Notes under the pieces: model-generated
Database searches by the model: none
What the model was told of the DNA's origin: nothing
The model's input: the letters and a program-made list of their open reading frames with translations, nothing else
Part shown: positions 1 to 64,000 of the stretch, piece by piece
Position numbering within the stretch: the first letter of the stretch is position 1
How the letters are laid out: the number at the start of each line of letters is the position of its first letter
Virus record (IMG/VR): IMGVR_UViG_3300020048_006428
Location: 183,178-247,177 of that record
DNA length: 64,000 nt
Strand: one strand, 5' to 3'
Source of the DNA: a virus
Lineage: Duplodnaviria > Heunggongvirae > Uroviricota > Caudoviricetes
Made by a program: the position numbers and the translations under genes

Positions 1-416
1 GTTTTATTAGATAATATCTTTATCCTTGTATTTAATTTTGTTTCAATACATTTTTTATTATTAACATGAAAATCAATTCTTAGAAAATCAGGTAAATATT
101 CCATCATACCTTTAATTCTACTTAAAGCTTCTTTAGATTTTTTTAGACTTACATCAATTAAAACTATTGATTTATCAAAACTAAATATTAATTCGTGTAA
201 GATATATAATTGATTCATTGTATTTACACCACTTTCTAAAGAATGTAGACAAATATTAAATTTCATATTATTTATACTTAAAAAATAATTTTCTTGATAT
301 TTATGTAATTTTATATTATGTTTTTTATTAAAATATGGAATAAAACAATAATTATTTATAAAATAAACAATATCATTCTTACATTTAACATATTCTATTA
401 TTTCCTTATCTGTCAT
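1..416 (-). CDS. hypothetical protein, N-terminal part only (runs off window start)
   Basis: reverse-strand ATG at 414-416 (MTDKEIIEYVKCKNDIVYF...) open to position 1; absent from track because truncated. Confidence 0.3.
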   Translation of the reverse strand, partial: MTDKEIIEYVKCKNDIVYFINNYCFIPYFNKKHNIKLHKYQENYFLSINNMKFNICLHSLESGVNTMNQLYILHELIFSFDKSIVLIDVSLKKSKEALSRIKGMMEYLPDFLRIDFHVNNKKCIETKLNTRIKILSNK

Positions 417-453
417 ATTTTTTTTTAGATTATATATAAAAAAATTTGGTCAG

Positions 454-1128
454 TTGAAAAATTATACTTATATTTGTGTAAATATTAAAACTATGATCAA
501 CTATAACAACTTCTATTACATATTTCCACCAAGACCAAAGAATGCAATTCCACCATCAGAATTGAATGAATGGGATGATAATTCAATGATAGGTCAATTA
601 AAATTCAATGGGTCAAATGCTGTCATTTTTATGAATGGCAAAGATGTTTTTGTTTTTAATAGACATGGTGATAGATTAACAAATATTGATTTGGATAAAG
701 ACGAAATATCAAAACTTTATTCTGGAAGTGGTTGGATGGTAATTAATGGTGAATATCTAAATAAATCTAAAAAAGATGAAAACTCTTTAACATTTAATCA
801 TAAATTGATTATATTTGATATATTGGTGTATAATTCTGAATATTTGTTGGGAAATACATTTATCCAAAGAATTGAATTATTGGATAAATTATTTAATAAA
901 AACGAATCAGAAAAGGAATATCTTTTTAAAGTATCAGAAAATATTTATAGAGTCAAATCATTTTTGACTGGCTTTAAAGATATGTTTGATGGTTATACAA
1001 AAATTGATATGATTGAAGGTATTGTCTTAAAAAGAAAAAATTCAAAACTTGAATTGGGCAATACAACTGATAACAATTTCAAAGGGCAAATTAAAAGCCG
1101 CAAAAAAACAAAAAATTACAAATTTTAA
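454..1128 (+). CDS. ATP-dependent RNA ligase-like nucleotidyltransferase (Rnl2-type)
   Basis: motif I LKFNGSN (KxNGxN), motif III INGEYL, motif IV EGIVLKRK. Confidence 0.5.
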   Translation: MKNYTYICVNIKTMINYNNFYYIFPPRPKNAIPPSELNEWDDNSMIGQLKFNGSNAVIFMNGKDVFVFNRHGDRLTNIDLDKDEISKLYSGSGWMVINGEYLNKSKKDENSLTFNHKLIIFDILVYNSEYLLGNTFIQRIELLDKLFNKNESEKEYLFKVSENIYRVKSFLTGFKDMFDGYTKIDMIEGIVLKRKNSKLELGNTTDNNFKGQIKSRKKTKNYKF

Positions 1129-1129
1129 T

Positions 1130-1436
1130 ATGAAAATTAAAGACAGTGTTGATATAACAAGTTTTATTTTAAATAAAACTTTTTTGGATATGGATCAAAA
1201 AAAAAAATACAGATGATGCAATTCTACCAAGTGAATATATCTTTTATGTAAAAGATACTTCTTATGATGGTGATTTAAATAATAAACTATCATTGATAAT
1301 TATTGATAAAAAAAGCGGATATTGTGTAAATAATAACCTTAAATTTAATTCATTTGAAATTATTGATGATGTTGTAACCATAAACATCAATGTAAATAGT
1401 AAACTTATAAAATCTAATTATTGGATTAAAGATTAA
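1130..1436 (+). CDS. hypothetical protein interrupted by -1 frameshift at A11 homopolymer (1197-1207)
   Basis: frame A ATG1130 stops at 1214-1216 right after A11; frame -1 continues to TAA 1434-1436 (..NTDDAILPSEYIFYVKD..); slippery A AAA AAA. Confidence 0.3.
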
Positions 1437-1637
1437 TAAAATGAAAACATATACTTGCATTAAAGACAAAAACTTCACTTTTCAAGGTGAAGTTAATGGC
1501 AATTATGAATTTAAGGTTGGTGACACTATATCATGTAATTTTGATGGAAGATTTTATATTTTTCCAAATGGTGGTGGTATTTATAGCGAAATATTTTAAA
1601 AATATTTCATTTAATTGTTTATCAAATTAGTAAAAAT

Positions 1638-2393
1638 ATGAAAACTATAAATATAACAATAGGATTACCTGGATCTGGTAAAACAACTTTTTGTAAAAAT
1701 GCAGCTAATAATGCAGCGCATATTATTGAAACTGATAAATATATCAAAAAAGATTTTGCTGAAAAGTTAAAATATAATTTGAATAATAAAATAGATTCAT
1801 TATATTTTAATGATATTTATGTTGATGGATTATTTGCAGAAACGGATGATATCATAAAGATATTAAATTCAATAGATTCAAAAAAAGACTTTTCCGTAGT
1901 TATTCATTATTTTATACCAAACATTGAAGCTTGTTTATGGAACGATAAATACAGAAGAAATGTTAGTTCAAAAATAACTATTGAGAATATGATAATTTCT
2001 AAACCAAATTTAGAAATTTTAGAAAAAAAATTTACTAATATAAAATTCTCTATAAGAGAACATATAACTATGAAAACTGAACTTTGGAAAAAATTTGCAG
2101 AAAAAAATAATGTTTATCTATCAGGTAAATATTTAGAAAGCCAAACTTGGTGTATGGGTGGAACATATGGAAATTGTTGGGGTGATCAAAAGTACTCTGT
2201 ATCAAGTGATGAACCAAATGAGTTTACTGAACTTGATTTACTTTTGGAAAAAACAGCACCAAATCTAAAGTTTTTAAAAAAATTGAACGTGAATGTATTG
2301 ATACTGATAGCAATTACGAATCTGATTATTATGGTGGTCGTGTTGAATATGGCTATTGGAAATGTGATTTTGAAAAATTATTTTCAATATTAG
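1638..2393 (+). CDS. P-loop polynucleotide kinase-like protein (T4 Pnk kinase-domain-like), hydrophobic C-terminus
   Basis: N-terminus MKTINITIGLPGSGKTTF closely resembles T4 Pnkp kinase Walker A (ILTIGCPGSGKST); no phosphatase domain seen. Confidence 0.45.
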   Translation: MKTINITIGLPGSGKTTFCKNAANNAAHIIETDKYIKKDFAEKLKYNLNNKIDSLYFNDIYVDGLFAETDDIIKILNSIDSKKDFSVVIHYFIPNIEACLWNDKYRRNVSSKITIENMIISKPNLEILEKKFTNIKFSIREHITMKTELWKKFAEKNNVYLSGKYLESQTWCMGGTYGNCWGDQKYSVSSDEPNEFTELDLLLEKTAPNLKFLKKLNVNVLILIAITNLIIMVVVLNMAIGNVILKNYFQY

Positions 2394-2428
2394 TAGAATT
2401 TGGTTATATTGATGAATCAAAAATTTAA

Positions 2429-2448
2429 TTTTAATATATATTAAAAAA
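2429..2448 (+). promoter_or_regulatory. TTAATATATATTAAAAAAAC class-2 upstream motif
   Basis: 9 nt before ATG 2457. Confidence 0.4.
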
Positions 2449-2456
2449 ACATTAAA

Positions 2457-3083
2457 ATGAAAATAAGAAAATTCAACGAAAGCTTTTCAAGTCAATCAGA
2501 AAATATTAGATCTTTGTTATTAACTAATAATAAATCTGATATAAAATTGGCTTTATATCTTCTTAAGTCTAATCCGGAATATATTGAAGAAGTATCAAAG
2601 GCTATACTTGATGAGTTCACTATTGAAAGGAAATATCAAACACTTGAAGAACTAATTGAAAATTCTTATAGTTCAGATATGATTTCATCGAATTTTATAG
2701 AAATTGGTGAATATATTAAAAACATAAAATTATGTAATTTAGACAAGTATGTTAATTTTATTATGAGTTTACAAATTGATGTAACTTTTACAGAATATCA
2801 AAAAAGTATCAACCTTCTTGCATTTGTTTCATTCAATGAAGTAAAAAGTGTTAATATATATAAAAACTATAAATTAAATTTAGATTCCACAAAAGAAGAA
2901 ATATTAGAAGAAATATACAATTTAATTGATAAACATTGGAATCCTGTTATTAAAGGCAAAAAAACGCTTATTAAATTAATAAATGAAATAACTAATGATG
3001 TAAACGAATTACCAAATCTTGATGAAGATGTGTATGATGAAGATTACGATGAAGATTACGATGATGAAGATGAAGATTTTTAA
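2457..3083 (+). CDS. hypothetical protein, MKIRKFNE leader family, acidic DE-rich C-terminal tail
   Basis: ORF with conserved upstream TTAATATATA motif; N-terminus MKIRKFNESF shared with paralogues; ends DEDYDEDYDDEDEDF. Confidence 0.5.
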   Translation: MKIRKFNESFSSQSENIRSLLLTNNKSDIKLALYLLKSNPEYIEEVSKAILDEFTIERKYQTLEELIENSYSSDMISSNFIEIGEYIKNIKLCNLDKYVNFIMSLQIDVTFTEYQKSINLLAFVSFNEVKSVNIYKNYKLNLDSTKEEILEEIYNLIDKHWNPVIKGKKTLIKLINEITNDVNELPNLDEDVYDEDYDEDYDDEDEDF

Positions 3084-3099
3084 TTTTAAACTTATCCAT

Positions 3100-3117
3100 T
3101 TTAATATATACTAAAAA
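3100..3117 (+). promoter_or_regulatory. TTTAATATATACTAAAAAA class-2 upstream motif
   Basis: 13 nt before ATG 3130. Confidence 0.45.
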
Positions 3118-3129
3118 AGTATTATTAAA

Positions 3130-3699
3130 ATGGATAAGTTTTCTAAGTTAAAGCCAAATAGTGATAAACCCACTTCTAAAAAAGAAAATGTCTTATTTCA
3201 AAATAAATATGTAAAATTAATTGAATTTGATGATTGGTCAATTATAACTGGAAAAGACTGTGTAATTTGCATTCCTTATCTTATAGAACAAAATAAGTTT
3301 ATAATTAGACAAGAATACATACCAACATATAAATATGCAGAAGGGCAAGATTTTCATTTAGCTTGTGTTGGTGGTGAAATAGAAGAAAGCGAAACACCAG
3401 AAGAATCATTAATTAGAGAATTACAAGAAGAAGCAGGAATTGTCCTAAGAGAAAACTTTAGAATCGAATTGGAAAAGCCATTATTCTTTAATAAAGGTTG
3501 TTCTGTAAAATGTTATTATTGTATAATAACATTAAATGAAAATGATTATCATGAAATAGTTCCACCAACAGATGGTTCTAAAGTAGAAAAAATGAGTCAA
3601 ACAGCTAAAATTGATGTAAAATATATAAATTCATTAAATACATCTGACATAACAACAGAATTTATGTTAGATAAACTTAGAAAACACTTAAACTTATAA
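3130..3699 (+). CDS. Nudix hydrolase
   Basis: Nudix box GGEIEESETPEESLIRELQEEAGI (Gx5Ex7REUxEExGU). Confidence 0.65.
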   Translation: MDKFSKLKPNSDKPTSKKENVLFQNKYVKLIEFDDWSIITGKDCVICIPYLIEQNKFIIRQEYIPTYKYAEGQDFHLACVGGEIEESETPEESLIRELQEEAGIVLRENFRIELEKPLFFNKGCSVKCYYCIITLNENDYHEIVPPTDGSKVEKMSQTAKIDVKYINSLNTSDITTEFMLDKLRKHLNL

Positions 3700-3701
3700 A
3701 A

Positions 3702-4265
3702 ATGTCAAATATTAAAGGATATACTATACCAAAACATAATAGAAAATATGGATTAAAAATTCTTTTTGCTTCAAATTATGAAATGCCATATTGGATAAGT
3801 TATGCTACAAGATTCTATAATAACGAAAAAGATAGAGATAAAGCTAAAAAAGAATTTGAAAGTAAATCAAATATATTTAGATATTATCATTTTATAGATT
3901 TTATTTTTGATAAAGATAAAATTGAAGAGTATGATTTAATTTATAATACAACTATTCATTTTACCGAAGAAAATCCAAATCCAATCAACAAAAAAATAAA
4001 AGATGGGTTTACAAATGATGAATATAAATTAATAATAGAAAGGCTTTATAAAAGCTTAAAAAGTGCTGATTTTTTTATAGAACACAACCCAAAATCAGAT
4101 AAATTCAAACATTATTATATTAGGATATGTGATTATTATAAATTTTTACCAATTAGCTTAATGCGAGTTAAATTAAATAATTGCTTTGATTGGATAACTA
4201 CATCATATAAAAAATCAGTAAATGATTATTTAAAAAAATTAAAAGAATTTGAATGCAATTTATAA
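3702..4265 (+). CDS. hypothetical protein
   Basis: long ORF tightly packed after upstream gene. Confidence 0.4.
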   Translation: MSNIKGYTIPKHNRKYGLKILFASNYEMPYWISYATRFYNNEKDRDKAKKEFESKSNIFRYYHFIDFIFDKDKIEEYDLIYNTTIHFTEENPNPINKKIKDGFTNDEYKLIIERLYKSLKSADFFIEHNPKSDKFKHYYIRICDYYKFLPISLMRVKLNNCFDWITTSYKKSVNDYLKKLKEFECNL

Positions 4266-4963
4266 AAAAATTTGAATCATTTGATGAACAAAATACTGAA
4301 ATAGATAATATAGTAAGATTGCTAAAATCAACTGATCCAGAATCAAATAATCTTGGTATAGTTCTTTCTAACAGTGGTAACTATGATATTAATTTAATAT
4401 CTAAAAAATATATTGAAGAATTTAAGATAAAAAACTACACTAAATTCAGCGATATTTTAAATGACCCTTCTGTTAAAATAAAAAAGGATTTTTTTAAATC
4501 TTTATCAAAAGAAGAAAGGAAATTTAGGGATTCAATTGATCAAGATGAATTACATGATGGTTCTTTTAAAATCGTATTTATTAATCTTGATGTTTTAGAT
4601 AGTTTCCATATTAATTTTAGATTTGATATATTTGTAAATAGGTATATTGATATTGATGGTGATATAAATGATGATTGTTATGAAAATAGTAGTAGTTTGT
4701 CAATACATTCTAATATGCATTTTAGATCCAAATACTTAAAAAAAGATACAAACCGACCAGTTGATACGGATAGATTCATAATAAAATTGAATGAATTTAG
4801 TCCAAATTCAAATGAATTAAAAATTAATAATTTGATGCCATTTATTAATGAAAAAATTAATACTTGGAATAACAAAATTTTAAAAAATGAAGATATAATA
4901 GCTGGTATTAGGTTATGTATTGAAGATAAAAATAATTTATTAAATGAAGATAAGAAGATTTAA
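4253..4963 (+). CDS. hypothetical protein, leader family (MQFIKKFESFDEQ)
   Basis: ORF; N-terminal KKFESF..E motif related to 2457/4944/12326 paralog leaders. Confidence 0.45.
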   Translation: MQFIKKFESFDEQNTEIDNIVRLLKSTDPESNNLGIVLSNSGNYDINLISKKYIEEFKIKNYTKFSDILNDPSVKIKKDFFKSLSKEERKFRDSIDQDELHDGSFKIVFINLDVLDSFHINFRFDIFVNRYIDIDGDINDDCYENSSSLSIHSNMHFRSKYLKKDTNRPVDTDRFIIKLNEFSPNSNELKINNLMPFINEKINTWNNKILKNEDIIAGIRLCIEDKNNLLNEDKKI

Positions 4964-5453
4964 CGAAAATGAAGATCCTACCAATAAAATCTTTGATTTA
5001 TTAGACTCACCAGATATTTCTAATAGAGAATTAGGATTTAAACTAATATCCACACAAGAAATAAAATCCAAAAAATTAACAAAGTTAATTGGTAAAACTT
5101 TCAATTCAGTATATATGAATACTGGAAAAGATGAAATCTATTTTTGTTCAAATGAGAAAAATTATATATTTTATCACGAACAAGATTGTTGTGAATCTGT
5201 TTGTGTTGAAGATATAGATGGCGATCTTGAAGATTTAGCTAATACACCAATAATAAATGCAGAAGAAATAACAAAAATAGATATAAATAATGATGAATGT
5301 GGTTGTTGGACATTCTATAAATTAGCTACATCAAAAGGATATGTAACAATAAGATGGTATGGTAGTTCAAATGGATATTATTCAGTTGCAGTATCATTAG
5401 ATGAATTCGTATATAAAAATAATAAAATAGAAATTTTATATAATTATTATTAG
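4944..5453 (+). CDS. hypothetical protein, leader family (MKIRRFNENEDP), Cys-rich
   Basis: ORF; N-terminus near-identical in pattern to 2457 ORF; CCESVCV..CGC cysteines. Confidence 0.45.
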   Translation: MKIRRFNENEDPTNKIFDLLDSPDISNRELGFKLISTQEIKSKKLTKLIGKTFNSVYMNTGKDEIYFCSNEKNYIFYHEQDCCESVCVEDIDGDLEDLANTPIINAEEITKIDINNDECGCWTFYKLATSKGYVTIRWYGSSNGYYSVAVSLDEFVYKNNKIEILYNYY

Positions 5454-5481
5454 TTATTATATATCATGATCTTGCACCTTT

Positions 5482-5520
5482 TTGACAAATTTTAAAAATT
5501 TTAAAATTTGTCAATTTTTA
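5482..5520 (+). terminator. rho-independent terminator hairpin
   Basis: perfect 12-bp inverted repeat ttgacaaatttt/aaaatttgtcaa followed by T-run. Confidence 0.6.
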
Positions 5521-5544
5521 TTTTGTTTTATTAAATATAATACT

Positions 5545-5552
5545 TATCTTTG
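5545..5552 (+). promoter_or_regulatory. Bacteroidota sigmaA-type -7 element TATCTTTG (TTTG at 5522-5525, 19 nt upstream)
   Basis: matches TTTG-N19-21-TAnnTTTG; ATG 18 nt downstream. Confidence 0.45.
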
Positions 5553-5569
5553 TAATTAAATCAGTAATA

Positions 5570-6577
5570 ATGAATATAAAGAATACATTTTTGAAATTGA
5601 CGAGTAAGACCTACCCATACGGATATGAAGAAGATTTGGAACATTTTTTACCAAATAAATTCAAAAAAGATTTAGGTGGTAATTATTTCTACAAATTAGG
5701 TGATAGTAAAACAGCATTTACTTGCCACTTAGACACAGCTTGTTTAGAACAAGTTAAAGTAAATCATATTATAGATGGTAATATGATCAGAACTAATGGT
5801 AAATCGATATTAGGTGCAGATGATAAAGCTGGTATGACAATACTTCTTTATATGATAGAACACAATGTTCCAGGTTTATATTGTTTTTTCATTGGTGAAG
5901 AAGTTGGTTGTATTGGTTCGGGTTATGCTTCCTTAGATAATTCATATAAAGTATACGATCGTATAATATCTTTCGATAGAAGAGGAACTACATCGGTTAT
6001 AACACACCAATCATCTAAACGTTGTTGTTCAGATGAATTTGCAAAATCCTTAGTAAAAGAATTTAATAAATATGACTTATCAATGATTGCAGATGACACT
6101 GGAATCTATACAGACTCTGCTGAATTTATAACAGTGATTTCTGAATGCACAAATATATCGGTTGGATATTATAATGAACATACATATAATGAATGTCAAG
6201 ATATTGTATACTTAGAAAAATTAGCAAAAGCAGTTGTAAGAATTGATTGGGAATCATTACCAACTAAAAGAAAGACCAATGTCATTGAATATAAAAGCAA
6301 ACCAAAATATAATGATGGTGTTGTTTATGATGGTTTTAAAAAGAAAAAGAATCGCTATAATGATAGATACAATGAATATGATGATTTTGTATACAAAGAA
6401 ATAAAAGAAATAAAATCATACAAACAACAAAACAAGCACTATTATGAACCATTTAAGCAAAGCTTATATGATGATAATATAACTAAACAAGAATTTGAAG
6501 AAATAAAAGATATGTATTTAGATTTAAATGATCCAGCTGATATGGATTATTATTTAAAAATTAAAGATTCACTTTAA
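5570..6577 (+). CDS. M42/M20-clan (MH) metallopeptidase-like protein
   Basis: GADDKAGMTILL and FFIGEEVGCIGS motifs typical of M42 glutamyl aminopeptidase/M20 family. Confidence 0.45.
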   Translation: MNIKNTFLKLTSKTYPYGYEEDLEHFLPNKFKKDLGGNYFYKLGDSKTAFTCHLDTACLEQVKVNHIIDGNMIRTNGKSILGADDKAGMTILLYMIEHNVPGLYCFFIGEEVGCIGSGYASLDNSYKVYDRIISFDRRGTTSVITHQSSKRCCSDEFAKSLVKEFNKYDLSMIADDTGIYTDSAEFITVISECTNISVGYYNEHTYNECQDIVYLEKLAKAVVRIDWESLPTKRKTNVIEYKSKPKYNDGVVYDGFKKKKNRYNDRYNEYDDFVYKEIKEIKSYKQQNKHYYEPFKQSLYDDNITKQEFEEIKDMYLDLNDPADMDYYLKIKDSL

Positions 6578-6789
6578 TCTCTAAATTTAGAAATTATATC
6601 ATCTTTTTTTATTAATTGGTCTGGTGCATTTTTTATTTGTGATTGTTCAATATTATGAGAAATTAAATATTTATTTCCTTTTTTTTCTAATATCTTTACT
6701 GGGACAATCATTTTATTATACCAATATTTAATCAGCACAATATCTTCTTCCTTATAAAAGGATTTATATTCTAAAATAAATTTCATCAT
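6574..6789 (-). CDS. small hypothetical protein
   Basis: only ORF in 230-nt gap between + strand genes; K-rich. Confidence 0.3.
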   Translation of the reverse strand: MMKFILEYKSFYKEEDIVLIKYWYNKMIVPVKILEKKGNKYLISHNIEQSQIKNAPDQLIKKDDIISKFRD

Positions 6790-6806
6790 AAATTATATAT
6801 TAAAAA

Positions 6807-7757
6807 ATGAATTCAAATTTTATAAAATTAAACAATATTTATGTAGATTTAAATCTGTATAATTTCATATCATCAACAAATAACATTATTTGTACATTAT
6901 TGATGAATACTGTTACAGAAGATGGTATATATTATTTGGAACCAACTGAAAAGCCTGATATGATTGGTTATATCCAAAAATCAAAAATAAAAGACTTTGA
7001 TAATTTCAATCCAAATGATTATAAAAAAACTACAATAAAGGTAGGAAGAATAGTTAGAAAACTATTTAATGATTTTATAATAAATCTTTATATCAGTGAT
7101 TCCAGAATAGAAGACTTTGTAAATCTATATAAGTCACAATTTGATACATCAGATTATGAACTTACAGTTGTAGAGGGTGAAGAAATAAGAATGTGGTATA
7201 ATGAAAATAATTACCATTTGGAAGATGATGAAAAAACCGGATCTCTTTGGAAATCTTGTATGCGCCAAGTAGAACGTCAAAAATTTTTAGATTTATATTG
7301 TATGAATGATAATATTAAACTACTTATAATGACAGTTAAATATTATGGTGAAACTAAATTAGTTGGTCGTGCGTTATTATGGGACGATGTTACTGTTCTA
7401 AGTGGTATTGAATCTAAAAGTGTTAACATTATGGATAGAATCTATTCCATTAACGAATCAAATGTTAATACTTTCAAAAAGTGGGCAATTGAAAACAAAT
7501 ACATCTATAAACTGGAACAAAATTCAAAAACAAGAAATTGTTTTGTAATTGATGGGAAATATAGAAATTTAAATTTGAAGCTTAACTTACAAAGATACAT
7601 TTTTAATTATTATCCATACTTAGATACATTTCCATACTTTAATTTATCAAATGGTGTCTGTTATAACACTGATTATTATGATGGGTATGAATATATATTA
7701 ACACATAGTGATGGTTCTTTAGGTGATAAAATATACGAAGACGAAGATGACTATTAA
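6807..7757 (+). CDS. hypothetical protein, acidic C-terminus (EDEDDY)
   Basis: long ORF; stop overlaps start of next gene. Confidence 0.45.
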   Translation: MNSNFIKLNNIYVDLNLYNFISSTNNIICTLLMNTVTEDGIYYLEPTEKPDMIGYIQKSKIKDFDNFNPNDYKKTTIKVGRIVRKLFNDFIINLYISDSRIEDFVNLYKSQFDTSDYELTVVEGEEIRMWYNENNYHLEDDEKTGSLWKSCMRQVERQKFLDLYCMNDNIKLLIMTVKYYGETKLVGRALLWDDVTVLSGIESKSVNIMDRIYSINESNVNTFKKWAIENKYIYKLEQNSKTRNCFVIDGKYRNLNLKLNLQRYIFNYYPYLDTFPYFNLSNGVCYNTDYYDGYEYILTHSDGSLGDKIYEDEDDY

Positions 7758-8127
7758 AGAAATTTGTAGACAATATAAAATTATAAATTATACCATAAAT
7801 CCAGATGGATCTATTGATGTAGATGGTGATGTTTATTTAGCATATAATAAATTAACAAAATTACCACTTAAATTCAATATAGTAAGTGGTTATTTTGATT
7901 GTTCTTATAATCAATTAACCAGTTTAGATGGTTGTCCTAATCATGTTGGTGGTCATTTTTATTGTGATAATAATGAATTAACCTATTTAGATGGCTGTCC
8001 ATCTTATATAGTTGGAAAATTTTATTGCTATGGTAATCCTCTACCACAAGAAGTAATAGATAATCCTATGGCAGAAATAAAGAGATTGAATAGAGAAAAG
8101 AAAATAGATATTTTACTAAACCAATAA
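7747..8127 (+). CDS. LRR-like repeat protein (LTSLDGCP / GxFYC 22-aa repeats), paralogue of 24214 and 50302
   Basis: start MTIKEICRQY overlaps upstream stop; repeats YNQLTSLDGCPNHVGGHFYCDNNELTYLDGCP; ends NPLPQEVIDNPMAEIKRLNREKK like 24214 ORF. Confidence 0.5.
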   Translation: MTIKEICRQYKIINYTINPDGSIDVDGDVYLAYNKLTKLPLKFNIVSGYFDCSYNQLTSLDGCPNHVGGHFYCDNNELTYLDGCPSYIVGKFYCYGNPLPQEVIDNPMAEIKRLNREKKIDILLNQ

Positions 8128-8129
8128 TT

Positions 8130-8735
8130 ATGATAAAAATAGGTCTTACAGGTAATTATTTTTCTGGTATGGATGATGTTATCAAAATTTATAATAAATT
8201 GAATATACCAGTATACAATGCCGATTTAGTAACTAAGTTTATACTAAACTATTCTGAGTTATCAATTAGGAAAATCAGAAAAACATTTGGTGATGTTTAT
8301 GATTATGGTTTATTAAATCTAAATAAATTTGATACGAATAATAGATTTGAATTGCTATTAAATCTTATAAATTCAGATTTATTGGAATCATATTATAGAT
8401 TCTTAGATAAGAATAAAGATGCAAAATATGTTATTTTTAAATCATCTATTTTATTTGAAAATAAATACAATAAATTGATGGATTATAATATAAATATATT
8501 TAAACCTTGTTCTGAAAGATATGACTTAGTTGATAAAATAACTTCAATTGATTCAACAACCCTTGAATTCATAATATCAAATGAATTATCTGAAGATTAT
8601 AAATGTAATAATTCAGATTTTATTATAAACAATTATAGTGAATATACTTCAAAAGAAATATATTCACTAGAAAATCAAGTTCTTAAAATTGACCAATCCT
8701 TATTATTTAACTTTAATAAGGAAGTCTTCACCTAA
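8130..8735 (+). CDS. dephospho-CoA kinase-like protein with degenerate P-loop
   Basis: MIKIGLTGNYFSGMDDVIKIYNKLNIPVYNADLV resembles CoaE start (IGLTGGIGSGKS..vidaD) but lacks GKS. Confidence 0.3.
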   Translation: MIKIGLTGNYFSGMDDVIKIYNKLNIPVYNADLVTKFILNYSELSIRKIRKTFGDVYDYGLLNLNKFDTNNRFELLLNLINSDLLESYYRFLDKNKDAKYVIFKSSILFENKYNKLMDYNINIFKPCSERYDLVDKITSIDSTTLEFIISNELSEDYKCNNSDFIINNYSEYTSKEIYSLENQVLKIDQSLLFNFNKEVFT

Positions 8736-8954
8736 ATCCACATAACTTTTGAAACAAGATAAAGCTTTTGATATAAGCATTTTATCCAACTCATTAAAAG
8801 TTTCACTATCATAACATACAGTTACTGCATTTACAATAATGTTTAATGCAGTTGTTGGGTCAATTTTATCAGAGTTGACTAATTCATTAATCTGATTAAT
8901 CTTTTCTTGTTGTTCAGGAGTAAATTGCGATAAATCTATTTCTTGTGTATTCAT
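8703..8954 (-). CDS. small hypothetical protein
   Basis: minus ORF filling gap; probable start MNTQEIDLSQF. Confidence 0.35.
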   Translation of the reverse strand: MNTQEIDLSQFTPEQQEKINQINELVNSDKIDPTTALNIIVNAVTVCYDSETFNELDKMLISKALSCFKSYVDLGEDFLIKVK

Positions 8955-8982
8955 TTTATTTTTTATATAAACTAATACACAA

Positions 8983-9711
8983 ATGTTCAATATAAAAACA
9001 AAAAACTATATGAAAGTAATTGCATTAAAAAATACAAAAAATCTTGTCAAAGGTGCTACATATGATGTTTATAGGCTATTTGCAGCTGGAAATTATAAGA
9101 GAGTTGTAATAAAATTGAATAAAGACAACAAAGTTAATTATGCTATAACTAATTTTAAACTATCTGATGGCAATCCAATACCTCTAATAGATTGGAAATC
9201 TGATGAAATAGAAGATAGACCAATTTATATAGATGAAAGGAATATAAAAATTGGAGATTACATAAAATACACTAGAAATTCTCATGTAGGTCTTATAAAT
9301 GGTTCTATATATAAGATTGAAGATATAAAAATATCTAAAAGAAGCACATATTCAAATTATAGTGATATATCCATAAAAATATATGGATCCAAAACATATT
9401 ATAAATCATATTCATTTGTAAAATGTTCTGATCAAGAATCAAGAGAAATACAACTTAAAAGTTTATTTGAAGAAGAAAGCGGATTCATGGTTGCTGATAA
9501 AAATGTAAATAAACTTTCTTTTTATTCAGAAGATGAACAAAAAGTTATATTGATAAATAGTTTGATGACATCTGCATTGGATAAAAAAAGAAATAATATG
9601 TCTGTGGTTGATTGGGCATTGAAAAAAGTAAACAACTATAATATTAAAGAAGAAGATTACAAGAATATTTTAGACCAAAATTTTAACACAATATTAGAAA
9701 TTTTTAAATAA
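8983..9711 (+). CDS. hypothetical protein
   Basis: long ORF. Confidence 0.4.
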   Translation: MFNIKTKNYMKVIALKNTKNLVKGATYDVYRLFAAGNYKRVVIKLNKDNKVNYAITNFKLSDGNPIPLIDWKSDEIEDRPIYIDERNIKIGDYIKYTRNSHVGLINGSIYKIEDIKISKRSTYSNYSDISIKIYGSKTYYKSYSFVKCSDQESREIQLKSLFEEESGFMVADKNVNKLSFYSEDEQKVILINSLMTSALDKKRNNMSVVDWALKKVNNYNIKEEDYKNILDQNFNTILEIFK

Positions 9712-9740
9712 TTTGATATATACACTAAAAATAGAACAAT

Positions 9741-10031
9741 ATGAAGCATATAAAAACACAAAAGCAATTAAATGAAGATAAAAAATTGAATTTATCTGGT
9801 GTTATAAATAGTAAAATAAAAATCAACGAAAATGTTGATGAAAATATAAAAGTAATTGAAGATAGTTATAATGACTATATCTCTATTGAAGATAAATATA
9901 AAGAAGCTATGGCAAAACAAATTGCTATGACAGCGAAGGCATTTATTAAAAACAGAGGTGGGAATTTAGAAGATTGGTTAAGAATTTTTGCTGATGAAGA
10001 TATAGTCATTTCTAAATTGAAAGCACTTTAA
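9741..10031 (+). CDS. small protein, MKHIKTQKQLNE leader family
   Basis: N-terminus MKHIKTQKQLNEDKKLNLSGV paralogous to 10773 and 12326. Confidence 0.45.
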   Translation: MKHIKTQKQLNEDKKLNLSGVINSKIKINENVDENIKVIEDSYNDYISIEDKYKEAMAKQIAMTAKAFIKNRGGNLEDWLRIFADEDIVISKLKAL

Positions 10032-10047
10032 TTTTTATTTTATTGTT

Positions 10048-10071
10048 TATAACGGACACAGATATATGTAG
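10048..10071 (+). promoter_or_regulatory. TAACGG...ATATATGTAG conserved upstream motif (copy 1)
   Basis: ttataacggacacagatatatgtag, ~25 nt before ATG 10096; UTR tttaacacaaaacttaaataat shared with other copies. Confidence 0.5.
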
Positions 10072-10095
10072 TTTTTAACACAAAACTTAAATAAT

Positions 10096-10263
10096 ATGAA
10101 TAAAGATAATAAGAATACGGAACTTGATAACGGAGATAAAAAATTACATGTATCTGATGTTATGTGTTGTGTTTGTGAGACACCAATTTCAAGACCAGAG
10201 GTAATGGTATATAAGGATGGAAAACCTTGTCATTATATATGTTTTATTGAACATAACACATAA
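10096..10263 (+). CDS. Cys-rich small protein (55 aa), paralogue of 61348
   Basis: MNKDNKNTELDNGDKKLHVSDVMCCVCE... vs MEEVNKNTELDNTDKKLHISGVSCRFCG at 61348; below track size cutoff. Confidence 0.4.
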   Translation: MNKDNKNTELDNGDKKLHVSDVMCCVCETPISRPEVMVYKDGKPCHYICFIEHNT

Positions 10264-10282
10264 CGGTTACAAATAAATTTAG
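10256..10282 (+). promoter_or_regulatory. TAACGGTT...AAATTTAG motif (copy 2)
   Basis: cataacacataacggttacaaataaatttag before ATG 10309. Confidence 0.4.
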
Positions 10283-10308
10283 TAAATTTCTTTTTAAATA
10301 AAAATTTT

Positions 10309-10578
10309 ATGGAATACAAAACATACGATAATACAATTTTAGTAGAAGGTAAAAAATATAGATGGTCTGGATATTGTGAATCTGGATTATACACATCAAC
10401 AAAATGGACAAATCTAAAATGTAAGATTAGAAAAATTGACGATGATAAAATTTTTATTTATGACTATGATGATGATAAGGAATGGATTTTTACAAATATG
10501 GAACTTCGTGAAAATAAAGTAACATTCAAAAAAAGAAATTTATTTAATTTATTTGTTGTTATATTCAGTGAAACGTAG
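10309..10578 (+). CDS. small hypothetical protein
   Basis: ORF after motif copy 2. Confidence 0.35.
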   Translation: MEYKTYDNTILVEGKKYRWSGYCESGLYTSTKWTNLKCKIRKIDDDKIFIYDYDDDKEWIFTNMELRENKVTFKKRNLFNLFVVIFSET

Positions 10579-10602
10579 TTTGTGAGGAATGAACAAATTG
10601 AA

Positions 10603-10627
10603 TATAACGGTTGGGTATATATGAAGT
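10603..10627 (+). promoter_or_regulatory. TAACGGTTGGGTATATATGAAG motif variant (copy 3)
   Basis: tataacggttgggtatatatgaagt. Confidence 0.35.
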
Positions 10628-10706
10628 ACCTTACCACAAAACTTTAAATTTAGTATAAACTTTATAATGGTAAATCGTCAAGTGAGACACAAACAGTAGT
10701 AATTGT

Positions 10707-10732
10707 TTATAACGTTTCTCAGATATATTTAG
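10707..10732 (+). promoter_or_regulatory. TAACG..CAGATATATTTAG motif (copy 4)
   Basis: ttataacgtttctcagatatatttag, directly followed by TTTAATATATATACTAAAA motif 10741-10760. Confidence 0.5.
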
Positions 10733-10740
10733 GTTTTCTT

Positions 10741-10760
10741 TTTAATATATATACTAAAAT
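10741..10760 (+). promoter_or_regulatory. TTTAATATATATACTAAAAT conserved upstream motif (class 2)
   Basis: same motif before ATGs at 2457, 3130, 12326, 25586. Confidence 0.45.
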
Positions 10761-10772
10761 AAAAATACGAAG

Positions 10773-11003
10773 ATGAAACATTTAAAAACACAAAAACAAT
10801 TGAACGAAGGACAAGAAAACTTGAATATATCTGAAAAAGATATTTTAAAATTAGTAGAAGAAACATTCGGTGAAGAAATTTCAACTTCTTGTGCTGAAAC
10901 AGTATTAGGACTTGAAAGTTGGATTGATGGTAAAGAAGAATTTATGGAAAAGTTAGCTGAGAAGTTGAAATTGTTATTTGATGAGAGTGACTTATCTAAA
11001 TAA
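10773..11003 (+). CDS. small protein, MKHLKTQKQLNE leader family
   Basis: N-terminus MKHLKTQKQLNEGQENLNISEKD. Confidence 0.45.
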   Translation: MKHLKTQKQLNEGQENLNISEKDILKLVEETFGEEISTSCAETVLGLESWIDGKEEFMEKLAEKLKLLFDESDLSK

Positions 11004-11014
11004 TTTTATGTTTG

Positions 11015-11065
11015 CTAACGTCTAATGATAAACAATCGTTTTAATGTTGTTTATCATTTGTTATA
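11015..11065 (+). repeat. CTAACG + 10-bp-stem hairpin element (tgataaacaa..ttgtttatca), copy 1 of 4
   Basis: tgctaacgtctaatgataaacaatcgttttaatgttgtttatcatttgtta; identical core at 12574, 62048, 62338. Confidence 0.6.
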
Positions 11066-11379
11066 CACAGTAATTTGTGTAGTGGATTTAACTTTTTTTG
11101 ATTTTATAATATTTATAGAGCGGAAGTAATTCTTTGGTTTAATGAAAATGATATAGATTACTTTAATATGACTGACTTGGATATGTATATCTACTATGAT
11201 GAACTTAATTAGAAGTAGGAATGTTGAATATACCACCGAACCTCACATTACATATACACCTTGTTATACACAGTACGGGTTATTAAGATAGAATGTTTGT
11301 TTGGAATACTAATAAAAACTTTTTAAAAATGTGTGGTGGGAAATTTAATTTTGAATATTTATATATAAACTAAAATATT

Positions 11380-11523
11380 ATGAGTAAAGAAATGAGAGAA
11401 CAAATAGACAGAGTAAAGAACTGGAAACAGTTTTTGAATGAAAATATTAGTAATGGTTATACTATACACTGGTATATCATTAAAACAATGGGAAAATGTT
11501 TGGAAAAACAAAAACTTAACTGA
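11380..11523 (+). pseudogene. truncated paralogue of 62436 gene (MSKEMREQ...WKQFLNE)
   Basis: MSKEMREQIDRVKNWKQFLNENISNGY.. 47 aa vs 128-aa MSKEMREQINNWKQFLNEG at 62436; upstream flank also similar. Confidence 0.35.
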
Positions 11524-11679
11524 TAGAGAAACTAATGTGACTGATGATAAGTCGTTTGCGTTTGATTACTCATATGATTTTACAACAGGTGAATATGATG
11601 AGTAGCCGAACACCGAACTTGATTAGAAGTAGAAACTTAAATATTAACAACTGCAATAGTTTGAAACGCCTAACGGCTA

Positions 11680-11982
11680 TTGCTTATACACTTTGTTAGG
11701 CAATCGTTTATTATGAGAAGACTAATTTATAAAGAAGACCATCAAATGTATTATTTTATTCCAGTTGTTTTTGAAACTGACTCTAAAATCACAGTAGAAA
11801 AAATGGAAAAAATAAGTTATGAACCTGCTGGTGCTGGTAGAATGAGTACTGGTTTTAATGAGTTTAAAAAACTTATGGAGGATTACGGATATACTGTTAA
11901 TGAAATAGAAAGATTGGAACAAAATTCTACTCCAGAAAATAATACATTAGAAATAGTAATAGGCGCAACGGGTAACTATTAA
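11680..11982 (+). CDS. small hypothetical protein
   Basis: ORF; probable start MRRLIYKED at 11710. Confidence 0.3.
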   Translation: MLIHFVRQSFIMRRLIYKEDHQMYYFIPVVFETDSKITVEKMEKISYEPAGAGRMSTGFNEFKKLMEDYGYTVNEIERLEQNSTPENNTLEIVIGATGNY

Positions 11983-12055
11983 ATGTTGCCTAACGTTTTG
12001 CGTATATACGCAGTGCTGACGAAAACTTAAATTGAAACACAAAACTTGAAAATAT

Positions 12056-12253
12056 ATGAAAATATGGATTATTAAAAAACTTAAAGCATTGCGTATATAC
12101 GCTGTTATGTGTGGTTTTATTACACATAAGCAATATGTGGATAGTTATAAAAAATATGTAGAAAGCTCGACAGATGAAGAAGTAGGTACATTTGATTGGT
12201 TCGTTTACTATTGTAAGAAAAACAAAGAATTTAGAATTGAGCATCTTGCTTAA
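12056..12253 (+). CDS. small hypothetical protein
   Basis: ORF; contains gcgtatatacgc palindrome also present at 12003. Confidence 0.3.
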   Translation: MKIWIIKKLKALRIYAVMCGFITHKQYVDSYKKYVESSTDEEVGTFDWFVYYCKKNKEFRIEHLA

Positions 12254-12260
12254 AATCACA

Positions 12261-12285
12261 CATAACGGTTCTCAGATATATTTAG
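12261..12285 (+). promoter_or_regulatory. TAACGGTTCTCAGATATATTTAG motif (copy 5) followed by class-2 motif 12295-12312
   Basis: cataacggttctcagatatatttag ... taatttaatatatactaaaaaa before ATG 12326. Confidence 0.5.
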
Positions 12286-12325
12286 GTTTTCTAATTTAAT
12301 ATATACTAAAAAATAATTTAATAAT

Positions 12326-12547
12326 ATGAAAGATTTAAAACACATTAAAAGATTTAACGAGTCAGAAGAAAACTTGAATATATCTGATGTTAGTGATAGT
12401 AGAAAAAAACTACTTGAGTTAGTAAAATGTATGGATAGTAATATGGAAATGTTTAATAAAACAGGTGATGTTAATGATGTAGGGTATGTAGTTAGTGATA
12501 TTCGAGATATTATACATGAGATTGTTAAAATTATTGATGTGAAATAG
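12326..12547 (+). CDS. small protein, leader family (MKDLKHIKRFNESEENLNISDVSD)
   Basis: N-terminal motif shared with 9741/10773/2457 ORFs. Confidence 0.45.
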   Translation: MKDLKHIKRFNESEENLNISDVSDSRKKLLELVKCMDSNMEMFNKTGDVNDVGYVVSDIRDIIHEIVKIIDVK

Positions 12548-12560
12548 TTTTTTCTATTGT

Positions 12561-12612
12561 CACTAACGGAACATGATAAACAATCGTTTTAATGTTGTTT
12601 ATCATTTGTTAT
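12561..12612 (+). repeat. CTAACGG + hairpin element, copy 2 of 4
   Basis: cactaacggaacatgataaacaatcgttttaatgttgtttatcatttgttat. Confidence 0.6.
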
Positions 12613-12636
12613 AAGTTGTTTTTAATAAATTTGAAT

Positions 12637-13053
12637 ATGGAAAATTACATAAGGATTAAAGAAGGAGTTGATGATTTTTATTATGAAGAATTTAATATTT
12701 TAAAATCAGAAATTCAAAAAGATATAAAAGTTGAGATTATAAATAACTCTGAATTTGGAGATATTGGGGGTAGATTTAATTTTTTGAAACAGATAATATA
12801 TGTAAATTCAGAACAATCTAAAGAGAATATGTTTTTAACGCTTCTACATGAGTATGGACATTTTCTAACATTCAGAGATTATATCTATAAACATAATATA
12901 TGTCCTTATGAATATGGTAAAAATATATTAAAAAGAGAATTAGGTGCGTATTATCATGGGTGGAAATTCATAAAATCTAATTCAATTGGAGTTTCAAAAA
13001 AGAAGTGGAAAGAACATCATATTCAAATATTAAAAGATTATGGGGTATTGTGA
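12637..13053 (+). CDS. ImmA/IrrE-like HExxH metallopeptidase-like protein
   Basis: TLLHEYGHFL (HEYGH) motif; probable start MENYIRIKEG downstream of hairpin element. Confidence 0.4.
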   Translation: MENYIRIKEGVDDFYYEEFNILKSEIQKDIKVEIINNSEFGDIGGRFNFLKQIIYVNSEQSKENMFLTLLHEYGHFLTFRDYIYKHNICPYEYGKNILKRELGAYYHGWKFIKSNSIGVSKKKWKEHHIQILKDYGVL

Positions 13054-13061
13054 AAATAACT

Positions 13062-13086
13062 TATAACGGTTTGCAGCTATATTTAG
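13062..13086 (+). promoter_or_regulatory. TAACGGTTTGCAGCTATATTTAG motif (copy 6)
   Basis: identical 25-mer at 63581-63605. Confidence 0.5.
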
Positions 13087-13146
13087 TTGCGGACTTTGAA
13101 AACGAAAACTTTAAATAACCACAAAATTATGTTAGAAAACGAAAAT

Positions 13147-13362
13147 ATGAATGAAGCAGAAACTCCGCAATTGAATATAGGTGCTGTTATGTGTGCGTTG
13201 CCTTGTCCTTTTTGTGGCTCGGATATTGAAATTGAAACAACAACTTTTGGAGATAGCATGACTGATTTTTTTAGAGTAAACTGCAAACAAAAAGGACACT
13301 CACTTGATTGGTGGGAAGAAGATAAAAATAAAGCTATTGCTGTTTGGAACGAGAGGCAATGA
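13147..13362 (+). CDS. Lar-family-like zinc-ribbon protein (restriction alleviation-like), copy A
   Basis: ALPCPFCGSD...CKQKGH; near-identical to 63660 ORF; start chosen by paralogue (MNEAETPQLNIGAVMC). Confidence 0.45.
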   Translation: MNEAETPQLNIGAVMCALPCPFCGSDIEIETTTFGDSMTDFFRVNCKQKGHSLDWWEEDKNKAIAVWNERQ

Positions 13363-13422
13363 CACATAACTATAATATATCAACACCTATTACTAAAACC
13401 TCAACAAACAATCATTTAGACA

Positions 13423-14223
13423 ATGAAAAAAACAGATTACTACGAAATTTGTAATCAAAAATTGAAGTATTTAAATTATTCAGATAGGACAGTAAAGTCC
13501 TATCTGTTTTATATAAAACAATTTTTTGATGATATTAAAATATCACCAACAAGATTAACTTCTAAGGATTTCCAATCCTATTTAGATAACTATAACTTCA
13601 CTTCAGTTTCTCAACAGAATCAAGTAATTAACGCAATCCGATTTTTGTATAAATTCGGATTAAATAAAAAATATGATAAGGTTAGTTTTAAAAGACCTAA
13701 ATCAGAAAAGAAATTACCAAAGGTTATTGATGGAAATTTTATTAAGGAACAACTATCAAAAATTGAAAATATAAAACATAAGGCAATACTAACTTTAACC
13801 TATTCCGTTGGACTTAGAGTATCAGAAGTAATTAACCTTAAAATTGAAAATCTTGATTCTAAACGAATGATTATACATATCAAAAATGCCAAAGGTAGAA
13901 AAGATAGAATAGTTCCGCTGTCTAAAACTGTTTTGGAATTATTAAGGATATATTGGAAAGAATATAAACCAAAGGAATATCTTTTCAATGGTCAAAAAAC
14001 TTCAAAATATAGCTATACTAGTTGTAATAAAATCGTTAAAAAGTACTTAGGTGAAGAATATCATATACATCAATTAAGACATTCTTGTTTCACCAATTTA
14101 TTAGAAGTCGGTACTGATTTACGTATAATCCAAAAAATTGCAGGACATTCTAATGTTAAAACAACCGAAATTTATACACACGTTTCAAATCAATTATTAA
14201 GTAAAGTAAACTTACCTATTTAG
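13423..14223 (+). CDS. tyrosine site-specific recombinase (phage integrase family, XerC/D-size)
   Basis: R (LRVSE), K (KGRKDR), HQLRHS (HxxR), H (AGHSN) and catalytic Y (EIYTHV) all present. Confidence 0.8.
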   Translation: MKKTDYYEICNQKLKYLNYSDRTVKSYLFYIKQFFDDIKISPTRLTSKDFQSYLDNYNFTSVSQQNQVINAIRFLYKFGLNKKYDKVSFKRPKSEKKLPKVIDGNFIKEQLSKIENIKHKAILTLTYSVGLRVSEVINLKIENLDSKRMIIHIKNAKGRKDRIVPLSKTVLELLRIYWKEYKPKEYLFNGQKTSKYSYTSCNKIVKKYLGEEYHIHQLRHSCFTNLLEVGTDLRIIQKIAGHSNVKTTEIYTHVSNQLLSKVNLPI

Positions 14224-14226
14224 CAT

Positions 14227-14266
14227 AAAAAAAAGTCCAAATATTTAAAATATTTGGACTTTTTTA
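14227..14266. terminator. bidirectional rho-independent terminator hairpin
   Basis: aaaaaagtccaaatatttaaaatatttggactttttt between convergent genes. Confidence 0.6.
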
Positions 14267-14300
14267 GTATTTATTTTTCTAAGCGGATAAAATATAAAGT

Positions 14301-14338
14301 AAAAAAGTCCCAAACATATTAAATGTTTGGGACTTTTG
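14301..14338. terminator. second terminator hairpin (serves minus-strand operon)
   Basis: aaaaaagtcccaaacatattaaatgtttgggactttt; 12-bp stem. Confidence 0.6.
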
Positions 14339-14341
14339 TGT

Positions 14342-15427
14342 TTAGTTAGCTACTGTAAGGAATATCTTTCTATTCATTCTATCAACTGCAATTACTTTAA
14401 CTTTTATTTCACTGCCTTGTTCTAATTTCTTAGAAGATTTTTCCAATTCAGAAATATGTATTAGACCATTTGTTTCACCATCCAATCCAATCAATACACC
14501 AAATGATTTTGTATCTTTAACTATACCTTTAATTGTTTGACCAATTTTGATAGAGTCCCAAAGAGATTCACGAAGAACTTGTGTAAGAATTATCTTATCT
14601 TTGATAATCTCTTTAATGAAGAAATCAATTTCATAACCTGGTAGAATTTCATCAATTCTATCAACCAATTCCGGATTAAGGTTAGTTTTGTGTATCATAC
14701 CAGTCAAACATTCTTTGAATTCAACAAATACACCAAATTGAGTAGTTCCTGTTACGATACCAGTATAAACAACATTGTTTTTAAGTTCTTTAATCGCAAG
14801 TGGTATCAAAGTTTGAAGATATTTTCTTCTGCTTACAATATAAGTTCCTTCTTCTTGTGAAAAGGATTCAATCATAACATTGAAAGTCTGTCCAACAATT
14901 GCATTAGGTGATGAAAGTTTATTTATACCAGCTAATGTATTTGGCATAAATCCAGGTAAAGTAACACTTTCATATGAAATATCAACTGTATATCCAGCTG
15001 GAGTAAGTTCTTTAATGTATGCCATAACAGATACACCACCTTTTAGATTAGTCAAAGATTTTCTTGCTTTGCTTTCATAAAGTTCAGATAAACTACCATT
15101 TATTTCATAGCTTGTGTTGTTTACCTTTGTAATAAGAATGTCTACTTTATCACCAATGTTAGTATTAACTAAATACTTAGATTCACTTGGTTTATTTTCC
15201 ATTCTAACATAATCCTTAAATGATCCATCAAAAGCAAAATCAACACCTGATATACCAACATATGTTAGTGTAACAACTTTTCCTTCAACCGGAACTTGAA
15301 TATCAGATTCATCATAAAGTTTCAATAGGTCTTCTTGGGACATATATTTTTCATCAACTACCAATTCAGTAGCAAAAAAATCGGTATCCATAATTCTAGG
15401 ATCACCATAATAATTTTTCTTAGCCAT
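14342..15427 (-). CDS. rpsA: ribosomal protein S1 (bS1) homologue, four S1 domains
   Basis: IVSRRKYL (cf. E. coli VVSRRAV); S1 domains e.g. GQTIKGIVKDTKSFGVLIGLDGETNGLIHISEL and YTGIVTGTTQFGVFVEF; N-terminal arrangement like E. coli S1. Confidence 0.65.
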   Translation of the reverse strand: MAKKNYYGDPRIMDTDFFATELVVDEKYMSQEDLLKLYDESDIQVPVEGKVVTLTYVGISGVDFAFDGSFKDYVRMENKPSESKYLVNTNIGDKVDILITKVNNTSYEINGSLSELYESKARKSLTNLKGGVSVMAYIKELTPAGYTVDISYESVTLPGFMPNTLAGINKLSSPNAIVGQTFNVMIESFSQEEGTYIVSRRKYLQTLIPLAIKELKNNVVYTGIVTGTTQFGVFVEFKECLTGMIHKTNLNPELVDRIDEILPGYEIDFFIKEIIKDKIILTQVLRESLWDSIKIGQTIKGIVKDTKSFGVLIGLDGETNGLIHISELEKSSKKLEQGSEIKVKVIAVDRMNRKIFLTVAN

Positions 15428-15479
15428 ATTTTTTTATTTTTAAACGTTAGGTAATATATAAAAGAAAGTACTATAAGTT

Positions 15480-15848
15480 TTAGATTTTAGATTTTATTTC
15501 AATTTTATTTTTAATCATAAAATCTCTTAATTTAGCAGCTTCTTCATACTTTTCATATTTCAAATAATTATTTAGTTTATTATTTAATTCAATTGATAAA
15601 TCTTTTTTCTTTACTTTTTTTTCATTGTTATCAATTAATGAATTATAATAATCTTTCATTTGTGAAATATCAAAAAAATGAATTAGTTCTATATCATTTA
15701 GATCATTAAGTTTAGTATTATCTTTAATTTTATTTAAAAATTCTTTATCTAAAGCACCATTATCAATCAAAAACTTTGCTAAATTATTAGGTCTGTCTTT
15801 AAAATGTTTTAGAAAATAAAGTAGATTCTTATAAGTGTTATCATTCAT
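15480..15848 (-). CDS. hypothetical protein
   Basis: ORF in minus operon. Confidence 0.4.
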   Translation of the reverse strand: MNDNTYKNLLYFLKHFKDRPNNLAKFLIDNGALDKEFLNKIKDNTKLNDLNDIELIHFFDISQMKDYYNSLIDNNEKKVKKKDLSIELNNKLNNYLKYEKYEEAAKLRDFMIKNKIEIKSKI

Positions 15849-15856
15849 ATAGAATA

Positions 15857-16546
15857 TTATAATTTTTCAAAATATATATTATAGTAATATTTAAAGGAAT
15901 ATTGACTTGATGGTTTTTCTTGATAAAACTTAATCCTTATATCTAAATCATTAGCATCAGTTTCAGTTTGTATTTTAGTGAAAAGTGATGTTGAACCTTC
16001 AATACCAGCATCATATATATTTTTATATCTTAATCCTCCAACCGTCAATATATCAATATATTTTATAAACATTTCTACTTTGGTAAATTTATATCTACTT
16101 AATACATTCCTATCAATATATTCATATAATGCAGAATCAACATTATTACTAATTGTCATATTATTTCTAATGCCTTCAAAAGTTCTATATTTTTTCATAG
16201 TAGCAAATAAATAATTCCTTAATATCTTTTGGATTTCTATATCAGCAATCCATTTTGTGTTATTATTCATATCTGTTTCAGTTTGTGATTCATCAATAAA
16301 TAATACGTGATTAATTCCTTTGTCATTTACTGCATCATAAATTATCTGCGGTAAATTTCTTTCTGCATCAAAATCTAATTGTTCCTTTGTACCTAATTGA
16401 TAGAAGATAATATTTTCATTTTTAATATCAATCTTATCTTCTATATTAAGCATCTTTGAACCAAAAAATGAACTTTGTTCAAGCATATTCATTGTTCCAA
16501 ATATTGGCTTATAATCAAATTCAGGGCTTATATATGTTCTTCTCAT
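15857..16546 (-). CDS. hypothetical protein (start overlaps upstream stop, ATGA)
   Basis: ORF; translationally coupled to 16543..20901. Confidence 0.45.
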   Translation of the reverse strand: MRRTYISPEFDYKPIFGTMNMLEQSSFFGSKMLNIEDKIDIKNENIIFYQLGTKEQLDFDAERNLPQIIYDAVNDKGINHVLFIDESQTETDMNNNTKWIADIEIQKILRNYLFATMKKYRTFEGIRNNMTISNNVDSALYEYIDRNVLSRYKFTKVEMFIKYIDILTVGGLRYKNIYDAGIEGSTSLFTKIQTETDANDLDIRIKFYQEKPSSQYSFKYYYNIYFEKL

Positions 16547-19500
16547 AATTGTGATAAATTATTATTATTTGTGTTATTATTATCTATATTACCAACTAAT
16601 GATTCATTTGATAAAGATTCTTGTTTTTGTGGGATTTCCAAACATTCTATATGATAATTTAAATCCCAAGTTGATTTAAATATAAAGAAATCTTTAATAA
16701 AATAACCATATTCATCCAACATAGGATATATAGATTTTATATTTGGATTATTTCTTAGTTTTAAAATATTTTTACTTCTATTAACCTTTGAAAAAATACG
16801 TTCCTTAATTGTTCCAAAATAAGTTAAATCTGTATCAAATTTATAATTACCACCACTTTTTTCTAATGTTGGGGCTTTAAACAATTCAATTTTATTAAAT
16901 ATAGGTGAATAATAACCACTGTGTCTATAAAGATTATTATATATGTTGTTTTTCAAACCACTATAATTTTCTACCTTCAATGGATTATCCTTTCTTTTTT
17001 CTATTTTTGTTGCTAAATGTAAATCTGAGTAATAATTTAATTGATTTAAAGATACAACATTACCTAAATCTAATTTCTTATTAGGTTTTATTTCACTTAC
17101 TTCCAAAGTAATAGGATCAACATTATTTGATTGAATTCTTGTTAAGAATTCATCAGGTGTATCACATTTCAATAAAACAGGTAATTTTTCTAATGTTTTG
17201 AAATCATTAAAATCATAAATGTTTAAAGATAAATCTTCATTAATTATAATATATCTAATCTTATCACTAAAATCATAATTATTTTCCAAATCATTAATTG
17301 CTTGCATAAAATTATTAGCAGTTAATTTTTTATAAATATCGGAATATAAATCATCTCTATTTGTATTAGATATATTATCATTTTCAACTACCCAATTACT
17401 AAATCCCAAATCTATACAAGTAGAAAAGGTATTATCATTTATATAGATATTTACTAATACATTTTTCCATTTTTTATTAATGTAGATATTAATACCATTT
17501 TCCAAAGTTGATAATGGTGTATTATTAATAACTGTTGGTTGCCCCCTTTTACTTAATGTTGTTGATATAGATGTTGGATTGTCATTATCTACACAAAAAT
17601 ATAATCTATTATTCATTTCAATTATTGGATTTTTACCATCTGAAAATGAATTATGATATAAATAATTTGTATCAGGTTTTAAGCTATAAATCCTTTTCCA
17701 ATTGCTATCTAATGGTGGTTCTAATCCTCTAATAGGAAATCCTATTGTCACATAAACAACATCATTATAAACAACATAATGTCCATTTGAAAATAATAAT
17801 GAATTCCACATTGAATTTAATGGTTCATATGTTTTTTCTAATTGCCACAATTCTATTATGTCCCAAATTACATCAGAATTTGGAGATTCTGACCAATTGT
17901 TTATATAATTTCCATTATCCACATAAAAATTATTATTATTTGGTGCTGTATTAGTTTCTATATTTGCTTTCCATATTTTATTTTTATATAACACAACATC
18001 ATCAATAGAATATGTATTTCCGGGTATCCAAAAATTATTTCCATTTATACCACTTGAATAATAATAATCCCCACTATTATATACCAATGGTGGAATAATT
18101 ACACCTAATGAAAAAACAGTCTGACCAAAATAAAACATATTATTTTTAGTAGTTGAATTTGAACCATCAATATTAGTTGACCAAAATATATTATTATCAG
18201 TAAATAATCCCCAATCTGTTGAATTATATGGATATGAACTTGGATTAGTTATTTGTGACTGTGTTGATGAAATATATAAAATATCATTAAACTTAACAAT
18301 GCTGCTAACCTTATAAATCTTATCATGTTTCCATTCATCTATTAGTTTCCATCTAAGATAGTTAGAACCATAATTAACATTACCAATATTTATATCAGTT
18401 GAACTATTTACTACATAATTATTTTCACTTAATAGAATAGCGAATTTATAATCTGAATATCCATTATTAGACTTTATATTAATTGCATCTATTTTATCAT
18501 CAGTTATTTTAACACCATTAACATCATATAATTTAAATTTTAATCCTCTAAATAAAGTTGTATTGGGTATTGTATTGTCACCAATATTAAAATAAGACCA
18601 TTTTTCAACATTTCTTATTTCACTACCTGAATCAAATAGTGTCTTTTTACCAAAGAAATAAGAAAAATAATCTAAATCATAATCAACATTAAGATATCTA
18701 TTTAAAGCAAATGTAGTTTTTGTTAAATTTTTAACTACACCACTATTTGTTGCAGTAACTACAATAAAATTAATATCTGTTGTTAAACACCAATTATCTG
18801 TTGCATTATAAAAAATATCTGTTATATAAGCGGTAGTATTATATTGTGGGTGGGTATATCCACTATCCTGTGTTATTTGAATATTATCACCTATACTAAA
18901 TGCGCCAATATTAGATATATTTATAAAAACAACCTTATTATTAATATTCTTATTAGTTGTAAAATATATTGATTCATCATCTACAACATGTAGACTATGA
19001 AATAAGTAATCATTTGAATCTGGATTAATAGTTAGGAAATAATCTAAATTTCTTTCTTGTCTATTAGGTTTAGGATCAAATGTATTAGTTGTTCTATTAA
19101 AATCTTCTGATATAAAAGAATTATTTAATAAATATGGGTAGTCACTTGATGAAATTGAATTTTGATATCCCCATTTTAATCGCTGGGCATTCTTCTTCCA
19201 CAAAGATGATAGATTATTATCAATAATCCTAAATGTTTCTGAATTTGCTGTATATTCAGAAGATGTTGGTATGTTAACAACCACATCATTTATTTTAAAA
19301 TCATCATAATCTTTTGGATTTGACTTTGATTCTTGGTTAACGACATACATTTTTGTTTCATCTGTTTGTGTTAATTGTGTTTTTTTAATATACTCATATT
19401 TAGAAAAATCAGTTTCCACTATGTTTGTATCAAAATCCATTATATCAGTAAACTTACATCTATAAATTGCAAATTTCTTAGGTGGATTTTGGCTATCAAC

Positions 19501-20901
19501 ATTTAAATTTATAGTTTTTCTATATGTAGGATCTGGACTATTTATATAATATTCAAATTTTTCCAATGATTGTGAAAAAGCATAATCAGTTTTTATATAA
19601 TAAACCCCATCAGTTTTTATTATGTTATGATAAACAGAATCTATTTCAATTAACCAAACATCTGAATCATCATAATTTTCAATTTCAAATACATCATCAT
19701 TATAGAAACTTATTTTATTTAGAGAATCTATTTTTATTAAATTTTTATTAATTTCTGATTGTCTACCTTCTAAGTTAATATTACTTATTATTTTATATTT
19801 AGTTAGATATTCTATATTTGGTTTATCTTCATATGAATTTTTACCAACTTTAACTTTAGTTAGTTTAGTTGCTTGTTCTTCTAAATATTTTTCTATTTTA
19901 TAAAAATCACCACTAATTTCAATATATGGATAATCATTTTTTTTAAAAGATTGTTCAAATGGATCAATATTAGATAGACTATATAAAATATTATTTTTAT
20001 CAATGACTACATCATCAACTACATTTGGTAATAAATAAGGACTAACATATTTTGTCAATTCTAAAGCATCCATATAAAAACCAACATACCTATTTAGCGA
20101 CCATTTTCTAAGTGAACTTGGTGTAGCCGGTGTATCATCAAATAAGAAGCTTAAATTTAATATATTTGGAAAAACAACTTTATTATTTTTATAACCATCA
20201 AATATGAATTTTTCAAATTCATAATATAATTGTTCATACTCTAAAAATGTATCCATCATAAATGATTTTTCACTATATCCACCATCTTCATAATCTATAC
20301 CAATCCATGTTGAAAATTCCAATTTTCTAAAATCCATATAGAATGGTGCATTTGGAAAAGACTTATTTTTTAAGATATTTTTTTCCAACCATTCACCAAG
20401 TTTAGTTTTTCTTGTTAAATCAAATAATTTAACACATTTTAATTTATTTATTATTTCACTATTGAAATTAGACTTATCAATATTCAATAATCCAGGTCCA
20501 TCAATTCTAAATATTATAAAATTGCTTGGTAATCCAGTTTTTGAAATATATAATGGTGCGAAATATTCAAATTCTTCACTATAATCTTTATTTTCAATTA
20601 TATTTCTTGCACCATATTGATATATATCATCATATTGCTTAGAAAAATCAGATGACATATTATCATTATCATTATCATCTTTAATACCGAATGCAATATC
20701 AACTGGTGTATTCTTAAAGAAATGTGGTAATACTTCATCCCAATAATTATCTTTATTAAATTCCATTTTTTTATATTTTGTAGATGATAATTCTGAATTT
20801 GATATTATAGAATCTACATATAAACTGTATGAACCACTAATCAAAATTTTTGCATTAGTGGTTAATCCTACATTAGTTCTTAGTATTGAATGACTTTTCA
20901 T
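16543..20901 (-). CDS. giant N/Y/S/T-rich protein (1452 aa), probable virion/tail fibre-like structural protein
   Basis: intact 4.36-kb ORF; low-complexity N/Y-rich composition; function inferred only. Confidence 0.5.
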   Translation of the reverse strand: MKSHSILRTNVGLTTNAKILISGSYSLYVDSIISNSELSSTKYKKMEFNKDNYWDEVLPHFFKNTPVDIAFGIKDDNDNDNMSSDFSKQYDDIYQYGARNIIENKDYSEEFEYFAPLYISKTGLPSNFIIFRIDGPGLLNIDKSNFNSEIINKLKCVKLFDLTRKTKLGEWLEKNILKNKSFPNAPFYMDFRKLEFSTWIGIDYEDGGYSEKSFMMDTFLEYEQLYYEFEKFIFDGYKNNKVVFPNILNLSFLFDDTPATPSSLRKWSLNRYVGFYMDALELTKYVSPYLLPNVVDDVVIDKNNILYSLSNIDPFEQSFKKNDYPYIEISGDFYKIEKYLEEQATKLTKVKVGKNSYEDKPNIEYLTKYKIISNINLEGRQSEINKNLIKIDSLNKISFYNDDVFEIENYDDSDVWLIEIDSVYHNIIKTDGVYYIKTDYAFSQSLEKFEYYINSPDPTYRKTINLNVDSQNPPKKFAIYRCKFTDIMDFDTNIVETDFSKYEYIKKTQLTQTDETKMYVVNQESKSNPKDYDDFKINDVVVNIPTSSEYTANSETFRIIDNNLSSLWKKNAQRLKWGYQNSISSSDYPYLLNNSFISEDFNRTTNTFDPKPNRQERNLDYFLTINPDSNDYLFHSLHVVDDESIYFTTNKNINNKVVFINISNIGAFSIGDNIQITQDSGYTHPQYNTTAYITDIFYNATDNWCLTTDINFIVVTATNSGVVKNLTKTTFALNRYLNVDYDLDYFSYFFGKKTLFDSGSEIRNVEKWSYFNIGDNTIPNTTLFRGLKFKLYDVNGVKITDDKIDAINIKSNNGYSDYKFAILLSENNYVVNSSTDINIGNVNYGSNYLRWKLIDEWKHDKIYKVSSIVKFNDILYISSTQSQITNPSSYPYNSTDWGLFTDNNIFWSTNIDGSNSTTKNNMFYFGQTVFSLGVIIPPLVYNSGDYYYSSGINGNNFWIPGNTYSIDDVVLYKNKIWKANIETNTAPNNNNFYVDNGNYINNWSESPNSDVIWDIIELWQLEKTYEPLNSMWNSLLFSNGHYVVYNDVVYVTIGFPIRGLEPPLDSNWKRIYSLKPDTNYLYHNSFSDGKNPIIEMNNRLYFCVDNDNPTSISTTLSKRGQPTVINNTPLSTLENGINIYINKKWKNVLVNIYINDNTFSTCIDLGFSNWVVENDNISNTNRDDLYSDIYKKLTANNFMQAINDLENNYDFSDKIRYIIINEDLSLNIYDFNDFKTLEKLPVLLKCDTPDEFLTRIQSNNVDPITLEVSEIKPNKKLDLGNVVSLNQLNYYSDLHLATKIEKRKDNPLKVENYSGLKNNIYNNLYRHSGYYSPIFNKIELFKAPTLEKSGGNYKFDTDLTYFGTIKERIFSKVNRSKNILKLRNNPNIKSIYPMLDEYGYFIKDFFIFKSTWDLNYHIECLEIPQKQESLSNESLVGNIDNNNTNNNNLSQL

Positions 20902-23900
20902 TATCTATTTGATATTAATTGTGTTGGGGTTGAAGCCAATGTTTTCTTAGATATTACTTTTGATCTATTTATTACAAATTTTATAGTAAATATAAATGGT
21001 CTATTATCTGCTTCATTTTCCAAAAGAAATCTAAGCTTTTTAATATGTGTTACTGTTGATTTGGAACTATTTAAATTTATATATTGATAATTCAATCCTG
21101 GCAATGAAGAATCAACCGAATTCATTTTAAAATATATATTTATTGGTATATTTATATCATTTTTATCCCCACCATCTAAATTTTTAATTTTATCAGCATT
21201 TGTTTCTTGAATTTTATCCAATCCTTGAACTTGTGGATGTATTGACGTTAATAATTTAGTTGTTGATGAAACACTTACATTTGTATCTATCCATTTTGTA
21301 GTATCTAATAAAGAATTATTATTACCAACAAATGTTAATATAGATCTACCAGAATAACCAACATTATATTCACTTGATGAAAGAATATTTGTTATTGAAT
21401 TACTCCCTAAATTAACAAATCCATTACCTATATTTTCAGATAATTTTGTAACAGTTGTTTGCTTAACACTGTCATAATTAACTGACCAAAGATATTGATA
21501 ATTATTTTGTGTTTTAGTAGTTCCTGTTGAATTATCTACCACTAATTCATTTTGTTGATTAACCCAAAATACTTGAGGTGTTGCATTATTATATAAATCA
21601 CTATTTGAATCTGAATATGTTCTATTAGATAATAATCCAAGTGGACTTTCAGTTGATTTATTCTTTAATTTCATAAGGAAATCCTTAATAACATAAATAT
21701 TATTTTGATAAACCCTTCCTGTTGGAACACCCGCTGCTGTATAATTATCCAAATAATCTTCACATTCTATATTAAATACGATTTCACTTCCGTTTTTAAC
21801 AATGAATAATTCACTATTTCTAAATATAGACACTTCAAGTTCACCTTTAGCTCTTTTGATTTTTTCTTCAAGTGAAACAATTTTATTTTCAAGTTTTTTC
21901 AAATATTCAAATAAATCTAAAGCTATACCATTTTCATCTTTAAATCCTGATAATATTTTATCTGATTGGTGATGATATGTAACATTATTAACAGTTACCT
22001 GTTCTGACAAATGTTCATCTAATCCTTTTGCAGATAAATCATTCTGAACACTTACTCTTAAATCTTCTTTAGTAGCTTCTTTTAAAATAAAGTCATTTTC
22101 ATTTAAAACATTATTTAAATCATCAGGGAATTCTAAGGTCAATTCATTACTCCAATCTGATTCAACTGGTGATTCTGGCCAACCAACTTCTGATATAGAT
22201 TTTATTCTTATTAAAACCTTTTCACCATATCTTATTGGTATATCCAATTGATTTATATTTGGTGTATCTGCATCTGCAACATCTTCAATTTCCCATGTAT
22301 AAACACCTGTTGTAGCATCAAATGTTCTTTTTCTTGTATCGGTTTTAAATTCATTCCAATTTGATATTGCACCAGTTTTTTGATTAGTATTAGAATCACT
22401 TAAAACAGTTGTTTCAACAGGTGATTCTCTACCATCTTTACTAAGATATTTGTATTGAATTCTAAATTGTACAATTTCTTGTGGTTTAGTTCCTCTAGTA
22501 ATAACTGCTTCAGGAATTGACCAAAATCCACGTATTCTAAATATAGGATTAACTTTTATATTAGGTGACTTAGACATATCCAATATTTCAGAAGTAACTG
22601 ATGATAATAATTTAGATTTACTTTCTTTATTTTTGTTTAATAAATCTAATTCATTTGAAAATTGCTTCTTTTCAGATTCAGATGTAAATCTTTGAACCTT
22701 TAATTGTTTAGTTTTTTCTGATAAAGCATCATATATTTGCTTTATTTCAGATTTAATATTTTTTTGTTGATTATGTTTATTTTTTATTAAATTTGAATCT
22801 GGCGTATCAGTTAAATGTTTGTTAATCTGAACAACCTTAAAGTTATCTATATTTAAAGTAACAAGATTGGGTGTTCCTGCTAAAGTATTTGGTGTTTTTT
22901 TAGCAACTAAATCAGTTAATACTTGACCATAATCATATACAATATCTGTATAAAACTGTTCCATTGATGTTCCAGTATCGGATTCCCTCAAATCATTTGT
23001 CCAAAAACCTAAACCCGAACTCCAATTTTTAGATAATATATAATTTTCCATATTCAAACCCTTTATAAAAAGAATGTTTCTTTCATTGTAGCCAACACTT
23101 ATTAAAACATTCTTATTATATAAAACAGGGGAATATATCTTTAATGTACCTACACCAACTGGTATTGGTTCATTTCCTTCAACTCTTTCAAATCTTAATT
23201 TTGGATTTGAAGATGTATTTGAAATTTCTATTATTTTATATCTTGTAGTAGAAATTGGTGTATTTATAATCAATTCATCGTTTACTTTTAGTTCTATAGC
23301 TTCTTGTGTAATTACACCATTCACAGTAATATTTCTAACATAACTTAAAGTATCTACATAATAAAATAATTTTCTATTTATTGTATCTTCTTCAACTTTT
23401 AAAACTGTAAATGTTCCATCATATTCCAATATATTTGGTTCTAAATCAAATAATTGTTCATCATAATTTGGATTAATTGATTCAATTAATCCTGGTGTAT
23501 TTAGGTGCCATTCTAAATATTCATCTAATGTAAAACCATTTTTATTTTTAAATAAATTATTAAAGCTATTCAATGCAGACTGTCCTAATGGTGTAAAATT
23601 TCCACTTGAATCTTTAGCAAATTCTGGAATATATCTTCTACATAATATTTTTCTAACATTATTTTCAATTTGTGAATTTAAGTCCAATTCAACAAATATC
23701 TGTGGATTTAATAATCCATCAAAAAACCAATTCTTTTTAGTTTTAAATGTTGTTAATTGATTTAAACTACCAATATCATTTGGTTCTCTATTCAAATCAA
23801 CAGTAACTACCTTTTTAAATTTAGATCCATTTGATGGTTGTATTAAAGCACCTGCTTCATTTATACCATAGATTGAATTTATATTGTTATTTAATCTATC

Positions 23901-24095
23901 AATTTCAGATTTTAAATATCCGAAAGATGGTAATGTAAATTGTTTTATTACCCCACTTTGATCAGCAATATTAACTGTAACAGATGGATCTGATGTTGTT
24001 ACTAAATTATTTATTTTTGATAATAAATCAACAATATTATTATTAAAATTAATAACTTGTTCTGCTACTGTTACAAATGAATTTTGACCTGCCAT
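20901..24095 (-). CDS. giant protein (1064 aa) with central coiled-coil, probable structural protein
   Basis: intact 3.2-kb ORF; stop overlaps start of 1452-aa gene. Confidence 0.5.
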   Translation of the reverse strand: MAGQNSFVTVAEQVINFNNNIVDLLSKINNLVTTSDPSVTVNIADQSGVIKQFTLPSFGYLKSEIDRLNNNINSIYGINEAGALIQPSNGSKFKKVVTVDLNREPNDIGSLNQLTTFKTKKNWFFDGLLNPQIFVELDLNSQIENNVRKILCRRYIPEFAKDSSGNFTPLGQSALNSFNNLFKNKNGFTLDEYLEWHLNTPGLIESINPNYDEQLFDLEPNILEYDGTFTVLKVEEDTINRKLFYYVDTLSYVRNITVNGVITQEAIELKVNDELIINTPISTTRYKIIEISNTSSNPKLRFERVEGNEPIPVGVGTLKIYSPVLYNKNVLISVGYNERNILFIKGLNMENYILSKNWSSGLGFWTNDLRESDTGTSMEQFYTDIVYDYGQVLTDLVAKKTPNTLAGTPNLVTLNIDNFKVVQINKHLTDTPDSNLIKNKHNQQKNIKSEIKQIYDALSEKTKQLKVQRFTSESEKKQFSNELDLLNKNKESKSKLLSSVTSEILDMSKSPNIKVNPIFRIRGFWSIPEAVITRGTKPQEIVQFRIQYKYLSKDGRESPVETTVLSDSNTNQKTGAISNWNEFKTDTRKRTFDATTGVYTWEIEDVADADTPNINQLDIPIRYGEKVLIRIKSISEVGWPESPVESDWSNELTLEFPDDLNNVLNENDFILKEATKEDLRVSVQNDLSAKGLDEHLSEQVTVNNVTYHHQSDKILSGFKDENGIALDLFEYLKKLENKIVSLEEKIKRAKGELEVSIFRNSELFIVKNGSEIVFNIECEDYLDNYTAAGVPTGRVYQNNIYVIKDFLMKLKNKSTESPLGLLSNRTYSDSNSDLYNNATPQVFWVNQQNELVVDNSTGTTKTQNNYQYLWSVNYDSVKQTTVTKLSENIGNGFVNLGSNSITNILSSSEYNVGYSGRSILTFVGNNNSLLDTTKWIDTNVSVSSTTKLLTSIHPQVQGLDKIQETNADKIKNLDGGDKNDINIPINIYFKMNSVDSSLPGLNYQYINLNSSKSTVTHIKKLRFLLENEADNRPFIFTIKFVINRSKVISKKTLASTPTQLISNR

Positions 24096-24213
24096 TATAT
24101 ATAAACTTGTTTTTCTTATATATTAAATTTTTAACTTTTCTAAAAATATATTTTTTTATTTAAAATGTTTTACTTATATTTGTGTAAGTTTTTGTGTAAA
24201 ATTTAAAAAAAAA

Positions 24214-24651
24214 ATGACAATTGAAGAAATTTGTACATATTATGGTATAGAAAATTATACAATTAATCCTGATTATTCTATTAATGTAGATGGTAATGTT
24301 GATTTCAGATATAAATATCTAACTAAACTTCCCTTAAAATTTAATAAAGTAATTGGTTCATTCTTTTGTTATGAAAATTTACTAACCACTTTAGAAGGCG
24401 CGCCTAATTATGTCGGTGGATATTTTTCTTGTACTAATAATAAATTAACATCATTAGAAGGATGTCCCAAAGAAATTCATGGAGATTTTTATTGTAATGA
24501 TAATAATCTAATCAGTTTAGAGGGTACTAATTATATAGGTAAGGATTTTTATTGTATTGATAATCCTTTACCACAAGAAATACTTGATAATCCAAAAGCA
24601 GAAATATCTCGTTTAAATCGTGAAAAAAAATTAAAATATTTATTAGAATAA
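24214..24651 (+). CDS. LRR-like repeat protein, paralogue of 7747
   Basis: MTIEEICTYY..; repeats NKLTSLEGCPKEIHGDFYCNDNNLISLEG; ends NPLPQEILDNPKAEISRLNREKK. Confidence 0.5.
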   Translation: MTIEEICTYYGIENYTINPDYSINVDGNVDFRYKYLTKLPLKFNKVIGSFFCYENLLTTLEGAPNYVGGYFSCTNNKLTSLEGCPKEIHGDFYCNDNNLISLEGTNYIGKDFYCIDNPLPQEILDNPKAEISRLNREKKLKYLLE

Positions 24652-24748
24652 AAATAAACTTTTAGAATATATAATATATAATATTGGTATAATAGTAATA
24701 TTGTACATTTAGGCAATTTGTAAAAATATAAAAAATTAACAGAAATTT

Positions 24749-25552
24749 ATGGTAGACGTACAAGCAATTAAATCTTTTAGTGAGCAAGATTCTTATTTTA
24801 AAGAACGAACAGGTAATGATTTTACTTTCTTTTATAATAAGTATTACCCAAAACTTATTTATTTCACAACCAAAATGTGTAATAATGATATTCAAAAAGC
24901 AGAAGATATAACAACTGATTCTTTTATGACTGCATTTGATAAAATATATATGTATGAAAAAGATAAATCACAATTTTCAACATGGTTATTTACAATTGCA
25001 AGAAATTTTGTCTTACAAGATATTAAGAAGAAAAAGAAAACAATTTCACTTGATGTTGAATTTGATGAAGAAGGCACAACCTTAAAAGACTTTATTCAAG
25101 AAGATGAAGATTTAAGTTATATTTCCGATGTAGCAAGTAAAAAGGCTGTTATTTTAAATAAATATATTAATGAATTAAAAGAACCCTATAAAAAGGTTAT
25201 AGAAATGCGTGAAATCAAAAAGATGACTTATAGAAATATTGCTTCTGATTTAGGTGATGATATAACTATAACTTTGGATATAACTTCAGAAGAAGAATTT
25301 GAACTTCCTAAAGAAATATCATTGATTTATAATTTCGTTGATTCTAACGGTAATGAAAGTGGATATGAAGCAATAGTAAAACCAAAATCTCCTTTCTTTA
25401 CTTATATTAAAGCTTTACCAGGTAAATATACACTACATGGTAGATGTCCTAAAAATCTAAATACAGTTAAAAGTTCCATTAAAAATGGAAGGGCAATACT
25501 TATAAATAAATCTAAAAAAGAATTTCAGATACTTGATGAAATGTTTTTGTAA
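24749..25552 (+). CDS. sigma-70 family (ECF-like) RNA polymerase sigma factor with C-terminal extension
   Basis: region 2 AEDITTDSFMTAFDK..FSTWLFTIARNFVLQDIKK; region 4 LKEPYKKVIEMREIKKMTYRNIASDLG. Confidence 0.55.
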   Translation: MVDVQAIKSFSEQDSYFKERTGNDFTFFYNKYYPKLIYFTTKMCNNDIQKAEDITTDSFMTAFDKIYMYEKDKSQFSTWLFTIARNFVLQDIKKKKKTISLDVEFDEEGTTLKDFIQEDEDLSYISDVASKKAVILNKYINELKEPYKKVIEMREIKKMTYRNIASDLGDDITITLDITSEEEFELPKEISLIYNFVDSNGNESGYEAIVKPKSPFFTYIKALPGKYTLHGRCPKNLNTVKSSIKNGRAILINKSKKEFQILDEMFL

Positions 25553-25555
25553 ATT

Positions 25556-25573
25556 TTAATATATACTAAAAAC
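25556..25573 (+). promoter_or_regulatory. TTAATATATACTAAAAAC class-2 upstream motif
   Basis: 13 nt before ATG 25586. Confidence 0.45.
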
Positions 25574-25585
25574 ATATTATTAAAA

Positions 25586-26182
25586 ATGAAAAAATTAAAA
25601 TTTCTAGTTACAATAAATCAATATTTAAAAGAATCTAAAAACATTTTTTCATTTACTGAAAATCAATATTCAAACGCACAAAAATTATTTCAAGAAGTTT
25701 TTGATATCTATTTACGTAGAGTTTCAAGTGAAACATATCCAATGATATATCATTGTACAAGAATAGAAAATTATAATTACATAAAAAATAATGGATTAAT
25801 AAGCGAAAGAAATTATTTTTTAGAATATGATAATGATTTAAATAATTATGAAGATGGTGAACCTGGGATAGCATGTGGTGTAAATTATAAAGATGTCATT
25901 GATAGATTATACCCTGATCCAGAATGGGCGTCCTTTAATATAATTCAAAAAACCGGAAACCCCGATAAATTTTATGAAAAAAATATTGATGAAAGGGTTA
26001 TTTATTGTTTATGGATAACAGATATTCTAAAATTAGATATAACCAAAGAATTATCTATAAATGATATAACTGATGAAAAAATGGATTTTATGGTTGAAGA
26101 AAATATGTTTTGTTGGTTATATGTTAAAGGAAAAGTTTCACCTGATTTAATAACAATAGAAATAAATCCAGATTTACAATAA
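25586..26182 (+). CDS. hypothetical protein
   Basis: ORF. Confidence 0.4.
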   Translation: MKKLKFLVTINQYLKESKNIFSFTENQYSNAQKLFQEVFDIYLRRVSSETYPMIYHCTRIENYNYIKNNGLISERNYFLEYDNDLNNYEDGEPGIACGVNYKDVIDRLYPDPEWASFNIIQKTGNPDKFYEKNIDERVIYCLWITDILKLDITKELSINDITDEKMDFMVEENMFCWLYVKGKVSPDLITIEINPDLQ

Positions 26183-26184
26183 CA

Positions 26185-26216
26185 AAAAACCCATAATAGA
26201 AATATTATGGGTTTTT
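26185..26216 (+). terminator. rho-independent terminator
   Basis: aaaaacccataatagaaatattatgggttttt. Confidence 0.6.
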
Positions 26217-26238
26217 ATATAATTTTATATATATATGT

Positions 26239-26628
26239 ATGGAAAATACCTTAAAAGAAGCATTGGATATATTATTCAATGATAATGAATATAAATACAC
26301 ATTTGATAAATGTTTTTATATTAAAAAATTAAATTTAAAAGCTAAGTTTCCTGATAAATATTTTGCGATATTTTCCATTAATAAAGATCCAAAACTTAGC
26401 GAAGAATATTCTATAAATGTTTATATAGATGGTTCACGAAAAACTTTCCCAATGCCAAATGATAATATATTTAATTTTCTTTATATTTTTAAAAATAAAT
26501 TAAATTTATATACTAATGCACTAAGTGAATGCAATTATCATTTTAGTGAGTTAATGCGTATTAAAGATAAAGACTTTCTCTTACAAGAAATAAGAGATTC
26601 TAAACTAAATGATTTAGATATGATTTAA
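26239..26628 (+). CDS. hypothetical protein
   Basis: ORF. Confidence 0.35.
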   Translation: MENTLKEALDILFNDNEYKYTFDKCFYIKKLNLKAKFPDKYFAIFSINKDPKLSEEYSINVYIDGSRKTFPMPNDNIFNFLYIFKNKLNLYTNALSECNYHFSELMRIKDKDFLLQEIRDSKLNDLDMI

Positions 26629-26641
26629 ATTTAATTTAAAT

Positions 26642-27340
26642 TTAATAGAATTTAAAATATCTACCCTTGATAGACTTCATCTTTTCATTACAAACTCTAC
26701 TTATATTACTATTATCTATTTTAGTTGATCTTGAACAGTCCATTATTGAATCCCATTTTTCTATTATATTACCAAATTCATCAATTTCAACAACACACTT
26801 TCTAACAGCGTTTGGATTATCTATTTTTTTAACTGCTACTTTTTTAAATCTAAATATAAAACCACCTGTATGTGAAAATATACCATTACACGATCTTGAT
26901 ATATTTGAATGTGATAATTCTAATACTTCTGCTGCAAATCTAACAGATTTAAATTTTTGTATAAAATCACCATTTAAATCATATTGATAAACAATTTTAC
27001 TTATTTTTTTAATTGCACGATCTATAATTTCTCTTTTTCTGTTAATATTACCTTGCCCAGTTTCATCAGAATTTGTTAATTTACTATCTTTATATAATCT
27101 TATAAATTCTGTTTCATATTTAACAAATTCTGTTAAAGGACATATCTTTAATATTTTCATTAAAGGTTTTAGATTTTTTTTAATAAGACTATTTATCCAA
27201 ATTGATCTGTAGTTGTGTTCTTTTTTACAATACAAATGTTGTCTAAGTCTATCTTTAGGATTTATCGTCTTCCCTATATATCTAACACTATTATCCCTTG
27301 GATCTAACAATGCATATATGTATGCTATATCTGTTTTCAT
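26642..27340 (-). CDS. GIY-YIG homing endonuclease-like protein
   Basis: IAYIYALLDPRDNSVRYIGKT...R..H GIY-YIG motif; lone minus-strand gene among + genes. Confidence 0.6.
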   Translation of the reverse strand: MKTDIAYIYALLDPRDNSVRYIGKTINPKDRLRQHLYCKKEHNYRSIWINSLIKKNLKPLMKILKICPLTEFVKYETEFIRLYKDSKLTNSDETGQGNINRKREIIDRAIKKISKIVYQYDLNGDFIQKFKSVRFAAEVLELSHSNISRSCNGIFSHTGGFIFRFKKVAVKKIDNPNAVRKCVVEIDEFGNIIEKWDSIMDCSRSTKIDNSNISRVCNEKMKSIKGRYFKFY

Positions 27341-27425
27341 AAAATTATATATTATAAGTGGTGTTACCCATGTAAGAAAATAAACTTATTTATTTTATTA
27401 CATATAACTAAAAAATAATATAATT

Positions 27426-27746
27426 ATGATTACATATGTAAAAGAATTAACAAGTGAAAACTACAACGAATCAATTTCAAGAGGGATTGTTCTTGTTGAT
27501 ATAAAAAGTACATGGTGCGGACCATGTGGTACTCTTTCACCAATTATTGATGAAGTCGGTGCTCACTTTGGTAGTAGTGTGTTAGTTGGTAAACTTGATG
27601 TTGATGCAAATATTGAAACTGCCCAAGAATTAGGTATTAGAAATATACCAACTGTCCTTATTTATAAGGATGGTGAAATTGTTGATAGATTTACTGGAAT
27701 TAAATCTAAAAATGAAATTATTAAGTTAGTTGAAGTGTGGATTTAA
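27426..27746 (+). CDS. thioredoxin
   Basis: WCGPC active site in 106-aa protein. Confidence 0.8.
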   Translation: MITYVKELTSENYNESISRGIVLVDIKSTWCGPCGTLSPIIDEVGAHFGSSVLVGKLDVDANIETAQELGIRNIPTVLIYKDGEIVDRFTGIKSKNEIIKLVEVWI

Positions 27747-27753
27747 ATAGAAA

Positions 27754-28140
27754 TTGGACTTAGTAATAGGTAAAAATGGTGGCTGGAAACAAGATATAAA
27801 TATTGGAAAACGTAATAATCAGAATTTCGTACAGATACCCCATTCTATGTTTATAAAAATGTTAGAATATAAATGTAAACTTAGAGGAATTAATGTCTTC
27901 TTAATAGAAGAAAGTTACACCAGTAGGTGTAGTTTTTTAGATGATGAAGATATCAAAAAACAAAAAGTTTATAAAGGAAGTAGAATAAAAAGAGGTTTAT
28001 TTAAGAGTGAAAAAGGTATTTTAATCAATGCTGATGTTAATGGATCTTTAAATATACTAAAAAAAGTAGTTGGAAAGTTTAATTATAATCCAATAGAGGT
28101 GTGTAGTATACCAATGGTAATAACCATAAAATTTAACTAA
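27754..28140 (+). pseudogene. TnpB (IS200/IS605 OrfB) C-terminal remnant
   Basis: EESYTSRCSF and ADVNGSLNILKK match TnpB RuvC-III/Zn-finger region, but only 128 aa and Zn-finger cysteines lost. Confidence 0.45.
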
Positions 28141-28262
28141 TGTCATTATTTGACACTAAATTAAGTAACTATATAGCAATATTTAGCTTGATAGAAAATC
28201 ATATATTTGGTTTTCAGGTAATACATTAAAACCGACAATCAATAACCAAATAATTTAAAACT

Positions 28263-28721
28263 ATGTTAATTTACATTTCAATAGCTATTTCAATAATTTC
28301 TGTAATAGTTTTTTCATTAAAAAGTAAAATATTTGAAGAAAATATTAAACTTAAAGATGAAATATCATCATTAAAAAATGATGTATTAAGAAAAGAATCA
28401 AGAATTAAAAATATTTTGGGTATAAATAAAGGACAAAATGCTTTATTAACACAAGAATTGGTTTTTAGACATGGATCAATTAATGAAATAAAATTTGTAG
28501 CATATTATGAAGTTGAAATATTAGAAGTTACCGATTATAAGGTTAAAGTAATTGCTAATAATGTAATAACTGATAAAAATTCTATAAATAATAATCAATC
28601 AGACATTTCTGGTTTAATCGGATTTGTTGAAAACAAATGGTTTCCTCGTTCTGATATTGAACCAATTTTAGATAAACAAACAATTAGAGAAGATAAACTA
28701 TCTAGATTAATAAAATTATGA
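28263..28721 (+). CDS. hypothetical membrane-anchored coiled-coil protein
   Basis: N-terminal TM MLIYISIAISIISVIVF. Confidence 0.35.
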   Translation: MLIYISIAISIISVIVFSLKSKIFEENIKLKDEISSLKNDVLRKESRIKNILGINKGQNALLTQELVFRHGSINEIKFVAYYEVEILEVTDYKVKVIANNVITDKNSINNNQSDISGLIGFVENKWFPRSDIEPILDKQTIREDKLSRLIKL

Positions 28722-29065
28722 AAGAGTTAACAAAAAAAGATGTATTAAATTATAATATTAAACTTACAGTTGGACAATTGAAAAAATTCATAGAAGAAAA
28801 TAACTTTTCTGATGATTCAATTGTCTTAATTCAAAGAATAGAAGATTATTATTATAAATCCGGTGGATGGGGTGTTTATTTAAAAAAAGGTGATTTTACA
28901 CACCAATTAGAAAAAACAAATGAAAAAATAAGAAGTGGTAAAATATCAGCAGAAATAATATCTGATGAACAGATTAAAGCAAGTATGGAAGAATATAGTC
29001 CAGCTACAATGTGTGTTAGATATCAGGATGATAAAGATATTTTATTTATAAATCTACATTATTAA
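28718..29065 (+). CDS. hypothetical protein
   Basis: ORF, start overlaps upstream stop. Confidence 0.35.
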   Translation: MKELTKKDVLNYNIKLTVGQLKKFIEENNFSDDSIVLIQRIEDYYYKSGGWGVYLKKGDFTHQLEKTNEKIRSGKISAEIISDEQIKASMEEYSPATMCVRYQDDKDILFINLHY

Positions 29066-29079
29066 AAATAACAAATAGA

Positions 29080-29277
29080 ATGATACAACCAATTACAGAA
29101 AGAGAATGGATGGGGCTAACACTTGAACAAGCCACAAATAAAGCAAACGGTATAAATTATATTATACGTATAGTTGAAACAAATGGGAAATCATTAATGC
29201 TTGACACAAGTGTTAAATCAAATAGAGTAAATATAAGATTAAGGGATGATATTATAATTGGTCTTTATACTGGATAA
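29080..29277 (+). CDS. small hypothetical protein
   Basis: ORF. Confidence 0.3.
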   Translation: MIQPITEREWMGLTLEQATNKANGINYIIRIVETNGKSLMLDTSVKSNRVNIRLRDDIIIGLYTG

Positions 29278-29340
29278 ATATGAAACTAAAACAAAAATAA
29301 CCTTTATATAGTAATCCAATAAGATATTTTATATCTAAAT

Positions 29341-29360
29341 ATTAATATATAAAAAAAAGA
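29341..29360 (+). promoter_or_regulatory. ATTAATATATAAAAAAAAGA class-2-like motif
   Basis: 10 nt before ATG 29370. Confidence 0.3.
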
Positions 29361-29369
29361 AGTAATGAA

Positions 29370-30479
29370 ATGATTATTAACCTCAAGAGTCAAACAGATT
29401 TATCCGGATTCTATATTATTTATGAAGGATCAACTAATTTAGAAAAACCTGGTTGGTATGGATTATCACATTTAATGGAGCATTTAATGTGCAAAAATTT
29501 TGAACATCTTAGAGAAGATTTTGAAAGAGAAGGAATAGATTGGAATGCATTTACAGATAGTAATAATGTAGTTTTCTATTTTACTGGTTTAGAAGAAAAC
29601 ATAAACGCACGTAAATATGAAATTTTTGACTTAATTTCACAATTCAACATTACTAAAGAAGACTTTGAAAAAGAAAGAAATATTGTACTTCAAGAATATA
29701 CAGATTATTTTGGAAAACAAACAGAATCACACACTTTAAATTTAGGTAGAAAACTATTTTTGGATTATGATCCAATTGGAAAAAGAAAAGATTTAGAAAG
29801 TCTTAAATTTATGGATTGCCTTAATTTCTTTGAATTACAATTTCAAAACCCAACAAAGATTATTAATGTATCAGCTAAAACCAAGTTTGATAGAAATGAT
29901 ATAGATTTTTTTGTTCCAAATATTAATAAGAAAGTTAAATTTGGACCCTATCAAGAAGCTACTATTGAAAAGATGAATGATTTTGGTGATAAATCTTCTT
30001 TGATTATGGTTTCACCTATATCAGAATCCGACTTTGATTATATCACTTTTATTAATAGTATGTTATCATCCGGATTGTCTTCACCCCTTTATAAAGAAGT
30101 AAGAGAAAAAAGAGGATTAGTATACTATATTAGATGTTCTCAAGTAAGACTTTTTAATCAAGGAATTACTAAAATTAGCACACAAACATTTCATAAAAAT
30201 GTTGAAGATGTTTATGATGCAGTACGAACTGTAATTAGTAATCCAAATAAATATATCACTAAAAAAAGATTAGAAACTATTAGAGAATATTATTTAATTA
30301 AGTTAAAAAAGGATAAGATTAATCAATTTAGTAATGTAAATCATTGGATGTTACCGAAAGGTTGGTCTGTTAAAGATATTGTTGAAAAAGTTAACATAAA
30401 CAAAATTAGAGAAGTTTATGATAAATATTTTGACTTTGATAATTTTTATTTATCAAATGATAAAACAGAATTTAAATAA
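29370..30479 (+). CDS. M16-family (insulinase-like) zinc peptidase, single-domain
   Basis: inverted zinc motif GLSHLMEHLMCK (HxxEH) followed by NAFTDSNNVVFY. Confidence 0.55.
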   Translation: MIINLKSQTDLSGFYIIYEGSTNLEKPGWYGLSHLMEHLMCKNFEHLREDFEREGIDWNAFTDSNNVVFYFTGLEENINARKYEIFDLISQFNITKEDFEKERNIVLQEYTDYFGKQTESHTLNLGRKLFLDYDPIGKRKDLESLKFMDCLNFFELQFQNPTKIINVSAKTKFDRNDIDFFVPNINKKVKFGPYQEATIEKMNDFGDKSSLIMVSPISESDFDYITFINSMLSSGLSSPLYKEVREKRGLVYYIRCSQVRLFNQGITKISTQTFHKNVEDVYDAVRTVISNPNKYITKKRLETIREYYLIKLKKDKINQFSNVNHWMLPKGWSVKDIVEKVNINKIREVYDKYFDFDNFYLSNDKTEFK

Positions 30480-30505
30480 AATTTTTTTTATCCAAAAAGT
30501 TTCCA

Positions 30506-30513
30506 TATCTTTG
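30506..30513 (+). promoter_or_regulatory. sigmaA-type -7-like element TATCTTTG
   Basis: 22 nt before ATG 30535. Confidence 0.35.
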
Positions 30514-30534
30514 TTCTAATAAAAAATTAAGAAA

Positions 30535-30768
30535 ATGGAAAATATATCTATCAATGGCATAACATATAAAACCACAAAAGAAGAAATTAAACCTTCTGAA
30601 AAATTTATTTCTTTTCTATATGATGAAAATGATGAACCAGTATATGGTGTTTATACTTGTATGCATAAACACATAGGTGAATTTGAAAGTCATTATACAA
30701 CAGAAGAAAAAATTAATAATAGACATTTAATTTTTGATGTTAACACATGTTATAAAATATTTAATTAA
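30535..30768 (+). CDS. small hypothetical protein
   Basis: ORF. Confidence 0.35.
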   Translation: MENISINGITYKTTKEEIKPSEKFISFLYDENDEPVYGVYTCMHKHIGEFESHYTTEEKINNRHLIFDVNTCYKIFN

Positions 30769-30769
30769 T

Positions 30770-31201
30770 ATGAATAAGATAGTAAATAGAAAAGCAAATT
30801 ATGAATACCACAATATTAAAGAATATATTGCAGGTATTCAATTGCTTGGATCAGAAGTAAAATCACTAAGAAAAGGTGAATGTAATATAACAGAAGCATA
30901 TTGTTATATTATAAACAATGAAGTATTTTTAAAAAATATGTATATTGCAAGACACGACCAATCTTTGATAAATCACGAAGAAAAACGTGATAGAAAATTA
31001 CTTCTTTCTAAAAAAGAAATTAGAGATATTTCTAAAATGGTTAGAGAAAATGGAATAACTTTAATTCCATTGGAACTTTTTACCAAGCAAGGACTGTTTA
31101 AGTTTAAAATATCAGTTGTAAAAGGCAAAAAGGATTTTGATAAAAGAAATTCTTTGCGGGAGAAAGACGCTAAGAGAGAAATGGAAAAATCTTTAAAATA
31201 A
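30770..31201 (+). CDS. smpB: SsrA-binding protein SmpB
   Basis: VNRKANYEYHNI..GIQLLGSEVKSLRKGECNITEAY..RKLLLSKKEI..VKGKKDFDKR aligns along full length with E. coli SmpB. Confidence 0.8.
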   Translation: MNKIVNRKANYEYHNIKEYIAGIQLLGSEVKSLRKGECNITEAYCYIINNEVFLKNMYIARHDQSLINHEEKRDRKLLLSKKEIRDISKMVRENGITLIPLELFTKQGLFKFKISVVKGKKDFDKRNSLREKDAKREMEKSLK

Positions 31202-31369
31202 ATAAATATATTAAGATTAAAATCTTTATATATAATATATGATGAAGTATACAAAAAAGACCAGATTTCTAATAAAGAAAGAAACAAAGAAGAAATAGAA
31301 TACTATATCTTTGCAGATTGGTATTTTCATAATGTAGTATGTGAATAATTAACTTTTTAAAAAAGCCTA

Positions 31370-31573
31370 ATGAATAAAATTAAACTTATTGCTAAAAACA
31401 TAATCCTTTGGGTTATGTTTATTTTAATCGGAAACTTATATGCCGAATATATTATAAGCAGAGAAATGTTTGCATTTATACAAATTGTTTCAAGCTTATT
31501 TATGATTGGATTTCTGTTTTTCAACATCTATTTTCTTATTAAATCACTTCAAAAATTTTCAACAAATGATTAG
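31370..31573 (+). CDS. small membrane protein
   Basis: two hydrophobic segments. Confidence 0.3.
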   Translation: MNKIKLIAKNIILWVMFILIGNLYAEYIISREMFAFIQIVSSLFMIGFLFFNIYFLIKSLQKFSTND

Positions 31574-32498
31574 TATTCTAATTGTATTAGTTACCATTAT
31601 CACAGCATCAACATATGCTTTCTTGTCAAAAGATAAAATGTTCATTCAAAATAAACATTCAAAATCGTTCAATATTTTTTGGACTTTTCCCATAATCGCA
31701 ATTGTTCTTATTGGTTCAGGAATTACAATGTTCCAACCATATAAACTTGAACGAGTTGATTCCGGTCATAAAGGACTAAAAGTAAATCTTACCGGAAATG
31801 ATAGGGGTGTTTCAAATTATCAATATAAAACTGGTTGGGTTCTATATAATTCCTGGATTTCACAGATGCTTGAATTTCCAACATACCAGCAACATATTGA
31901 ATATGAAGTTCAAGAAGTAATTACAAAAGGTGGATTTTCAGCATCCATAAAGCCAAGTTTTAACTATTCTCTTAGAGAAGATGCTATTGGTGATATGTTT
32001 ATAAATTTAAGATTATCTATTAAAGAAGTTGAACAGGGTTGGTTGAAAAATGCAATTGTATCATCAGTTAATGACGTTGCGAATAGATGGGAAGTTGATG
32101 AAATTTTTAATAAACGAGAAGAATTTGAATCAGCTATTATCAACGAATGTAATAAAAGGGTTTCTAAATGGTTTGTAGTATCTCAATTAAGAACAAATAT
32201 TGTTCCACCAAAGTCACTACAAGCAGCAATTGAATCTAAAACAACCGCTATTCAACAAGCACAAGCAGAAGATCAAAAAGCTAAAACCGCAGAAGCAGAA
32301 GCAAGAAAGAAAATTGCAATTGCTAAAGGTGATTCAGCAGATATTGTAATTAGAGCTAATGCAGATGCAATGGCAATTAAAATTAGACAAACTGAAATCA
32401 CCACACAATATATTGAATATATAAAAGCTGATAAGTGGAATGGTGTTCTACCAACAACTATAACAAATGGAACTGGAACATTTTTAAATATTAAATAA
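31566..32498 (+). CDS. SPFH/band-7 (prohibitin/stomatin-like) membrane protein
   Basis: N-terminal TM then SPFH-like core; C-terminal AIESKTTAIQQAQAEDQKAKTAEAEARKKIAIAKG.. typical of HflK/C-type tails. Confidence 0.5.
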   Translation: MISILIVLVTIITASTYAFLSKDKMFIQNKHSKSFNIFWTFPIIAIVLIGSGITMFQPYKLERVDSGHKGLKVNLTGNDRGVSNYQYKTGWVLYNSWISQMLEFPTYQQHIEYEVQEVITKGGFSASIKPSFNYSLREDAIGDMFINLRLSIKEVEQGWLKNAIVSSVNDVANRWEVDEIFNKREEFESAIINECNKRVSKWFVVSQLRTNIVPPKSLQAAIESKTTAIQQAQAEDQKAKTAEAEARKKIAIAKGDSADIVIRANADAMAIKIRQTEITTQYIEYIKADKWNGVLPTTITNGTGTFLNIK

Positions 32499-32774
32499 AT
32501 ATCTTGGAACTTTTCTAAACTTATATTGGTTATACATATATAACATTTAACAAACAGTAAAAATATTTTAAAAATAAATTAAAAAAGTCGAAAAGGGAAC
32601 TTTAAACTTTAATATATATTATATAATAAACAAACAAATAAAATTATGAAAGCAGTATTTTCACATAAAAACTTTAGTAAATCGTCAAAATGGTTTAGTC
32701 CATTTATCGGTTCTGATAATGTATTGCCTAATATATTTATAAGTTAATTATTAACTAATAATAAGGAATATAAA

Positions 32775-32811
32775 AATCTGAATCGACATATGTAGATTCA
32801 GATTTTTTTTT
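32775..32811 (+). terminator. terminator hairpin before tRNA cluster
   Basis: aatctgaatc gacatatgta gattcagatt + T9. Confidence 0.55.
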
Positions 32812-32822
32812 GATAAAAATAT

Positions 32823-32896
32823 GATCCTGTAGCGTAATTGGGTAACGCAAATTGCTTTTAACAATTTAGATGCAAGTTCAAATCTTGCCAGGATCA
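32823..32896 (+). tRNA. tRNA-Lys (anticodon TTT)
   Basis: acceptor gatcctg/caggatc, T-loop gcaagttcaaatcttgc, anticodon loop cttttaa. Confidence 0.6.
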
Positions 32897-32919
32897 CAAA
32901 AATATTAAATTTTAAAAAT

Positions 32920-32996
32920 GGTGATGTAGCTGAATTGGTCTAGCACCTGATTGAAGATTAGGGATTATGTGGGTTCAAATCCCATCGTCACCACCA
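32920..32996 (+). tRNA. tRNA-Phe (GAA), CCA encoded
   Basis: acceptor ggtgatg/cgtcacc, anticodon loop ttgaaga, gggttcaaatccc T-arm, 3' acca. Confidence 0.6.
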
Positions 32997-33004
32997 ATAA
33001 ATAA

Positions 33005-33086
33005 GGAAGAGTACACGCTGGAATGTGGGGCTGTTTTGAAAACAGTTAAGTCTTACGATTTGAGGGTTCGAGTCCCTCTTCTTCCT
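33005..33086 (+). tRNA. tRNA-Ser (TGA), long variable arm
   Basis: acceptor ggaagag/ttcttcc, anticodon loop tttgaaa, T-arm gagggttcgagtccctc. Confidence 0.5.
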
Positions 33087-33097
33087 CAAATTACATT

Positions 33098-33169
33098 TTG
33101 TATGAACCCAAATGGCGAGGGACAATATTGTGAATATTGGTTTAGCGAGTTCGATCCTCGTCATACAAG
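33098..33169 (+). tRNA. tRNA with anticodon GTG (His-like but no G-1)
   Basis: acceptor ttgtatg/catacaa, anticodon stem caata/tattg loop ttgtgaa, T-arm gcgagttcgatcctcgt. Confidence 0.4.
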
Positions 33170-33180
33170 CAAAATTATAT

Positions 33181-33268
33181 GGAAGCGTAGCATAATGGTA
33201 ATGCAGCAGTCTTGAAAACTGCCGTGTCGTGTAAAAGCGGCTTGTGAGTTCGAATCTCACCGCTTCTT
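33181..33268 (+). tRNA. tRNA-Ser (TGA), long variable arm
   Basis: anticodon stem gcagt/actgc loop cttgaaa; T-arm gtgagttcgaatctcac. Confidence 0.5.
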
Positions 33269-33275
33269 CTAAAAT

Positions 33276-33363
33276 GGAAGATTGACAGAATGGTATTGTG
33301 CTGTCCTGCTAAGACAAGGCTATCGGTAACACCGGTACATAGGTTCGAATCCTATATCTTCCG
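33276..33363 (+). tRNA. tRNA-Ser (GCT), long variable arm
   Basis: acceptor ggaagat/atcttcc perfect; anticodon loop ctgctaa; T-arm ataggttcgaatcctat. Confidence 0.5.
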
Positions 33364-33372
33364 CAAAATTTT

Positions 33373-33448
33373 GGTGATGTAGCTGAATGGTCTAGCACCT
33401 GATTGAAGATCAGGGATTATGTGGGTTCAAGTCCCACCATCACCACCA
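33373..33448 (+). tRNA. tRNA-Phe (GAA), CCA encoded, second copy
   Basis: acceptor ggtgatg/catcacc; anticodon stem cctga/tcagg loop ttgaaga; 3' acca. Confidence 0.6.
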
Positions 33449-33451
33449 AAT

Positions 33452-33524
33452 AGGGATATAGTTCAATGGTTTAGAATAATCGGTTCCAACCCGATTGATG
33501 TGGGTTCGAATCCTACTGTCCCTG
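33452..33524 (+). tRNA. tRNA-Trp (CCA)
   Basis: anticodon stem atcgg/ccgat loop ttccaac; T-arm gtgggttcgaatcctac; acceptor agggata/tgtccct. Confidence 0.6.
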
Positions 33525-33708
33525 CAAACTTTTTTAAAATTTAAAAACATTTAGAAAAATAAAGTAACAAATATATGGAATGTCCAAAATGTAAAAATGA
33601 TGAAAATCTACATTATAATTTAGATTATTCTAAAAAAGAATTACCCATAATTGATTCTTTGTAATGAATGTGGTGAATTATTTGAATGTAAAGAAGAAAA
33701 GTAAACAT

Positions 33709-33781
33709 GGTGTGTGTAGCTCAGAGGCAGAGCATTCGGTTGTGATTCGAAATGTCGGGATATCGTAATTCCTCATGCACC
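33709..33781 (+). tRNA. tRNA-His (GTG) with G-1:C73
   Basis: D-arm tagctcagaggcagagca; anticodon stem ttcgg/tcgaa loop ttgtgat; extra 5' G pairing with discriminator C; T-loop unusual. Confidence 0.45.
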
Positions 33782-33799
33782 CAAAAAAATTATACAATT

Positions 33800-33873
33800 G
33801 GCACTATACCCGTAAAGGCATCCGGAATTGATTCTTGCTCAAAATTATGTAGGTTCGACTCCTACTAGTGTCA
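33800..33873 (+). tRNA. tRNA-like, possibly Lys (CTT)
   Basis: acceptor ggcacta/tagtgtc; T-arm gtaggttcgactcctac; anticodon loop ttcttgc; D-stem imperfect. Confidence 0.3.
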
Positions 33874-34253
33874 CACAAACTAAAAAAATATATATGATAA
33901 TCCACAAGCACGAAAATTCTGATAGTATGTCAGAATATGAATATAAAGATTTAGAAGCACTTGATATAGATGAAATCTGGTATAAATATAATTGTGGTAG
34001 CTATGAAGGTAGTGGTCAACTAATTGCAAGAAAGGCGATTTGTTTTCACATCATGATATGGGGCATTGTTCTTGTTATGGTGGTGTTGAAAGATTTGAAT
34101 TTAATGGTAGACCTTTAGATGAATTAATATCTTATCTAAAGAAAAATCAAGAATATTATTATAATGAAATAATGGAAGTTTTGAGTTTTATGAAAGTTTA
34201 TATTAGAAATTTAAATAATTAGGAAGATAAACTGTTTTGGTGAACAGTCACGA

Positions 34254-34808
34254 TTGGAAATCGTTGAGTACGTAGTTATGTATCAGTTTCGATTACTGTA
34301 TCTTCCGCTATATATGATGTCATTTGATGAATTTTGGGAATGTTTTGATGAAGCATTTAATGATCCAATCCAAATAAAGTGGATTGATAAACCTTATGAA
34401 TACATAGGGTTATTTACTTTGAATAATAAAGTCTATAATATTTATACTATAAATAAAGGTGATAATATTTGGACTTTTAAATTTTATGTTTATTTAGATG
34501 GTAAATTATCACCTAATCTAACAAATGATTATAAAAATATGTTTAGGGTTTTACCAACAATTAAACAAGGATTTATTGATCTTATAAATGAAAAAAATCC
34601 AGATGGTATAATATTTGGTGCTTTAGATGAATCAGAAGTAAGAAAGAAACTATATAATAGTTTTTCTATTGATATATCAAAGCAATTTGATTATGAATAT
34701 ACATCAAAAGAAAAAGATAATAAGAAAATTTATATCTTATATAAACCAAATATAAATAAAGAAATACTTTTTAATAAAATAATTCAAATTACAACTGATG
34801 AAATATGA
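34254..34808 (+). CDS. hypothetical protein
   Basis: ORF after tRNA cluster. Confidence 0.4.
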   Translation: MEIVEYVVMYQFRLLYLPLYMMSFDEFWECFDEAFNDPIQIKWIDKPYEYIGLFTLNNKVYNIYTINKGDNIWTFKFYVYLDGKLSPNLTNDYKNMFRVLPTIKQGFIDLINEKNPDGIIFGALDESEVRKKLYNSFSIDISKQFDYEYTSKEKDNKKIYILYKPNINKEILFNKIIQITTDEI

Positions 34809-35026
34809 AAAAGAAAGACAATATAGAAATTCAAAAAGAATTTGATGACAAGGTTAAAAATATCAAAAAGCGAAAGCGTTCTTTAGATAAATTAACCGAT
34901 CCTTTTTTAAAGAAGAAAATTAAAAAAGATTTAAATAATGAATATCGTTCATCCAAACGTTCTGAAAAAAATGAAATAAAACAATGGATGAAAGATCAAA
35001 TAAACAAAGACGATGAAACAATATGA
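34805..35026 (+). CDS. small lysine-rich hypothetical protein
   Basis: ORF overlapping neighbours by ATGA. Confidence 0.35.
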   Translation: MKKKDNIEIQKEFDDKVKNIKKRKRSLDKLTDPFLKKKIKKDLNNEYRSSKRSEKNEIKQWMKDQINKDDETI

Positions 35027-35663
35027 TAAAATAGAGTATTATAATAAAATTCCATTTGGATTAGATTGTATTGCTTTTGATAAATTAGATGGTTCAAATT
35101 TAAGATTTGAATGGGGTGCTAAAAAAGGTTGGTATAAATTTGGAACTAGAAATGTAATGATTGATAGGACTAATGAGCAATTTGGAATTGGAATTGATAT
35201 TTTTTTAAATAAATATGGTGAAAAATTAGATAATATATTCAAAACTAAGTATAAAAAAGTACTTAGTTTTGTAGTTTTTTGTGAATTTTATGGTGATAAT
35301 TCTTTTGCAGGGCAACATCTTGAATCAGATTCAAAAGATGTTGTTCTTTTTGATGTTAATCAATATCAAAAGGGAATTATTGATCCATTTGAATTTGTTG
35401 ATAATTTTGGTGAATTAGGTATACCAAAAATTATTTATAAAGGTGATTTCAATGAAGAACTTGTATCTGATATAAAAAATAATAAATACAACTTATCCGA
35501 AGGTGTAATTATAAAAGGTATAAAAAAGACAAAGAAATCAAGTGAAGTTTTTATGGCTAAAATAAAAACAAAAGAATGGTTGAATAAAGTAAAAGATAAA
35601 TTTGGGGAGAATTATCTATTGGATGAATTAAATGGTGATCAAAATTTAATAAACGAATATTAA
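35013..35663 (+). CDS. RNA ligase (Rnl2-type nucleotidyltransferase)
   Basis: motif I DKLDGSN, motif III FCEFYG, motif IV EGVIIKG. Confidence 0.6.
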   Translation: MKQYDKIEYYNKIPFGLDCIAFDKLDGSNLRFEWGAKKGWYKFGTRNVMIDRTNEQFGIGIDIFLNKYGEKLDNIFKTKYKKVLSFVVFCEFYGDNSFAGQHLESDSKDVVLFDVNQYQKGIIDPFEFVDNFGELGIPKIIYKGDFNEELVSDIKNNKYNLSEGVIIKGIKKTKKSSEVFMAKIKTKEWLNKVKDKFGENYLLDELNGDQNLINEY

Positions 35664-35664
35664 A

Positions 35665-36378
35665 ATGAATACAAAGAAAAGATTTAAAAATCTAAGGTGT
35701 ATATCTCCGGAATATCAAAGAATACCACACTTTAACAAAGAAATATCTAATATGACTTTTGATGATATCGAATTGGATATACCAATTCAATTCCCATTTG
35801 AATGTTGGATTATGGAAAAAGTTGATGGTGCTAATATGGGTGTATCTTGGATTAATAGTGCTATATTAAGGAATAGAAACAATATTCTTAAAAAAGGATA
35901 TATTGAAAAAGACACACCAGCTAAATTGCAATTTAGACCAGCTTGGAATTGGATAAATGAACATAATAAAGATATTCAATTTATATCTAAAGAATGTCAT
36001 TCACCAGTAACAATATATGGGGAATGGCTTTATGCTAAACATTCAATAGAATATGATAAATTACCTGATTATTTTTTAGCTTATGATATATGGGTTGTTG
36101 AAGATATAAATTTCTTAGCACCTGATAAAGTTGAAGAGTTGTTAAAACAAACAAATATATCATATATCAAACCAATTAAAACTGTTTTAAATTCTATTGA
36201 TGATATAATTCAATTTTCTGAAATGCAATCTGATTTCAGAAATGGTATAGTTGAAGGGATAGTTGTTAAAACAGCAGATGGTAGATTCTTAAAAGATACT
36301 TGGAAAGTAGTAAATAAATATTTTAAAAGAACTGATGATTTCCATATTGAATTAATTAAAAACAAGTTGAAGAAATGA
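35665..36378 (+). CDS. RNA ligase-like nucleotidyltransferase, second tandem copy
   Basis: motif I EKVDGAN, III IYGEWL, IV EGIVVKTADG. Confidence 0.55.
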   Translation: MNTKKRFKNLRCISPEYQRIPHFNKEISNMTFDDIELDIPIQFPFECWIMEKVDGANMGVSWINSAILRNRNNILKKGYIEKDTPAKLQFRPAWNWINEHNKDIQFISKECHSPVTIYGEWLYAKHSIEYDKLPDYFLAYDIWVVEDINFLAPDKVEELLKQTNISYIKPIKTVLNSIDDIIQFSEMQSDFRNGIVEGIVVKTADGRFLKDTWKVVNKYFKRTDDFHIELIKNKLKK

Positions 36379-36971
36379 AAAACATAACCAAAAAAATAGC
36401 TAAAATAAGAATTATAAATTATATTGTAATGATAGCAGTTATAGCAATTACATTGATACCAACTACAATTTATAGTTTAGATTATACCTGGTGGTTATGG
36501 CCAATATTTGTTTTTGAAATGTTATTTATAACAATTGCCGTAGAAAGGGTAGATGGTAAAATTAAAACACTTGATGATTTGATATCAAATTCATATAAAC
36601 CAATTGGAATTACTATAAATAGACATAAAATATCAATAGCTGATCAAACAGAAGGTTATATCATAACAGTTGTGTTTCATATGAGGTTTTTTAATAAGAT
36701 AAGATATGTACAAAAGTATAATGATCCTTTTGGTAGATCATTTAAATATTTAGATGATTACACAGAACGCAACAGTATTAAAATTAAATCTGATGAGTTA
36801 GTATCTGTTTCCAATATTATACTAACCTCAAATGCATCAGAAGCACATACATTTGAATCAAAAAGTGAATGTGATGCAGTATCACGTCAGATAATAAATA
36901 TGTTTCCTATGGATGTATTATCTGAAAAACAATCAACTGTTCTGCCTTATTCAGAGGATTATTATTTTTGA
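36375..36971 (+). CDS. integral membrane protein
   Basis: two long hydrophobic helices near N-terminus. Confidence 0.4.
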   Translation: MKNITKKIAKIRIINYIVMIAVIAITLIPTTIYSLDYTWWLWPIFVFEMLFITIAVERVDGKIKTLDDLISNSYKPIGITINRHKISIADQTEGYIITVVFHMRFFNKIRYVQKYNDPFGRSFKYLDDYTERNSIKIKSDELVSVSNIILTSNASEAHTFESKSECDAVSRQIINMFPMDVLSEKQSTVLPYSEDYYF

Positions 36972-36993
36972 TAAATAATATATAAAAGAAAAA

Positions 36994-37446
36994 ATGATTA
37001 AAAAATTTACAAGTTTTGTAAAGGAAAATATAGATATCTATAAGTTTAAAATTAAAAAAGTCGAAGATACATTTTCTTTATTAGGTTATTTTGATGGTGA
37101 TTTAGCAGGCAGAATAGATATAACAATTTTATCAGATGCTTATACATACGAATTTGTAGATATAATGTCAGAAGATAAATATGATAGTATATTTGAAACT
37201 AGAAATGTTGCACATTTAGAAAATTTGGTAGTAGATGAATATTACCAAAATTCTGGATTGGGTAAAAAATTAATAGAATTAGCTTTTAAAGAACTTAAAA
37301 GAAGAAATATAAAAGAAATATATCTAAATGCTTATCCAAAAGGCAAAGGTTTAGATTTAACTGATTTAGTAGAATTTTATAAGAAAAGTGGTTTTAATAT
37401 TATCTTAAATCAAGGCGGTAATGTATTAATGTATTCTAAAATATAG
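36994..37446 (+). CDS. GNAT family N-acetyltransferase
   Basis: motif A VVDEYYQNSGLGKKLIELAFKELKRRNIKEIYL. Confidence 0.5.
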   Translation: MIKKFTSFVKENIDIYKFKIKKVEDTFSLLGYFDGDLAGRIDITILSDAYTYEFVDIMSEDKYDSIFETRNVAHLENLVVDEYYQNSGLGKKLIELAFKELKRRNIKEIYLNAYPKGKGLDLTDLVEFYKKSGFNIILNQGGNVLMYSKI

Positions 37447-37544
37447 CTAAAAAAAAATATAAAATAACATTATGAAATTGAATGAATTTGTAAATAATGA
37501 TAATTTAAAAGAAAAGTTTAAATCTTTGGATAGTAAATTGTACT

Positions 37545-37802
37545 ATGATACCGCCCATTTTTCAGCACCACATCAAATCGCAGAAACTGATAGAAGAAAT
37601 TAAAAAAGGTGAATATCCATGTAGATACACATTATGTATAATAGCATTAAATTTAATTGAAGAAAACTCTATTAATATTCCAGAAAGTGATTATGGTATG
37701 GTCTCTAAGATAGAAAAACATTTAATTGATTGGTGGGCAAAAAATAAATATAAATATAAATATGACAAAGGAATTAAAAATAAAAGTGCATTTAGATTCT
37801 AA
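37545..37802 (+). CDS. small hypothetical protein
   Basis: ORF. Confidence 0.25.
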   Translation: MIPPIFQHHIKSQKLIEEIKKGEYPCRYTLCIIALNLIEENSINIPESDYGMVSKIEKHLIDWWAKNKYKYKYDKGIKNKSAFRF

Positions 37803-37959
37803 ATTTGAAATTGAAGCAAACCCAAATTTAGAACATTGGAATGAAGCAACAAATGAATCAAAAGATTATTATGTAAAGCAAAGGGTTAAAGAATTTTTAA
37901 TGAATCAACTTGATGATATTATTGATGATTTAATAAAAGATAGTAAGATTGAATTTTAA
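37726..37959 (+). CDS. small hypothetical protein
   Basis: ORF overlapping previous. Confidence 0.25.
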   Translation: MIGGQKINININMTKELKIKVHLDSKFEIEANPNLEHWNEATNESKDYYVKQRVKEFLMNQLDDIIDDLIKDSKIEF

Positions 37960-38045
37960 AAAATTTTTAAGAATAAGTTTGGATTTTCTAAACTTATTCT
38001 TTATATTTACATACAATTATATTAAACCAAATATAAATCTTTCTA

Positions 38046-39554
38046 ATGATAGAATTAACAAATACACAAAATATTACTGGTTCAACCTATTCTTCTGAAC
38101 ATTATGCAGAATATAATAAGACAGGAAATAAAAATCTTTTTGAAGAAGTTATTGATAAACTTATTCTTGATAAATATTCAGAAGATGAAGATTTGAAAGA
38201 AGCTATTGCCGAAGCATCCCTAAAAGATAAACGATTAGCAATTTTATCTTTAATGGGTCATAATACATTATGGAGTAAATTAGTAGATATTATAAATGGT
38301 AATAAACTATCAAAAATAGAACATTTAAAGGAAGTAATATTAATGCTTCGTGAATATGTAAAGGTTGGTGAAGTAGAAAAGAAAAAATTTGGAGAGGTCA
38401 TGACTGACCTAAATCTGGTGAAGCACCTATTATCAAGGATTCCAGAAGATGATTTTAAAAATCCTAATAAAACATTTATTGATCTAGCAAATGGAACGGG
38501 TGTTTTTCCCCTTATAATTATTTATAGACTTATGATTGGATTGGAAAGTGTGTTTCCAGATTCAGAAGAAAGATATAAGCATATTGTTGAAAATCAAATA
38601 TTCATTTCTGAAATACAACCAAAAAATATGTTCTTATATCTATGTTTGATAGATCCATATGATGAATATAAATTAAATATTTATATAGGTTCGTCACTTG
38701 ATGATGGGCTTAGAAAACATATGAAAGATGTGTGGAAAAAAGAATCTTTTTCATATAGTGTTGGTAATCCCCCATTTAATCAGATGATTGATATGAAATT
38801 TGTTAAATTATCATATGAAATTGCTCATGTTACTTGTATAGTTCACCCATCAACTTGGCTTTTAGATGAAAAGGGTAAACAAAAAGCATTTTTAGACACC
38901 AAAAATTTAATTAAAGATCATTTAGAAAGCATTGAATTATTTAATGGAAATAAAATATTTGGTATAGCATTGTTTGTTCCTTGTGTAATAATTTATATTG
39001 ATAAAAACAAAAAAACTAAAGGAATCAAATGTGTTGATAAGATTAATAATATTGAAATAACATATGATAATATTTATCAAATAAATAAATATTCTAACAT
39101 AAATGAATACTTTTCAATAAAGAAAAAAATAAAAGATAAATCAAGTAATAATTTACTTTTATTTAAAAATAAAATAAATGGTGAATTTTTTATTAATATA
39201 TCACAAATACGAGGTAATGTTAATCTAAAATCAAATGATAATATGGTTCAAGATGACTTCTATACGATTGTAACAAAAGATACAGATATATCAGATATTA
39301 ACAAAAAACACATTTTTTATTCTTTTGATAATAATTTAAAAGCAAAAAACTTTTTAGATTATTTGAAAAGTGATTTTTCTAGATTTTGTCTATCAATATA
39401 TAAAAATAATTCACAACTTGATAGAGGTGAATTGGAAATAATTCCATGGTTGGATTTTACACAAGAATGGACTGATGAAAAACTATATAAAGAATTTGAT
39501 CTAACTGATGAAGAAATTAAATTTATCAATAAACATATACCAAAATATTATTAA
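38046..39554 (+). CDS. Eco57I-type N6-adenine DNA methyltransferase (no nuclease domain seen)
   Basis: motif I IDLANGTGVF, motif IV GNPPFNQ. Confidence 0.55.
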   Translation: MIELTNTQNITGSTYSSEHYAEYNKTGNKNLFEEVIDKLILDKYSEDEDLKEAIAEASLKDKRLAILSLMGHNTLWSKLVDIINGNKLSKIEHLKEVILMLREYVKVGEVEKKKFGEVMTDLNLVKHLLSRIPEDDFKNPNKTFIDLANGTGVFPLIIIYRLMIGLESVFPDSEERYKHIVENQIFISEIQPKNMFLYLCLIDPYDEYKLNIYIGSSLDDGLRKHMKDVWKKESFSYSVGNPPFNQMIDMKFVKLSYEIAHVTCIVHPSTWLLDEKGKQKAFLDTKNLIKDHLESIELFNGNKIFGIALFVPCVIIYIDKNKKTKGIKCVDKINNIEITYDNIYQINKYSNINEYFSIKKKIKDKSSNNLLLFKNKINGEFFINISQIRGNVNLKSNDNMVQDDFYTIVTKDTDISDINKKHIFYSFDNNLKAKNFLDYLKSDFSRFCLSIYKNNSQLDRGELEIIPWLDFTQEWTDEKLYKEFDLTDEEIKFINKHIPKYY

Positions 39555-39560
39555 TAAAAA

Positions 39561-39752
39561 ATGATAGACATATACTTCATAGAATTTTATATATTCAAAA
39601 AGCATAATAAACGACTTGAAGAATACTTTGATGTTACAAAGTCAGTAGCATCAGCTTGGCGGAATAAATCTTTCCCTGATAGAAGATTAAAAGAATTTGA
39701 ATATAGGGAAGGAACATTAGATGCTTTTGAATTATTTAAAAAAATATACTAA
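39561..39752 (+). CDS. small XRE/Cro-like HTH protein, paralogue of 43427 and 43621
   Basis: KSVASAWRNKSFPDRRLKEF resembles HTH_XRE recognition helix region; three paralogues. Confidence 0.35.
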   Translation: MIDIYFIEFYIFKKHNKRLEEYFDVTKSVASAWRNKSFPDRRLKEFEYREGTLDAFELFKKIY

Positions 39753-39764
39753 AACCCCAAAAGG

Positions 39765-39804
39765 AAAGCGAACTTTTTTATATATACAATAAAAAAGTTC
39801 GCTT
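39765..39804 (+). terminator. terminator hairpin (14-bp stem)
   Basis: aagcgaactttttt ... aaaaaagttcgctt. Confidence 0.55.
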
Positions 39805-40614
39805 ATGTATAATTTATATTATTTGAAATCTACGCTTGATGATAAAATTTATGTTGGTATAACCAATAATCCGGAACGTAGATATTATGAACACATCCAC
39901 TACACAGTTGAAAAAAATCACTACAATGGAAATTGGATAAGAAAGACACTTAAAAATGGTGGTGAAATAAAAATGGAAGTTGTTTTATCCAATTTAACAA
40001 AAAAAGCAGCAATTCAATTAGAAATTAGATTAATTGAAATGTTAAAAAAACTAACACCTAAATATATTACTAATACAGCACAAGGGGGTTATGGATTCAA
40101 TCACAAAGGAATACCACATTCAGAAGAACATAAAAAAGCTTTAGAAAAAGCCCAACCACATAAAGTTAGAATTCCAAAAGATATACTCTATGATTTATAT
40201 GTAAATAAAAAATTATCAAAGAAGAAAATAGGTAAAATTTATAATTGTGGACCTACAACTATTGATAGAAGATTAATTGAATATGGTATACAAGCTAGAA
40301 CAACAATTAATTATAAAGTTAGCTATAAATTAGATAAGGATGAAATATTAGATATGTTCATAAATAAACAAATTAGTATATCTGAAATAGCAAATATATT
40401 TAATATTGGTGATAATGGAATTCGGTCTTTATTAAAAAGGGAAGGTATAGACACTGGATTAAATAAAAACAAATTAAAATATGATAGAATAAAAATCAAA
40501 GAAAGATATTTAATTCTATTAAATGAAAACAAAAAGAAAAAAGAAATATATGATATTATAACAAAAGAATTCAATTTAAAAGATAGATATTCTATATCAA
40601 AATGTGTTAGATAA
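39805..40614 (+). CDS. GIY-YIG endonuclease-like protein
   Basis: YNLYYLKSTLDDKIYVGITNNPERRYYEH. Confidence 0.55.
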   Translation: MYNLYYLKSTLDDKIYVGITNNPERRYYEHIHYTVEKNHYNGNWIRKTLKNGGEIKMEVVLSNLTKKAAIQLEIRLIEMLKKLTPKYITNTAQGGYGFNHKGIPHSEEHKKALEKAQPHKVRIPKDILYDLYVNKKLSKKKIGKIYNCGPTTIDRRLIEYGIQARTTINYKVSYKLDKDEILDMFINKQISISEIANIFNIGDNGIRSLLKREGIDTGLNKNKLKYDRIKIKERYLILLNENKKKKEIYDIITKEFNLKDRYSISKCVR

Positions 40615-40677
40615 AAAAAATATAAAAAGTGAATTAGATTGAAAGAATGAAATAAAAAATAAAAAATAAGATATAAA

Positions 40678-41433
40678 ATGACATTTTTAGAAGCAGCAAC
40701 ATATACACTAATACAAAATGGTAATCAACCAATGTCATCAAATGAAATATGGGATTATATAAAACAAAATAATTTATACAAAACAAATGGTAAAACCCCC
40801 TGGGCAACACTCAGTACTATTTTATTAAAACATTCAGATAATAGTAAAGTAAATGGTAAATATAAAGAAATAATACTAACAATTGTATCAAAAAATCCTA
40901 TCAAATATATATTATTAAACTTTAACACACCAACCAATTTAATAGAAGATACAGAAGATACAGAAGATATAGAAGAAGAACTAACTGTTCTAACTGAAAA
41001 AGTTCTTTTATATCAAATAACATCAAAAGAATTGGGTTGGAAAAAATTATCAGTTTATAATAATAATGAAAATATAGAATATGAAATTTCTGATTGTGAA
41101 GAATATACATATATTATGGAAGATAAAGCACACGCTACCATAAAAATAGGTAAAACAAAGAACGATCCTGAATTAAGATTGAATCAGTTAAAAACTGGAA
41201 ACCCATCAATATCATTATTACATATTTTCCCATCATCACAATATTGCGAAAGTGAATTACACGAAAAATTTAATGATTTTCAAAAAGACTTAGAATGGTT
41301 CTTTTATACAAAAGGACTTAAAAACTTTATGAATGATGAATTGAAGAAATATAAATATATTATCAGTTCATATAATATGAAAATGGAACTGGATAAAATA
41401 GAAAAAGAAATGTTGGAAAATATTTCTTTTTAA
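40678..41433 (+). CDS. HARE-HTH + T5orf172 (MUG113/GIY-YIG-like) domain protein
   Basis: N-terminus MTFLEAATYTLIQNGNQPMSSNEIWDYI; C-terminus ATIKIGKTKNDPELRLNQLKTGNP..ESELHEKF. Confidence 0.5.
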   Translation: MTFLEAATYTLIQNGNQPMSSNEIWDYIKQNNLYKTNGKTPWATLSTILLKHSDNSKVNGKYKEIILTIVSKNPIKYILLNFNTPTNLIEDTEDTEDIEEELTVLTEKVLLYQITSKELGWKKLSVYNNNENIEYEISDCEEYTYIMEDKAHATIKIGKTKNDPELRLNQLKTGNPSISLLHIFPSSQYCESELHEKFNDFQKDLEWFFYTKGLKNFMNDELKKYKYIISSYNMKMELDKIEKEMLENISF

Positions 41434-41620
41434 TTTGCGCCAACTTAATTATTTAAACCAATATAAAAATCTAAAGATTTGAATTGTAAAAACCTACATG
41501 TATTCTGTGATAAACTATACAAAAAATGGAATGATAATTATTCAGAAGAATGTATAATAACTGATTTGACAGATTTAAGAGGTATTATACATTCAGAATC
41601 TCACTAAAATCTTAAAAATT

Positions 41621-41860
41621 ATGGAAAATAAATTTGAAGAAAAACTTAGACTTGGTTATGAAGAATATCTTAAACTACCAAAAGCAGAATGCACTGGTGT
41701 AAACAGCGAAGCCGAACTATATAAAAATAAATGGTATATTATTATGGGTAGGTCTATTGTTCACCCACATCCACATAGACACTATACATTTTTAGAGTTC
41801 GTATATTGGTGTGGAAAGAACGAAAAACTATACAACAGATTCTTAAAATCCGAAAAATAA
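41621..41860 (+). CDS. small hypothetical protein
   Basis: ORF. Confidence 0.3.
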   Translation: MENKFEEKLRLGYEEYLKLPKAECTGVNSEAELYKNKWYIIMGRSIVHPHPHRHYTFLEFVYWCGKNEKLYNRFLKSEK

Positions 41861-41871
41861 ATTAAAAAATT

Positions 41872-42173
41872 ATGAAAATAGAAAGAATTTTAATGAATAA
41901 TATAAACAAAGATATGTTAAAAGAGTATATCAACACTAAATATGCAGATAAATATAATGTGATTGATATTAAATCAATTGTTCCTTATAAGTTTCTTTAT
42001 AAGGAAGGATTTTTTGATACTATTCAGATAGAATGGAATGGTTATTGGGTTATAGAGATGGTAGTTGGGTTTATCATAACGATAGAACAATTCAATTTAA
42101 TTTATCTTCTTATCAAGAATGGTTGGCTGATATTAGAAATAAAAATTTAGAAGAATTACTAAGTAATATATGA
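41872..42173 (+). pseudogene. mosaic array gene 1, apparent -1 frameshift after IEWNGYW
   Basis: frame A gives IEWNGYW then junk to 42150; -1 frame gives YRDGSWVYHNDRTIQFNLSSYQEWLADIRNKNLEELL matching family C-terminus, stop 42171-42173. Confidence 0.4.
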
Positions 42174-42454
42174 TAAACAAGTATATGTTAAAAGAGTATA
42201 TCAATACTGAATTTGCAGATGTATATAATTTGATTGATATTAAATCAATTGCTATTTATACAAAAGTATTTGGTGGTAATATAATAGCTGATATTATTCA
42301 GATAGAGTGGGTTGGTTGGTGGAGTAATTATAATGGGACTTGGATTTATAGTGATAATAGAACAAATCAATTTAATTTAGATTTATATAAAGAATGGTTG
42401 GTTGATATTAGAGATAAAAAATTAGAAGAATTATTGGATTATACCTTAGATTAA
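42170..42454 (+). CDS. mosaic array gene 2 (IEW..W / NRTNQFNLDLYKEWLVDIRDKKLEELL family)
   Basis: ORF; C-terminal 215 nt identical to gene 3. Confidence 0.5.
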   Translation: MINKYMLKEYINTEFADVYNLIDIKSIAIYTKVFGGNIIADIIQIEWVGWWSNYNGTWIYSDNRTNQFNLDLYKEWLVDIRDKKLEELLDYTLD

Positions 42455-42555
42455 TTTTTATGATAATAGACAAGGATAAATTAAAAGAGTATATCCATAC
42501 AAAATATGGACATAAATATCGTGTGGTTGAAATTCATACAATATCCATTCGTAAG
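42341..42555 (+). repeat. 215-nt direct repeat (1 mismatch) with 42691-42905, period 350 nt
   Basis: tggatttatagtgataa(t/a)agaacaaatcaattt ... atatccattcgtaag in both. Confidence 0.8.
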
Positions 42556-42804
42556 GTTACATTTTATTGGGATGAAATAAATCAAGATTCAAGATACTAT
42601 TTAACTGCTAAGAAAAATAGATCTGTTCAAATTGATATGATTAAAATAGAATGGTCTGGTTGTATTAATGAATACTATAATCTAAATACTTGGATTTATA
42701 GTGATAAAAGAACAAATCAATTTAATTTAGATTTATATAAAGAATGGTTGGTTGATATTAGAGATAAAAAATTAGAAGAATTATTGGATTATACCTTAGA
42801 TTAA
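42460..42804 (+). CDS. mosaic array gene 3
   Basis: 5' ~100 nt identical to gene 4, 3' ~120 nt identical to gene 2. Confidence 0.5.
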   Translation: MIIDKDKLKEYIHTKYGHKYRVVEIHTISIRKVTFYWDEINQDSRYYLTAKKNRSVQIDMIKIEWSGCINEYYNLNTWIYSDKRTNQFNLDLYKEWLVDIRDKKLEELLDYTLD

Positions 42805-42809
42805 TTTTT

Positions 42810-43127
42810 ATGATAATAGACAAGGATAAATTAAAAGAGTATATCCATACAAAATATGGACATAAATATCGTGTGGTTGAAATTCATACAATATCCATTC
42901 GTAAGATTGAATATTATGAAGAATCTGTTGATTTTAATGGTATATATGATGTTATTAAGATAGAATGGGCTGGTTGGAAAGTTGTTAGTAAACATACACA
43001 TAATCCAAAATTTAAGGATAATTGGACTTATGTTGTTAATAGATTAAGCCGATTTAAGTTAGAAGATTATCAAGAATGGTTGACTGGTATTAGAGATAAA
43101 AAATTAGAAGAATTATTGGATTATTAA
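42810..43127 (+). CDS. mosaic array gene 4
   Basis: shares 5' module with gene 3, divergent middle. Confidence 0.5.
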   Translation: MIIDKDKLKEYIHTKYGHKYRVVEIHTISIRKIEYYEESVDFNGIYDVIKIEWAGWKVVSKHTHNPKFKDNWTYVVNRLSRFKLEDYQEWLTGIRDKKLEELLDY

Positions 43128-43160
43128 TTAATATATACATTATAAAATTTAACTAACTAT

Positions 43161-43340
43161 ATGGAAAAATTAAACGAATTATTAAATCCAAAAAAGGTTT
43201 TAACAGATGATGAAAAAATTCAATTGTTGAAAAATAAACATCCTGGTAAATATGATGATTTACAAAAACCAACACTTGGTAGCGCATTTAGAAATTGGTC
43301 AGATGAAGATATTCAAGAAGTCTTGGATCTACTTAAATAG
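43161..43340 (+). CDS. small hypothetical protein (59 aa)
   Basis: MEKLNELLNPKKVLTDDEKIQLLKNKHPGKYDDL..; below track cutoff. Confidence 0.3.
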   Translation: MEKLNELLNPKKVLTDDEKIQLLKNKHPGKYDDLQKPTLGSAFRNWSDEDIQEVLDLLK

Positions 43341-43357
43341 ATATTAAAAAAACAATA

Positions 43358-43391
43358 TAAACAATCGTCAATTATATGGCGATTGTTTTTT
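43358..43391 (+). terminator. terminator hairpin
   Basis: aaacaatcgtcaattatatggcgattgtttttt. Confidence 0.5.
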
Positions 43392-43426
43392 AATTAAACA
43401 AAACAAAATTATAGAATATAATATAT

Positions 43427-43618
43427 ATGGACTTTTTATTTTTACAATTTTATATAAAGAAAAAATACAACCAATCGGTTGATGAATATTTTTCAGTTGG
43501 TAAACAAAGTGTTTCTGATTGGAGAAGATCTTCTAAAATACCACCACAAAGACTTTTAGAATTTCTTGAAAAAGAAGGATCAATGGATCCAAAAGAATTA
43601 ATATTTAAAATTTATTAA
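43427..43618 (+). CDS. small XRE-like HTH protein, tandem copy 1
   Basis: MDFLFLQFYIKKKYNQSVDEYFSVGKQSVSDWRRSSKIPPQRLLEF. Confidence 0.4.
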   Translation: MDFLFLQFYIKKKYNQSVDEYFSVGKQSVSDWRRSSKIPPQRLLEFLEKEGSMDPKELIFKIY

Positions 43619-43620
43619 CT

Positions 43621-43818
43621 ATGGACTTTTTATTTTTACAGTTTTATATAAAGAAGAAATACAACCAATCAATTGATGAATATTTTAGTATAGGAAAACA
43701 AAGTACTTCTGATTGGAAGGTAGCTAATAAAATACCACCCCAAAGAATATTAGAATTCTATGACAAAGAAGGTTCTATTGATATCCTTATTTTATTCAAG
43801 AAATTATATAATTTATAA
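43621..43818 (+). CDS. small XRE-like HTH protein, tandem copy 2
   Basis: first 20 aa identical to 43427 ORF. Confidence 0.4.
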   Translation: MDFLFLQFYIKKKYNQSIDEYFSIGKQSTSDWKVANKIPPQRILEFYDKEGSIDILILFKKLYNL

Positions 43819-43829
43819 TCTTTAACCTA

Positions 43830-44170
43830 TATAATAGGGAAGAGGTTATATTTTTATATATACTTATGTATTATAACATAAGGTCTTAAAATTGTTTGCC
43901 CCTAAATTTCTAAGTCAAAAAGAGATTGAATCAAAGATTATAGTTTTGCTTGACTAAAGCCTATATTTGTAAAATTTGTATAGGAAAACATCAATTTATC
44001 CGCAACTCCTGCTCTGATTTACCGATTATCAACAGGGACCTTAAAGATATAAATTAAATAGGATAAAATTGCCCCAGGTAGAGGGGAAGCATTCAAGGCT
44101 GTGAAAAGTGATTTGACTTTATTCTCACTTGGACATATCTTAAAGATTTCTTTAAGGTAGAAGAATCGGT
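43830..44170 (+). other. ~340-nt noncoding region with elevated GC; candidate structured RNA
   Basis: no ORF; locally GC-richer segments ccgcaactcctgctctgatttaccg and gccccaggtagaggggaagcattcaaggctgtg. Confidence 0.2.
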
Positions 44171-44290
44171 ATATAATTTTTTATATATAAAAACAAGATA
44201 TAACTAATTTTATTTTGATTGGGGCTAAAGAGAATGGACTTCCACCAAATTATATAAAATATATAGAAAGCTTTGAAACTAAAAATATAA

Positions 44291-45187
44291 ATGGACAAAG
44301 ATAGGTTATTAAAATATGGACAATTCTTAAAAGAAGCTTTGGATCCATGGAAATTAAAACAAGGTATAAAGTCATTTAATAGACAACCTGAAGAAATGTT
44401 AACTATTGATGGTGATTTAAAAGATCTATCTAGTAAATTAACAACTGAACTATCCAATATAAAATTACCATATACAAAATTATTAAATTTTGGTGGAATT
44501 GAAGTTGATATTAAAATAATACAATCAAATAAAAATTATTCCAAAGTTGATTGGGCTAAGTTTTTAAAAGGTGATTATGAAATAATAATAGAAGTAGAAG
44601 AAAATTATGATTTAAACTATGCTATATCAACTATTATACATGAATTAAGACATATGTTAGATTTCTGTGATGAAAACCTAAATTCAGGTTTATCATCTTT
44701 TGATATAGATAAAAATCTAAGAAAATATAATATTGATATATTTAATCAATTTTATATACTTGTTTATATTTCATTAGAACACGAATTAGTAGCCAGGAAT
44801 AATCAAATATATCCATATATTAAATTTAAAAATCTAACCAAAGAAGAATCAATTGAAATATTAAAAAAATCTTTTATTTGGAAAGCATTAGAAATGCTTA
44901 AAGGATTTGATTATAATGGATTCATAAATAAATTTGATATATCAACACTAATAAATATAACTAATAATTTTATAAAAGATTGTTTATATGACAATGAATC
45001 ATATATTGAAAATATAGATGAATTAAGAAATTTCTATAAAATATGGGATGAATATTTTAATGAAATATCAGATAAATGGAAAAAATTATTATTAAGGGAA
45101 GTTGATTATGTATATGAAAGAAAAATAAATAATCAATTTATATCATATAAAGATGTAATTATTGACATTTGGAAACGGATTAAATAA
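44291..45187 (+). CDS. hypothetical protein with HExxH motif (IIHELRHMLD)
   Basis: ORF; possible zinc metallopeptidase-like motif. Confidence 0.4.
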   Translation: MDKDRLLKYGQFLKEALDPWKLKQGIKSFNRQPEEMLTIDGDLKDLSSKLTTELSNIKLPYTKLLNFGGIEVDIKIIQSNKNYSKVDWAKFLKGDYEIIIEVEENYDLNYAISTIIHELRHMLDFCDENLNSGLSSFDIDKNLRKYNIDIFNQFYILVYISLEHELVARNNQIYPYIKFKNLTKEESIEILKKSFIWKALEMLKGFDYNGFINKFDISTLINITNNFIKDCLYDNESYIENIDELRNFYKIWDEYFNEISDKWKKLLLREVDYVYERKINNQFISYKDVIIDIWKRIK

Positions 45188-45218
45188 ATTAAAATTTTGT
45201 TATATAAAATATATTACT

Positions 45219-45226
45219 TATCTTTG
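45219..45226 (+). promoter_or_regulatory. Bacteroidota sigmaA-type promoter: TTTG (45196-45199) - N19 - TATCTTTG
   Basis: 23 nt before ATG 45249. Confidence 0.45.
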
Positions 45227-45248
45227 TTTCAAAGTATATAAAACTAAA

Positions 45249-45917
45249 ATGGATAAGATTACACATAATGCATTCATAAACATTCTCCATAAAGATTATG
45301 GGGAATGTTTTATTAAGGTTCTATCCAAAAGAACCTTTAATGATTTAATAAAAGAAATAGATCATATTTCTGATAATTCAGGTTTTTATGGTTATTCTGA
45401 TAGTGATGATGACACATCAAATACTGGTAAGAATAAGTTTGTAGGTGACTTATTTGAAATATTCACAGAAGCTTTCTTTATACAGTTTAAATCTGATAAT
45501 AGAATAGGTATATTTGATTATAAACCGGTTCCATCAGAAGATGATAATGGTGTTGATGGTTTTGGTAAGAATATATCAGGACTTCCTTGTACAATACAAA
45601 TAAAATATAGAAGTAACCCAACTTATAAACTAACAGAAAGGGATATAAAGCAATTTGCTTATCAAAGTATTATTAATTATAATGTTGATTATAAAAGGAA
45701 TGATACTATGATAATATTTACCAATTGTGATGGTTTACATTGGTATACAGAATCTAAAGTATTTGATAATAAGTTAAGAGTTATAAATGGAAAGACAATA
45801 TCAAAATTAATAGATAATAATGAAGGATTTTGGAACTCTTTTAAAGAAATTATCATTAATAGTGTTAATGAAGTTGGTATTGATAAATTAACTGAAATAT
45901 TTAAAGAAAAATTATAA
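45249..45917 (+). CDS. Mrr-cat-like PD-(D/E)xK restriction endonuclease-like protein
   Basis: GDLFEIFTEAFF...DDNGVDGFG resembles Mrr catalytic domain. Confidence 0.45.
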   Translation: MDKITHNAFINILHKDYGECFIKVLSKRTFNDLIKEIDHISDNSGFYGYSDSDDDTSNTGKNKFVGDLFEIFTEAFFIQFKSDNRIGIFDYKPVPSEDDNGVDGFGKNISGLPCTIQIKYRSNPTYKLTERDIKQFAYQSIINYNVDYKRNDTMIIFTNCDGLHWYTESKVFDNKLRVINGKTISKLIDNNEGFWNSFKEIIINSVNEVGIDKLTEIFKEKL

Positions 45918-45918
45918 T

Positions 45919-46497
45919 ATGAATATACACCAACACCAACAAACAATAACAAAAGAAGATAGAATTAAACTAACAAATCAAACACCGTTTGTTATTTGGT
46001 TTACTGGGTTATCCGGTTCAGGTAAAAGCACAATTGCCAATGAACTATCAAAAAAGCTATATGAATTAGGAAAACTTAGTTATATATTAGATGGTGATAA
46101 TATCAGATTAGGTCTTAATAAAGATTTAGGATTTTCAGAAACTGATAGAAAGGAAAACATAAGAAGAATTTCCGAAGTTGCAAAACTAATGGTGGATTCT
46201 GGTATATTAGTAATAACTGCCTTTATATCACCTTTTGCTGCTGATCGAGAATCAGCTAAACAAATTATAGGAAATGAAAATTTTATTGAAGTGTTTATTG
46301 ATACACCACTTGAAGTTTGTGAACAAAGGGATCCAAAAGGTTTATATAAAAAAGCTAGAATAGGGGAAATTAAACAATTTACTGGAATTAGTTCACCTTA
46401 TGAGTTTCCGGTTAATCCAGATTTAACTATAACAACAAATGAAACCGAAGAAGAATCAAGTCAAAAGATTCTTGATTTTATTAAAAATAAAATTTAA
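45919..46497 (+). CDS. cysC: adenylylsulfate (APS) kinase
   Basis: VIWFTGLSGSGKSTIA..LDGDNIRLGLNKDLGFSETDRKENIRRISEVAKLM..ITAFISP..FIEVFIDTPLEVCEQRDPKGLYKKARIGEIKQFTGI about 55% identical to E. coli CysC by eye. Confidence 0.8.
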   Translation: MNIHQHQQTITKEDRIKLTNQTPFVIWFTGLSGSGKSTIANELSKKLYELGKLSYILDGDNIRLGLNKDLGFSETDRKENIRRISEVAKLMVDSGILVITAFISPFAADRESAKQIIGNENFIEVFIDTPLEVCEQRDPKGLYKKARIGEIKQFTGISSPYEFPVNPDLTITTNETEEESSQKILDFIKNKI

Positions 46498-46498
46498 T

Positions 46499-46945
46499 AT
46501 GTGGAATAAAAAAAATCATGGTGGGAATCCCACTAATAATCAAGATAAGAAATATGCTGTTTTTATTGGAAGATATCAACCTTATCATTACGGTCATATA
46601 AATTTAATTCAACAAAAAATTAATGATGGAATACCAATTCTAATAATGGTTAGAGATATTGAACCCGATGAAAAAAATCCCTTTACAACTGAACAAACAG
46701 TGGCAATGATTGAAAAATATCATAATTCAAAAGGTGATGATGTAAAAGTAATGATTATCCCAGATATAGAATCGGTTAATTATGGTAGAGGTGTTGGTTA
46801 TGAAATTAATGAATATGAACCTACTGAAGAAATTTCATTTATATCTGCTACCAAAATAAGAGATTCTATAAAAAATAATAATTCTGATTGGACTAAAATG
46901 GTAGATGAATCTATACAATCAGATGTAATAAAATATTTAAGTTAA
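46499..46945 (+). CDS. NMN/nucleotide adenylyltransferase-like (cytidylyltransferase superfamily)
   Basis: AVFIGRYQPYHYGH matches archaeal/bacterial NMNAT GRFQPFHxGH. Confidence 0.5.
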   Translation: MWNKKNHGGNPTNNQDKKYAVFIGRYQPYHYGHINLIQQKINDGIPILIMVRDIEPDEKNPFTTEQTVAMIEKYHNSKGDDVKVMIIPDIESVNYGRGVGYEINEYEPTEEISFISATKIRDSIKNNNSDWTKMVDESIQSDVIKYLS

Positions 46946-46946
46946 A

Positions 46947-47198
46947 ATGATTGATAATTCACATAAAAGACATATATTTAAGGCAATTACTTGGCGAATA
47001 ATAGGAACGATAGATACAATAGTATTAAGTTGGATTATAACTGGTGATTTAACAATTGGATTAGGAATAGGTGGGTTAGAACTTTTTTCTAAAATGTTTT
47101 TGTATTATATACATGAAAGAATTTGGTATAAAAGTAATTTTGGTCTTAAAAATAGAAAAAAATATGACAACAATAGAACAAATACTACAAACATTTAA
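46947..47198 (+). CDS. small two-TM membrane protein
   Basis: WRIIGTIDTIVLSWIITGDLTIGLGIGGLELFSKMFLYYI. Confidence 0.35.
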   Translation: MIDNSHKRHIFKAITWRIIGTIDTIVLSWIITGDLTIGLGIGGLELFSKMFLYYIHERIWYKSNFGLKNRKKYDNNRTNTTNI

Positions 47199-48822
47199 TA
47201 AACATCAAAAAGAAATGTTTGATATTCTTAATAAGAATTCTAAGTATCAATTTAGAGTTCCTACTGGTGTTGGTAAAGGTTATGTTATGATAGCGCATAT
47301 TTTAAATAATGTCATAAATACAGAACTAAGCAAATTTGTTATATCATCACATAGACTTAGTCTAAATAATCAACATCTTAGAGATTTAATAAACCTTTAT
47401 ATTGATCTTAATTTAATCAGTAAAGTTAAATTTCTATCGGTTGGATCACAAGCACTTAATATAAATAAACTATTAAGTGATGATTATGAATTGGCTAAAA
47501 AATTTAATAATCAAGTTTTTGAATATAACTTTGGTAAATCTTATAAAATGTCACAAAATGATATTTTTAAATCAACACTTACCAAAGCAGAAGTAAATAA
47601 AATAGTAAACAAAAACACAAAAGATGGGTTTAAAACAATTATAATTTCAACTTATAATTCATTAGATAAAATAAAAGACCAAAAAATTGATATCATCTAT
47701 TTAGATGAGGCGCATATTTTAGCAACAGAAAAAGAAGTTGCTGATTTTAAATCATCTTATGAATCAATTAATTCCACCAAAAGGTTCTTTTTTACTGCTA
47801 CACCAAAAGATGTAGAAGAACAGTTAATTAAAGATGGTGAAGCTTCTGATATATTCTTAATGAATAATACAGATATATTTGGTGATATTTATGAAATAAA
47901 ATTTATTGATTGTGTTCAAAATGGCTATATAACTAAACCAATTATTCATATAGCTTATCCAACCGATTTCAATGAATCTACAAATTATGATTCAGTTGAA
48001 AATAAAACAACATTCATAAAAGATACATTTAAAGCACACGAAAAATGGTTAAAATCAATTTCACATAATCCAACTGAGATTGAACCAAAAGTTCTTGTAA
48101 GATGCGAATCTGTTAAACAAATGTGGTGTCTTAGAAAAGAATTGGTTAAAATATTAGATAAAGATATTATTGTTTGTGCTGGTGCTTCATACAATGATGG
48201 TGATGAAGCTAATCATATTATTGGAAACAAATATATAAAGAACCGTGATGAATGGTTGAAAAAATTGCAAGATGTTGAAGACAATCAAAAGATGATTATT
48301 CTTAACTTTGATATTATGAGTGAAGGAATAAATATTTCCGGTATTACTGGTGTTCTTTTCTTACAAGGTAAAATGCCATCTATTGCTAAGGTAATTCAAA
48401 ATATTGGCAGAACTACCAGGCTTCATCCAATTGATAGAAATAAACTTAAAAATGGTGAAATAAAAGTTGGTGGTGAAAATTGGATAAAACCACACTCTGC
48501 TGTTATTATTCCTTATTGGGATGCTGCTTCTGAATTTACTAAGAAAATACTGGCAGATGTTGTAAGAAAACTTAGGGATTCTTGGGAATTTGATCCACAC
48601 TTCGTTTTAAGCGTAGGTGATGACTTTGCTGAATCAGATGGTAAGAATGATATTGAAGGTCTTAATAACCTAGATAAGAAGGCTAAAAAGGCTAAACTTA
48701 TTGATGAAATTAATCAAGAAATAGAAAAATTAGATTTGTCTAATATAAATGATAAAGAAGAACAAAGAATTGCATCTTTATCAAAAGCTCAACTTTTAAA
48801 AGAAAAACTTAATATTGGGTAA
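47164..48822 (+). CDS. SF2 DEAH-box helicase (ResIII-like)
   Basis: motif I VPTGVGKG, motif II IIYLDEAHIL, motif VI QNIGRTTRL. Confidence 0.55.
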   Translation: MTTIEQILQTFNKHQKEMFDILNKNSKYQFRVPTGVGKGYVMIAHILNNVINTELSKFVISSHRLSLNNQHLRDLINLYIDLNLISKVKFLSVGSQALNINKLLSDDYELAKKFNNQVFEYNFGKSYKMSQNDIFKSTLTKAEVNKIVNKNTKDGFKTIIISTYNSLDKIKDQKIDIIYLDEAHILATEKEVADFKSSYESINSTKRFFFTATPKDVEEQLIKDGEASDIFLMNNTDIFGDIYEIKFIDCVQNGYITKPIIHIAYPTDFNESTNYDSVENKTTFIKDTFKAHEKWLKSISHNPTEIEPKVLVRCESVKQMWCLRKELVKILDKDIIVCAGASYNDGDEANHIIGNKYIKNRDEWLKKLQDVEDNQKMIILNFDIMSEGINISGITGVLFLQGKMPSIAKVIQNIGRTTRLHPIDRNKLKNGEIKVGGENWIKPHSAVIIPYWDAASEFTKKILADVVRKLRDSWEFDPHFVLSVGDDFAESDGKNDIEGLNNLDKKAKKAKLIDEINQEIEKLDLSNINDKEEQRIASLSKAQLLKEKLNIG

Positions 48823-48852
48823 TTTTATTGAATAGAATTAAATAATTAAAAT

Positions 48853-49341
48853 ATGAATACTGATAAACAAAAGGCTATTGAATTAGCATTAGCTAAATTA
48901 ACAATCGAAGAACAAGAATTATTAGGTTTGATTAAGAAACCTAAGAAACCTAAGACAAACTATAAATTAAAAATTAATTATATGATTGGTGATGCAAATG
49001 GTCATACTGATGAAGAATCCACTATTAGTTTAGATAATCCATTTCTTAAAATAATTACTGGTGCTTTAGATAAGTTATGTGTTCTTGAAGGTCATTGGGG
49101 ATTATCATTGAATAGTGAAAGTTTCAAAGGAAATAAAAAAATTGGGAATATCAATGATTTAGAGTGTGATTTGTTATCCTTAATATCTTGTGGTGATGAA
49201 TATTCTACTGATAAATTTTTAGAAAAGTATAAATTTGAAAAATCAGAAAAAAACCAAGATTATATTTATGAATTTGAAGATTTGTTTATTTCCGAAACAG
49301 AATATTCATTTTTAGTTTATAAAGGTTATACATTAAAATAA
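48853..49341 (+). CDS. hypothetical protein
   Basis: ORF. Confidence 0.35.
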   Translation: MNTDKQKAIELALAKLTIEEQELLGLIKKPKKPKTNYKLKINYMIGDANGHTDEESTISLDNPFLKIITGALDKLCVLEGHWGLSLNSESFKGNKKIGNINDLECDLLSLISCGDEYSTDKFLEKYKFEKSEKNQDYIYEFEDLFISETEYSFLVYKGYTLK

Positions 49342-49423
49342 AAAACAAGATTTAGATAGCGAGATTGTTGATATGGTCAATAGAAATTTTGAAGAATTAT
49401 TACTTAAAATTAAATAAATAAAA

Positions 49424-49780
49424 ATGAAAGAAGATATTAAGAAATTATTTACAAAAGCAAAAACACTTGCAACTGCTATTTATAGTGGAAATGGCAACAA
49501 GGATTTTAATTCTGTTTACATAAATGAAGATGGGAGTGTTGAAGTAGAATTCTGTTATTACTCTTGTGGGGATTTAGAGCATGTATATATTTTATTAACT
49601 GAAGATGATATGTCCGGGTCTATTGAAGAAGTAGTAAATAGACAAAATAAAAAAAATGAAGAAGCACTTGTTCAAAAAGAAGCACAAGAATTAGCTATTG
49701 AAAAAGAAAGAGCTGCTATTGAAGAACTACGTGAAATTGCTATTTATCAAAAGTTGAAAGCTAAATATGATATTAAGTAA
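49424..49780 (+). CDS. hypothetical protein
   Basis: ORF. Confidence 0.35.
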   Translation: MKEDIKKLFTKAKTLATAIYSGNGNKDFNSVYINEDGSVEVEFCYYSCGDLEHVYILLTEDDMSGSIEEVVNRQNKKNEEALVQKEAQELAIEKERAAIEELREIAIYQKLKAKYDIK

Positions 49781-49808
49781 CTGAAATAACAAATGAAATT
49801 TATAAAAA

Positions 49809-50318
49809 ATGAAAAAAACATATATTCAAGTTGAAGATATAAAAATACCAATTGAAATCTGCACTTTTTATAGTGATTGTGTGGTTGTTTATTGGGCTGA
49901 TGGTAGTTGTAGCTATGATGAAATTTATAAATATTCGGATTTTACTTATGTTGAAGAAGAAGTAAATATATCTGATTATACATTAAAAGAATATAAGGCT
50001 AAACAAAAGGCTAAACAAGATTATAAGCAATCAGAGTATGAAAAATTCCTTAAATTATTTGAATATGAAAATGGAATAAGACCTATAACATCATTTCAAC
50101 CTACATTTAAATGTGGTTTCTTTTTGGAGTTATGTAGAATACAAGATGCTTGGGAATTATTAGAAGAACCTTCATTAGAAGATTTAGAAAAGATACCAAA
50201 TACAGTAGATTTAATAAAACATAAAGAAGAATATTTAGCTTTACGTGAATGGAGATCTAAATTAGATGATGCTCGGGATAACTGGGAAAAAGACTTTAAA
50301 GATGAAGATGAAGATTGA
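49809..50318 (+). CDS. hypothetical protein, acidic C-terminus (DEDED)
   Basis: ORF; 3' end and junction resemble 6807 ORF. Confidence 0.4.
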   Translation: MKKTYIQVEDIKIPIEICTFYSDCVVVYWADGSCSYDEIYKYSDFTYVEEEVNISDYTLKEYKAKQKAKQDYKQSEYEKFLKLFEYENGIRPITSFQPTFKCGFFLELCRIQDAWELLEEPSLEDLEKIPNTVDLIKHKEEYLALREWRSKLDDARDNWEKDFKDEDED

Positions 50319-50520
50319 AGAAATTTGTAGAAAATATGATGAAACAAAAAATAAATTAAAAAAATCTAATTTTGGTAAATATGGGATGGAACCAACTGAA
50401 AACATTACGAATATTTTAAATATTATAGAACACGAATTTGGTTCAGAAATTAATTATACTGAATATGAAGGATTCCCAATTTATATAGATTATTTTAAAG
50501 AAGTAGAATCTGAATATTAA
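50302..50520 (+). CDS. short paralogue of LRR-family N-terminal domain (MKMKIEEICRKY)
   Basis: start overlaps upstream stop exactly as at 7747; lacks repeats. Confidence 0.35.
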   Translation: MKMKIEEICRKYDETKNKLKKSNFGKYGMEPTENITNILNIIEHEFGSEINYTEYEGFPIYIDYFKEVESEY

Positions 50521-50547
50521 GCATCCATCATTTGAAGGAAGGTAATC

Positions 50548-50580
50548 AAAAAACGCAAGACAAGAATCTATGCGTTTTTT
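50548..50580 (+). terminator. terminator hairpin
   Basis: aaaaacgcaagacaagaatctatgcgtttttt. Confidence 0.5.
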
Positions 50581-50898
50581 GCTTTAAAAAATAAAATACT
50601 TGATAGTGGTGAAGATTATATATTACCTGATATATCATCTGAAAAATTTGATAAATTTATATAGGACTCAATGATGTTGAATATGATAAATATAAACATG
50701 ATAATGGTATGGTTGAGTTAACAGATTTTAACTCACAAACTACAAATGAAATAACATTAGTAGTGGAACAATCCTGGAGAGGCAGAGTTTTAAAATTTAA
50801 GTGTGTGTATGATTCGGATAATGATGAAAATTTTAATGAAGAAGATTATTTTAAAAAATAATTTTTAATATATATTTTGATTTTACAAAAATGTTCCT

Positions 50899-50906
50899 TA
50901 TCTTTG
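50899..50906 (+). promoter_or_regulatory. Bacteroidota sigmaA-type promoter TTTG (50876-50879) - N19 - TATCTTTG
   Basis: 29 nt before ATG 50936. Confidence 0.45.
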
Positions 50907-50935
50907 TTCTATCACTAAAAAAATATAAACTATAT

Positions 50936-51454
50936 ATGAAACAGATTTTATTTTTGTTGTTATTTGCAAGTGGATTGTTTGCACAATCTGATAGTGTTAT
51001 TGTTAATGATACTTTTTATAGACTTTCTTATCAAGGCTTAACTGGCACAGTTCTTGTACATGACTATTTTAATAATAATGGTGTCCATATTGCACATCAA
51101 ATTTTGATGTTGAATTCATATCTTTATACAGAAACGAAACCAGATATTGTTTATTATAATTATAATAAAACAGAAGAAAGACATGAATATGTCGAATCTA
51201 TTTGTGAAATAGGTAAATTGGATCAAGAATCAGAAATAGAACCAATATTAAGGATTTTTGATGATGTTTTTCTACAGATTGATATGAATACACTAGAAGA
51301 AAGTCAGAAGTATACAGAAAAAATAATAAATAATAAAAATGCATTTGTAATTGATGTCAAATTAATATATGATAAAGGAAATTATGAATTGTTATTTAAA
51401 AATCCAAACAATATATTCAAACCTGAAATTTCAGAAGATAATAAAACTAAATAA
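50936..51454 (+). CDS. secreted protein with Bacteroidota-type signal peptide
   Basis: MKQILFLLLFASGLFAQ|SDS signal peptide; start reassigned downstream of promoter. Confidence 0.45.
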   Translation: MKQILFLLLFASGLFAQSDSVIVNDTFYRLSYQGLTGTVLVHDYFNNNGVHIAHQILMLNSYLYTETKPDIVYYNYNKTEERHEYVESICEIGKLDQESEIEPILRIFDDVFLQIDMNTLEESQKYTEKIINNKNAFVIDVKLIYDKGNYELLFKNPNNIFKPEISEDNKTK

Positions 51455-51491
51455 AAAAAGTGATAAACATTTGTTTATCACTTTTTACTTT

Positions 51492-52898
51492 TTACTTACC
51501 TTCTCCAAATTCTTCGCCTTCTTCGCTTGTATTAGCACTTACTGTTTCAGTAGATGTTTGTTTAATATTTTCAGCATACATAGTAATGCTTTTTACGGAC
51601 TCAGCAACTGTTTTGGCCGGATTGCTATTATCCAAATACGTAGAAAGTTTTGTTATTGCTTCATTACTTGTTTTTTCATCTAAGAAATGTTTAGAAAATT
51701 TAGAAAAGTTTTCTTTGAAATCTTCTACTATTTTAGTATTTATTTGTTTTAAAGCTTCACTATCCAATTCCCCAGTTTTAGAAAATGTTGATATATAACC
51801 ATCTATTTCAGCATCGGTCATTATTTTAAATTCTAACATTTTTGATATTCCATCAAATATACCCGGAAATTGCTTCAAATCATCATTATACAACTGCTTA
51901 GGTATGAATTGTTGGTGTAACGCAATTATATTAGATTTAATTAGTTTTTTTGCTTCATCTGGTTTACCTATTATTTTTTCAAATTGGATATATGTTTCCT
52001 TACCTCTGTTTGCAGAAGCTAATGATTGCGAAACCAACAAATCAAATTGAACATCTTGTGACTTATACCCATTGGCTTCTAACCATGCTTTATATTTTGT
52101 CTTATTCTTAATATTAAACTTTTCTTTTGCTTTTTGATTAAACTTTTCTTTTGTTAATGATGCACATTCAAATAAAATATCTATTGTAGTAAGACTACTT
52201 GCAATTGAACCTGGTTTAAAATCAAAATCAAAGTATAAATTTTCTCGGTTTGCTTCAAAATCAACTATACCAGTGTCTATTTCATTGCCTTTAGAACCAG
52301 CTTGTGCTAATCTTTTTAAAGCTAATAAACCATTACCAGATGCAGTTATTTTTTGATTATCATCAGTTAAGCTAAAAACAAGTCTTCCATCATTTACTAT
52401 TTCTTTATCACCAACTTTAAGATAATCTGTAACATCATTTCCGCTTTTATCCACTTTAAGTTCAATGTTTGGTTTTTTAGTAGGTCTAAAACAATCTAAG
52501 ATTTTTGATTGGTCTTTTTTAAAAGCTGCTTTTAATTCACCTACTGTTGTTTCATAGAATCTTGAATCTGGTCCATATCCATTTCCATTAGTCCATTTTA
52601 ATCCAAAATCGTCTAATGCATCATTATAACAATCTGTTCCAGATGTGGATCCCATAATAATTTTTGCTTGTATAGGATCTACATTAGTTGGTTTAGTTCC
52701 ACTTGTCATCCATCTATAAATACCATATGCTCCTAATCCTACTAGACCAGCTACACCAACAGCAAGGGAAATTGGTGCAAATCCTATTCCGGATGCTACA
52801 CCAACAGCTTTAACAACAACTGGAACAGCATATGCAACACTAAATTCTTCATTTATCTTATCTTCTTTAAACTTATTATAATTTTTAATATATTTCAT
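51492..52898 (-). CDS. hypothetical protein with N-terminal glycine-zipper membrane segment; higher GC
   Basis: AVPVVVKAVGVASGIGFAPISLAVGVAGLVGLGAYGIY; codon usage differs from bulk. Confidence 0.45.
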   Translation of the reverse strand: MKYIKNYNKFKEDKINEEFSVAYAVPVVVKAVGVASGIGFAPISLAVGVAGLVGLGAYGIYRWMTSGTKPTNVDPIQAKIIMGSTSGTDCYNDALDDFGLKWTNGNGYGPDSRFYETTVGELKAAFKKDQSKILDCFRPTKKPNIELKVDKSGNDVTDYLKVGDKEIVNDGRLVFSLTDDNQKITASGNGLLALKRLAQAGSKGNEIDTGIVDFEANRENLYFDFDFKPGSIASSLTTIDILFECASLTKEKFNQKAKEKFNIKNKTKYKAWLEANGYKSQDVQFDLLVSQSLASANRGKETYIQFEKIIGKPDEAKKLIKSNIIALHQQFIPKQLYNDDLKQFPGIFDGISKMLEFKIMTDAEIDGYISTFSKTGELDSEALKQINTKIVEDFKENFSKFSKHFLDEKTSNEAITKLSTYLDNSNPAKTVAESVKSITMYAENIKQTSTETVSANTSEEGEEFGEGK

Positions 52899-53336
52899 TT
52901 AATTAATTATTTTTTATATTGTATATATTAAAAAAAAATTACTTTTTCTTCAAATCATATTTACTATTGTATATATTAAAAAAAAAATAAAATTTTTTAA
53001 ACTTTTTGATAGTTAGATTGGTTATACCTATATAACATTCAAAATATGACAAAAACTTTTAGTTTAAAATAATATCAAGAATCTTTGAACTTTCTACTAC
53101 CAAGATTGGTTATATCTATATAACATTCAAACATACAAATACTATGAAAACATATAATAAGAAGACTAAAACACAAATATTGATTGATGCTTGTGGAAAT
53201 GGTGCAAGAGAAGTTTATCTTGAGAAAAATCCACACGGATTCGCTTCTGTCAATAAAGTTCATAGAAGTTCAAAAACTTACAACAGAAAAGCAAAATTTA
53301 ATTAAGAAAACATTTGGATTTTCAATAATTACTCCT

Positions 53337-53344
53337 TATCTTTG
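53337..53344 (+). promoter_or_regulatory. Bacteroidota sigmaA-type promoter TTTG (53313-53316) - N20 - TATCTTTG
   Basis: 62 nt before ATG 53407. Confidence 0.45.
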
Positions 53345-53406
53345 TAGTATCAACTGTTAGTATCAACAAATCAAAATAACTCTAAAACAATAAAAAACAT
53401 ATAATC

Positions 53407-54027
53407 ATGGCTAATCTTTTTAATAAGGCTAAGAAAACTGCGGTAACTACAACTACTAAAGCAAAAGAAAAAAAAGTATCTATTCTTGTTGAAGATCCAG
53501 AATTTTTCACTAAAGTTCAAAAACTTGAAGCTCTTCAAGAACGTATGAAGTTAGATAAAGCTAAGGCTGATAACCTTTCTGATGAAATCAAAGATATTTC
53601 AAAAGAAGAATGGACTAAACTATACCAAAAAACCGGTGTAAACCCAGGTTCTATCTTGATTGAAGCTGAAAATGGTGATGATACAGCATCTGTTATGTTT
53701 ATTGCAGCAGACAATTATATTAAAATTTCACCTGCTCGTGCAGAAGAATTGACTGAAAAATTTGGTGAAGATATTGTTGAAGAAAAAACAACTTTCTCAT
53801 TTGATTTGGCTATGGTTGAAAAATATGGTGAAGTTCTTTCCAAATTAATTGAAGAATCTAATGAAATTGATGAAGATGACAAAGATGCTATCATCAAAGC
53901 AGTTACAACTTTTTCAATCGCTAAGGGAACTATTGACAAAATGAAACAATTTGGTAGAGTTGCTTCTATTATGGAAGAAGTTAAACCAATCGTTTCACTG
54001 AAAAATGTTGAAATTATCAAAGGATAG
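53407..54027 (+). CDS. acidic hypothetical protein, distinct (GC-richer) codon usage, possibly highly expressed
   Basis: ORF with strong upstream promoter and long leader. Confidence 0.45.
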   Translation: MANLFNKAKKTAVTTTTKAKEKKVSILVEDPEFFTKVQKLEALQERMKLDKAKADNLSDEIKDISKEEWTKLYQKTGVNPGSILIEAENGDDTASVMFIAADNYIKISPARAEELTEKFGEDIVEEKTTFSFDLAMVEKYGEVLSKLIEESNEIDEDDKDAIIKAVTTFSIAKGTIDKMKQFGRVASIMEEVKPIVSLKNVEIIKG

Positions 54028-54177
54028 TAAATTAAAGATGGTGAAATAGAGACACAGAAACTACCATGTGATTTGTGGAATAATAGTAAGACACGTAGTT
54101 GGTTTAATACCAATCGTCCTTCACCATTTTATTTTTTAAATATTATTTATAAACATAAAAAAACATAAAAAAATCAT

Positions 54178-54480
54178 ATGAAACCAACAATCGAAGAACG
54201 TTCAAAATTCTTTAAAAAGAATTCAAGTAAAATTGAAAAAATAGTAAATGATAAATTCATAGATACTGAAAAAGAGTTAAATAACCGATTACTTGGATTT
54301 GAAGAAAGTCAAATGAAGTCCAATTTTTTTGATGAGAAGGATTTTGATAAATTTTTAAATGATTTGATATCTTTCATTGGTGAAAATGGACATGATTTCT
54401 CGGAATCTATATCACATAGAGTAAAACATTTAACTAATATTTTAAATGATAGAATAAATAGTAATAGGAAATACAATTAA
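54178..54480 (+). CDS. small protein, paralogue pair member 1
   Basis: first 30 aa and 50 nt upstream identical to 54569 ORF. Confidence 0.4.
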   Translation: MKPTIEERSKFFKKNSSKIEKIVNDKFIDTEKELNNRLLGFEESQMKSNFFDEKDFDKFLNDLISFIGENGHDFSESISHRVKHLTNILNDRINSNRKYN

Positions 54481-54568
54481 AAAAGTTGTAGATGATTTTC
54501 ATAATAACAAAGGACATTTTATTTTTTAAATATTATTTATAAACATAAAAAAAACATAAAAAAATCAT

Positions 54569-54904
54569 ATGAAACCAACAATCGAAGAACGTTCAAAATT
54601 CTTTAAAAAGAATTCAAGTAAAATTGAAAAAATAGTAAATGATAAATTCATAGATACAATTAAAAAAGTTGTAGATGATTTTCATAATAACAAAGGACAT
54701 TTTTCAAAACCAAAAAAAGATAGAAAAATTTCACCTGATGTTAAAAATTTACTTGAAAAATCTTCTTTTGAAGATAAGGTAGCAATTATAATGGATATTT
54801 TGGATAGTGATTTATCAACACCAGTTCAACAAGATATCCTATTGAAGTATAAGGATATCCTTTTAGAAATTAAAAAAATAAATAAGAAAAAATTTATTAA
54901 ATAA
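54569..54904 (+). CDS. small protein, paralogue pair member 2
   Basis: as above; internal IKKVVDDFHNNKGHF segment also present non-coding after copy 1. Confidence 0.4.
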   Translation: MKPTIEERSKFFKKNSSKIEKIVNDKFIDTIKKVVDDFHNNKGHFSKPKKDRKISPDVKNLLEKSSFEDKVAIIMDILDSDLSTPVQQDILLKYKDILLEIKKINKKKFIK

Positions 54905-55174
54905 AAAAAATATTGGAACTTTAATAAGCCTATATTCGTTATATTTATATCTGACAAAAAATAATGAATATCAAAAAAAAGAAAAAGTAAAAATGTCGGA
55001 ACTTTTTGGTAATATATAATGTTATATAATAAATGGTTGATGACTCCATAAAAGTTAGGGAAAAGATAAAGACCTTTTCTAATAATCGAAAAATAGGGAA
55101 CGCCCTTATACGTAAATCGGTGATTATTGGTTCTCTTGCATAGCCTAGCAAGCGTAGTTCAAGCGATATATGGA

Positions 55175-55212
55175 AAAAAGAGATGGTATTAATACCATCT
55201 CTTTTTATTTTG
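55175..55212. terminator. bidirectional terminator hairpin
   Basis: aaaaaagagatggtattaataccatctcttttt between convergent genes. Confidence 0.55.
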
Positions 55213-55651
55213 TCCATTTTTTAAATTTTCCTAAAAAATTTATAAACTCTTCATCAAAATTTCTAACCAGTGCAAAATCTTGTAAAACATCTATATATTT
55301 AAATAAATAATTTTTATCTAAAATTTTTTTACTATTTATAGTTTCTATATAAAGAACACTATTTTTGGTTATTCTATCATATGGTATAGAATTTTTATAT
55401 TCATTCTTTTTAATAAAATCTTTTATCTTATCAAGGTTTTCATCAATAATACCTTTAGACTTATTGAAATCTTCATCATTAAGATTATCAACTAAGAAAC
55501 CATAGAATAATTTTTCTAATGTTTCAAATGTATATTCCCAATCATATATGTTCTTTGTTAATACATCCCCATTTAATACATCCCCACTATATTTATATGG
55601 CTTTAATTCCAGTTCTAAATCACCTATTTCATTTGGAAACAATTTTTCCAA
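55205..55651 (-). CDS. hypothetical protein
   Basis: ORF. Confidence 0.4.
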   Translation of the reverse strand: MEKLFPNEIGDLELELKPYKYSGDVLNGDVLTKNIYDWEYTFETLEKLFYGFLVDNLNDEDFNKSKGIIDENLDKIKDFIKKNEYKNSIPYDRITKNSVLYIETINSKKILDKNYLFKYIDVLQDFALVRNFDEEFINFLGKFKKWTK

Positions 55652-55920
55652 ATCACTAATTATTATTTTAAGAATATATTCAAACTCATTACGAACACTG
55701 TAATATGTTTTATTTTCAATAAATTCTAATTCATTATTTCTAACTCTAATTTTTTTAATAAAAGTTGATTTTATTTTATCCCTATTTATTTTATTATCAT
55801 CTATTTTATAAAATTCTAATATAGATTCAACAATTTCATCAGTTAACTTAATTAATGCTTTTGATGATGATATTTTATTAAAAAATAAATCGTCTATTAT
55901 TTCATAAGAAATCTTTTTTG

Positions 55921-56523
55921 TTATAAATTAACTGCATTATAGCTATCAATTGATTTTAATTCATTGATTCTATTTTCATTCATTTTTAATCTAGATGTAT
56001 TATATTTTTTACTATACATCCTTGCACCTTTTATCTGGGTAATCAATTTTATTTTATAATTATCTTTATTTATCCTATCTATTCCTAGAATTTCGCTATA
56101 ATTAGTTGTGTCATTTAATAATTCAACACATGGTCTATCTTTTCTACTCCAATCTAATTTATTAATATATTCAGCTAATTTACCACCTAAACTTACATGA
56201 AGAATATCCAGTCCTTCATCTAATGTTGGATTGACAATGATATCTTTTTTTGCATAATCTGGATCAGATTTTCTATATAACCTTTCTAACCAATGTTCAG
56301 TTGGTTCAATTGTTAATTTTATCTTTCCTAATTCGTAATAATCTTTATTAGGACTGTTGTATATAGATGTTATCTTATTACTAATATAATTTCTTGTTAC
56401 ATATGGAACAAAAACCTTAGCTTTAACTTCTTCCAATAATATTTCTTCAACAAGAAGATAATCTATCTCAAATAACTGAATATTATCTTCAGATATGAAT
56501 TCTGTAAATTTAAATATTTTCAT
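55921..56523 (-). CDS. hypothetical protein
   Basis: ORF. Confidence 0.4.
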   Translation of the reverse strand: MKIFKFTEFISEDNIQLFEIDYLLVEEILLEEVKAKVFVPYVTRNYISNKITSIYNSPNKDYYELGKIKLTIEPTEHWLERLYRKSDPDYAKKDIIVNPTLDEGLDILHVSLGGKLAEYINKLDWSRKDRPCVELLNDTTNYSEILGIDRINKDNYKIKLITQIKGARMYSKKYNTSRLKMNENRINELKSIDSYNAVNL

Positions 56524-56541
56524 ATAATATATATTAAATTT

Positions 56542-57192
56542 TTAACTCAATAAAATACTCCATTGTTCAGCTATTGCATCAGCAATTCCTTGGAAAGTTT
56601 TACTTCTTAAAGTTCTTAAATGACTTGGTGACTTAGATTCTTGTAAACACTTATATATCCAAGTAGCTTGTCTTTTTTCTTTACCTGTTTTTTTATCAAC
56701 CCAAGTTTTAAACTCGCCTTTATCTACTACGTTTGTGTGTTTTAGTTTTGGTAAGTTCTTCAACCATAAACAAGTGCTTTTACTTGCTTTCTCGCCAAAA
56801 TGATATGGATGAACAATTTGATCCGGTTTTCTAATTTTACTACTTATAACACTAATTGGGTTTTCAATAGCAATTCTTTCAATAGGTGCAGCCATAAGTC
56901 TACGAACAAAATCTAAAGCTTCATTTTGATTTTTCATTCTAACTTCATTTACACTTCCATCTTTATTATACATAGCCCAAGCCCCAGCAACACTTAAATA
57001 TGTGCATGGTGGGTGTGCTATCATTAAATCCCAACCTTTATCAATTACTTCAAATACATCTTGTTGATAATGCCATTCAGGATGTCCACCACTACAAGGT
57101 AATAAATCACAACTAAATGCTTCGTGTCCTAATTTTCTAAATGCTTTTGTTATTGCTTGGCTTTCTTCACAAGCTACTAATATTCTTGCCAT
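56542..57192 (-). CDS. protein with C5-cytosine methyltransferase-like catalytic motifs (PC..S.AG, ENx) but no motif I/TRD
   Basis: AHPPCTYLSVAG resembles motif IV GFPCQxFSxAG; IENPISV resembles ENV; higher GC. Confidence 0.3.
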   Translation of the reverse strand: MARILVACEESQAITKAFRKLGHEAFSCDLLPCSGGHPEWHYQQDVFEVIDKGWDLMIAHPPCTYLSVAGAWAMYNKDGSVNEVRMKNQNEALDFVRRLMAAPIERIAIENPISVISSKIRKPDQIVHPYHFGEKASKSTCLWLKNLPKLKHTNVVDKGEFKTWVDKKTGKEKRQATWIYKCLQESKSPSHLRTLRSKTFQGIADAIAEQWSILLS

Positions 57193-57333
57193 TGTCTTTT
57201 ATTTATTATACTTATAATTAAATTTTGGTTTATATTTTGGTTTTATATATTATTTTTTGAACTTAAATATTAATCATAAAGTAGAAAGAAATGGAAAGGA
57301 AGTTATATTTTAAGAAAAAATACTCAAAAAAAT

Positions 57334-58914
57334 TTAATATTTTTTTGAATATTTTTTGCTTCCACAATCATATACTTTCATAAAATCAAGCTCTGACATA
57401 ATAACACTTTCAGTCTTATCTTTATCAAATCCCTTTTCAACCAATAATTTTTTTCTGAAATTAAATCTATGTGTTTTATTTAAATATTTATCATAATACC
57501 AATAATTTACTTCTGTATTATGTATAAATTCAAATCCATTTTTTAAATAAACATTATCAATGAAACTCCAATCTCTATTAGCATATGTTACTAATTCAAT
57601 TGGTTTTATTTCATCTTCAAATCTTTTTAATAATCTAGAAAATGCACCAACTACATTAGTATTTATCTTTGATGCAAATCTATATAATTCATAAACGCCA
57701 TCTTTTCCTTTTGATCCCAATGCTGATCTCAATTTACCAAAAGTCATTAAACTAACCAACTCATCATTATAATATAATCCTATTTTATAACTGGAATTTA
57801 TATGTCCTTGTAAATGATTAGCATCTAAAAAGTCCTTGGCTTCCACATTTTCAACTTTTTTTATAATACACTTTCTTGCCATTATTTTTTCACTTGTTAT
57901 ACCAAGTGCATTCTTTATCCTGGACAATGTTATTTCTTTTTTATATAACCAATTATCTTCCCAAATATGAATAAGATTTATATTTAATTTTTCACAGTTT
58001 TCTTTTTTGTCTAAGTGATACTTCTTTTCTTTGTATAAATCAGAATGCCAATATATACCATTAAATTCAATCGCTATGTTTTTAGATTCAATATATAAAT
58101 CCAATTCTTTTCCATTTAATATTTTTCTGTTTCCCCTTTCAATTTCAAAGTAATCCTTTAGTTCATCATATATTTCATTTTGTGATGTGAATTTATATGA
58201 ACTCAACGGGTTACAATTTAAACAAGGAATAACATTATATCTTAAATGCCTTAACCTTAATAATGGTGTTTTTATATCATATTCATTATTACATCTATCA
58301 CATAGTATTCTAACTTCACCATCTTTTTCAATATTAACTATATTAAGACCAGTATATAGCTCTATTGTTTTATTTTTATATTGATTAAACCTTGTATCTA
58401 AACTTTTTTGTAATAATGTGGAACTTTCACCTGAGTATTCAACGTTGTATTTTTGTAACATTGTATTTTTCTGCTTTTCTAAAATTTCTAAATTCAATGT
58501 AGGCGAAACAAAGCCATACTTTTCAATATTAGTCTTTTTTTGCTTATCCTTAACAAAATCTAATTTTGATGTATGTTCAACACCATATTTTTCTAAAGTA
58601 TTCAATTTCCTATTTTCAATAGCTTTTGGTAATGAATTCTTACAAGCACATTTTTTTGAACAAAATTCATTATATCCGGAACTAAATCCTAAAAACCTTT
58701 GTTCATTAATTGAACATTCTTTACAAAGAGGAATATCTGAAATGTTATTAACATAGTTATAGATAACTTGCGAAAACTTTAAATCATTCTGATTATTAGC
58801 AATTTGAAAATCTTTTAACTTTTTATAAAAAAAAGATAAGTTTTTTTGAACCCATTGTTCTCTTAATTTGTTCTTATTTAAAGAACCCTTGTCGTAAAAA
58901 ATATTTATATCCAT
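57334..58914 (-). CDS. multi-domain protein with Cys-rich N-terminus and DUF559/Vsr-like PD-(D/E)xK endonuclease domain
   Basis: ELDLYIESKNIAIEFNGIYWHSD..NLIHIWEDNW resembles DUF559; several CxxC pairs upstream. Confidence 0.4.
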   Translation of the reverse strand: MDINIFYDKGSLNKNKLREQWVQKNLSFFYKKLKDFQIANNQNDLKFSQVIYNYVNNISDIPLCKECSINEQRFLGFSSGYNEFCSKKCACKNSLPKAIENRKLNTLEKYGVEHTSKLDFVKDKQKKTNIEKYGFVSPTLNLEILEKQKNTMLQKYNVEYSGESSTLLQKSLDTRFNQYKNKTIELYTGLNIVNIEKDGEVRILCDRCNNEYDIKTPLLRLRHLRYNVIPCLNCNPLSSYKFTSQNEIYDELKDYFEIERGNRKILNGKELDLYIESKNIAIEFNGIYWHSDLYKEKKYHLDKKENCEKLNINLIHIWEDNWLYKKEITLSRIKNALGITSEKIMARKCIIKKVENVEAKDFLDANHLQGHINSSYKIGLYYNDELVSLMTFGKLRSALGSKGKDGVYELYRFASKINTNVVGAFSRLLKRFEDEIKPIELVTYANRDWSFIDNVYLKNGFEFIHNTEVNYWYYDKYLNKTHRFNFRKKLLVEKGFDKDKTESVIMSELDFMKVYDCGSKKYSKKY

Positions 58915-59126
58915 TATAATTATATATATATATATTCAATATTCATTTGTTCTTCGTCTTAAATCTTATAATAAATTAAAATTTTTTGAACTTTTTGGTT
59001 ATGTTTTTGGTTTTAATATAAAGTGTCAATAAATTGTCAATCTCAACAAATTCTAGTCGGTAGATTTGATAGGTTTCAATGCCTATATTTGTTCCAATCG
59101 TTTTATTAAAAATTAAAAAAAACTAC

Positions 59127-60296
59127 ATGACAAATTTTATTGATCTTAAGAATGTAACAGATTTTTCCACAATGCCTAAGCAAATTCGTGAACGTTTGGA
59201 TTTACTTACTCCTCGTGAACGTAAATACTTTATGACAATGTGGCCGAAATCCGGTGTAATGTTTATATCTTCTAAACCAGGTATCGCAAAATCTGCAATA
59301 TCTCGTTCAATCGCAGAGAAAATGGGTTTCCGTTATATGGACATTCGTCTTTCTATGGTTGATGAAACAGATGTTGGACTTTACCCAAATGTATCCACAG
59401 TTATGTGTGATGGTGAAAGTGTTAAATGTTTGGACTTCGTTGTTCCACGTTGGGCAATCGAAGCAAACAAACAACCAACAATTATTCACTTTGAAGAGTT
59501 GAATAGAGCACAGTTGGCAGTTAGAAATGCTGCTCTGCAAATCCTACTTGAACGTTGCATTGGGGTTGATTTCAAATTCAACGACACTGTATTGATGATG
59601 GCATCGGGAAATCTTGGTGACGAAGATGGTGCGGATGTTGAAGAATTTGATAGTGCTTTGAACAACCGTTTGATTCACTTCAGCCACACATTGGGTGCGG
59701 ATGAATGGATTGAGAATTATGCTAAGGTAAATTGTCACCCATCAGTTGTTTCTTACATCAAAGCATATCCAGAAAAGTTGTATCAAGCACCGAATGAAAA
59801 TTCAAAGGCTTATGCTACACCACGTTCTTGGACATTCATTAGTGATTTCATCACTAAGAACTTTGGTAAGGAATCTTCACCGCGTGAATTTATCACTTCT
59901 TTACAAGAAGTAGCGCATGGTTATATTGGTAATGGCGCACAAAGATTTTTACAATACCTACAAGAAATGATTAACATCACAATTGATGACATCATCAATC
60001 GTTATGATAAAGTTGAAAATGAATTGGATAAATACAATCGTGACAAAAATTCTGAGCTTATTCAATCTTTGAAAGAATATGACATTAGAAAGTTTACTGA
60101 AAAGCAGCTTGATAATATCACTAAGTTCTTGAAGAGAGTTGGTGATGATGAATTGACAGCTTATTTGCTACACGTATTGGACAGTAATTCTGATATTAGT
60201 GATGTTAAAAGCAAGAAATTTTTGAGTAACTTCAAAGATGTATTGGTTAATATCAGACGTATCAATAAGCCTGTTAAGAAAGAAGAAACTAAGTAA
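59127..60296 (+). CDS. AAA+ ATPase (MoxR/AAA_5-like)
   Basis: Walker A SSKPGIAKSA, Walker B IIHFEELNRA, sensor NAALQILLER; higher GC. Confidence 0.5.
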   Translation: MTNFIDLKNVTDFSTMPKQIRERLDLLTPRERKYFMTMWPKSGVMFISSKPGIAKSAISRSIAEKMGFRYMDIRLSMVDETDVGLYPNVSTVMCDGESVKCLDFVVPRWAIEANKQPTIIHFEELNRAQLAVRNAALQILLERCIGVDFKFNDTVLMMASGNLGDEDGADVEEFDSALNNRLIHFSHTLGADEWIENYAKVNCHPSVVSYIKAYPEKLYQAPNENSKAYATPRSWTFISDFITKNFGKESSPREFITSLQEVAHGYIGNGAQRFLQYLQEMINITIDDIINRYDKVENELDKYNRDKNSELIQSLKEYDIRKFTEKQLDNITKFLKRVGDDELTAYLLHVLDSNSDISDVKSKKFLSNFKDVLVNIRRINKPVKKEETK

Positions 60297-60300
60297 AAAG

Positions 60301-60341
60301 TAGCCATCTTTTCTAAAAAGGGAAGATGGCTAAACTTTTTT
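60301..60341 (+). terminator. terminator hairpin
   Basis: tagccatcttttctaaaaagggaagatggcta + T-run. Confidence 0.6.
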
Positions 60342-60362
60342 GAAAAAGTTTATATAAAAGCT

Positions 60363-60569
60363 ATGAAAATAATATTTAAGTTAAAAAATGAATTAGGTGA
60401 GTTTGTTTCTGATGAAATGAATGTAAACGAAGAACAATATAGAACTATTTTAGAAATGTCTAAGACCTTCTATATGAGTGGCTATGAAATGCCGTTAGTT
60501 AATGGATTTTTAGTGGCACCACCTGAAATTCTAAAAAAATCAATATTAATAATTGAAATAATTGAATAG
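60363..60569 (+). CDS. small hypothetical protein
   Basis: ORF. Confidence 0.3.
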   Translation: MKIIFKLKNELGEFVSDEMNVNEEQYRTILEMSKTFYMSGYEMPLVNGFLVAPPEILKKSILIIEIIE

Positions 60570-60571
60570 GT

Positions 60572-61222
60572 ATGGAATTGAAAGAAAAGTTTAAGAAATT
60601 TGGGGGTGATTTTATACCAGATATAATTGAATATATAAAATCATTTATAGAAAAAAATCCAAGTGTTACAATTAGCGTTGGTTGTGATTCTATTCAGAAA
60701 AAGAAAAGAACTGTTTATGCAGTTGCAATTATGTTGTATAACACTGATATTAAAAGCGGTGCTCACGTTGTTTTCTTTAGAGAATCAATTACTAAAGTAA
60801 AAGACAATTTTGAAAGATTACAAAAAGAATCACAATATGTTTTGGAAATTGGGGAATTTTTAAACAAAGAATTAGAAGATTTTTATAATAGAAATGATTT
60901 GTCTATTCAAGAAAGAAAAAGATATAAATATCACTTAGCTAAGTGTAGGGGCGAATATTTAAATACAAATGACGAAACATCATCAATTAGATGTATGTTG
61001 CTAACAGAAAACGAAAAAGTATGTCAATATAAACTTGTTGATTTACACCTGGACTTCAATCCATTTGAAGGTAAAATGGATAATAGGGGTTATGCGAGAA
61101 ACAGATCTCACTTATCTTATAAAACTTATGTTCCTTGGTTAAGGGGAATGGGTTATAGAGTTTGGGTTAAGCCATTAAGTTTTTCCGCATCATGTGCCGC
61201 AGATTTATTGGTACAAGATTAA
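60572..61222 (+). CDS. hypothetical protein (possibly RNase H-like fold)
   Basis: ISVGCDS..YAVAIMLYN..GAHVVF; weak. Confidence 0.3.
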   Translation: MELKEKFKKFGGDFIPDIIEYIKSFIEKNPSVTISVGCDSIQKKKRTVYAVAIMLYNTDIKSGAHVVFFRESITKVKDNFERLQKESQYVLEIGEFLNKELEDFYNRNDLSIQERKRYKYHLAKCRGEYLNTNDETSSIRCMLLTENEKVCQYKLVDLHLDFNPFEGKMDNRGYARNRSHLSYKTYVPWLRGMGYRVWVKPLSFSASCAADLLVQD

Positions 61223-61287
61223 AAACTCGGATATGAAAGTATATTTAGATGGTAGATTGGGATGTCTTGGTAAAAAATTAAAATTGA

Positions 61288-61312
61288 ATATAACGGTTAC
61301 AGATATATGTAG
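61288..61312 (+). promoter_or_regulatory. TAACGGTTACAGATATATGTAG motif (copy 7)
   Basis: before ATG 61348 with shared UTR. Confidence 0.5.
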
Positions 61313-61347
61313 TTTTTTCTTAAATTGAAATAATAAACTTAAATAAT

Positions 61348-61569
61348 ATGGAAGAAGTAAATAAGAACACAGAACTTGATAACACAGATAAAAAATTACA
61401 TATATCTGGTGTTAGTTGTCGTTTTTGTGGAAGTTCTAATTTTGATGAATGTTATATTGACACATTTAAAATACATTCACCACGATTCGATTATGACGTA
61501 GAAAGGAGAATTGAAAAAACATTCAAAATTAGAATATGTGAGTGTGGTGTTATTGTTAAAAAAAAATGA
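61348..61569 (+). CDS. Cys-rich small protein, paralogue of 10096
   Basis: MEEVNKNTELDNTDKKLHISGVSCRFCGSSNFDEC. Confidence 0.45.
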   Translation: MEEVNKNTELDNTDKKLHISGVSCRFCGSSNFDECYIDTFKIHSPRFDYDVERRIEKTFKIRICECGVIVKKK

Positions 61570-61571
61570 CA

Positions 61572-61595
61572 ACTAACGGTTGGGAATATATTTAG
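61572..61595 (+). promoter_or_regulatory. TAACGGTTGGGAATATATTTAG motif (copy 8)
   Basis: followed by ttttttaacacaaaacttaaatagaatg. Confidence 0.5.
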
Positions 61596-61625
61596 TATTA
61601 TTTTTTAACACAAAACTTAAATAGA

Positions 61626-61781
61626 ATGAAAGAAGAAATTTTAGAAACAAAACGTAGATTGTATTTGTTATTAATGAAATTAGATGAAGATACAATAACT
61701 GATAATGAAGTAGAAATAATGTTCTTATTATCAAAAGACGAACAAATACAAACGTTATTTGAAAACGCAAAGAAAAAATAA
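61626..61781 (+). CDS. small hypothetical protein (51 aa)
   Basis: MKEEILETKRRLYLLLMKLDEDTITDNEVEIMFLL..; below track cutoff. Confidence 0.3.
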   Translation: MKEEILETKRRLYLLLMKLDEDTITDNEVEIMFLLSKDEQIQTLFENAKKK

Positions 61782-61821
61782 TATTGAATATATTCTTTGT
61801 TATGTTCTCGTTTTAATGGAA

Positions 61822-61846
61822 CATAACGATACTCAGATATATGTAG
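61822..61846 (+). promoter_or_regulatory. TAACGATACTCAGATATATGTAG motif (copy 9)
   Basis: followed by ttttaacacaaaatttaataaaatgg. Confidence 0.5.
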
Positions 61847-61868
61847 TTTTAACACAAAATTTAATAAA

Positions 61869-62030
61869 ATGGAAGAAGAAGATGAAAATTTAGAACAAAA
61901 CTTAGATAAGAGTAATGAAAAATTACATATATCTGATGTTAGTTGTAGTTATATTGATTTAATAGGTGATGTGGCTTTAATTAAACGAGAAAAGGATAGA
62001 AAATGGGCTGAACGTAATGAGTTAGAATAA
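61869..62030 (+). CDS. small protein (53 aa) of the ..KLHISDVSC family
   Basis: MEEEDENLEQNLDKSNEKLHISDVSCSY. Confidence 0.35.
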   Translation: MEEEDENLEQNLDKSNEKLHISDVSCSYIDLIGDVALIKREKDRKWAERNELE

Positions 62031-62033
62031 TTA

Positions 62034-62086
62034 CAACTAACGTCCGATGATAAACAATCGTTTTAATGTTGTTTATCATTTGTTAG
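62034..62086 (+). repeat. CTAACG + hairpin element, copy 3 of 4
   Basis: caactaacgtccgatgataaacaatcgttttaatgttgtttatcatttgtta. Confidence 0.6.
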
Positions 62087-62125
62087 GTTTAGTTAAATTA
62101 TTGTTTTACAAATAAAATATAGAAT

Positions 62126-62320
62126 ATGAAAATAGGAAAGAATTATCAAACAGGTTTATCAGAAAGTCATAGACCAGATTTACAACCAAATGGAAAGGTA
62201 GTAAGGTGTGTTGAAGATAAAGGTAATGGTTATTTAGTTGTTAAAACTGATGAAAATGTAGAACCTAACATTTGGTTGACTCATGAAAAACATTTAACAG
62301 AAATAAAAACAATAATTTAA
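62126..62320 (+). CDS. small hypothetical protein
   Basis: ORF. Confidence 0.35.
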   Translation: MKIGKNYQTGLSESHRPDLQPNGKVVRCVEDKGNGYLVVKTDENVEPNIWLTHEKHLTEIKTII

Positions 62321-62326
62321 TTGAAC

Positions 62327-62377
62327 CTAACGGTTGATGATAAACAATCGTTTTAATGTTGTTTATCATTTGTTATG
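62327..62377 (+). repeat. CTAACGG + hairpin element, copy 4 of 4
   Basis: ctaacggttgatgataaacaatcgttttaatgttgtttatcatttgttat. Confidence 0.6.
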
Positions 62378-62435
62378 TGTAGTAATTTTGTGGGTGGATT
62401 TATTAATCTAAACTATTTATATATAAAGAAATAAT

Positions 62436-62822
62436 ATGTCAAAGGAAATGAGAGAACAAATTAATAACTGGAAACAATTCTTGAATGAGGGTAAAAAAAT
62501 AGATTTATCAAAAAAGTATAATAATGTCATATTTTCTGATGATTTCTACAATCAAGAAGAAAATATGGTAAATTATAGAAAAAAACTTTATTTGAGTAAA
62601 ATAGATGAATTTATTAATTTCTATAAAAAATATCAACCAAAAGGTATAAGGGTTATTGGCGGTCAAGATGTTTATGAAGAAAGTAAATCTATTTTTGATA
62701 AAATTATAAATGGTGAAATCTATATTGATGATGTTTTCAACAATCCTGATAATCCATTAAGAAATGTTGTAATGTTATTACATATTGATGAGCCGAAATT
62801 AAATAAAAGAATGGGTGGGTAA
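62436..62822 (+). CDS. hypothetical protein (MSKEMREQINNWKQFLNEG), full-length paralogue of 11380 remnant
   Basis: ORF. Confidence 0.4.
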   Translation: MSKEMREQINNWKQFLNEGKKIDLSKKYNNVIFSDDFYNQEENMVNYRKKLYLSKIDEFINFYKKYQPKGIRVIGGQDVYEESKSIFDKIINGEIYIDDVFNNPDNPLRNVVMLLHIDEPKLNKRMGG

Positions 62823-62835
62823 AAAATTATTACAC

Positions 62836-62858
62836 ATAACGGTTGCAAATATGAGAAG
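62836..62858 (+). promoter_or_regulatory. TAACGGTTGCAAATATGAGAAG motif variant (copy 10)
   Basis: cataacggttgcaaatatgagaag. Confidence 0.35.
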
Positions 62859-62955
62859 TAAATCTTTTCATTAAAAAATAGACAAAGTAAGATTTATTTC
62901 TTATATTTGTTGTTATAAGTATGTATTATTTTTGTTTAACAATTAAAAAAAAATT

Positions 62956-63141
62956 ATGAAAGATTATTTAAAAGATATTGATGAATCAATATTAGATGCT
63001 AAAGGAATAGAAAAAATTCAATCATTTGTTCAGAACGAATTACCACCAAGAATTGTCGTTATTTATATAGATGACTCAGTTAAAACAATTGATGGTGAGG
63101 AAAGTATATTGAATTTTATTGAAGAACTCAAACAAAAATAA
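62956..63141 (+). CDS. small hypothetical protein
   Basis: ORF. Confidence 0.3.
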   Translation: MKDYLKDIDESILDAKGIEKIQSFVQNELPPRIVVIYIDDSVKTIDGEESILNFIEELKQK

Positions 63142-63148
63142 TATTACT

Positions 63149-63172
63149 TATAACGGTTGCAAATATATTTAG
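63149..63172 (+). promoter_or_regulatory. TAACGGTTGCAAATATATTTAG motif (copy 11)
   Basis: before ATG 63197. Confidence 0.5.
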
Positions 63173-63196
63173 TAATTTTTTTAAAACAAAATTAAT

Positions 63197-63349
63197 ATGA
63201 AAAAATGGTTAATTGAATTAATACTGGTGTTAGTTATCATATTTCTACTAACATTATCAGTAAAATGTTTTGGTTTTCAAAATACTGTAATATGCACTTT
63301 ATCGGTGCTAATTAGTAGAAATATGATTTTATGGAACAAAATAAAATAA
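63197..63349 (+). CDS. small hydrophobic protein (50 aa, one TM)
   Basis: MKKWLIELILVLVIIFLLTLSVKCF. Confidence 0.3.
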   Translation: MKKWLIELILVLVIIFLLTLSVKCFGFQNTVICTLSVLISRNMILWNKIK

Positions 63350-63413
63350 AATTATTAAATATATTTGTTGTTATATTTAGTTAAAAAATTATTACAAATA
63401 AAAAATAAAAAAC

Positions 63414-63575
63414 ATGGAAAACTTAGAAAAATTAAAAAGAGCTATATTAGATGTATCTCATTGGGAAGATTTTATAACAATAGAAGAAAGTAAATTAGCA
63501 ATACCTTATTCTGAACTTAATCGAATAGTTATAAATAGAATAATGTTTTTATATAAAATCGAAATAATTTTTTAA
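63414..63575 (+). CDS. small hypothetical protein (53 aa)
   Basis: MENLEKLKRAILDVSHWEDF.. Confidence 0.25.
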   Translation: MENLEKLKRAILDVSHWEDFITIEESKLAIPYSELNRIVINRIMFLYKIEIIF

Positions 63576-63580
63576 TTGAA

Positions 63581-63605
63581 TATAACGGTTTGCAGCTATA
63601 TTTAG
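63581..63605 (+). promoter_or_regulatory. TAACGGTTTGCAGCTATATTTAG motif (copy 12), identical to 13062-13086
   Basis: start of duplicated segment B. Confidence 0.5.
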
Positions 63606-63659
63606 TTGCGGACTTAGAAGCACAAAACTTGAATTATTCACAAAATTAAATTAAAAGAC

Positions 63660-63881
63660 ATGAACTCAAATGAACCACAGACCCCGCAATTGAATATAGG
63701 TGCTGTTATGTGTGCGTTGCCTTGTCCTTTTTGTGGCTCGGATACTGAAATTGAAACGACAACTTTTGGTGATAACATGACTGATTATTATAGAGTAAAC
63801 TGTAAACAAAAAGGACACTCACTTGATTGGTGGGAAGAAGATAAAAATGAAGCTATTGCTGTTTGGAACGAGAGGCAATGA
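63660..63881 (+). CDS. Lar-family-like zinc-ribbon protein, copy B
   Basis: MNSNEPQTPQLNIGAVMCALPCPFCGSDTEIETTTFGDNMTDYYRVNCKQKGHSLDWWEEDKNEAIAVWNERQ. Confidence 0.45.
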   Translation: MNSNEPQTPQLNIGAVMCALPCPFCGSDTEIETTTFGDNMTDYYRVNCKQKGHSLDWWEEDKNEAIAVWNERQ

Positions 63882-63947
63882 CACATAACTAGAATATATC
63901 AACACCTATTTTAAAACCTCAAATAATCAATGATTTAAGAGGTAAAA

Positions 63948-64000
63948 ATGGGAAACTATTACGAAATTCAAAACAAAAACTGAAATGATAAAAACAATCC
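63948..64000 (+). pseudogene. start of a second tyrosine-recombinase-like gene, disrupted (in-frame TGA after 11 codons) and cut by window end
   Basis: atgggaaactattacgaaattcaaaac.. parallels integrase start MKKTDYYEICNQ at 13423 in same position relative to Lar-like gene. Confidence 0.3.

Follow-up and report, generated by a model that had tools for sequence, protein, structure and literature searches.

In a clade of Bacteroidota-type megaphages, a short N-terminal leader found on unrelated proteins probably belongs to a portable 5' module that is joined to unrelated bodies by integron-like cassette exchange at hairpin sites. This module would combine a promoter box resembling TAATATATA, a short UTR rich in A, an ATG and 12-25 leader codons, the latter specifying a basic peptide that ends in hydrophobic-N-E and is followed by a polar linker. 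A body landing behind such a site would thereby be supplied with promoter, start codon and leader, and the pattern of a same leader with an unrelated rest would be due to this modular exchange. The window, i.e. the whole stretch of 64,000 nucleotides analysed here, comes from a megaphage of 23% GC related to LR756502 and holds two arrays of small cassettes parted by strand-specific hairpin sites (array A, 9.7-13.4 kb; array B, 61.3-63.9 kb; Table 1). The architecture of these sites, their strand bias, the covariation of their stems, their linkage to a recombinase gene, the boundaries of the module and the constraint on the leader peptide are direct observations. We found in the literature no phage description of such an integron-like arrangement of swappable genes, hairpins and a recombinase.

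The leader and its genomic settings

The initial annotation had listed six leader-bearing N-termini, at 2457, 4253, 4944, 9741, 10773 and 12326, and all six ORF starts and sequences were confirmed. It had also divided them into KFNE and QLNE forms, a split that proved less useful than genomic context, which separates the free-standing genes 2457, 4253 and 4944 from the cassette-array genes 9741, 10773 and 12326 with a hairpin-borne leader, the latter three belonging to array A, which ends at a hairpin-less half-site and a tyrosine recombinase gene. Besides, the statement that the downstream sequences are otherwise unrelated had to be narrowed, since the three free-standing genes have ~45 N-terminal residues in common, made up of the leader and an 'LLxSxDxxNxxL' helix pair, and the three array genes have '(E)NLN(I/L)S' in common immediately after the leader. 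The free-standing three are devoid of hairpin sites, and the array mechanism therefore leaves the origin of their leader unexplained. More than 2000 homologues of the DUF7448 protein encoded by gene 4944 lack its N-terminal module of ~46 residues; together with AlphaFold2 models, in which the leader is an exposed N-terminal peptide, unstructured or set apart by a flexible polar or disordered linker, this indicates that the leader is a portable add-on.

Within the first 15 residues, the pattern [KR][FL][NE][ES] occurs in 6 of the 99 called window genes versus an expectation of 0.23 based on 15-residue windows inside these proteins, a ~26-fold N-terminal enrichment that is post hoc because the pattern was taken from the same data. 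The enrichment nevertheless replicates in independent relatives: MKHL[KR]KFNE-like leaders start 7 of 60 genes in a 43-kb stretch of LR756502 (31% GC) and, in related IMG/VR loci, 4.0% of 1731 genes have [KRQ].?(hydrophobic)(hydrophobic)?NE within their first 25 residues, compared to 1.3% of internal windows (p = 3e-16), this pattern reaching 11% of the 207 cassette-protein clusters. That MK-I-K-F-N-E would arise by itself at 23% GC, where the least costly residues are K, I, F, N and E, is in line with the AT-rich codons of all leader residues and with MK being the commonest start. Such an origin by chance or composition is however extremely improbable, being ruled out by the internal-window controls; moreover, the motif is also present in relatives of 31-38% GC, yet was not found in the first 55 genes of PTm5, a cultured relative of 31% GC.

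Table 1. Leader genes, hairpin sites and recombinase gene of the window.
Feature	Position	Strand	Remarks
Free-standing leader gene, MKIRKFNE-SF...	2457..3083	+	N-terminal helix pair common with 4253 and 4944; TAATATATA-like box at 2432
Free-standing leader gene, MQFIKKFESFDE...	4253..4963	+	N-terminal module of ~45 residues common with 2457 and 4944
DUF7448 protein with added N-terminal module	4944..5453	+	~46 residues, MKIRRFNENEDP and two helices
First array A gene, MKHIKTQKQLNED..KLNLSGV	9741..10031	+	3' arm and GTTA (9801-9804) only, without upstream 5' arm
Hairpin site, TAAC-GGACA	10050..10162	+	18-nt stem; 62-nt loop with ATG of gene 10096; 3' arm LHVSD, AT, GTTA
Hairpin site	10261..10561	+	27-nt stem, 234-nt loop
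Degenerate leader hairpin of gene 10773 (MKHLKTQKQLNEGQENLNIS)	10710..10835	+	both arms and TAATATATA box kept, GTTA lost
Cassette gene with QLNE leader	10773..11003	+
Compact hairpin site	11016..11063	+	conserved loop CGTTTTAAT
Leader gene, MSKEMREQI..NWKQFLNE type	11380..11605	+	frameshift-split versus homologue at L036:3575; leader gene 11380-11523
Hairpin site	11991..12107	+	loop with ATG of gene 12056
Leader hairpin, TAAC-GGTTC	12263..12392	+	21-nt stem; loop: TAATATATAC box, UTR, ATG, MKDLKHIKRFNESE
Cassette gene, hairpin-encoded leader fused to own body	12326..12547	+	body start 12389-12408 complementary to 12548-12567
Compact hairpin site	12564..12611	+
Hairpin site of Lar-family cassette	13064..13189	+	3' arm encodes QLNIGA
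Hairpin-less half-site, TAAC-TATAATATAT	13367..13380	+	43 nt before recombinase ATG
Xer/IntI-like tyrosine recombinase gene	13423..14223	+	Phage_integrase and Phage_int_SAM_4 domains
Further leader gene	36994-37446
Leader gene MKYIKNYNKFKED	51492..52898	-	two TAATATATAC boxes upstream
Free-standing leader gene MKIFKFTEFISED	55921..56523	-	TAATATATA box 13 nt upstream
Array B	61291..63708	+	eight hairpin sites
Array B hairpin sites 1-4	61291-61414, 61574-61802, 61824-61941, 62038-62085	+
Array B hairpin sites 5-8	62328-62375, 62837-62915, 63151-63373, 63583-63708	+
Array B leader gene	62436-62822	+
Array B second Lar cassette	63660-63881	+
Array B terminal half-site TAAC	63886-63889	+

Hairpin sites, cassettes and the recombinase

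The sites run from ATTnnnnnTAAC into GGTT(n) and a stem of 13-25 bp that encloses a loop of 9 to ~380 nt, and then through a T to GTTAnnnnnAGT. At leader-type sites, a promoter-like box resembling TAATATATA, the start codon and the leader all lie in the loop; translation of the 3' arm gives (E)NLNISD, and the first three letters of GTTA add an in-frame Val, after which the body follows. At 12263..12392, the 3' arm encodes ENLNISD, followed by T and GTTA (Val). Read-through ORFs use the GTT frame at 75 sites and other frames at 48, and ORF 10309 starts in the 234-nt loop of site 10261..10561, passes through the 3' arm and GTTA, and ends at 10578.

In 82 related viral loci and the window, 344 sites lie on the recombinase strand versus 11 on the opposite one, all 15 sites of the window being on the + strand, and the surroundings of bacterial relatives of the recombinase show the background level of 13 versus 11 sites in 881 kb. 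The four successive kb leading up to the recombinase start hold 22, 22, 39 and 43 sites, and there are almost none after it (28 loci); in 23 of 26 loci, at least three sites adjoin the recombinase gene. The stems are 98.6% paired, a figure that is partly circular since the site detector demands complementarity, and both sides changed in 11 of 13 pairs. Their covariation score is 0.526 compared to 0.179 in shuffles, none of 500 reaching it, and 0.09-0.16 in slid controls. Strand bias, bacterial control and covariation are independent of the detector. The 5'-stem 10-mers are of 176 distinct kinds among 312 sites, and compensatory stem changes turn LNIS into LHIS or LNIG. In the same line, an integron-type circular cassette predicts that the two ends of each body are complementary to one another, as measured: this complementarity extends over 11.6 nt on average and over at least 10 nt in 181 of 254 bodies, versus 5.5 nt for the two flanks of one hairpin and 5.6 nt for random pairings. 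The body start of gene 9741 (9801-9826) is likewise complementary to 10028-10053.

Alignment of the recombinase to XerA places the catalytic R, H-x-x-R, H and Y, and the extra segment of IntI4 is absent. Among NCBIfam models, it fits best the 'tyrosine recombinase/integron integrase' of XerA type, with a score under every NCBIfam cutoff, and its closest solved structure is the archaeal XerA, 4a8e. Most of 33 related loci have a half-site nnnTAAC-TAnnATATAT, or one much like it, ahead of their homologous recombinase gene. We infer that the recombinase would swap cassettes between folded sites at their TAAC/GTTA cores, in the way that the integron integrase acts on attC, and likewise which strand it would use.

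In eleven leader-hairpin copies, conservation spans TAAC to GTTA and the sequences to either side are unrelated. The 18 bodies behind ..NLNISDV-type leaders include one homologous pair only, whose two members have different leaders, and the same leader module stands before 17 unrelated bodies. Blocks of 98-100% identity between contigs stop at TAAC-G or at GTTA, so that the crossover is not pinned to one core; this breakpoint evidence rests on few cases because only seven body pairs are homologous at the DNA level. The loci showed neither recombination products nor excised circles nor empty sites. The 227 cassettes fall into 207 protein clusters (median 89 aa), and their cargo, which comprises N6_N4 methylase three times, MT-A70, Lar, Tad6 (E = 4.6e-41), GNAT, PARP-like and M78 members, looks like counter-defence genes. 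In the methylase cassettes, conserved N-terminal motifs precede any internal Met, meaning that translation must begin in the loop and that the fusion is therefore functional.

Alternative readings and the role of the leader

The hairpins could instead work in RNA, through RNase III-type processing, as mRNA stabilisers or in translational control, the neighbouring recombinase being unrelated and the modularity being a product of ordinary homologous recombination among recurring regulatory cassettes, as for the PeSL (promoter-early stem-loop) of T4-type phages. Isolated stem mismatches are G.T in 138 cases and A.C in 34, which shows that the folded species is the sense strand or RNA and is thus compatible with an RNA-level role too; besides, hairpins enclose UTRs, start codons or entire ORFs, and PeSLs are promoter and stem-loop cassettes with shuffling and mini-circles in hyperplastic regions (PMC2839356). 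This reading is nevertheless quite improbable in view of the tie between arrays and a DNA recombinase gene with a matching half-site at the end, and of the invariant TAAC/GTTA cores, asymmetric spacer (4-5 nt versus 1 nt) and cassette-specific complementary ends, which are features of folded recombination sites (PMC8946536). Moreover, no U-run follows the stems, which are therefore not intrinsic terminators, and an Rfam search of array A gave no match at E up to 1. It is also rather unlikely that the leader peptide is itself functionless and that the module merely standardises transcription and translation initiation of the following ORF, with an unstructured A-rich start region suiting a Shine-Dalgarno-poor Bacteroidota host. 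While promoter box, short A-rich UTR and leader move as one, leader family a is conserved at the DNA level (pS 0.18) and several unrelated leader types occupy the same position, families b and c are conserved at the peptide level with nearly saturated synonymous sites (pS 0.7-0.8, pN 0.12-0.2, for families picked by peptide pattern). Their codons include AGC, AGT and TCA for Ser, AGA, CGA and CGT for Arg, and TTG and TTA for Leu, and Leu codons that are TTA in the window are CTA or CTT in LR756502; in addition, the hydrophobic-N-E ending recurs across otherwise different leader families. A DNA-level promoter or UTR reaching into the ORFs, considered in the initial annotation as another explanation of the motif, holds for three of the six genes, those with a hairpin-borne leader, and fails for the peptide motif overall.

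Our best guess is that the leader acts as a common docking or targeting tag, capsid targeting being one candidate. As first suggested by analogy with T4, the leader would be a capsid-targeting sequence or propeptide that docks the protein to the prohead core, a prohead protease would cut after hydrophobic-N-E, and the cargo would be injected with the DNA; we regard this as possible but doubtful. It would be compatible with the cassette architecture, the arrays then being a bank of injectable effectors. T4 Alt is a packaged protein, the T4 capsid-targeting sequence reads MKTYQEFIAE, and T4 cleavage follows the rule (L/I)-x-E, which a leader ending in hydrophobic-N-E fits. Otherwise unrelated internal proteins of T4, as well as Alt, share N-terminal capsid-targeting propeptides of 10-20 residues (PMC5694885). 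The F/L/V/I-N-E ending with a polar linker in many unrelated proteins, the exposed or disordered leader of the models and its peptide-level constraint agree circumstantially with this proposal, as do the hydrophobic-N-E leaders on PARP-like and GNAT cargo, which is reminiscent of Alt; methylase and Lar cassettes carry other leaders. Besides, the leader is present on 21% of genes preceded by a box like TAATATATA and on 3.7% of other genes, and the same kind of box precedes the large virion-module gene 24095, which matches PTm5 ORFs adjoining neck and head-completion genes, although this link between box and leader could stem from shared ancestry of a single 5' module instead of co-regulation. 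However, the Pfam search of all window ORFs of at least 60 aa gave no prohead-protease family among the matches listed, and in the array leaders it is the nucleic-acid stem, and not the peptide, that sets the NLNISDV half. Before cassettes of the same kinds, equivalent hairpin sites have leaders quite unlike these (MEEVNKNTELDNTDKKLHISDV, M..PQLNIGAV). In 51492-52898(-), the leader runs directly into a long hydrophobic segment that apparently spans the membrane, and PTm5 lacks the leader in the genes covered.

Comparison with known systems

The leader genes resemble the T4 capsid-targeting and T-even internal-protein genes in having a short leader on unrelated small proteins within plastic regions, and in the hydrophobic-x-E ending. 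They differ by an invariant second-to-last Asn and by the partly stem-constrained array leader, and no homology is demonstrable at such short length. The T4 propeptides (10-20 residues) are removed by gp21 (PMC5694885). PeSL of T4-type phages, which flank small non-essential ORFs in hyperplastic regions, are alike as promoter and stem-loop repeats flanking small ORFs and as shuffling breakpoints (PMC2839356, PMC4122927). Nonetheless, their stem-loops are terminators exchanged via homologous recombination between repeats, whereas the phage hairpins have invariant TAAC/GTTA cores, an enclosed start codon, no U-run and a dedicated tyrosine recombinase. Xer-dependent modules (pdif of Acinetobacter plasmids, attP of CTX phage) likewise combine a Xer-family recombinase with short inverted arms around a centre, the CTX phage attP being a site made by a folded single strand. 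They rely, however, on host XerC/D and 28-bp dif-like sites, and lack arrays of dozens of hairpin sites bearing expression signals.

Integrons, especially sedentary chromosomal ones with homogeneous attC, likewise have a tyrosine recombinase gene at one end and short, highly diverse cassettes. The attC site is an imperfect palindrome with ..AAC/GTT.. cores, an unpaired asymmetric spacer and a variable terminal loop (PMC8946536), and the phage sites are alike in all these respects, as well as in strand specificity and in a structure conserved without sequence. The complementary own ends of the cassettes and the hairpin-less site adjoining the recombinase gene are further likenesses. In contrast to integrons, the phage recombinase is Xer-like and has no IntI4-type extra segment; its gene is found downstream of the array, in the same orientation. 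R stems reach 12 bp, and the G.T pattern points to a folded sense strand. Finally, the setting here is a megaphage with counter-defence-like cargo, and its cassettes are not promoterless, the loop supplying promoter box, ATG and leader and the ORF crossing the 3' arm and core.

Form and distribution of the leader

The six open reading frames reported by the initial annotation, at 2457, 4253, 4944, 9741, 10773 and 12326, were recovered with the N-termini described, each carrying the leader, a short basic peptide ending in hydrophobic-N-E. The accompanying statement that the proteins are otherwise unrelated does not extend to 2457, 4253 and 4944, since a whole module of ~45 residues is common to these three. 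The motif [KR][FL][NE][ES] occurs in the first 15 residues of 6 of the 99 called genes, versus 0.23 expected from internal windows of the same proteins, an enrichment that is post hoc, the pattern having been taken from the six genes, and that is replicated in relatives. In this respect, 7 of 60 genes in a stretch of the related megaphage LR756502 (31% GC) start with MKHLKKFN.., MKHLRKFNE.., MSIKKFENF.. or MRIKRFFELF.., and use other codons, such as CTA or CTT for Leu. Among 1731 genes of related viral loci, the broad pattern (basic, hydrophobic, N-E within 25 residues) is three times commoner N-terminally than internally (p = 3e-16), and it is commoner still in the cassette proteins. The internal-window controls, together with the relatives of higher GC, lead to rejection of a composition artefact, and a trait general to Bacteroidota jumbo phages was likewise rejected, as the motif was not found in the first 55 genes of the cultured Tenacibaculum phage PTm5.

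Within the window, further leader genes are present at 55921(-), 51492(-), 36994, 11380 and 62436. Searches of the leader proteins with Pfam and PHROGs returned DUF7448 and GNAT only, the leader itself having no match. A lipoprotein or signal peptide was rejected because the leader has no hydrophobic core and the Cys after 'SDV' is a zinc ribbon residue. The gene at 4944 illustrates how the leader is added to a known domain: it encodes a DUF7448 domain with >2000 homologues, most of the 120 listed being 113-135 residues long and starting at the domain, and the extra ~46 residues (MRYLRKFNESEDFTDKIFSLIDSEDESNRELGFELIKSQ) were seen, among the sequences inspected, only in the window cluster (P0001) and in one 60%-identical relative (P0002). 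In the AlphaFold2 model of this protein, residues 1-12 form an unstructured tail, after which come two helices, a linker and a beta domain; the model of the 62436 protein shows a leader helix (residues 3-17, low confidence) ahead of a disordered linker.

Several side observations concern the leader genes. The Asn of F/L-N-E is encoded by the rare AAC codon (15% of window Asn codons) in 4/5 window leaders, a preference not reproduced in the LR756502 leaders. The leader gene at 11380-11605 (MSKEMREQIDRVKNWKQFLNE..) lies in two frames and has an intact homologue at L036:3575; tblastn between the two changes from frame 2 to 3 at about residue 30, and the split may reflect a pseudogene, a sequencing error or a programmed shift. 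The adjacent genes at 54178-54480 and 54569-54904 are identical over their first 29 residues (MKPTIEERSKFFKKNSSKIEKIVNDKFID) and then diverge completely, which is another instance of the same head on different bodies outside the arrays. Finally, the protein encoded at 56542-57192(-) (MARILVACEESQAITKAF..), next to the leader gene 55921-56523(-), resembles by eye a cassette protein of a related array (MQTELQ..VLVGCEESQTITKEL..); should this likeness be true, array and non-array locations exchange genes.

Folded sites and the cassettes they delimit

The element ATAACGGTTnnCAGATATATnTAGTTTT is conserved upstream of 12326, 10773, 10096, 13147, 61348, 61869 and 63660, and its core is the reverse complement of in-ORF codons for L(N/H)IS(D/G). 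A detector for hairpins (stem, loop, stem) separated by short spacers from a TAAC on the left and a GTTA on the right reveals 15 such sites in the window, all on the + strand and in two arrays, A (10050-13189) and B (61291-63708). When the window and 82 related loci are considered together, 344 sites lie on the recombinase strand versus 11 on the opposite one. In the 312 non-redundant sites, TAAC and GTTA are invariant, the left spacer measures 4-5 nt (GGTT being commonest), the right spacer consists of one T in 232 cases, the flanks read ATTnnnnnTAAC and GTTAnnnnnAGT, and the stems span 13-25 bp with 176 distinct 10-mers. Loops range from 9 to ~380 nt and fall into classes of 9 nt (CGTTTTAAT, n=43), 33-50 nt, 65-80 nt and >240 nt. 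The 9-nt loop, the commonest short loop across related loci (43/47), is shared by compact sites that differ in their stem (ATGATAAACAA vs GTTATGTTC), and may be a protein-recognition element.

When 50 sites are aligned without gaps, pairing in the stem reaches 98.6%, a percentage that is partly circular since the detector demands complementarity, and double changes occur in 11 of 13 pairs, with a covariation score of 0.526, where shuffles give 0.179 and slid controls 0.09-0.16. This circularity does not touch the strand bias, the bacterial control presented below or the variety of pair types. Isolated mismatches are G.T in 138 cases versus A.C in 34, indicating that the folded species is the sense strand or its transcript. 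DNA folding yields the expected hairpins and favours the + strand. A search of array A against Rfam (E up to 1) gave no match.

A cassette, from the GTTA of one site to the next TAAC, has a median length of 294 nt, and its own ends are complementary over 11.6 nt on average, versus 5.5 nt for hairpin flanks and 5.6 nt for random pairs, which is what would be expected of a circular cassette completing its site, by analogy with integrons. The 227 cassette proteins (median 89 aa) form 207 clusters. Recognisable cargo comprises three N6/N4 DNA methylases, an MT-A70 methylase, Lar, GNATs, a PARP-like domain, YopX, an M78 peptidase, DUF7448 and the Thoeris inhibitor Tad6 (E = 4.6e-41), and these matches suggest a counter-defence flavour.

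Promoter-like boxes and start codons are found inside site loops or bodies, the body being the coding part after GTTA. In 94 sites, an ORF opens at an internal ATG and continues into the body by way of the 3' arm and the GTT of GTTA; GTT sets the reading frame in 75 non-redundant sites, with other frames in 48. The loop ATG must be used, given that two methylase cassettes have conserved N-terminal motifs before any internal Met. The leader of gene 12326, MKDLKHIKRFNESEENLNISDV, is encoded by the module TAAC-G..CAGATATATTTAGGTTTTC-TTTTTAATATATAC..ATG..GAAAACTTGAATATATCTGAT-GTTA, which is found in 11 contexts whose flanks on either side are unrelated. The 18 bodies behind ..NLNISDV-type leaders include a single homologous pair, whose members differ in leader. 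Blocks of 98-100% identity between contigs end at TAAC-G or GTTA; the comparison of bodies with upstream and downstream hairpins for co-travel comprises 7 homologous pairs only. Gene 10773 has its leader hairpin and has lost GTTA, and gene 9741, the first of array A, has the 3' arm and GTTA only. Taken together, these data provide good support for the leader as a portable 5' module which, in the arrays, belongs physically to a folded, strand-specific site linked to a tyrosine recombinase.

The leader peptide itself is, in part, under selection, judging from patterns of substitution. Over the half of the hairpin leader that the loop encodes, the DNA sequence differs between copies but basic-F-x-E-(F/S) is retained (RFNESE, SFEEFK, TLEEFK, SFKEFN). 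Two leader families, MSKEMREQI..K.[FW]KQF[LVI]NE and ..FIKTTIREFLNE, occur both in loops and at body starts and show a synonymous divergence of 0.7-0.8 and a non-synonymous one of 0.12-0.2, the latter being depressed by the choice of families on their peptide pattern. These leaders all end in hydrophobic-N-E followed by a polar stretch. The leader tail tracks the stem rather than the peptide, LNIS, LHIS and LNIG each being matched by compensating 5'-arm changes. As for transcription, genes with a TAATATATA-like, promoter-like box <=50 nt upstream carry a leader in 21% of cases versus 3.7% of the others, a contrast that holds with hairpin-start genes left out; such a box also precedes the large virion-module gene at 24095. 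A leader that is a mere promoter part was rejected, as the TAATATATA box precedes many leaderless genes and is absent from 4253 and 4944.

The recombinase and its genomic setting

Array A ends in a Lar-family gene, a hairpin-less half-site (TAAC followed by TATAATATAT) and a 266-aa tyrosine recombinase with Phage_int_SAM_4 and Phage_integrase domains. Among solved structures, the nearest is the Pyrococcus XerA (4a8e, E = 3e-40), and the alignment with it shows the catalytic R, H-x-x-R, H and Y. Relatives with 50-86% identity are found on 80 IMG/VR contigs (up to 464 kb, 23-38% GC). Over the last 4 kb upstream of the recombinase, sites number 22, 22, 39 and 43 per kb, with almost none downstream (28 two-flank loci), and at least three sites adjoin the gene in 23/26 loci, the maximum being 19. 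The half-site nnnTAAC-TAnnATATAT, or a close variant, lies upstream of most of the 33 recombinase genes examined. Around bacterial relatives of the recombinase, 13 and 11 sites were counted in 881 kb, and thus no arrays. Array B ends in the same half-site as array A, TAAC followed by TAGAATATAT, after which no second recombinase copy is detectable before the window end; a short ORF in this last stretch (63886-64000), MGNYYEIQNKN and a stop, resembles the recombinase N-terminus (..DYYEICNQK..).

The window has a GC content of 22-32% (~25% overall) and encodes eight tRNA genes, an S1-domain protein, SmpB, a sigma-70-like factor and two very large virion-module proteins. The S1-domain protein, SmpB and the tRNA set represent a translation takeover typical of huge phages. 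A 1064-aa protein (20901-24095(-)) shares 63% identity with proteins of the uncultured phages LR756502 (642-kb) and LR745206 (635-kb), with remoter kinship to Lak megaphages, Sphingomonas phage PAU and Tenacibaculum jumbo phages; its homologues in PTm5 adjoin neck and head-completion genes. The core genes of the window are syntenic with LR756502, and only core genes are kept in that syntenic region, where no orthologues of the six leader genes were found; the leader genes thus sit in a plastic megaphage region. The host is probably a member of the Bacteroidota, to which the nearest bacterial relatives of the window recombinase belong. Of 50,697 phage records, none matched the region at near identity. 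The other features are collected in the table.

Table. Positions of selected features in the window
Feature	Position	Remark
AAC-coded leader Asn	2472-2477, 4959-4964, 10806-10811, 12353-12358	
Paralogous repeat proteins (MTI.EIC..Y.I.NYTINPD.SI.VDG.V...)	7747-8127, 24214-24651	leucine-rich-repeat-like by eye; one adjoins the leader region, the other the virion-module genes
Compact sites with near-invariant 9-nt loop CGTTTTAAT	11016-11063, 12564-12611, 62038-62085, 62328-62375; also 61799-61827	
S1-domain protein	14342-15427(-)	
GIY-YIG homing endonuclease genes	26642-27340(-), 39805-40614	two genes
Cas12f/TnpB-like protein fragment	27847-28140	TNB domain
SmpB	30737-31201	
Eight-tRNA cluster	32823-34308	Lys, Phe x2, Ser x4, Trp
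Tandem family (..LKEYINTKY..)	41872-43127	four small paralogous genes
Tandem family (MDFLFLQFYIKKKYNQS..)	43427-43818	two small paralogous genes

Competing explanations and comparison with integrons

Exchange by the recombinase at the TAAC/GTTA cores would produce the modularity of the leader, as we infer from the position of its gene, the design of the sites, the complementary cassette ends and the few breakpoints. The main structural rival is that the hairpins act in RNA and that the modules are shuffled by homologous recombination of the PeSL type (PMC2839356). A PeSL cassette couples a strong promoter to a terminator stem-loop and is repeated in hyperplastic regions. Promoter-like boxes and stem-loops are repeated in the phage arrays, and the stems enclose a start codon and are followed by T-GTTA, not by a U-run. 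The rival leaves both the linkage to the recombinase and the half-site unexplained. On balance, we lean towards the integron-like reading, in which a Xer-like recombinase captures and shuffles counter-defence cassettes via folded sites supplying promoter, start codon and leader.

The function of the leader peptide is a separate matter. The initial annotation had proposed a capsid-targeting propeptide by analogy with phage T4, a hypothesis that fits the form of the leader and some of the cargo: a short N-terminal leader is common to unrelated proteins, as in T4 capsid targeting, and its hydrophobic-N-E ending would be compatible with removal by a prohead protease after (L/I)-x-E. Nevertheless, equivalent sites carry other leader types, one leader protein has a hydrophobic, membrane-like stretch after the leader, and no prohead-protease family is among the matches listed for window ORFs of 60 aa or more. 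That the phage would carry both an integron and a capsid-targeting hydrophobic-N-E propeptide, amounting together to an exchangeable bank of effectors that would be packaged and delivered before the DNA, is rather improbable in our estimation. Whatever its role, the shared N-terminus is now a testable object, that is, a defined peptide of ~20 residues found in nature fused to hundreds of partners.

Integrons are known from bacteria, and no account of a comparable phage system came up in full-text searches of the literature library available. Phage cassette arrays would help to explain the hundreds of small orphan genes in huge phages, and a recombination site that doubles as an expression and leader module is unusual and could serve as a tool. 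The canonical attC consensus RYYYAAC/GTTRRRY was rejected, the AAC and GTT triplets alone fitting it. In terms of structure, the sites nevertheless display the features used to describe attC sites (PMC8946536), namely an imperfect palindrome, AAC/GTT cores, an unpaired spacer, a variable loop, and conservation of the structure but not of the sequence. The layout is also that of an integron, with a cassette array adjoining the integrase gene and a simple attI-type site, although the orientation of array and recombinase is unlike that of class 1 integrons. The additional domain specific to IntI is absent from the phage recombinase: its alignment with the Vibrio IntI4 (2a3v) comes in two pieces (query residues 18-172 and 214-262) and skips ~48 IntI4 residues, and its matches to the NCBIfam integron-integrase models, each broken into two pieces, reach 146 and 93 bits where the cutoffs are 265 and 435. 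In addition, integron cassettes are promoterless and placed under a common Pc promoter, which is not the case of the phage cassettes. Integron cassettes are also cut out as circles and recombine through a folded single strand, and the signs that the phage cassettes may do so are indirect: the complementary ends of each cassette, the breakpoints at the cores and the G.T bias, which shows one strand to be the folded one. The phage system would work like an integron but lacks two integron features, the extra IntI4 segment and promoterless cassettes. A recent preprint portrays chromosomal integron arrays as reservoirs of anti-phage defence cassettes (bioRxiv 10.1101/2024.07.02.601686). A phage array holding methylases, Lar, an anti-Thoeris protein and ADP-ribosyltransferase-like enzymes would be the mirror image in this arms race, and would add a second, independent recombinase lineage acting on folded sites.

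Follow-up and report, generated by a model that had tools for sequence, protein, structure and literature searches.

Comparative analysis identifies both islands of small genes in the window (the whole 64,000-nt stretch analysed, part of a ~354-kb phage-like contig) as arrays of putatively mobile gene cassettes in a giant phage, which probably infects Bacteroidota. We consider it likely, though well short of certain, that the arrays represent an integron-like cassette platform of Bacteroidota-type phages, a variant of an already known type of system. The comparisons establish the cassette boundaries, selection on the hairpins, complementarity between the cassette's own ends, an insertion polymorphism, and linkage of the arrays to a recombinase. 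The features are listed in Table 1.

Table 1. Cassettes, sites and neighbouring features in the window (^ marks the junction).
Feature	Position	Strand	Remarks
Array A	9712..13370	+	11 co-oriented cassettes; TAAC cores and own-tail pairing
A, cassette 1	9712-10053	+	5'-truncated; ORF 9741-10031
A, cassette 2	10054-10264	+	
A, cassette 3	10265-10608	+	
A, cassette 4	10609-10713	+	Degenerate, without ORF
A, cassette 5	10714-11019	+	
A, cassette 6	11020-11674	+	Degenerate; truncated MSKEMREQ ORF 11380-11523
A, cassette 7	11675-11994	+	
A, cassette 8	11995-12266	+	
A, cassette 9	12267-12567	+	
A, cassette 10	12568-13067	+	Metalloprotease-like ORF 12637-13053
A, cassette 11 (Lar copy A)	13068-13370	+	Zinc-ribbon ORF ending 13362; 77 aa as called in parent contig
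Complete attC-like site (example)	10050..10170	+	RNAfold and own-tail pairing
Compact (H-type) attC-like hairpin	11016..11066	+	More copies start at 12564, 62038, 62328
attI-like integration site	13367..13422	+	Last cassette to recombinase ATG; (last cassette)TAAC^TATAATATATCAACACC...
Recombinase, 266 aa	13423-14223	+	Xer/IntI-clade tyrosine recombinase, proposed cassette integrase
Terminators	14229-14265, 14303-14337		Canonical hairpin and T-run; close convergent transcription units
Array B	61223..63889	+	No recombinase; TAAC cores and own-tail pairing
B, short remnant	61223-61294	+	
B, cassette 1	61295-61577	+	
B, cassette 2	61578-61827	+	
B, cassette 3	61828-62041	+	
B, cassette 4	62042-62331	+	
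B, cassette 5	62332-62840	+	MSKEMREQ, 128 aa
B, cassette 6	62841-63154	+	
B, cassette 7	63155-63586	+	Two small ORFs, one within hairpin loop
B, cassette 8 (Lar copy B)	63587-63889	+	ORF 63660-63881, 73 aa
Relic	63886..63983	+	attI-like site TAAC^TAGAATATATCAACACC... and first 12 recombinase codons; aligned to 13371-13480

Cassettes and their hairpin sites

Every cassette extends from the G that follows one TAAC through the next TAAC. Near its 5' end lies a site with the layout TAAC^G, arm, loop, arm', TT-GTTA. The full order is R'' (8 nt + TAAC), a spacer of 4-5 nt, 5' arm, loop, 3' arm, TT and R' (GTTA + 8 nt), where a circularised cassette would furnish R'' from its own 3' end. The loop often contains the leader and start codon. 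The motif TAACG-N8-9-TAWRTKWAG is matched 11 times, always on the + strand and within the two regions (0 expected by chance), with a variant twelfth copy at 62837, in agreement with the twelve copies counted in the sequence-only reading. This motif is the 5' arm of the site, and the CTAACG hairpin, present in the four copies reported, is the compact form of the same site; they are not the promoter and terminator repeats for which they had been taken.

In the example site, R'' is represented by TAAC (10050-10053) and the 5' arm by ACAGATATATGTAGTTTTT; leader, ATG (10096) and first codons all fall within the loop, and the 3' arm AAAAATTACATGTATCTGAT encodes KKLHVSD. R' (GTTATGTGTTGT, 10159-10170) pairs with the tail of its own cassette (ATAACACATAAC, 10253-10264) at 11.5 of 12 positions. 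The RNAfold energies are -24.0 kcal/mol for the + strand and -11.3 for the - strand. The peptide KLH(I/V)S(D/G)V.C, earlier ascribed to protein paralogy, is the translated 3' arm and GTTA box of the hairpin, and the shared N-termini of small proteins regarded as paralogues likewise are the translated 3' arm.

The compact hairpin has the structure TAACG-N4-ATGATAAACAA-TCGTTTTAATG-TTGTTTATCAT-TTGTTA. Among public phage contigs it occurs in 76 distinct versions, with an invariant loop TCGTTTTAATG, 94% pairing in the inner stem and compensatory double changes at 9 of 11 pairs. The pairing score was reached in none of 500 shuffles, and the hairpin is evidently held by selection. For Polaribacter phage P12002L, an independent study predicted the same hairpin to be an attC site (PMC9892861). 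The long arms, which span about 20-22 bp, contain 199 G·T and T·G pairs versus 7 A·C and C·A pairs, that is, wobbles of the sense strand only; this asymmetry holds even for units selected by Watson-Crick pairs alone. The + strand folds better than the - strand by 5-13 kcal/mol. The mRNA has the sequence of the strand that folds, with the start codon inside the hairpin, and a role at the RNA level could explain the strand asymmetry.

Complementarity between the cassette tail and the internal GTTA box covers 11-11.5 of 12 positions in most cassettes of array A and 10-11.5 of 12 in 6 of the 8 cassettes of array B; most cassettes of the window follow the rule. On average, the 8 nt after the internal GTTA pair with the cassette's own 3' tail at 6.54 positions, versus 4.44 for the adjacent upstream tail and 4.54 for random tails. 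For the variable NNNN alone, the respective values are 3.55, 1.94 and 1.99 out of 4. The own tail pairs better than the adjacent one in 150 of 181 distinct cassettes. Complementarity to the own tail, not that of the neighbour, is the signature of circularisation in integron cassettes, and we read it so here. Long-range RNA pairing could account for part of it.

Recombinase and mobility of cassettes

The gene downstream of array A encodes an intact tyrosine recombinase, as had been noted, with matches to PF00589 (125.7 bits) and PF13495. Its top NCBIfam match is XerA_Arch (184 bits, under the cutoff of 220); the integron-integrase model matches in two pieces (146 bits, under the cutoff of 265). 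In the PDB it matches 4a8e (XerA-like) and 2a3v (IntI4) best, and alignment with XerA and IntI4 covers the HxxR, H and Y regions. Comparison with these structures revealed no IntI-specific insert. By these matches, the protein is closest to XerA and integron integrases, and it would be the enzyme that moves the cassettes. The site adjoining it is conserved as TAAC^TATAATATAT. The terminator pair noticed earlier is present and lies outside the cassette system; strain L012 has an extra 129-aa gene between the two terminators.

The linkage of recombinase and repeats, correctly sensed in the sequence-only reading, was surveyed in 53 IMG/VR loci encoding recombinase homologues with at least 51% identity. 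Upstream of the recombinase on the same strand there are 172 site cores, compared with 6, 10 and 7 elsewhere, and the junction TAAC^TA(T/G/C)(T/A/C)ATAT(A/G)T is present in 44 loci. All 14 recombinase homologues near hairpin elements are downstream and co-oriented. Many hairpin-bearing loci have no recombinase nearby.

Array B is of the latter kind. Homology between copies A and B extends ~100 nt beyond the Lar stop into a 12-codon relic (ORF 63948-63983, MGNYYEIQNKN followed by TGA). The next gene, read past 64000 in the parent contig, encodes a 193-aa BFN/UVR nuclease, and tblastn found no second recombinase in the window or 10 kb beyond. Array B has evidently lost its recombinase. The repeats, motifs, Lar-like gene and intact recombinase described before stand, whereas the second recombinase, and with it the pair of directly repeated recombinase-bearing modules, does not.

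The Lar cassettes are direct repeats 50.5 kb apart, alike at 271 of 303 positions; the near-identical block reported earlier is real, with 89% identity over 13062-13361 versus 63581-63880. Copy A has an internal R' (GTTATGTGT at 13186) within the coding sequence. The Lar-like protein of copy B scores above both family cutoffs, that of copy A slightly under them: 29.4 and 28.5 bits, respectively, for PF14354 (cutoff 28.6), and 42.8 and 39.0 for TIGR03655 (cutoff 39.6). At the DNA level, copy B is nearer to foreign copies (L002/L004, L003 and L010, 99.3-100% identity, flanks unrelated on both sides) than to copy A. In total, at least five unrelated phage contexts contain the ~300-nt cassette with 99.3-100% identity, always bounded by TAAC: identity begins at or just after one TAACG and stops at the next TAAC. 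Since the few nucleotides right after the left TAACG vary among otherwise identical copies, the left crossover can be placed only to within these few bases. The exact protein of copy B is recorded in 79 blocks of the assembly collection. The earlier suggestion of a duplicated mobile cassette is therefore borne out for this self-contained 303-nt block.

Segments with at least 97% identity between unrelated arrays have right ends within 4 nt of TAAC in 10 of 17 cases and left ends within 7 nt in 18 of 29, compared with a background of 6%. Contigs L002 (with L006, L008, L009) and L004 match at 100% over 9.9 kb and at 99.99% over 7.4 kb, and their sole difference is one cassette, ...GCTAAC^(GGTTGGG...GTATAAC)^TATTATATATAAGC. 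This insertion polymorphism, the only clean single-cassette indel found, is at TAAC^TATTATATATA, adjoining the recombinase, and TAAC is the only common homology (4 nt) at its junction. In the L012/L015 strain, with 99% identical flanks, the whole array A block is swapped for other cassettes (breakpoints 9711 and 13362).

The cargo is diverse: 519 distinct cassettes encode 474 proteins in 416 clusters. The 76 cassette proteins of at least 120 aa include 10 DNA methyltransferases, one Mom and one Tad6, an inhibitor of Thoeris. Lar is also among the cargo. The gene of the HEYGH protein, described as ImmA-like, is present, but its metallopeptidase matches are weak (Peptidase_M78, E = 0.0011, short of its cutoff; phrog_87, E = 5.7e-6). 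With such a platform, phages that infect the same cell could exchange small accessory genes, including many for counter-defence.

Candidate mechanism and alternatives

The recombinase would excise cassettes as circles by exchange between two hairpin sites, and the cassettes would insert either at the site next to the recombinase, at its TAAC, or at the site of another cassette. The substrate would be the folded sense strand, as is folded attC for integron integrases. This model implies single-stranded DNA as the putative substrate and circular intermediates. A search of JGI metagenome contigs revealed no Lar cassette in circular or self-joined form. As the recombinase lacks the IntI domain that contacts extrahelical attC bases, recognition of folded DNA would need another solution.

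One alternative is that the hairpins act in the sense transcript, as RNase III-type processing sites, end-protecting panhandles or translational gates, with the 12-bp pairing of R' and tail closing each message and mobility being a by-product. The wobbles and folding energies, the arm length, the leader and ATG in the loop, the presence of R' and own tail in one transcript and the missing IntI domain are all in line with this. However, it leaves unexplained the DNA identity between unrelated phages ending at TAAC, the precise insertion beside the recombinase, the conserved TAAC^TA..ATAT junction and the recombinase-array linkage. Moreover, the upstream TAAC and the own tail compete for one GTTA, which fits a site split by integration and not a designed RNA fold, and there is no matching Rfam family. 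We consider this explanation unlikely, although it deserves to be kept in mind.

The cassettes could also be PeSL-type mobile regulatory modules (promoter, leader, terminator) of a hyperplastic early region, exchanged by homologous recombination between repeats in co-infection, with the recombinase unrelated (e.g. a lysogeny integrase or dimer resolvase). Indeed, each small ORFan gene has a conserved upstream element and leader, the elements are common to many phages, T4-type phages shuffle genes, and even form mini-circles, via promoter/stem-loop repeats (PMC2839356), recombinase-less arrays are known (array B, phage P12002L), and heteroduplex repair might produce the variable bases after the left TAACG. 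On the other hand, exchange at 4 nt of homology and clustering of breakpoints at TAAC, and not across the 20-60 nt of conserved sequence, are not expected from it. Complementarity over hundreds of nucleotides has no promoter or terminator role, a plain terminator needs neither covarying stems nor an invariant loop, and the canonical terminators of the same region look different. The fixed junction next to the recombinase in most surveyed loci is a further objection, and this explanation seems quite improbable.

Finally, the proposal that the 330-bp blocks, each with a recombinase, bound a 50-kb segment that can invert or be excised, or are direct repeats on the scale of the genome, is very hard to maintain: the direct repeat and the intact recombinase next to copy A fit it, but copy B has none, only one cassette and a decayed integration site are common to both regions, and that cassette also occurs in unrelated phages, to whose copies copy B is closer.

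Comparison with known systems

Among the nearest known counterparts are integrons (IntI, attI and attC arrays, e.g. the Vibrio cholerae superintegron with VCR sites). In both systems, a recombinase of the Xer/IntI clade adjoins a conserved integration site and an array of co-oriented small cassettes, the newest abutting the recombinase. The sites are imperfect palindromes in which an unpaired, asymmetric spacer lies between the outer R box (..TAAC / GTTA.., as in VCRs) and the inner L box, and the loop is variable. Crossover is at the AAC/GTT edge of the R box; integration splits this box, and the two ends of the cassette itself restore it. Of the two strands, one folds better; viewed from the recombinase and integration site, it is the "bottom" strand of integrons. 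The cargo is highly diverse, mainly ORFan. However, the phage recombinase, with 266 aa, lacks the IntI-specific insert and scores under IntI-model cutoffs. The phage ORFs face the recombinase, on the strand opposite to the integron convention, and thus the site is at the 5' end of each gene, often with leader and start codon inside it, and part of it is translated. In the compact form the loop is invariant. The platform resides on phage genomes 28-464 kb in size and shows no evident Pc-type common promoter, and the cargo is counter-defence instead of defence or resistance genes.

Array B resembles a CALIN, in which attC sites are clustered without an integron integrase. CALINs in phage genomes have been described (Qi et al. 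2023, PMC9892861), and P12002L_attC1, which in a Flavobacteriia phage is flanked by DNA methyltransferase genes, coincides exactly with the compact hairpin of this window. That study predicted two or three sites per phage, with no dedicated recombinase or integration site, and treated them as stray pieces of bacterial integrons, whereas the sites considered here form a large phage-borne family with its own Xer-like recombinase. P12002L_attC1 was the one of six phage sites that IntI1 did not recombine (PMC9892861); the hairpin being the same, this counts against the integron-like reading.

PeSL cassettes of T4-type phages (Arbiol et al. 2010, PMC2839356) are similar in that conserved stem-loop repeats flank small ORFan genes in hypervariable regions, genes are swapped at repeats between related phages, and circular intermediates have been proposed. 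However, PeSLs are sigma-70 promoters and terminators recombining by homology, whereas here exchange is pinned to a 4-nt core, a recombinase is linked, and the splitting and re-forming of the site follow the manner of site-specific recombination.

In XerCD integration of CTXphi, a Xer-type recombinase without the IntI insert also acts on a strand-specific phage hairpin, the folded single-stranded attP. There, the whole ssDNA phage genome enters the host dif site by host enzymes, whereas the enzyme proposed here is encoded by the phage and would relocate cassettes of single genes within dsDNA phage genomes. The whole picture looks like a phage counterpart of the bacterial integron with anti-defence genes.

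Structure and selection of the hairpin site

Array A, together with the adjoining segment 13367-14223, is probably a complete integron-like platform. The repeated motif noticed in the sequence-only reading, TAACG-N8-9-TAWRTKWAG, was recovered 11 times in the window, always on the + strand and always within the two arrays, with 0 occurrences expected. The TAACGGTT..ATATATTTAG motif is the 5' arm of a long inverted repeat, whose partner ends in TTGTTA 40 to several hundred nt downstream. A promoter reading of this motif was dropped, because its complement is found downstream. The small-gene junctions in the compared loci are nearly all of the form AT(T/G)(A/G)NNNN-TAACG. Coordinates of the window features are collected in the table.

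Features of the window
Feature	Coordinates	Strand	Remark
Recurrent ..(C/T)TTATCTTTGT.. box	5513-5553, 30462-30521, 45187-45227, 50855-50914, 53293-53352		
Array A	9712-13370		
MSKEMR protein, array A	11380-11523		shortened to 47 aa
Minimal site	11671-11706		GCCTAAC-GGCTATTGCTTATACACTTT-GTTAGGC; inner stem almost absent
Lar copy A	13068-13370		last cassette of array A
Tyrosine recombinase	13423-14223	+	
S1-domain protein	14342-15427	-	361 aa
tRNA gene cluster	32823-34308		8 by ARAGORN: Lys, Phe x2, Ser x4, Trp
Two further tRNAs	33710-33781, 33800-33873		by Rfam
Diverged tandem units	41897-43782		period ~275-350 nt; families D1, D4, D5, D7, D17
Perfect 110-nt direct repeat	54157-54266, 54548-54657		spaced 391 nt
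Array B	61223-63889		
MSKEMR protein, array B	62436-62822		
Cassette with its entire 50-aa ORF inside the hairpin loop	63155-63586		
Lar copy B	63587-63889		last cassette of array B
Relic beyond Lar copy B	63948-63983		12 codons

Three forms of the site exist. In the commonest forms, the loop contains an A-rich leader and the start codon with some codons after it, and translation continues through the 3' arm and the GTTA box. Unrelated small proteins therefore have the strings "..KLH(I/V)S(D/G)V.C" or "..NLNISDV.." in common. The paralogy that had been read from the former peptide is thus not protein kinship, the peptide being a translated DNA element. Many otherwise unrelated cassette proteins, in the window and in the compared loci L020-L218, start with MSKEMR(E/Q/K/N).I....(K/N)(F/W)... 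This module does not derive from arm translation, as it lies downstream of the hairpin and outside the arms.

The compact form was first seen as a "CTAACG + hairpin" element, and its four copies are indeed present. It consists of TAACG-N4, a stem of 8-11 bp, the invariant loop TCGTTTTAATG, the second stem half and TTGTTA. A scan of IMG/VR for this form yielded at least 119 stretches in viral contigs of 4 to 464 kb; there are 76 distinct hairpin versions among the matches listed. In 46 aligned versions among the matches listed, the inner stem is 94% paired and 9 of the 11 pairs have changes on both sides, a covariation reached by 0 of 500 shuffles; two stem positions outside the constraint of the search pattern are likewise invariant. 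TAAC and GTTA are invariant in the site. The minimal site of array A recurs in another compared locus (L163, about position 6590), and its GCCTAAC and GTTAGGC are the integron core and inverse-core heptamers in textbook form.

For the long-arm form, pairs were counted in 93-94 distinct units: G·T pairs number 181-182 and T·G pairs 18, compared with 4 A·C and 3 C·A pairs. The asymmetry (199 vs 7 in total) persists when the units are picked by Watson-Crick pairs alone. With G·T wobbles so far above A·C, the sense strand is the strand that folds. Predicted folding energies are -19.4, -24.2 and -24.0 kcal/mol on the + strand and -13.2, -13.9 and -11.3 on the - strand. Since the strand that folds is at once the mRNA strand, a role of the hairpins in RNA processing, stability or translational gating is inseparable from a role in DNA, and the two may coexist. 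In an Rfam search, the gathering score was reached by tRNAs only, with no family for the hairpins, and the matches of a permissive scan of 9.6-14.4 kb were at chance level.

Cassette boundaries, mobility and cargo

Four independent results of sequence comparison agree in indicating that the cassettes are mobile units cut at TAAC. Four other loci, with unrelated flanks, have DNA copies of the cassette that are 99.3-100% identical to Lar copy B, and the identity opens at or just after TAACG and closes at the next TAAC. Counting all loci, this block of 302-303 nt occurs in at least 6 different upstream contexts and at least 5 downstream ones; a search of IMG/VR with the end of the Lar cassette added only two loci. 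Segments of at least 97% identity between otherwise unrelated arrays have right ends at most 4 nt from TAAC in 10 of 17 cases and left ends at most 7 nt from it in 18 of 29, against a background of 6%.

Close relatives differ by whole cassettes. In L012 and L015, two loci with flanks 99% identical to the window, the block 9712-13361 is exchanged entirely for other cassettes, and homology to the window picks up again at the junction of ACACATAAC and TATAATATATC. Four other loci (L002, L006, L008, L009) are 100% and 99.99% identical to a fifth, L004, over 9.9 and 7.4 kb. The sole difference is one 531-nt cassette at ...GCTAAC-TATTATATATAAGC (the hyphen marks the junction), some 60 nt ahead of the recombinase start, and TAAC is the only homology at both of its junctions.

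The most telling of the four results concerns the 8 nt past the internal GTTA. They are complementary to the cassette's own 3' tail, hundreds of nt away, and not to the abutting tail of the neighbour. Of these 8 positions, 6.54 are paired with the own tail, 4.44 with the adjacent tail and 4.54 with random tails; for the four variable sites the values are 3.55, 1.94 and 1.99. The own tail pairs better in 150 of 181 distinct cassettes, and the window cassettes mostly score 10-11.5 of 12. A site that is split on insertion and is whole again only once the cassette ends join is the hallmark of integron cassettes. The self-joined Lar cassette (tail-TAAC-G-own 5' arm, from a circle or a tandem copy) had 0 matches in JGI metagenome contigs.

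The closest regulatory-repeat analogue is provided by the T4-type PeSL cassettes (PMC2839356), where the repeat consists of a sigma-70-type promoter and a terminator stem-loop, and exchange proceeds by homologous recombination across it. A scan for sigma-70 promoters gave 48 matches against 36 expected, which carries no information in DNA of 24% GC. The view that the sites are purely regulatory repeats exchanged by homology fits poorly, as the junction homology is 4 nt, the breakpoints are pinned at TAAC, and own-tail pairing is poorly accommodated. Two further candidates were rejected: an inverton or shufflon with inversion between TAAC and GTTA, because the mismatches between the arms are G·T wobbles of one strand only, which the duplex inverted repeats of an invertase would not keep, and HUH transposition of the IS200/IS605 type, because the OrfB gene of the compared locus L010 lies downstream of the recombinase, beyond the array. 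This IS605-type OrfB/TnpB gene occupies positions 6662-7873 of L010, 2 kb downstream of the recombinase.

The sequence-only reading had seen a recombinase-bearing module at each of two copies of a direct repeat. The repeat of about 300 nt is real, with 89% identity (the whole cassettes match at 271 of 303 positions), and both copies encode a zinc-ribbon protein of the Lar family. Copy B scores above the cutoffs of TIGR03655 (42.8 bits, cutoff 39.6) and PF14354 (29.4, cutoff 28.6), and copy A less than 1 bit under both (39.0 and 28.5). Through copy B, the window protein is a predicted member of the Lar restriction-alleviation family. The tyrosine recombinase past copy A is intact (266 aa), with its catalytic tyrosine in the motif ...TEIYTHV, and is followed by two canonical terminators. 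Past copy B, about 100 nt still resemble copy A, with fading likeness, and lead into the short relic. No second recombinase was found by tblastn in the window or 10 kb beyond, and the next gene past the relic encodes a BFN/UVR nuclease. The reading of two recombinase modules had hinged on a recombinase downstream of copy B, and it falls. Array B would be an array without a recombinase, with a relic of the integration site still present. Its last cassette, Lar, would be a separate acquisition, since it is near-identical to foreign copies and 89% identical to copy A.

Across the compared loci there are 519 distinct cassettes (median length 413 nt), and the 474 proteins of 35 aa or more encoded in them form 416 clusters. 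A Pfam scan of the 76 cluster representatives with 120 aa or more identified ten DNA methyltransferases, one Mom, one type I Thoeris inhibitor Tad6, three GNAT acetyltransferases and three YopX proteins. The recognisable window cassettes are Lar and a weakly matching metalloprotease only. Given the methyltransferases, Mom, Tad6 and Lar, the recognisable part of the cargo is largely counter-defence. One cassette of 157 nt has no ORF; it is 100% identical between L002 (9094-9250) and L010 (3072-3228). It contains the T-arm-like strings GGTTCGATTCC and GGTTCGACTCC of the type GGTTCGAxTCC, and a tRNA reading of it was discarded, as ARAGORN calls none.

Recombinase, integration site and host

Relatives of the recombinase are encoded in 80 IMG/VR loci. 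In 53 loci with at least 51% identity, 172 site cores lie on the recombinase strand within 6 kb upstream, and 6, 10 and 7 in the other three compartments. The conserved junction TAAC-TA(T/G/C)(T/A/C)ATAT(A/G)T is present in 44 of these loci, 20-130 nt ahead of the start codon, and phage DNA flanks the site on both sides in all 53. In short loci around compact hairpins, the recombinase homologue is downstream and co-oriented in 14 of 14 cases. The arrays adjoining the clade of recombinases with 51-57% identity are too short for the core sequence to be compared with the clade.

The nearest relatives of the enzyme are archaeal XerA and integron integrases, and every curated cutoff is missed. The IntI models give 146 bits in two pieces (TIGR02249, cutoff 265) and 93 bits (NF011946, cutoff 435); among the Xer equivalog models, XerA_Arch gives 184 bits (cutoff 220), and XerD and XerC about 146 (cutoffs 330-335). 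By these models the enzyme falls outside the Xer chromosome-dimer resolvases XerC, XerD and XerA, which act at a 28-bp duplex site of the dif type. It has only a SAM-like core-binding and a catalytic domain. For a temperate-phage integrase, an arm-binding N-terminal domain, an attP beside int and a matching host attB would be expected. In an alignment to VchIntIA (2a3v), the region of the IntI-specific domain contains 41 residues against 89 in IntI, an insert of about 48 residues being absent. We infer that this recombinase is the enzyme of these sites and that it uses folded single-stranded DNA and circular intermediates; it would catalyse attI x attC and attC x attC exchange on the folded strand.

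A recombinase with 53% identity and the same junction, GGTAAC-TAGTATATATA, was found in a cultured isolate of Bacteroidota, Sunxiuqinia indica RC1_OXG_1F (locus L220; NZ_WVEM01000012.1, 1-974). The gene lies right at the beginning of a 144-kb contig, and the assembly break may therefore fall within an array; given this homologue, lysogeny may occur.

Directly past the recombinase, the window encodes a protein with S1 RNA-binding domains (Pfam S1). Translation initiation in Bacteroidota is thought to rely on S1 more than on Shine-Dalgarno pairing, and the cassette start codons are within hairpin loops, which makes this neighbour worth noting. The sister strain L012 has an additional 129-aa gene (6391-6941) between the two terminators past the recombinase (compare window 14277-14300). 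It has no TAAC borders and therefore entered by a different insertion route.

The window has a GC content of 24%, rising up to 36% in the tRNA cluster, and its larger proteins match phage families (helicase, homing endonuclease, ATPase, peptidase). By exact-protein look-up, the window is carried by a metagenome contig of 353,919 bp (L001; ERZ27262918 k141_234028), from which 10 kb past the window end were also read. At about 54.5 kb a short segment is replaced between the window and this contig (about position 1044 of L001), with flanks 100% identical. The diverged tandem units look like a locally amplified small-gene family.

Three lines of evidence suggest that the host belongs to Bacteroidota. 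Among cultured phages, the recombinase is closest to integrases of Polaribacter and Cellulophaga phages (38-39% identity), and among bacterial genomes its closest homologues fall in Bacteroidota. Thirdly, recurrent boxes of the TAnnTTTG type (repeat families D13 and D20) hint at promoters for the host RNA polymerase and at a Bacteroidota host. The (C/T)TTATCTTTGT box fits the Bacteroidota -7 promoter consensus TAnnTTTG, known from Bacteroides promoters. A megablast search of cultured phages with a 6-kb query from region A returned zero matches, and in a distant blastn search the sole match of array B was the uncultured 462-kb phage LR756500.1.

Implications and comparison with integrons

Integrons are viewed as bacterial and, lately, archaeal devices defined by the IntI integrase. 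To our knowledge, only stray attC clusters have been reported so far from phages, and the literature searched, the coverage of which is incomplete, did not describe any phage array that has an integration site and an Xer-like recombinase of its own. Whether a second lineage of integron-type capture exists is, in our judgement, an even call. It would be phage-borne, with a minimal Xer-like recombinase able to act on folded single-stranded sites though it lacks the IntI domain. Bacteroidota phages, from siphoviruses of about 30 kb to jumbo phages of more than 450 kb, would share a fast-exchanged bank of counter-defence genes, and the site, as it encloses the start codon, would double as a translational gate.

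If true, this lineage bears on the origin of integrons from Xer recombinases. It would also be the phage-side mirror of the anti-phage defence cassettes that bacterial integrons were recently found to stockpile. A complete phage platform with a non-IntI recombinase would show viruses running their own cassette economy, and would explain the occurrence of near-identical small ORFan "early" genes, anti-restriction methyltransferases, Lar, Mom and a Thoeris inhibitor across unrelated phages. Cassettes running from TAAC to TAAC are easily delimited, and the 519 distinct ones amount to a ready library enriched in candidate anti-defence genes. The recombinase lends itself to testing which IntI features are required for recombination of hairpin sites. 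For annotation, seeming protein paralogy and "promoter motifs" in regions of this type can be imprints of recombination sites.

Predicted attC clusters without an integrase were described in a few phages by Qi et al. 2023 (PMC9892861). One of them, Polaribacter phage P12002L, contains a compact hairpin and four long-arm relatives beside methyltransferase genes, and it has no recombinase. The primer sequence of P12002L_attC1, called attC by HattCI, is exactly the compact hairpin (PMC9892861). Among six sites, IntI1 failed on this one only (PMC9892861), which fits a site tuned to another recombinase and is also simply a negative result. The phage R boxes match the PH101 attC sites printed in the same paper (PMC9892861).

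Like integron attC, the phage site has R'' and R' boxes ending in AAC and starting with GTT, L'' and L' boxes and an unpaired spacer, and it is conserved in structure rather than in sequence. Judging by the VCR consensus, the R boxes (..TAAC/GTTA..) match the Vibrio VCR sites too. As in integrons, each cassette would be a discrete unit able to circularise, and its site, split when it integrates, would be restored from the two ends of that cassette. The counterpart of attI, the entry site of new cassettes in integrons, is the conserved TAAC-TA..ATAT.T beside the recombinase, exactly where the one-cassette indel is found. Read along the antisense strand, the order of parts is that of integrons: the recombinase gene faces away from the integration site, the cassettes come next, and each ends in R''-L''-loop-L'-R', the GTT edge of R' being the exchange point. 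Unlike in integrons, whose integrase has the IntI-specific domain and passes the IntI models, the phage enzyme is of a different type, the loop of the compact form is invariant, and the location is in phages. The cassette ORFs are on the opposite strand, which places the site at the 5' side of every gene, around its start codon. The folding strand is the counterpart of the integron "bottom" strand.

What the first reader, a model, noticed from the sequence alone, without database searches (positions are those of the whole stretch)
14342..15427. Phage-encoded ribosomal protein S1 homologue at the end of the giant structural-gene operon
The 361-aa protein has four S1 domains, the diagnostic IVSRRKYL segment (E. 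coli S1 has VVSRRAV) and an S1-like N-terminal layout. It is the last gene of the minus-strand operon that also encodes the two giant proteins, so it would be co-expressed with them. A viral bS1 could redirect ribosomes to leaderless or SD-less viral mRNAs, and Bacteroidota translation depends on S1 because SD pairing is weak.
Basis: partly seen in the sequence, partly recalled or inferred. Interest (0 to 1): 0.65.

Follow-up and report, generated by a model that had tools for sequence, protein, structure and literature searches.

The report
Shortened ribosomal protein S1 in megaphage
A giant bacteriophage carries a shortened, four-domain copy of ribosomal protein S1 that keeps the parts S1 uses to dock on the ribosome, so it probably helps the phage get its Shine-Dalgarno-less messages translated; the same kind of gene was already reported in these huge phages in 2020.

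Summary
The ORF is real: 14342-15427, minus strand, 361 aa. It is a true derivative of ribosomal protein bS1, not a generic S1-domain protein.

Evidence that it derives from bS1:
- Profiles of its first two modules match only OB1 and OB2 of cellular bS1. Those two are the S1-specific ribosome-binding modules.
- A confident AF2 model (pLDDT 90) matches ribosome-bound E. coli bS1 best.
- The residues equivalent to the E. coli uS2 anchors are among the most conserved in the family: Y38 for F9, K71 for K43.
- Basal family members carry the Bacteroidota-only N-terminal motif, which docks on uS8 in Flavobacterium.

Limits:
- It has only two canonical RNA-binding domains and no D5-D6.
- It scores far below every rpsA equivalog cut-off.
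- It is 19-24% identical to any cellular S1 and forms its own deep clade (at least 121 clusters at 50% identity).
- It is therefore an old phage lineage, not a recent capture from a host.

Context: the window's genes lack SD motifs entirely and have A-rich leaders. The gene ends a five-gene block conserved only among close relatives. "Structural" is plausible for the giant genes but unproven.

Novelty: low. Al-Shayeb et al. 2020 reported possible rpS1 in exactly these SD-less huge phages, and JGI already names this exact protein S1. Ribosome binding and any redirection of translation remain untested.

The parts
14342..15427 (-). Gene for the 361-aa shortened bS1-like protein (stop codon 14342-14344)
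   Evidence: ORF list. It is identical to public protein P0001, which JGI names 'ribosomal protein S1'. The best family, PDB and fold matches are ribosomal S1.
15338..15427 (-). N-terminal extension (residues 1-30), disordered in the model. It holds the degenerate motif D16-F17-F18-A19-T20-E21 (nt 15365-15382).
   Evidence: pLDDT is below 50 for residues 1-24. MAFFT places the motif in the same columns as the Bacteroidota bS1 motif F[DN]Wxx[FY]E. The reduced motif occurs in 99 of 209 family members, against 31 +/- 5 in shuffled N-termini. The intact motif is in Lak-C1, P0183, P0196, P0203, P0208 and P0221. In F. johnsoniae this motif is a helix docked on uS8 (PMC13000457).
15293..15337 (-). 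Helix before OB1 (residues 31-45, QEDLLKLYDES). It is positionally equivalent to the uS2-binding N-terminal helix of E. coli bS1.
   Evidence: Helix 31-40 in the model. In the alignment Y38 pairs with E. coli F9 and L35 with F5, and Muribaculaceae bS1 reads LEKTYDES. Y38 is aromatic in 88% of 91 representatives and is the only residue >=80% conserved in this segment. The E. coli contacts come from PMC10123108.
15080..15292 (-). OB1 (residues 46-116), the ribosome-anchoring domain, with K71 equivalent to E. coli K43
   Evidence: The family OB1 profile hits only OB1 of cellular bS1: Prevotellaceae 37.6, Muribaculaceae 32.1, Flavobacterium 30.7 and E. coli 18.6 bits. K71 aligns with K43 and is K/R in 95% of representatives. 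It is one of three residues >=80% conserved in OB1.
14813..15049 (-). OB2 (residues 127-205), ending in the IVSRRKYL segment
   Evidence: The family OB2 profile hits only OB2 of every cellular S1 tested (32-56 bits). Y146 and F160 align with E. coli F120 and F130 and are 97% aromatic and 96% F respectively. K117 is replaced by Pro. D1-D2 fragments of ribosome-bound bS1 superpose at TM 0.69-0.71.
14570..14788 (-). Third module (residues 214-286): a canonical S1 RNA-binding domain and the most conserved part of the family
   Evidence: PF00575 match. It matches D3-D6 of cellular S1 about equally. F231, F234 and H246 are conserved at 74-97%.
14345..14554 (-). Fourth module (residues 292-361): a canonical S1 RNA-binding domain and the best Pfam match
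   Evidence: PF00575 best stretch 294-359. It matches D3-D6 of cellular S1 at 30-67 bits.
15428..15479 (-). 52-nt gap upstream of the gene: A-rich (AAAAATAAAAAAAT before the ATG), with no SD
   Evidence: Sequence printed. Window-wide, 0 of 59 genes have GGA at -20..-4 (6.4 expected) and A peaks at -12, -6 and -3. This matches the Bacteroidia initiation-region pattern in PMC6847099.
14303..14337 (.). Terminator-like hairpin (15-bp stem) 5 nt after the stop codon, in the gap convergent with the integrase gene
   Evidence: 6 terminator-like sites in the region against 1.5 +/- 1.2 in shuffles.
15480..24095 (-). Four upstream same-strand genes (122 aa 15480-15848; 229 aa 15857-16546; 1452 aa 16543-20901; 1064 aa 20901-24095). 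Together with the S1-like gene they form the conserved block.
   Evidence: ORFs. The order is conserved in LR756502, LR745206 and five IMG/VR contigs, but not in LR756501, LR756500, Lak-C1 or two others. Function is unknown. The giant pair is conserved in jumbo phages of Bacteroidota hosts and in PAU gp264/265.

Best explanation
The gene encodes a phage-lineage, shortened version of ribosomal protein bS1.

Architecture: an N-terminal docking segment, then OB1 and OB2 (the S1-specific ribosome-binding module), then two canonical S1 RNA-binding domains.

Proposed mechanism: during infection of a Bacteroidota host it docks on the 30S subunit at the normal bS1 site. The pre-OB1 helix and K71 of OB1 contact uS2, and the remnant N-terminal motif contacts uS8. 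It either supplements or displaces host bS1, which is loosely bound and sub-stoichiometric. Its OB2 and two RNA-binding domains then hold the A-rich, unstructured, SD-less leaders of phage mRNAs at the mRNA exit side, out to about nt -12 to -15. This sustains or biases initiation on phage messages.

Shown here: homology to bS1, domain correspondence, conservation of anchor-equivalent residues, absence of SD in the window, and phage-clade distribution.

Inferred: physical binding to 30S, competition with host bS1, and any preference for phage mRNAs.
For: Whole-protein matches.
- The best family matches are rpsA models, collinear over residues 26-358.
- A single collinear stretch aligns to Flavobacterium bS1 residues 27-370.
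- The AF2 model has pLDDT 90.4 and four OB folds.
- Foldseek's top hits are ribosome-bound E. coli bS1: 9gut_B at E 2e-23 over 355 columns, and D1-D2 fragments at TM 0.69-0.71. RNase R/II and PNPase are orders of magnitude weaker.

Domain correspondence.
- Domain profiles show D1 matches only OB1 and D2 only OB2. D3 and D4 match any of D3-D6.

Anchor residues, as defined in PMC10123108.
- K43 corresponds to K71, which is K/R in 95% of representatives.
- F9 corresponds to Y38, aromatic in 88%.
- F120 and F130 correspond to Y146 and F160, at 97% and 96%.
- These are the best-conserved residues of their segments.

Bacteroidota link.
- The Bacteroidota-specific N-terminal motif is found in 62 of 74 Bacteroidota bS1 and 0 of 7 other S1. 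It is intact in basal family members and enriched in reduced form, 99 of 209 against 31 +/- 5.
- In F. johnsoniae that motif is a helix docked on uS8, and the bS1 N-terminus is stably bound to uS2 and uS8 (PMC13000457).

Translation context.
- 0 of 59 window genes carry GGA upstream, and leaders are A-rich with peaks at -12, -6 and -3. These are the positive determinants in F. johnsoniae, where domain 4 of bS1 is positioned at nt -12 to -15 (PMC6847099).
- Added bS1 doubled initiation on an SD-less mRNA with F. johnsoniae ribosomes, and bS1 is sub-stoichiometric on purified ribosomes (PMC9976891).
- The family is confined to huge phages predicted to infect Bacteroidetes.
Against: - No experiment or complex model shows binding.
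- The N-terminal motif is degenerate in the window's own protein (DFFATE, no Trp), and AF2 gives residues 1-24 low confidence.
- The F5 equivalent is aliphatic and poorly conserved, and K117 of OB2 is Pro in most members.
- The Lak-C1 homologue lacks the anchor Lys.
- The protein scores 86-109 bits against rpsA cut-offs of 368-918.
- Trees never place the family with Bacteroidota (0/300), so 'tuned to the Bacteroidota ribosome' rests on short motifs.
- Only 7 non-Bacteroidota S1 were checked for the motif.
- A preference for phage over host mRNAs has no direct support, because host Bacteroidota leaders are also A-rich and SD-less.
Confidence: 0.55

Rival explanations
1. Off-ribosome RNA-binding protein. 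The S1 scaffold is kept, but the protein acts free in the cytoplasm. It could be an RNA chaperone, an mRNA protector, or a cofactor of a phage enzyme, as host S1 is for T4 RegB and Q-beta replicase. It would not be a ribosomal subunit protein.
For: - Only the two C-terminal domains are canonical, Pfam-detectable RNA binders, and the third module is the most conserved part of the family.
- The N-terminal docking motif is degenerate in this subclade.
- The protein fails all rpsA equivalog cut-offs.
- Extraribosomal roles of bS1 with phage enzymes are documented (summarised in PMC13157829).
Against: - In E. coli, OB1 and OB2 have no detectable RNA-binding activity and serve ribosome binding (PMC10123108). 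Both are nevertheless retained across the whole family.
- The uS2-anchor equivalents K71 and Y38 are the most conserved residues of their segments.
- An off-ribosome binder would have no reason to keep them, or to keep the Bacteroidota-type N-terminal helix in basal members.
Confidence: 0.25
2. Dominant-negative shut-off factor. The truncated S1 occupies the bS1 site on host 30S and blocks host translation, because it lacks D5-D6. It would not itself promote phage initiation.
For: - It keeps the docking module and lacks D5-D6.
- From my own knowledge, not tested here: over-production of the E. coli S1 N-terminal fragment (residues 1-106) displaces S1 and inhibits translation of canonical mRNAs.
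Against: - Two intact, conserved RNA-binding domains with the canonical aromatic and His residues are retained. A pure blocker would not need them.
- Phage genes in the window have leaders of the same SD-less, A-rich kind as host genes, so they would be blocked too.
Confidence: 0.12
3. Generic S1-domain protein (of the PNPase, RNase E/R, Tex or GSP13 kind), or a bacterial rpsA fragment present through contamination or mis-assembly.
For: Weak hits to the S1 domains of PNPase, RNase R and GSP13/CvfD appear lower in the lists.
Against: - Those hits cover only the C-terminal S1 domain, and no catalytic domain is present.
- OB1 and OB2 are bS1-specific.
- The gene sits in a conserved block inside complete 635-642 kb phage genomes and in IMG/VR contigs.
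- The window has 24% GC throughout.
- The family is monophyletic and distinct from cellular S1.
Confidence: 0.02

Closest known systems
'Possible rpS1' proteins of huge phages (Al-Shayeb et al. 2020, Nature; PMC7162821)
   Same: - Same clade of phages: the best matches are LR756502, LR745206, LR756504, LR756501/3 and LR756500, plus Lak.
- Same idea: an S1-like protein in genomes that lack SD sequences, with a proposed role in initiation.
- The paper's supplementary GenBank files annotate family members as 30S ribosomal protein S1.
   Different: - The window is a different genome: at best 72% DNA identity over 4 kb, and 56-61% protein identity.
- The paper said true rpS1 was hard to confirm. 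Here the OB1/OB2 correspondence, the anchor residues and the Bacteroidota N-terminal motif are shown.
Bacteroidota ribosomal protein bS1 (e.g. Flavobacterium johnsoniae, 591-592 aa; PDB 9zcd_A; PMC13000457)
   Same: - Collinear from the pre-OB1 helix through the fourth domain (24-358 to 27-370).
- OB1 scores best against Bacteroidota.
- Shared helix (LLKLYDES against LEKTYDES) and anchor Lys.
- The N-terminal F[DN]Wxx[FY]E motif is shared with basal family members.
   Different: - 361 aa against about 590 aa, with no D5-D6.
- About 21% identity in OB1-OB2.
- Never sister to Bacteroidota in trees.
- The motif is degenerate in the window protein.
- There is a 4-residue insertion in OB2.
E. coli bS1 (557 aa), domains 1-4
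   Same: - Best structural match overall (9gut_B, E 2e-23), with D1-D2 at TM about 0.7.
- K43, F9, F120 and F130 equivalents are conserved.
- The VVSRRAV/IVSRRKYL segment matches.
   Different: - E. coli lacks the N-terminal extension.
- The F5 and K117 equivalents are not conserved.
- Sequence similarity is low: 70.8 bits, aligned piecewise.
Four-domain S1 of Firmicutes (e.g. the 391-aa Staphylococcus protein in record OR844988)
   Same: Similar length and number of domains. NCBIfam NF005208 matches 87-360.
   Different: - The phage OB1 profile does not single out the Staphylococcus first domain (17.8 bits, against 19.0 for its third domain).
- There is no N-terminal extension or motif.
- From my own knowledge, not tested here: Firmicutes S1 is weakly ribosome-associated or not at all.
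bS1 of jumbo cyanophage PhiMa05 (PMC13157829)
   Same: A phage-encoded bS1, proposed to replace the host protein.
   Different: The PhiMa05 gene groups with Vampirovibrio host genes, which indicates a host-derived acquisition. The family here is a deep, phage-only clade far from any cellular S1.
Phage-encoded bS21 (Mizuno 2019, PMC6375957; discussed in PMC9976891)
   Same: Same concept: a phage copy of a loosely bound 30S platform protein involved in initiation, with Bacteroidia as the main hosts. In F. johnsoniae bS21 stabilises bS1.
   Different: It is a different protein. Incorporation into ribosomes has been shown for one phage bS21, and for no phage S1.

Membership tests
Ribosomal protein bS1 (rpsA equivalogs: TIGR00717, NF004952, NF005208 and others) | Whole-protein score at or above the curated equivalog cut-off | tested here: not met
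   TIGR00717 scores 85.7 bits against 577, NF004952 102.8 against 524, NF005208 88.2 against 368 and NF000907 109.3 against 624.
Ribosomal protein bS1 | N-terminal OB1 and OB2 modules, non-canonical and S1-specific, in that order | tested here: met
   The family D1 profile hits only OB1 and the D2 profile hits only OB2 of Bacteroidota, E. coli and other S1. D1-D2 fragments of ribosome-bound bS1 superpose at TM 0.69-0.71.
Ribosomal protein bS1 | uS2-anchoring residues: an aromatic pair in the N-terminal helix (E. coli F5, F9) and the loop-2 Lys (K43) | tested here: met
   K71 aligns with K43 and is K/R in 95% of representatives. Y38 aligns with F9 and is aromatic in 88%. The F5 equivalent (L35) is hydrophobic but variable. 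Reference residues come from PMC10123108.
Ribosomal protein bS1 | Four to six S1/OB repeats with C-terminal RNA-binding domains | tested here: met
   There are four OB folds, and the last two match PF00575. This is the lower end of the range, with no D5-D6.
Ribosomal protein bS1 | Physical, reversible association with the 30S subunit and stimulation of initiation | not testable with these tools
   This needs biochemistry or a complex prediction. No multimer tool was available.
Bacteroidota-type bS1 | N-terminal helix-loop-helix with the aromatic motif F[DN]Wxx[FY]E that docks on uS8 | tested here: inconclusive
   The window protein has only DFFATE in the aligned columns. The intact motif is in Lak-C1, P0183, P0196, P0203, P0208 and P0221. 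The reduced motif is enriched in the family, 99 of 209 against 31 +/- 5. The structural role comes from PMC13000457.
Bacteroidota-type bS1 | Phylogenetic placement within or sister to Bacteroidota rpsA | tested here: not met
   NJ on OB1+OB2 never recovers phage+Bacteroidota (0/300 bootstraps in both 20-state and Dayhoff-6 coding). The phage family is monophyletic in 263-282 of 300.
Pfam S1 RNA-binding domain (PF00575) | Score above the gathering threshold | tested here: met
   75 bits against 22, with two stretches.
Non-ribosomal S1-domain enzymes (PNPase, RNase R/II, RNase E, Tex) | A catalytic or other signature domain alongside the S1 domain | tested here: not met
   Matches to PNPase and RNase R models cover only their terminal S1 domain (residues about 287-353 or 220-253). 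No other Pfam domain is present.
Huge-phage 'possible rpS1' (Al-Shayeb 2020) | A multi-S1-domain protein encoded in a phage genome above 200 kb that lacks identifiable SD sequences | tested here: met
   The identical protein occurs on contigs up to 354 kb, and family members on contigs up to 780 kb. Relatives occur in the 462-735 kb genomes. 0 of 59 window genes have an SD-like motif.

The most novel reading that the evidence does not exclude
The short S1 proteins of Mahaphage/Lak-type megaphages are an ancient, phage-maintained paralogue lineage of bS1 that has co-evolved with the Bacteroidota 30S platform. It keeps the uS2 and uS8 docking elements and is cut down to the minimal length that reaches the A-rich -12 to -15 element. 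During infection it replaces host bS1 and creates phage-specialised ribosomes with altered mRNA selection. Its position at the end of a likely late baseplate/tail block in this subclade would tie that switch to late gene expression.
Probability: 0.2. Interest if true: 0.7.

Novelty: already known. Interest (0 to 1): 0.35.

Why it matters
How Bacteroidia ribosomes choose start codons without Shine-Dalgarno pairing is still open, and so is what bS1 contributes to that choice. A naturally minimised bS1 keeps the docking module and only two RNA-binding domains. It is maintained by phages that must translate hundreds of SD-less genes in such hosts. That makes it a ready-made probe for which parts of bS1 are sufficient for SD-independent initiation.

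It would also be the first tested case of a phage S1 joining a ribosome. So far incorporation has been shown for only one phage bS21.

The gene itself and the hypothesis are already in the literature. What this analysis adds is sharper evidence that the protein is a true bS1 derivative, and a set of concrete residues to mutate.

Tried and rejected
- PHROGs gave no meaningful hit for the protein.
The single scan was then spent on Flavobacterium bS1 to obtain named Bacteroidota comparators. I therefore did not test whether GTDB genomes carry the short family.
- Cluster look-up of the nearest cellular-length relatives gave almost no names. Only P0259 was named, as Riflebacteria. The taxon of P0251, the nearest cellular S1 in the trees, remains unknown.
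- The first bootstrap run with Biopython timed out and was replaced by my own NJ code.
- The trees did not resolve the origin. Compositional attraction was considered and rejected, because Bacteroidota sequences have the same FYMINK content as the phage.
- The sigma-70 promoter scan was uninformative: 97 sites against 107 expected. I found no match to TAnnTTTG by eye in the 52-nt gap and did not run a formal scan.
- PDB sequence searches of the two giant proteins found nothing, and Pfam found nothing.
- A literature search for phage PAU virion proteomics found nothing usable.
- Contamination and generic-S1-domain explanations were considered and rejected.
Full report
**1. Observation**

The ORF at 14342-15427 on the minus strand encodes 361 aa with an ATG start. 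The window is uniformly AT-rich (22-32% GC) and carries eight tRNA genes.

Pfam detects the S1 domain (PF00575, E 6e-21) but passes only two stretches. NCBIfam's best matches are all rpsA models and are collinear (for example residues 26-358 to positions 25-372 of the 580-position NF004952). They score 86-109 bits against curated cut-offs of 368-918. PHROGs has nothing. HMMER aligns the IVSRRKYL segment to E. coli VVSRRAVIE.

**2. What genome this is**

tblastn against phage records finds the closest relatives in the 462-735 kb 'uncultured phage' genomes LR756502 (61%), LR745206 (56%), LR756504, LR756501/3 (42%) and LR756500 (32%), and in the Lak megaphages. The window DNA is not any of these records: the best match is 72% over 4 kb. 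These are the Mahaphage genomes of Al-Shayeb et al. 2020, predicted to replicate in Bacteroidetes.

The identical protein (P0001) is in public collections on at least 10 contigs of up to 354 kb, and JGI labels it 'ribosomal protein S1'. The family is large: more than 5000 hits at E<=1e-5. The best 120 are all about 360 aa and 59-71% identical, on contigs of up to 780 kb.

In a library clustered at 50% identity there are 121 clusters at E<=1e-30, nearly all 350-420 aa. Cellular-length S1 proteins appear only below about E 1e-32.

**3. Anatomy**

An AF2 model built on a 43-sequence family alignment (A1) is confident (pLDDT 90.4, pTM 0.77). It shows a disordered N-terminus (1-24), a helix (31-40) and four OB barrels joined by helices.

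Foldseek against the PDB puts ribosome-bound E. coli bS1 first (9gut_B, E 2e-23, 355 aligned columns). D1-D2 fragments on the 30S superpose at TM 0.69-0.71. RNase R/II, PNPase and Tex are many orders weaker. By sequence, the 591-aa chain 9zcd_A aligns as a single stretch, 24-358 to 27-370. A genome scan shows that chain is Flavobacterium bS1, 99% identical.

Profiles built from each phage module give a clean answer:
- Module 1 matches only OB1 of cellular bS1, best in Bacteroidota (30.7-37.6 bits, against 18.6 for E. coli).
- Module 2 matches only OB2 (32-56 bits).
- Modules 3 and 4 match any of the canonical repeats D3-D6.

The architecture is therefore the bS1-specific ribosome-binding pair plus two generic RNA-binding S1 domains, without D5-D6.

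**4. Docking determinants**

In E. coli, bS1 is anchored to uS2 by F5 and F9 of the N-terminal helix, by K43 at the tip of OB1 loop 2, and by F79. OB2 residues K117, F120 and F130 face the mRNA (PMC10123108).

In an L-INS-i alignment of phage, Bacteroidota, E. coli and Staphylococcus sequences, the correspondences are:
- E. coli K43 aligns with window K71.
- F9 aligns with Y38, and F5 with L35.
- F120 aligns with Y146, and F130 with F160.
- K117 aligns with a Pro.

Across 91 representatives at 50% identity:
- K71 is K/R in 95% and is one of only three residues >=80% conserved in OB1.
- Y38 is aromatic in 88% and is the only such residue in the pre-OB1 helix.
- Y146 is aromatic in 97% and F160 is F in 96%.
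- The F5 equivalent is variable.

The helix itself reads LLKLYDES in the window and LEKTYDES in Muribaculaceae bS1.

**5. A Bacteroidota-specific character**

Bacteroidota bS1 proteins carry an N-terminal extension with the motif F[DN]Wxx[FY][EQ]. It is found in 62 of 74 proteins extracted from the scan and in 0 of 7 non-Bacteroidota S1. In the F. johnsoniae 30S structure, residues 11-20 (FLANFNWHNF) form a helix contacting uS8, and the bS1 N-terminus is stably associated with uS2 and uS8 (PMC13000457).

The intact motif occurs in Lak-C1 (FNWTPYE), P0183 (FDWDA), P0196, P0203 (FDWDAYE), P0208 and P0221. These sit in the basal branches of the family tree. Most other members have a reduced D-x-F-[ED] in the same columns: 99 of 209, against 31 +/- 5 in shuffled N-termini. 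The window has DFFATE.

**6. Origin**

NJ trees on the N-terminal helix plus OB1 and OB2 (170 columns) give a monophyletic phage family (263/300 bootstraps, 282/300 with Dayhoff-6 recoding) and a monophyletic Bacteroidota (300/300). They never give phage+Bacteroidota (0/300). There is weak attraction to P0251, a 509-aa S1 of unknown taxon.

Identity to every cellular S1 is a flat 19-24%, against 29% within the family. Composition does not explain this. So the gene is not a recent capture from a host. It is an old, fast-evolving, phage-maintained lineage. The motif evidence points to the Bacteroidota ribosome, but descent from a Bacteroidota rpsA is not demonstrated.

**7. Translation context**

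None of 59 genes in the window has even GGA at -20 to -4 (6.4 expected). Leaders are G-poor and A-rich, with A highest at -12 (0.69), -17 and -6 (0.61), and 0.56 at -3.

In F. johnsoniae, adenines at -3, -6, -12 and -13 promote initiation, and domain 4 of ribosome-bound bS1 is positioned at nt -12 to -15 (PMC6847099). [quoted passage not shown] A four-domain S1 is thus long enough to reach the A-rich element.

**8. Neighbourhood**

The gene is last in a same-strand run of 1064, 1452, 229, 122 and 361 aa. A 52-nt A-rich gap precedes it, and a 15-bp-stem hairpin follows 5 nt after the stop. Across the gap lies a convergent tyrosine integrase.

The five-gene order is kept in all seven relatives whose S1-like protein is >=51% identical (LR756502, LR745206 and five IMG/VR contigs). 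It is absent in all five at <=42% (LR756501, LR756500, Lak-C1 and two IMG/VR contigs). In the 735-kb genome the giant pair lies at 462-470 kb and the S1-like gene at 684 kb.

The giants have no Pfam or PDB match. The 1064-aa protein belongs to a PHROG of unknown function. The pair is conserved in jumbo phages of Tenacibaculum, Chryseobacterium and Flavobacterium, and as gp264/gp265 of Sphingomonas phage PAU, five genes downstream of an annotated baseplate protein. 'Structural' is therefore plausible but not shown, and linkage to S1 is specific to this subclade.

**9. Comparison with what is known**

Al-Shayeb et al. 2020 listed S1 among ribosomal proteins of huge phages. They noted that phages with possible rpS1 rarely have identifiable SD sequences. 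They said true rpS1 is hard to confirm and proposed a role in initiation 'on or off the ribosome'. Their supplementary GenBank files annotate family members as 30S ribosomal protein S1. Mizuno et al. 2019 set S1-domain proteins aside as ambiguous. A host-derived bS1 has been described in cyanophage PhiMa05. The finding is thus an already reported kind.

What this analysis adds:
- the OB1/OB2 assignment;
- conservation of the anchor residues;
- the Bacteroidota-type N-terminal motif;
- the depth and monophyly of the family;
- the limited reach of the synteny.

**10. Verdict**

- A real bS1 derivative: confidence about 0.9.
- It docks on the host 30S: about 0.55-0.6.
- It biases translation toward phage mRNAs: about 0.3.

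Novelty is low and interest is moderate to low.

Noticed in passing
window 32823-36378: A cluster of eight tRNA genes (Lys, Phe x2, Ser x4, Trp; 32823-34308, + strand) is followed closely by two adjacent RNA-ligase genes (35013-35663 and 35665-36378, PF09414). This looks like a tRNA supply and repair module.
   Followed up: no
window 16543-24095 (-): The 1064-aa and 1452-aa genes form a conserved adjacent pair. It is found across the Mahaphage clade, in Lak, and in cultured jumbo phages of Bacteroidota hosts (Tenacibaculum PTm1/PTm5/pT24, Chryseobacterium MA9V-1/2, Flavobacterium MaF61), and as gp264/gp265 of Sphingomonas phage PAU, near an annotated baseplate gene. No function is assigned anywhere.
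   Followed up: partly
window 13087-14337: A tyrosine integrase (13423-14223, +) and a Lar-like restriction-alleviation gene (13087-13362, +) converge on the S1-like gene. Two strong hairpins (14229-14265 and 14303-14337) lie in the gap. Strain variants of the same phage carry an extra 129-aa ORF between the S1-like gene and the integrase (L004, L006), so this is a variable spot.
   Followed up: no
window 24749-25552 (+): A sigma-70-family factor gene (regions 2 and 4) is transcribed divergently from the giant-gene block. The E. coli-type promoter scan showed no enrichment in the region (97 sites against 107 expected), so the phage probably uses other promoter signals.
   Followed up: no
window 26642-27340 (-) and 39805-40614 (+): Two GIY-YIG homing-endonuclease-like genes, one of them with NUMOD domains.
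   Followed up: no
window 45919-46497, 8130-8735, 3130-3699: Auxiliary metabolic genes: adenylylsulfate (APS) kinase (E 2e-70), a dephospho-CoA-kinase-like gene and a NUDIX hydrolase.
   Followed up: no
whole window, -20..-4 of 59 genes: SD-like motifs are not merely absent but depleted: GGA occurs 0 times against 6.4 expected. G frequency is 0-12% at every leader position and A peaks at -12.
   Followed up: partly
L092 (Prevotella phage Lak-C1, MK250029.1) 5497-6606: The Lak homologue (369 aa) keeps the full Bacteroidota N-terminal motif (SFNWTPYEDG). However, its OB1 is divergent and lacks the anchor Lys (N in that column), and tblastn from the window protein covers only residues 115-264.
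   Followed up: partly
P0251 (509-aa S1, public protein collection): This cellular S1 of unknown taxon scores highest against the phage OB2, third-module and fourth-module profiles (56-67 bits). It is the weak nearest neighbour of the phage family in trees. It lacks the Bacteroidota N-terminal extension.
   Followed up: partly
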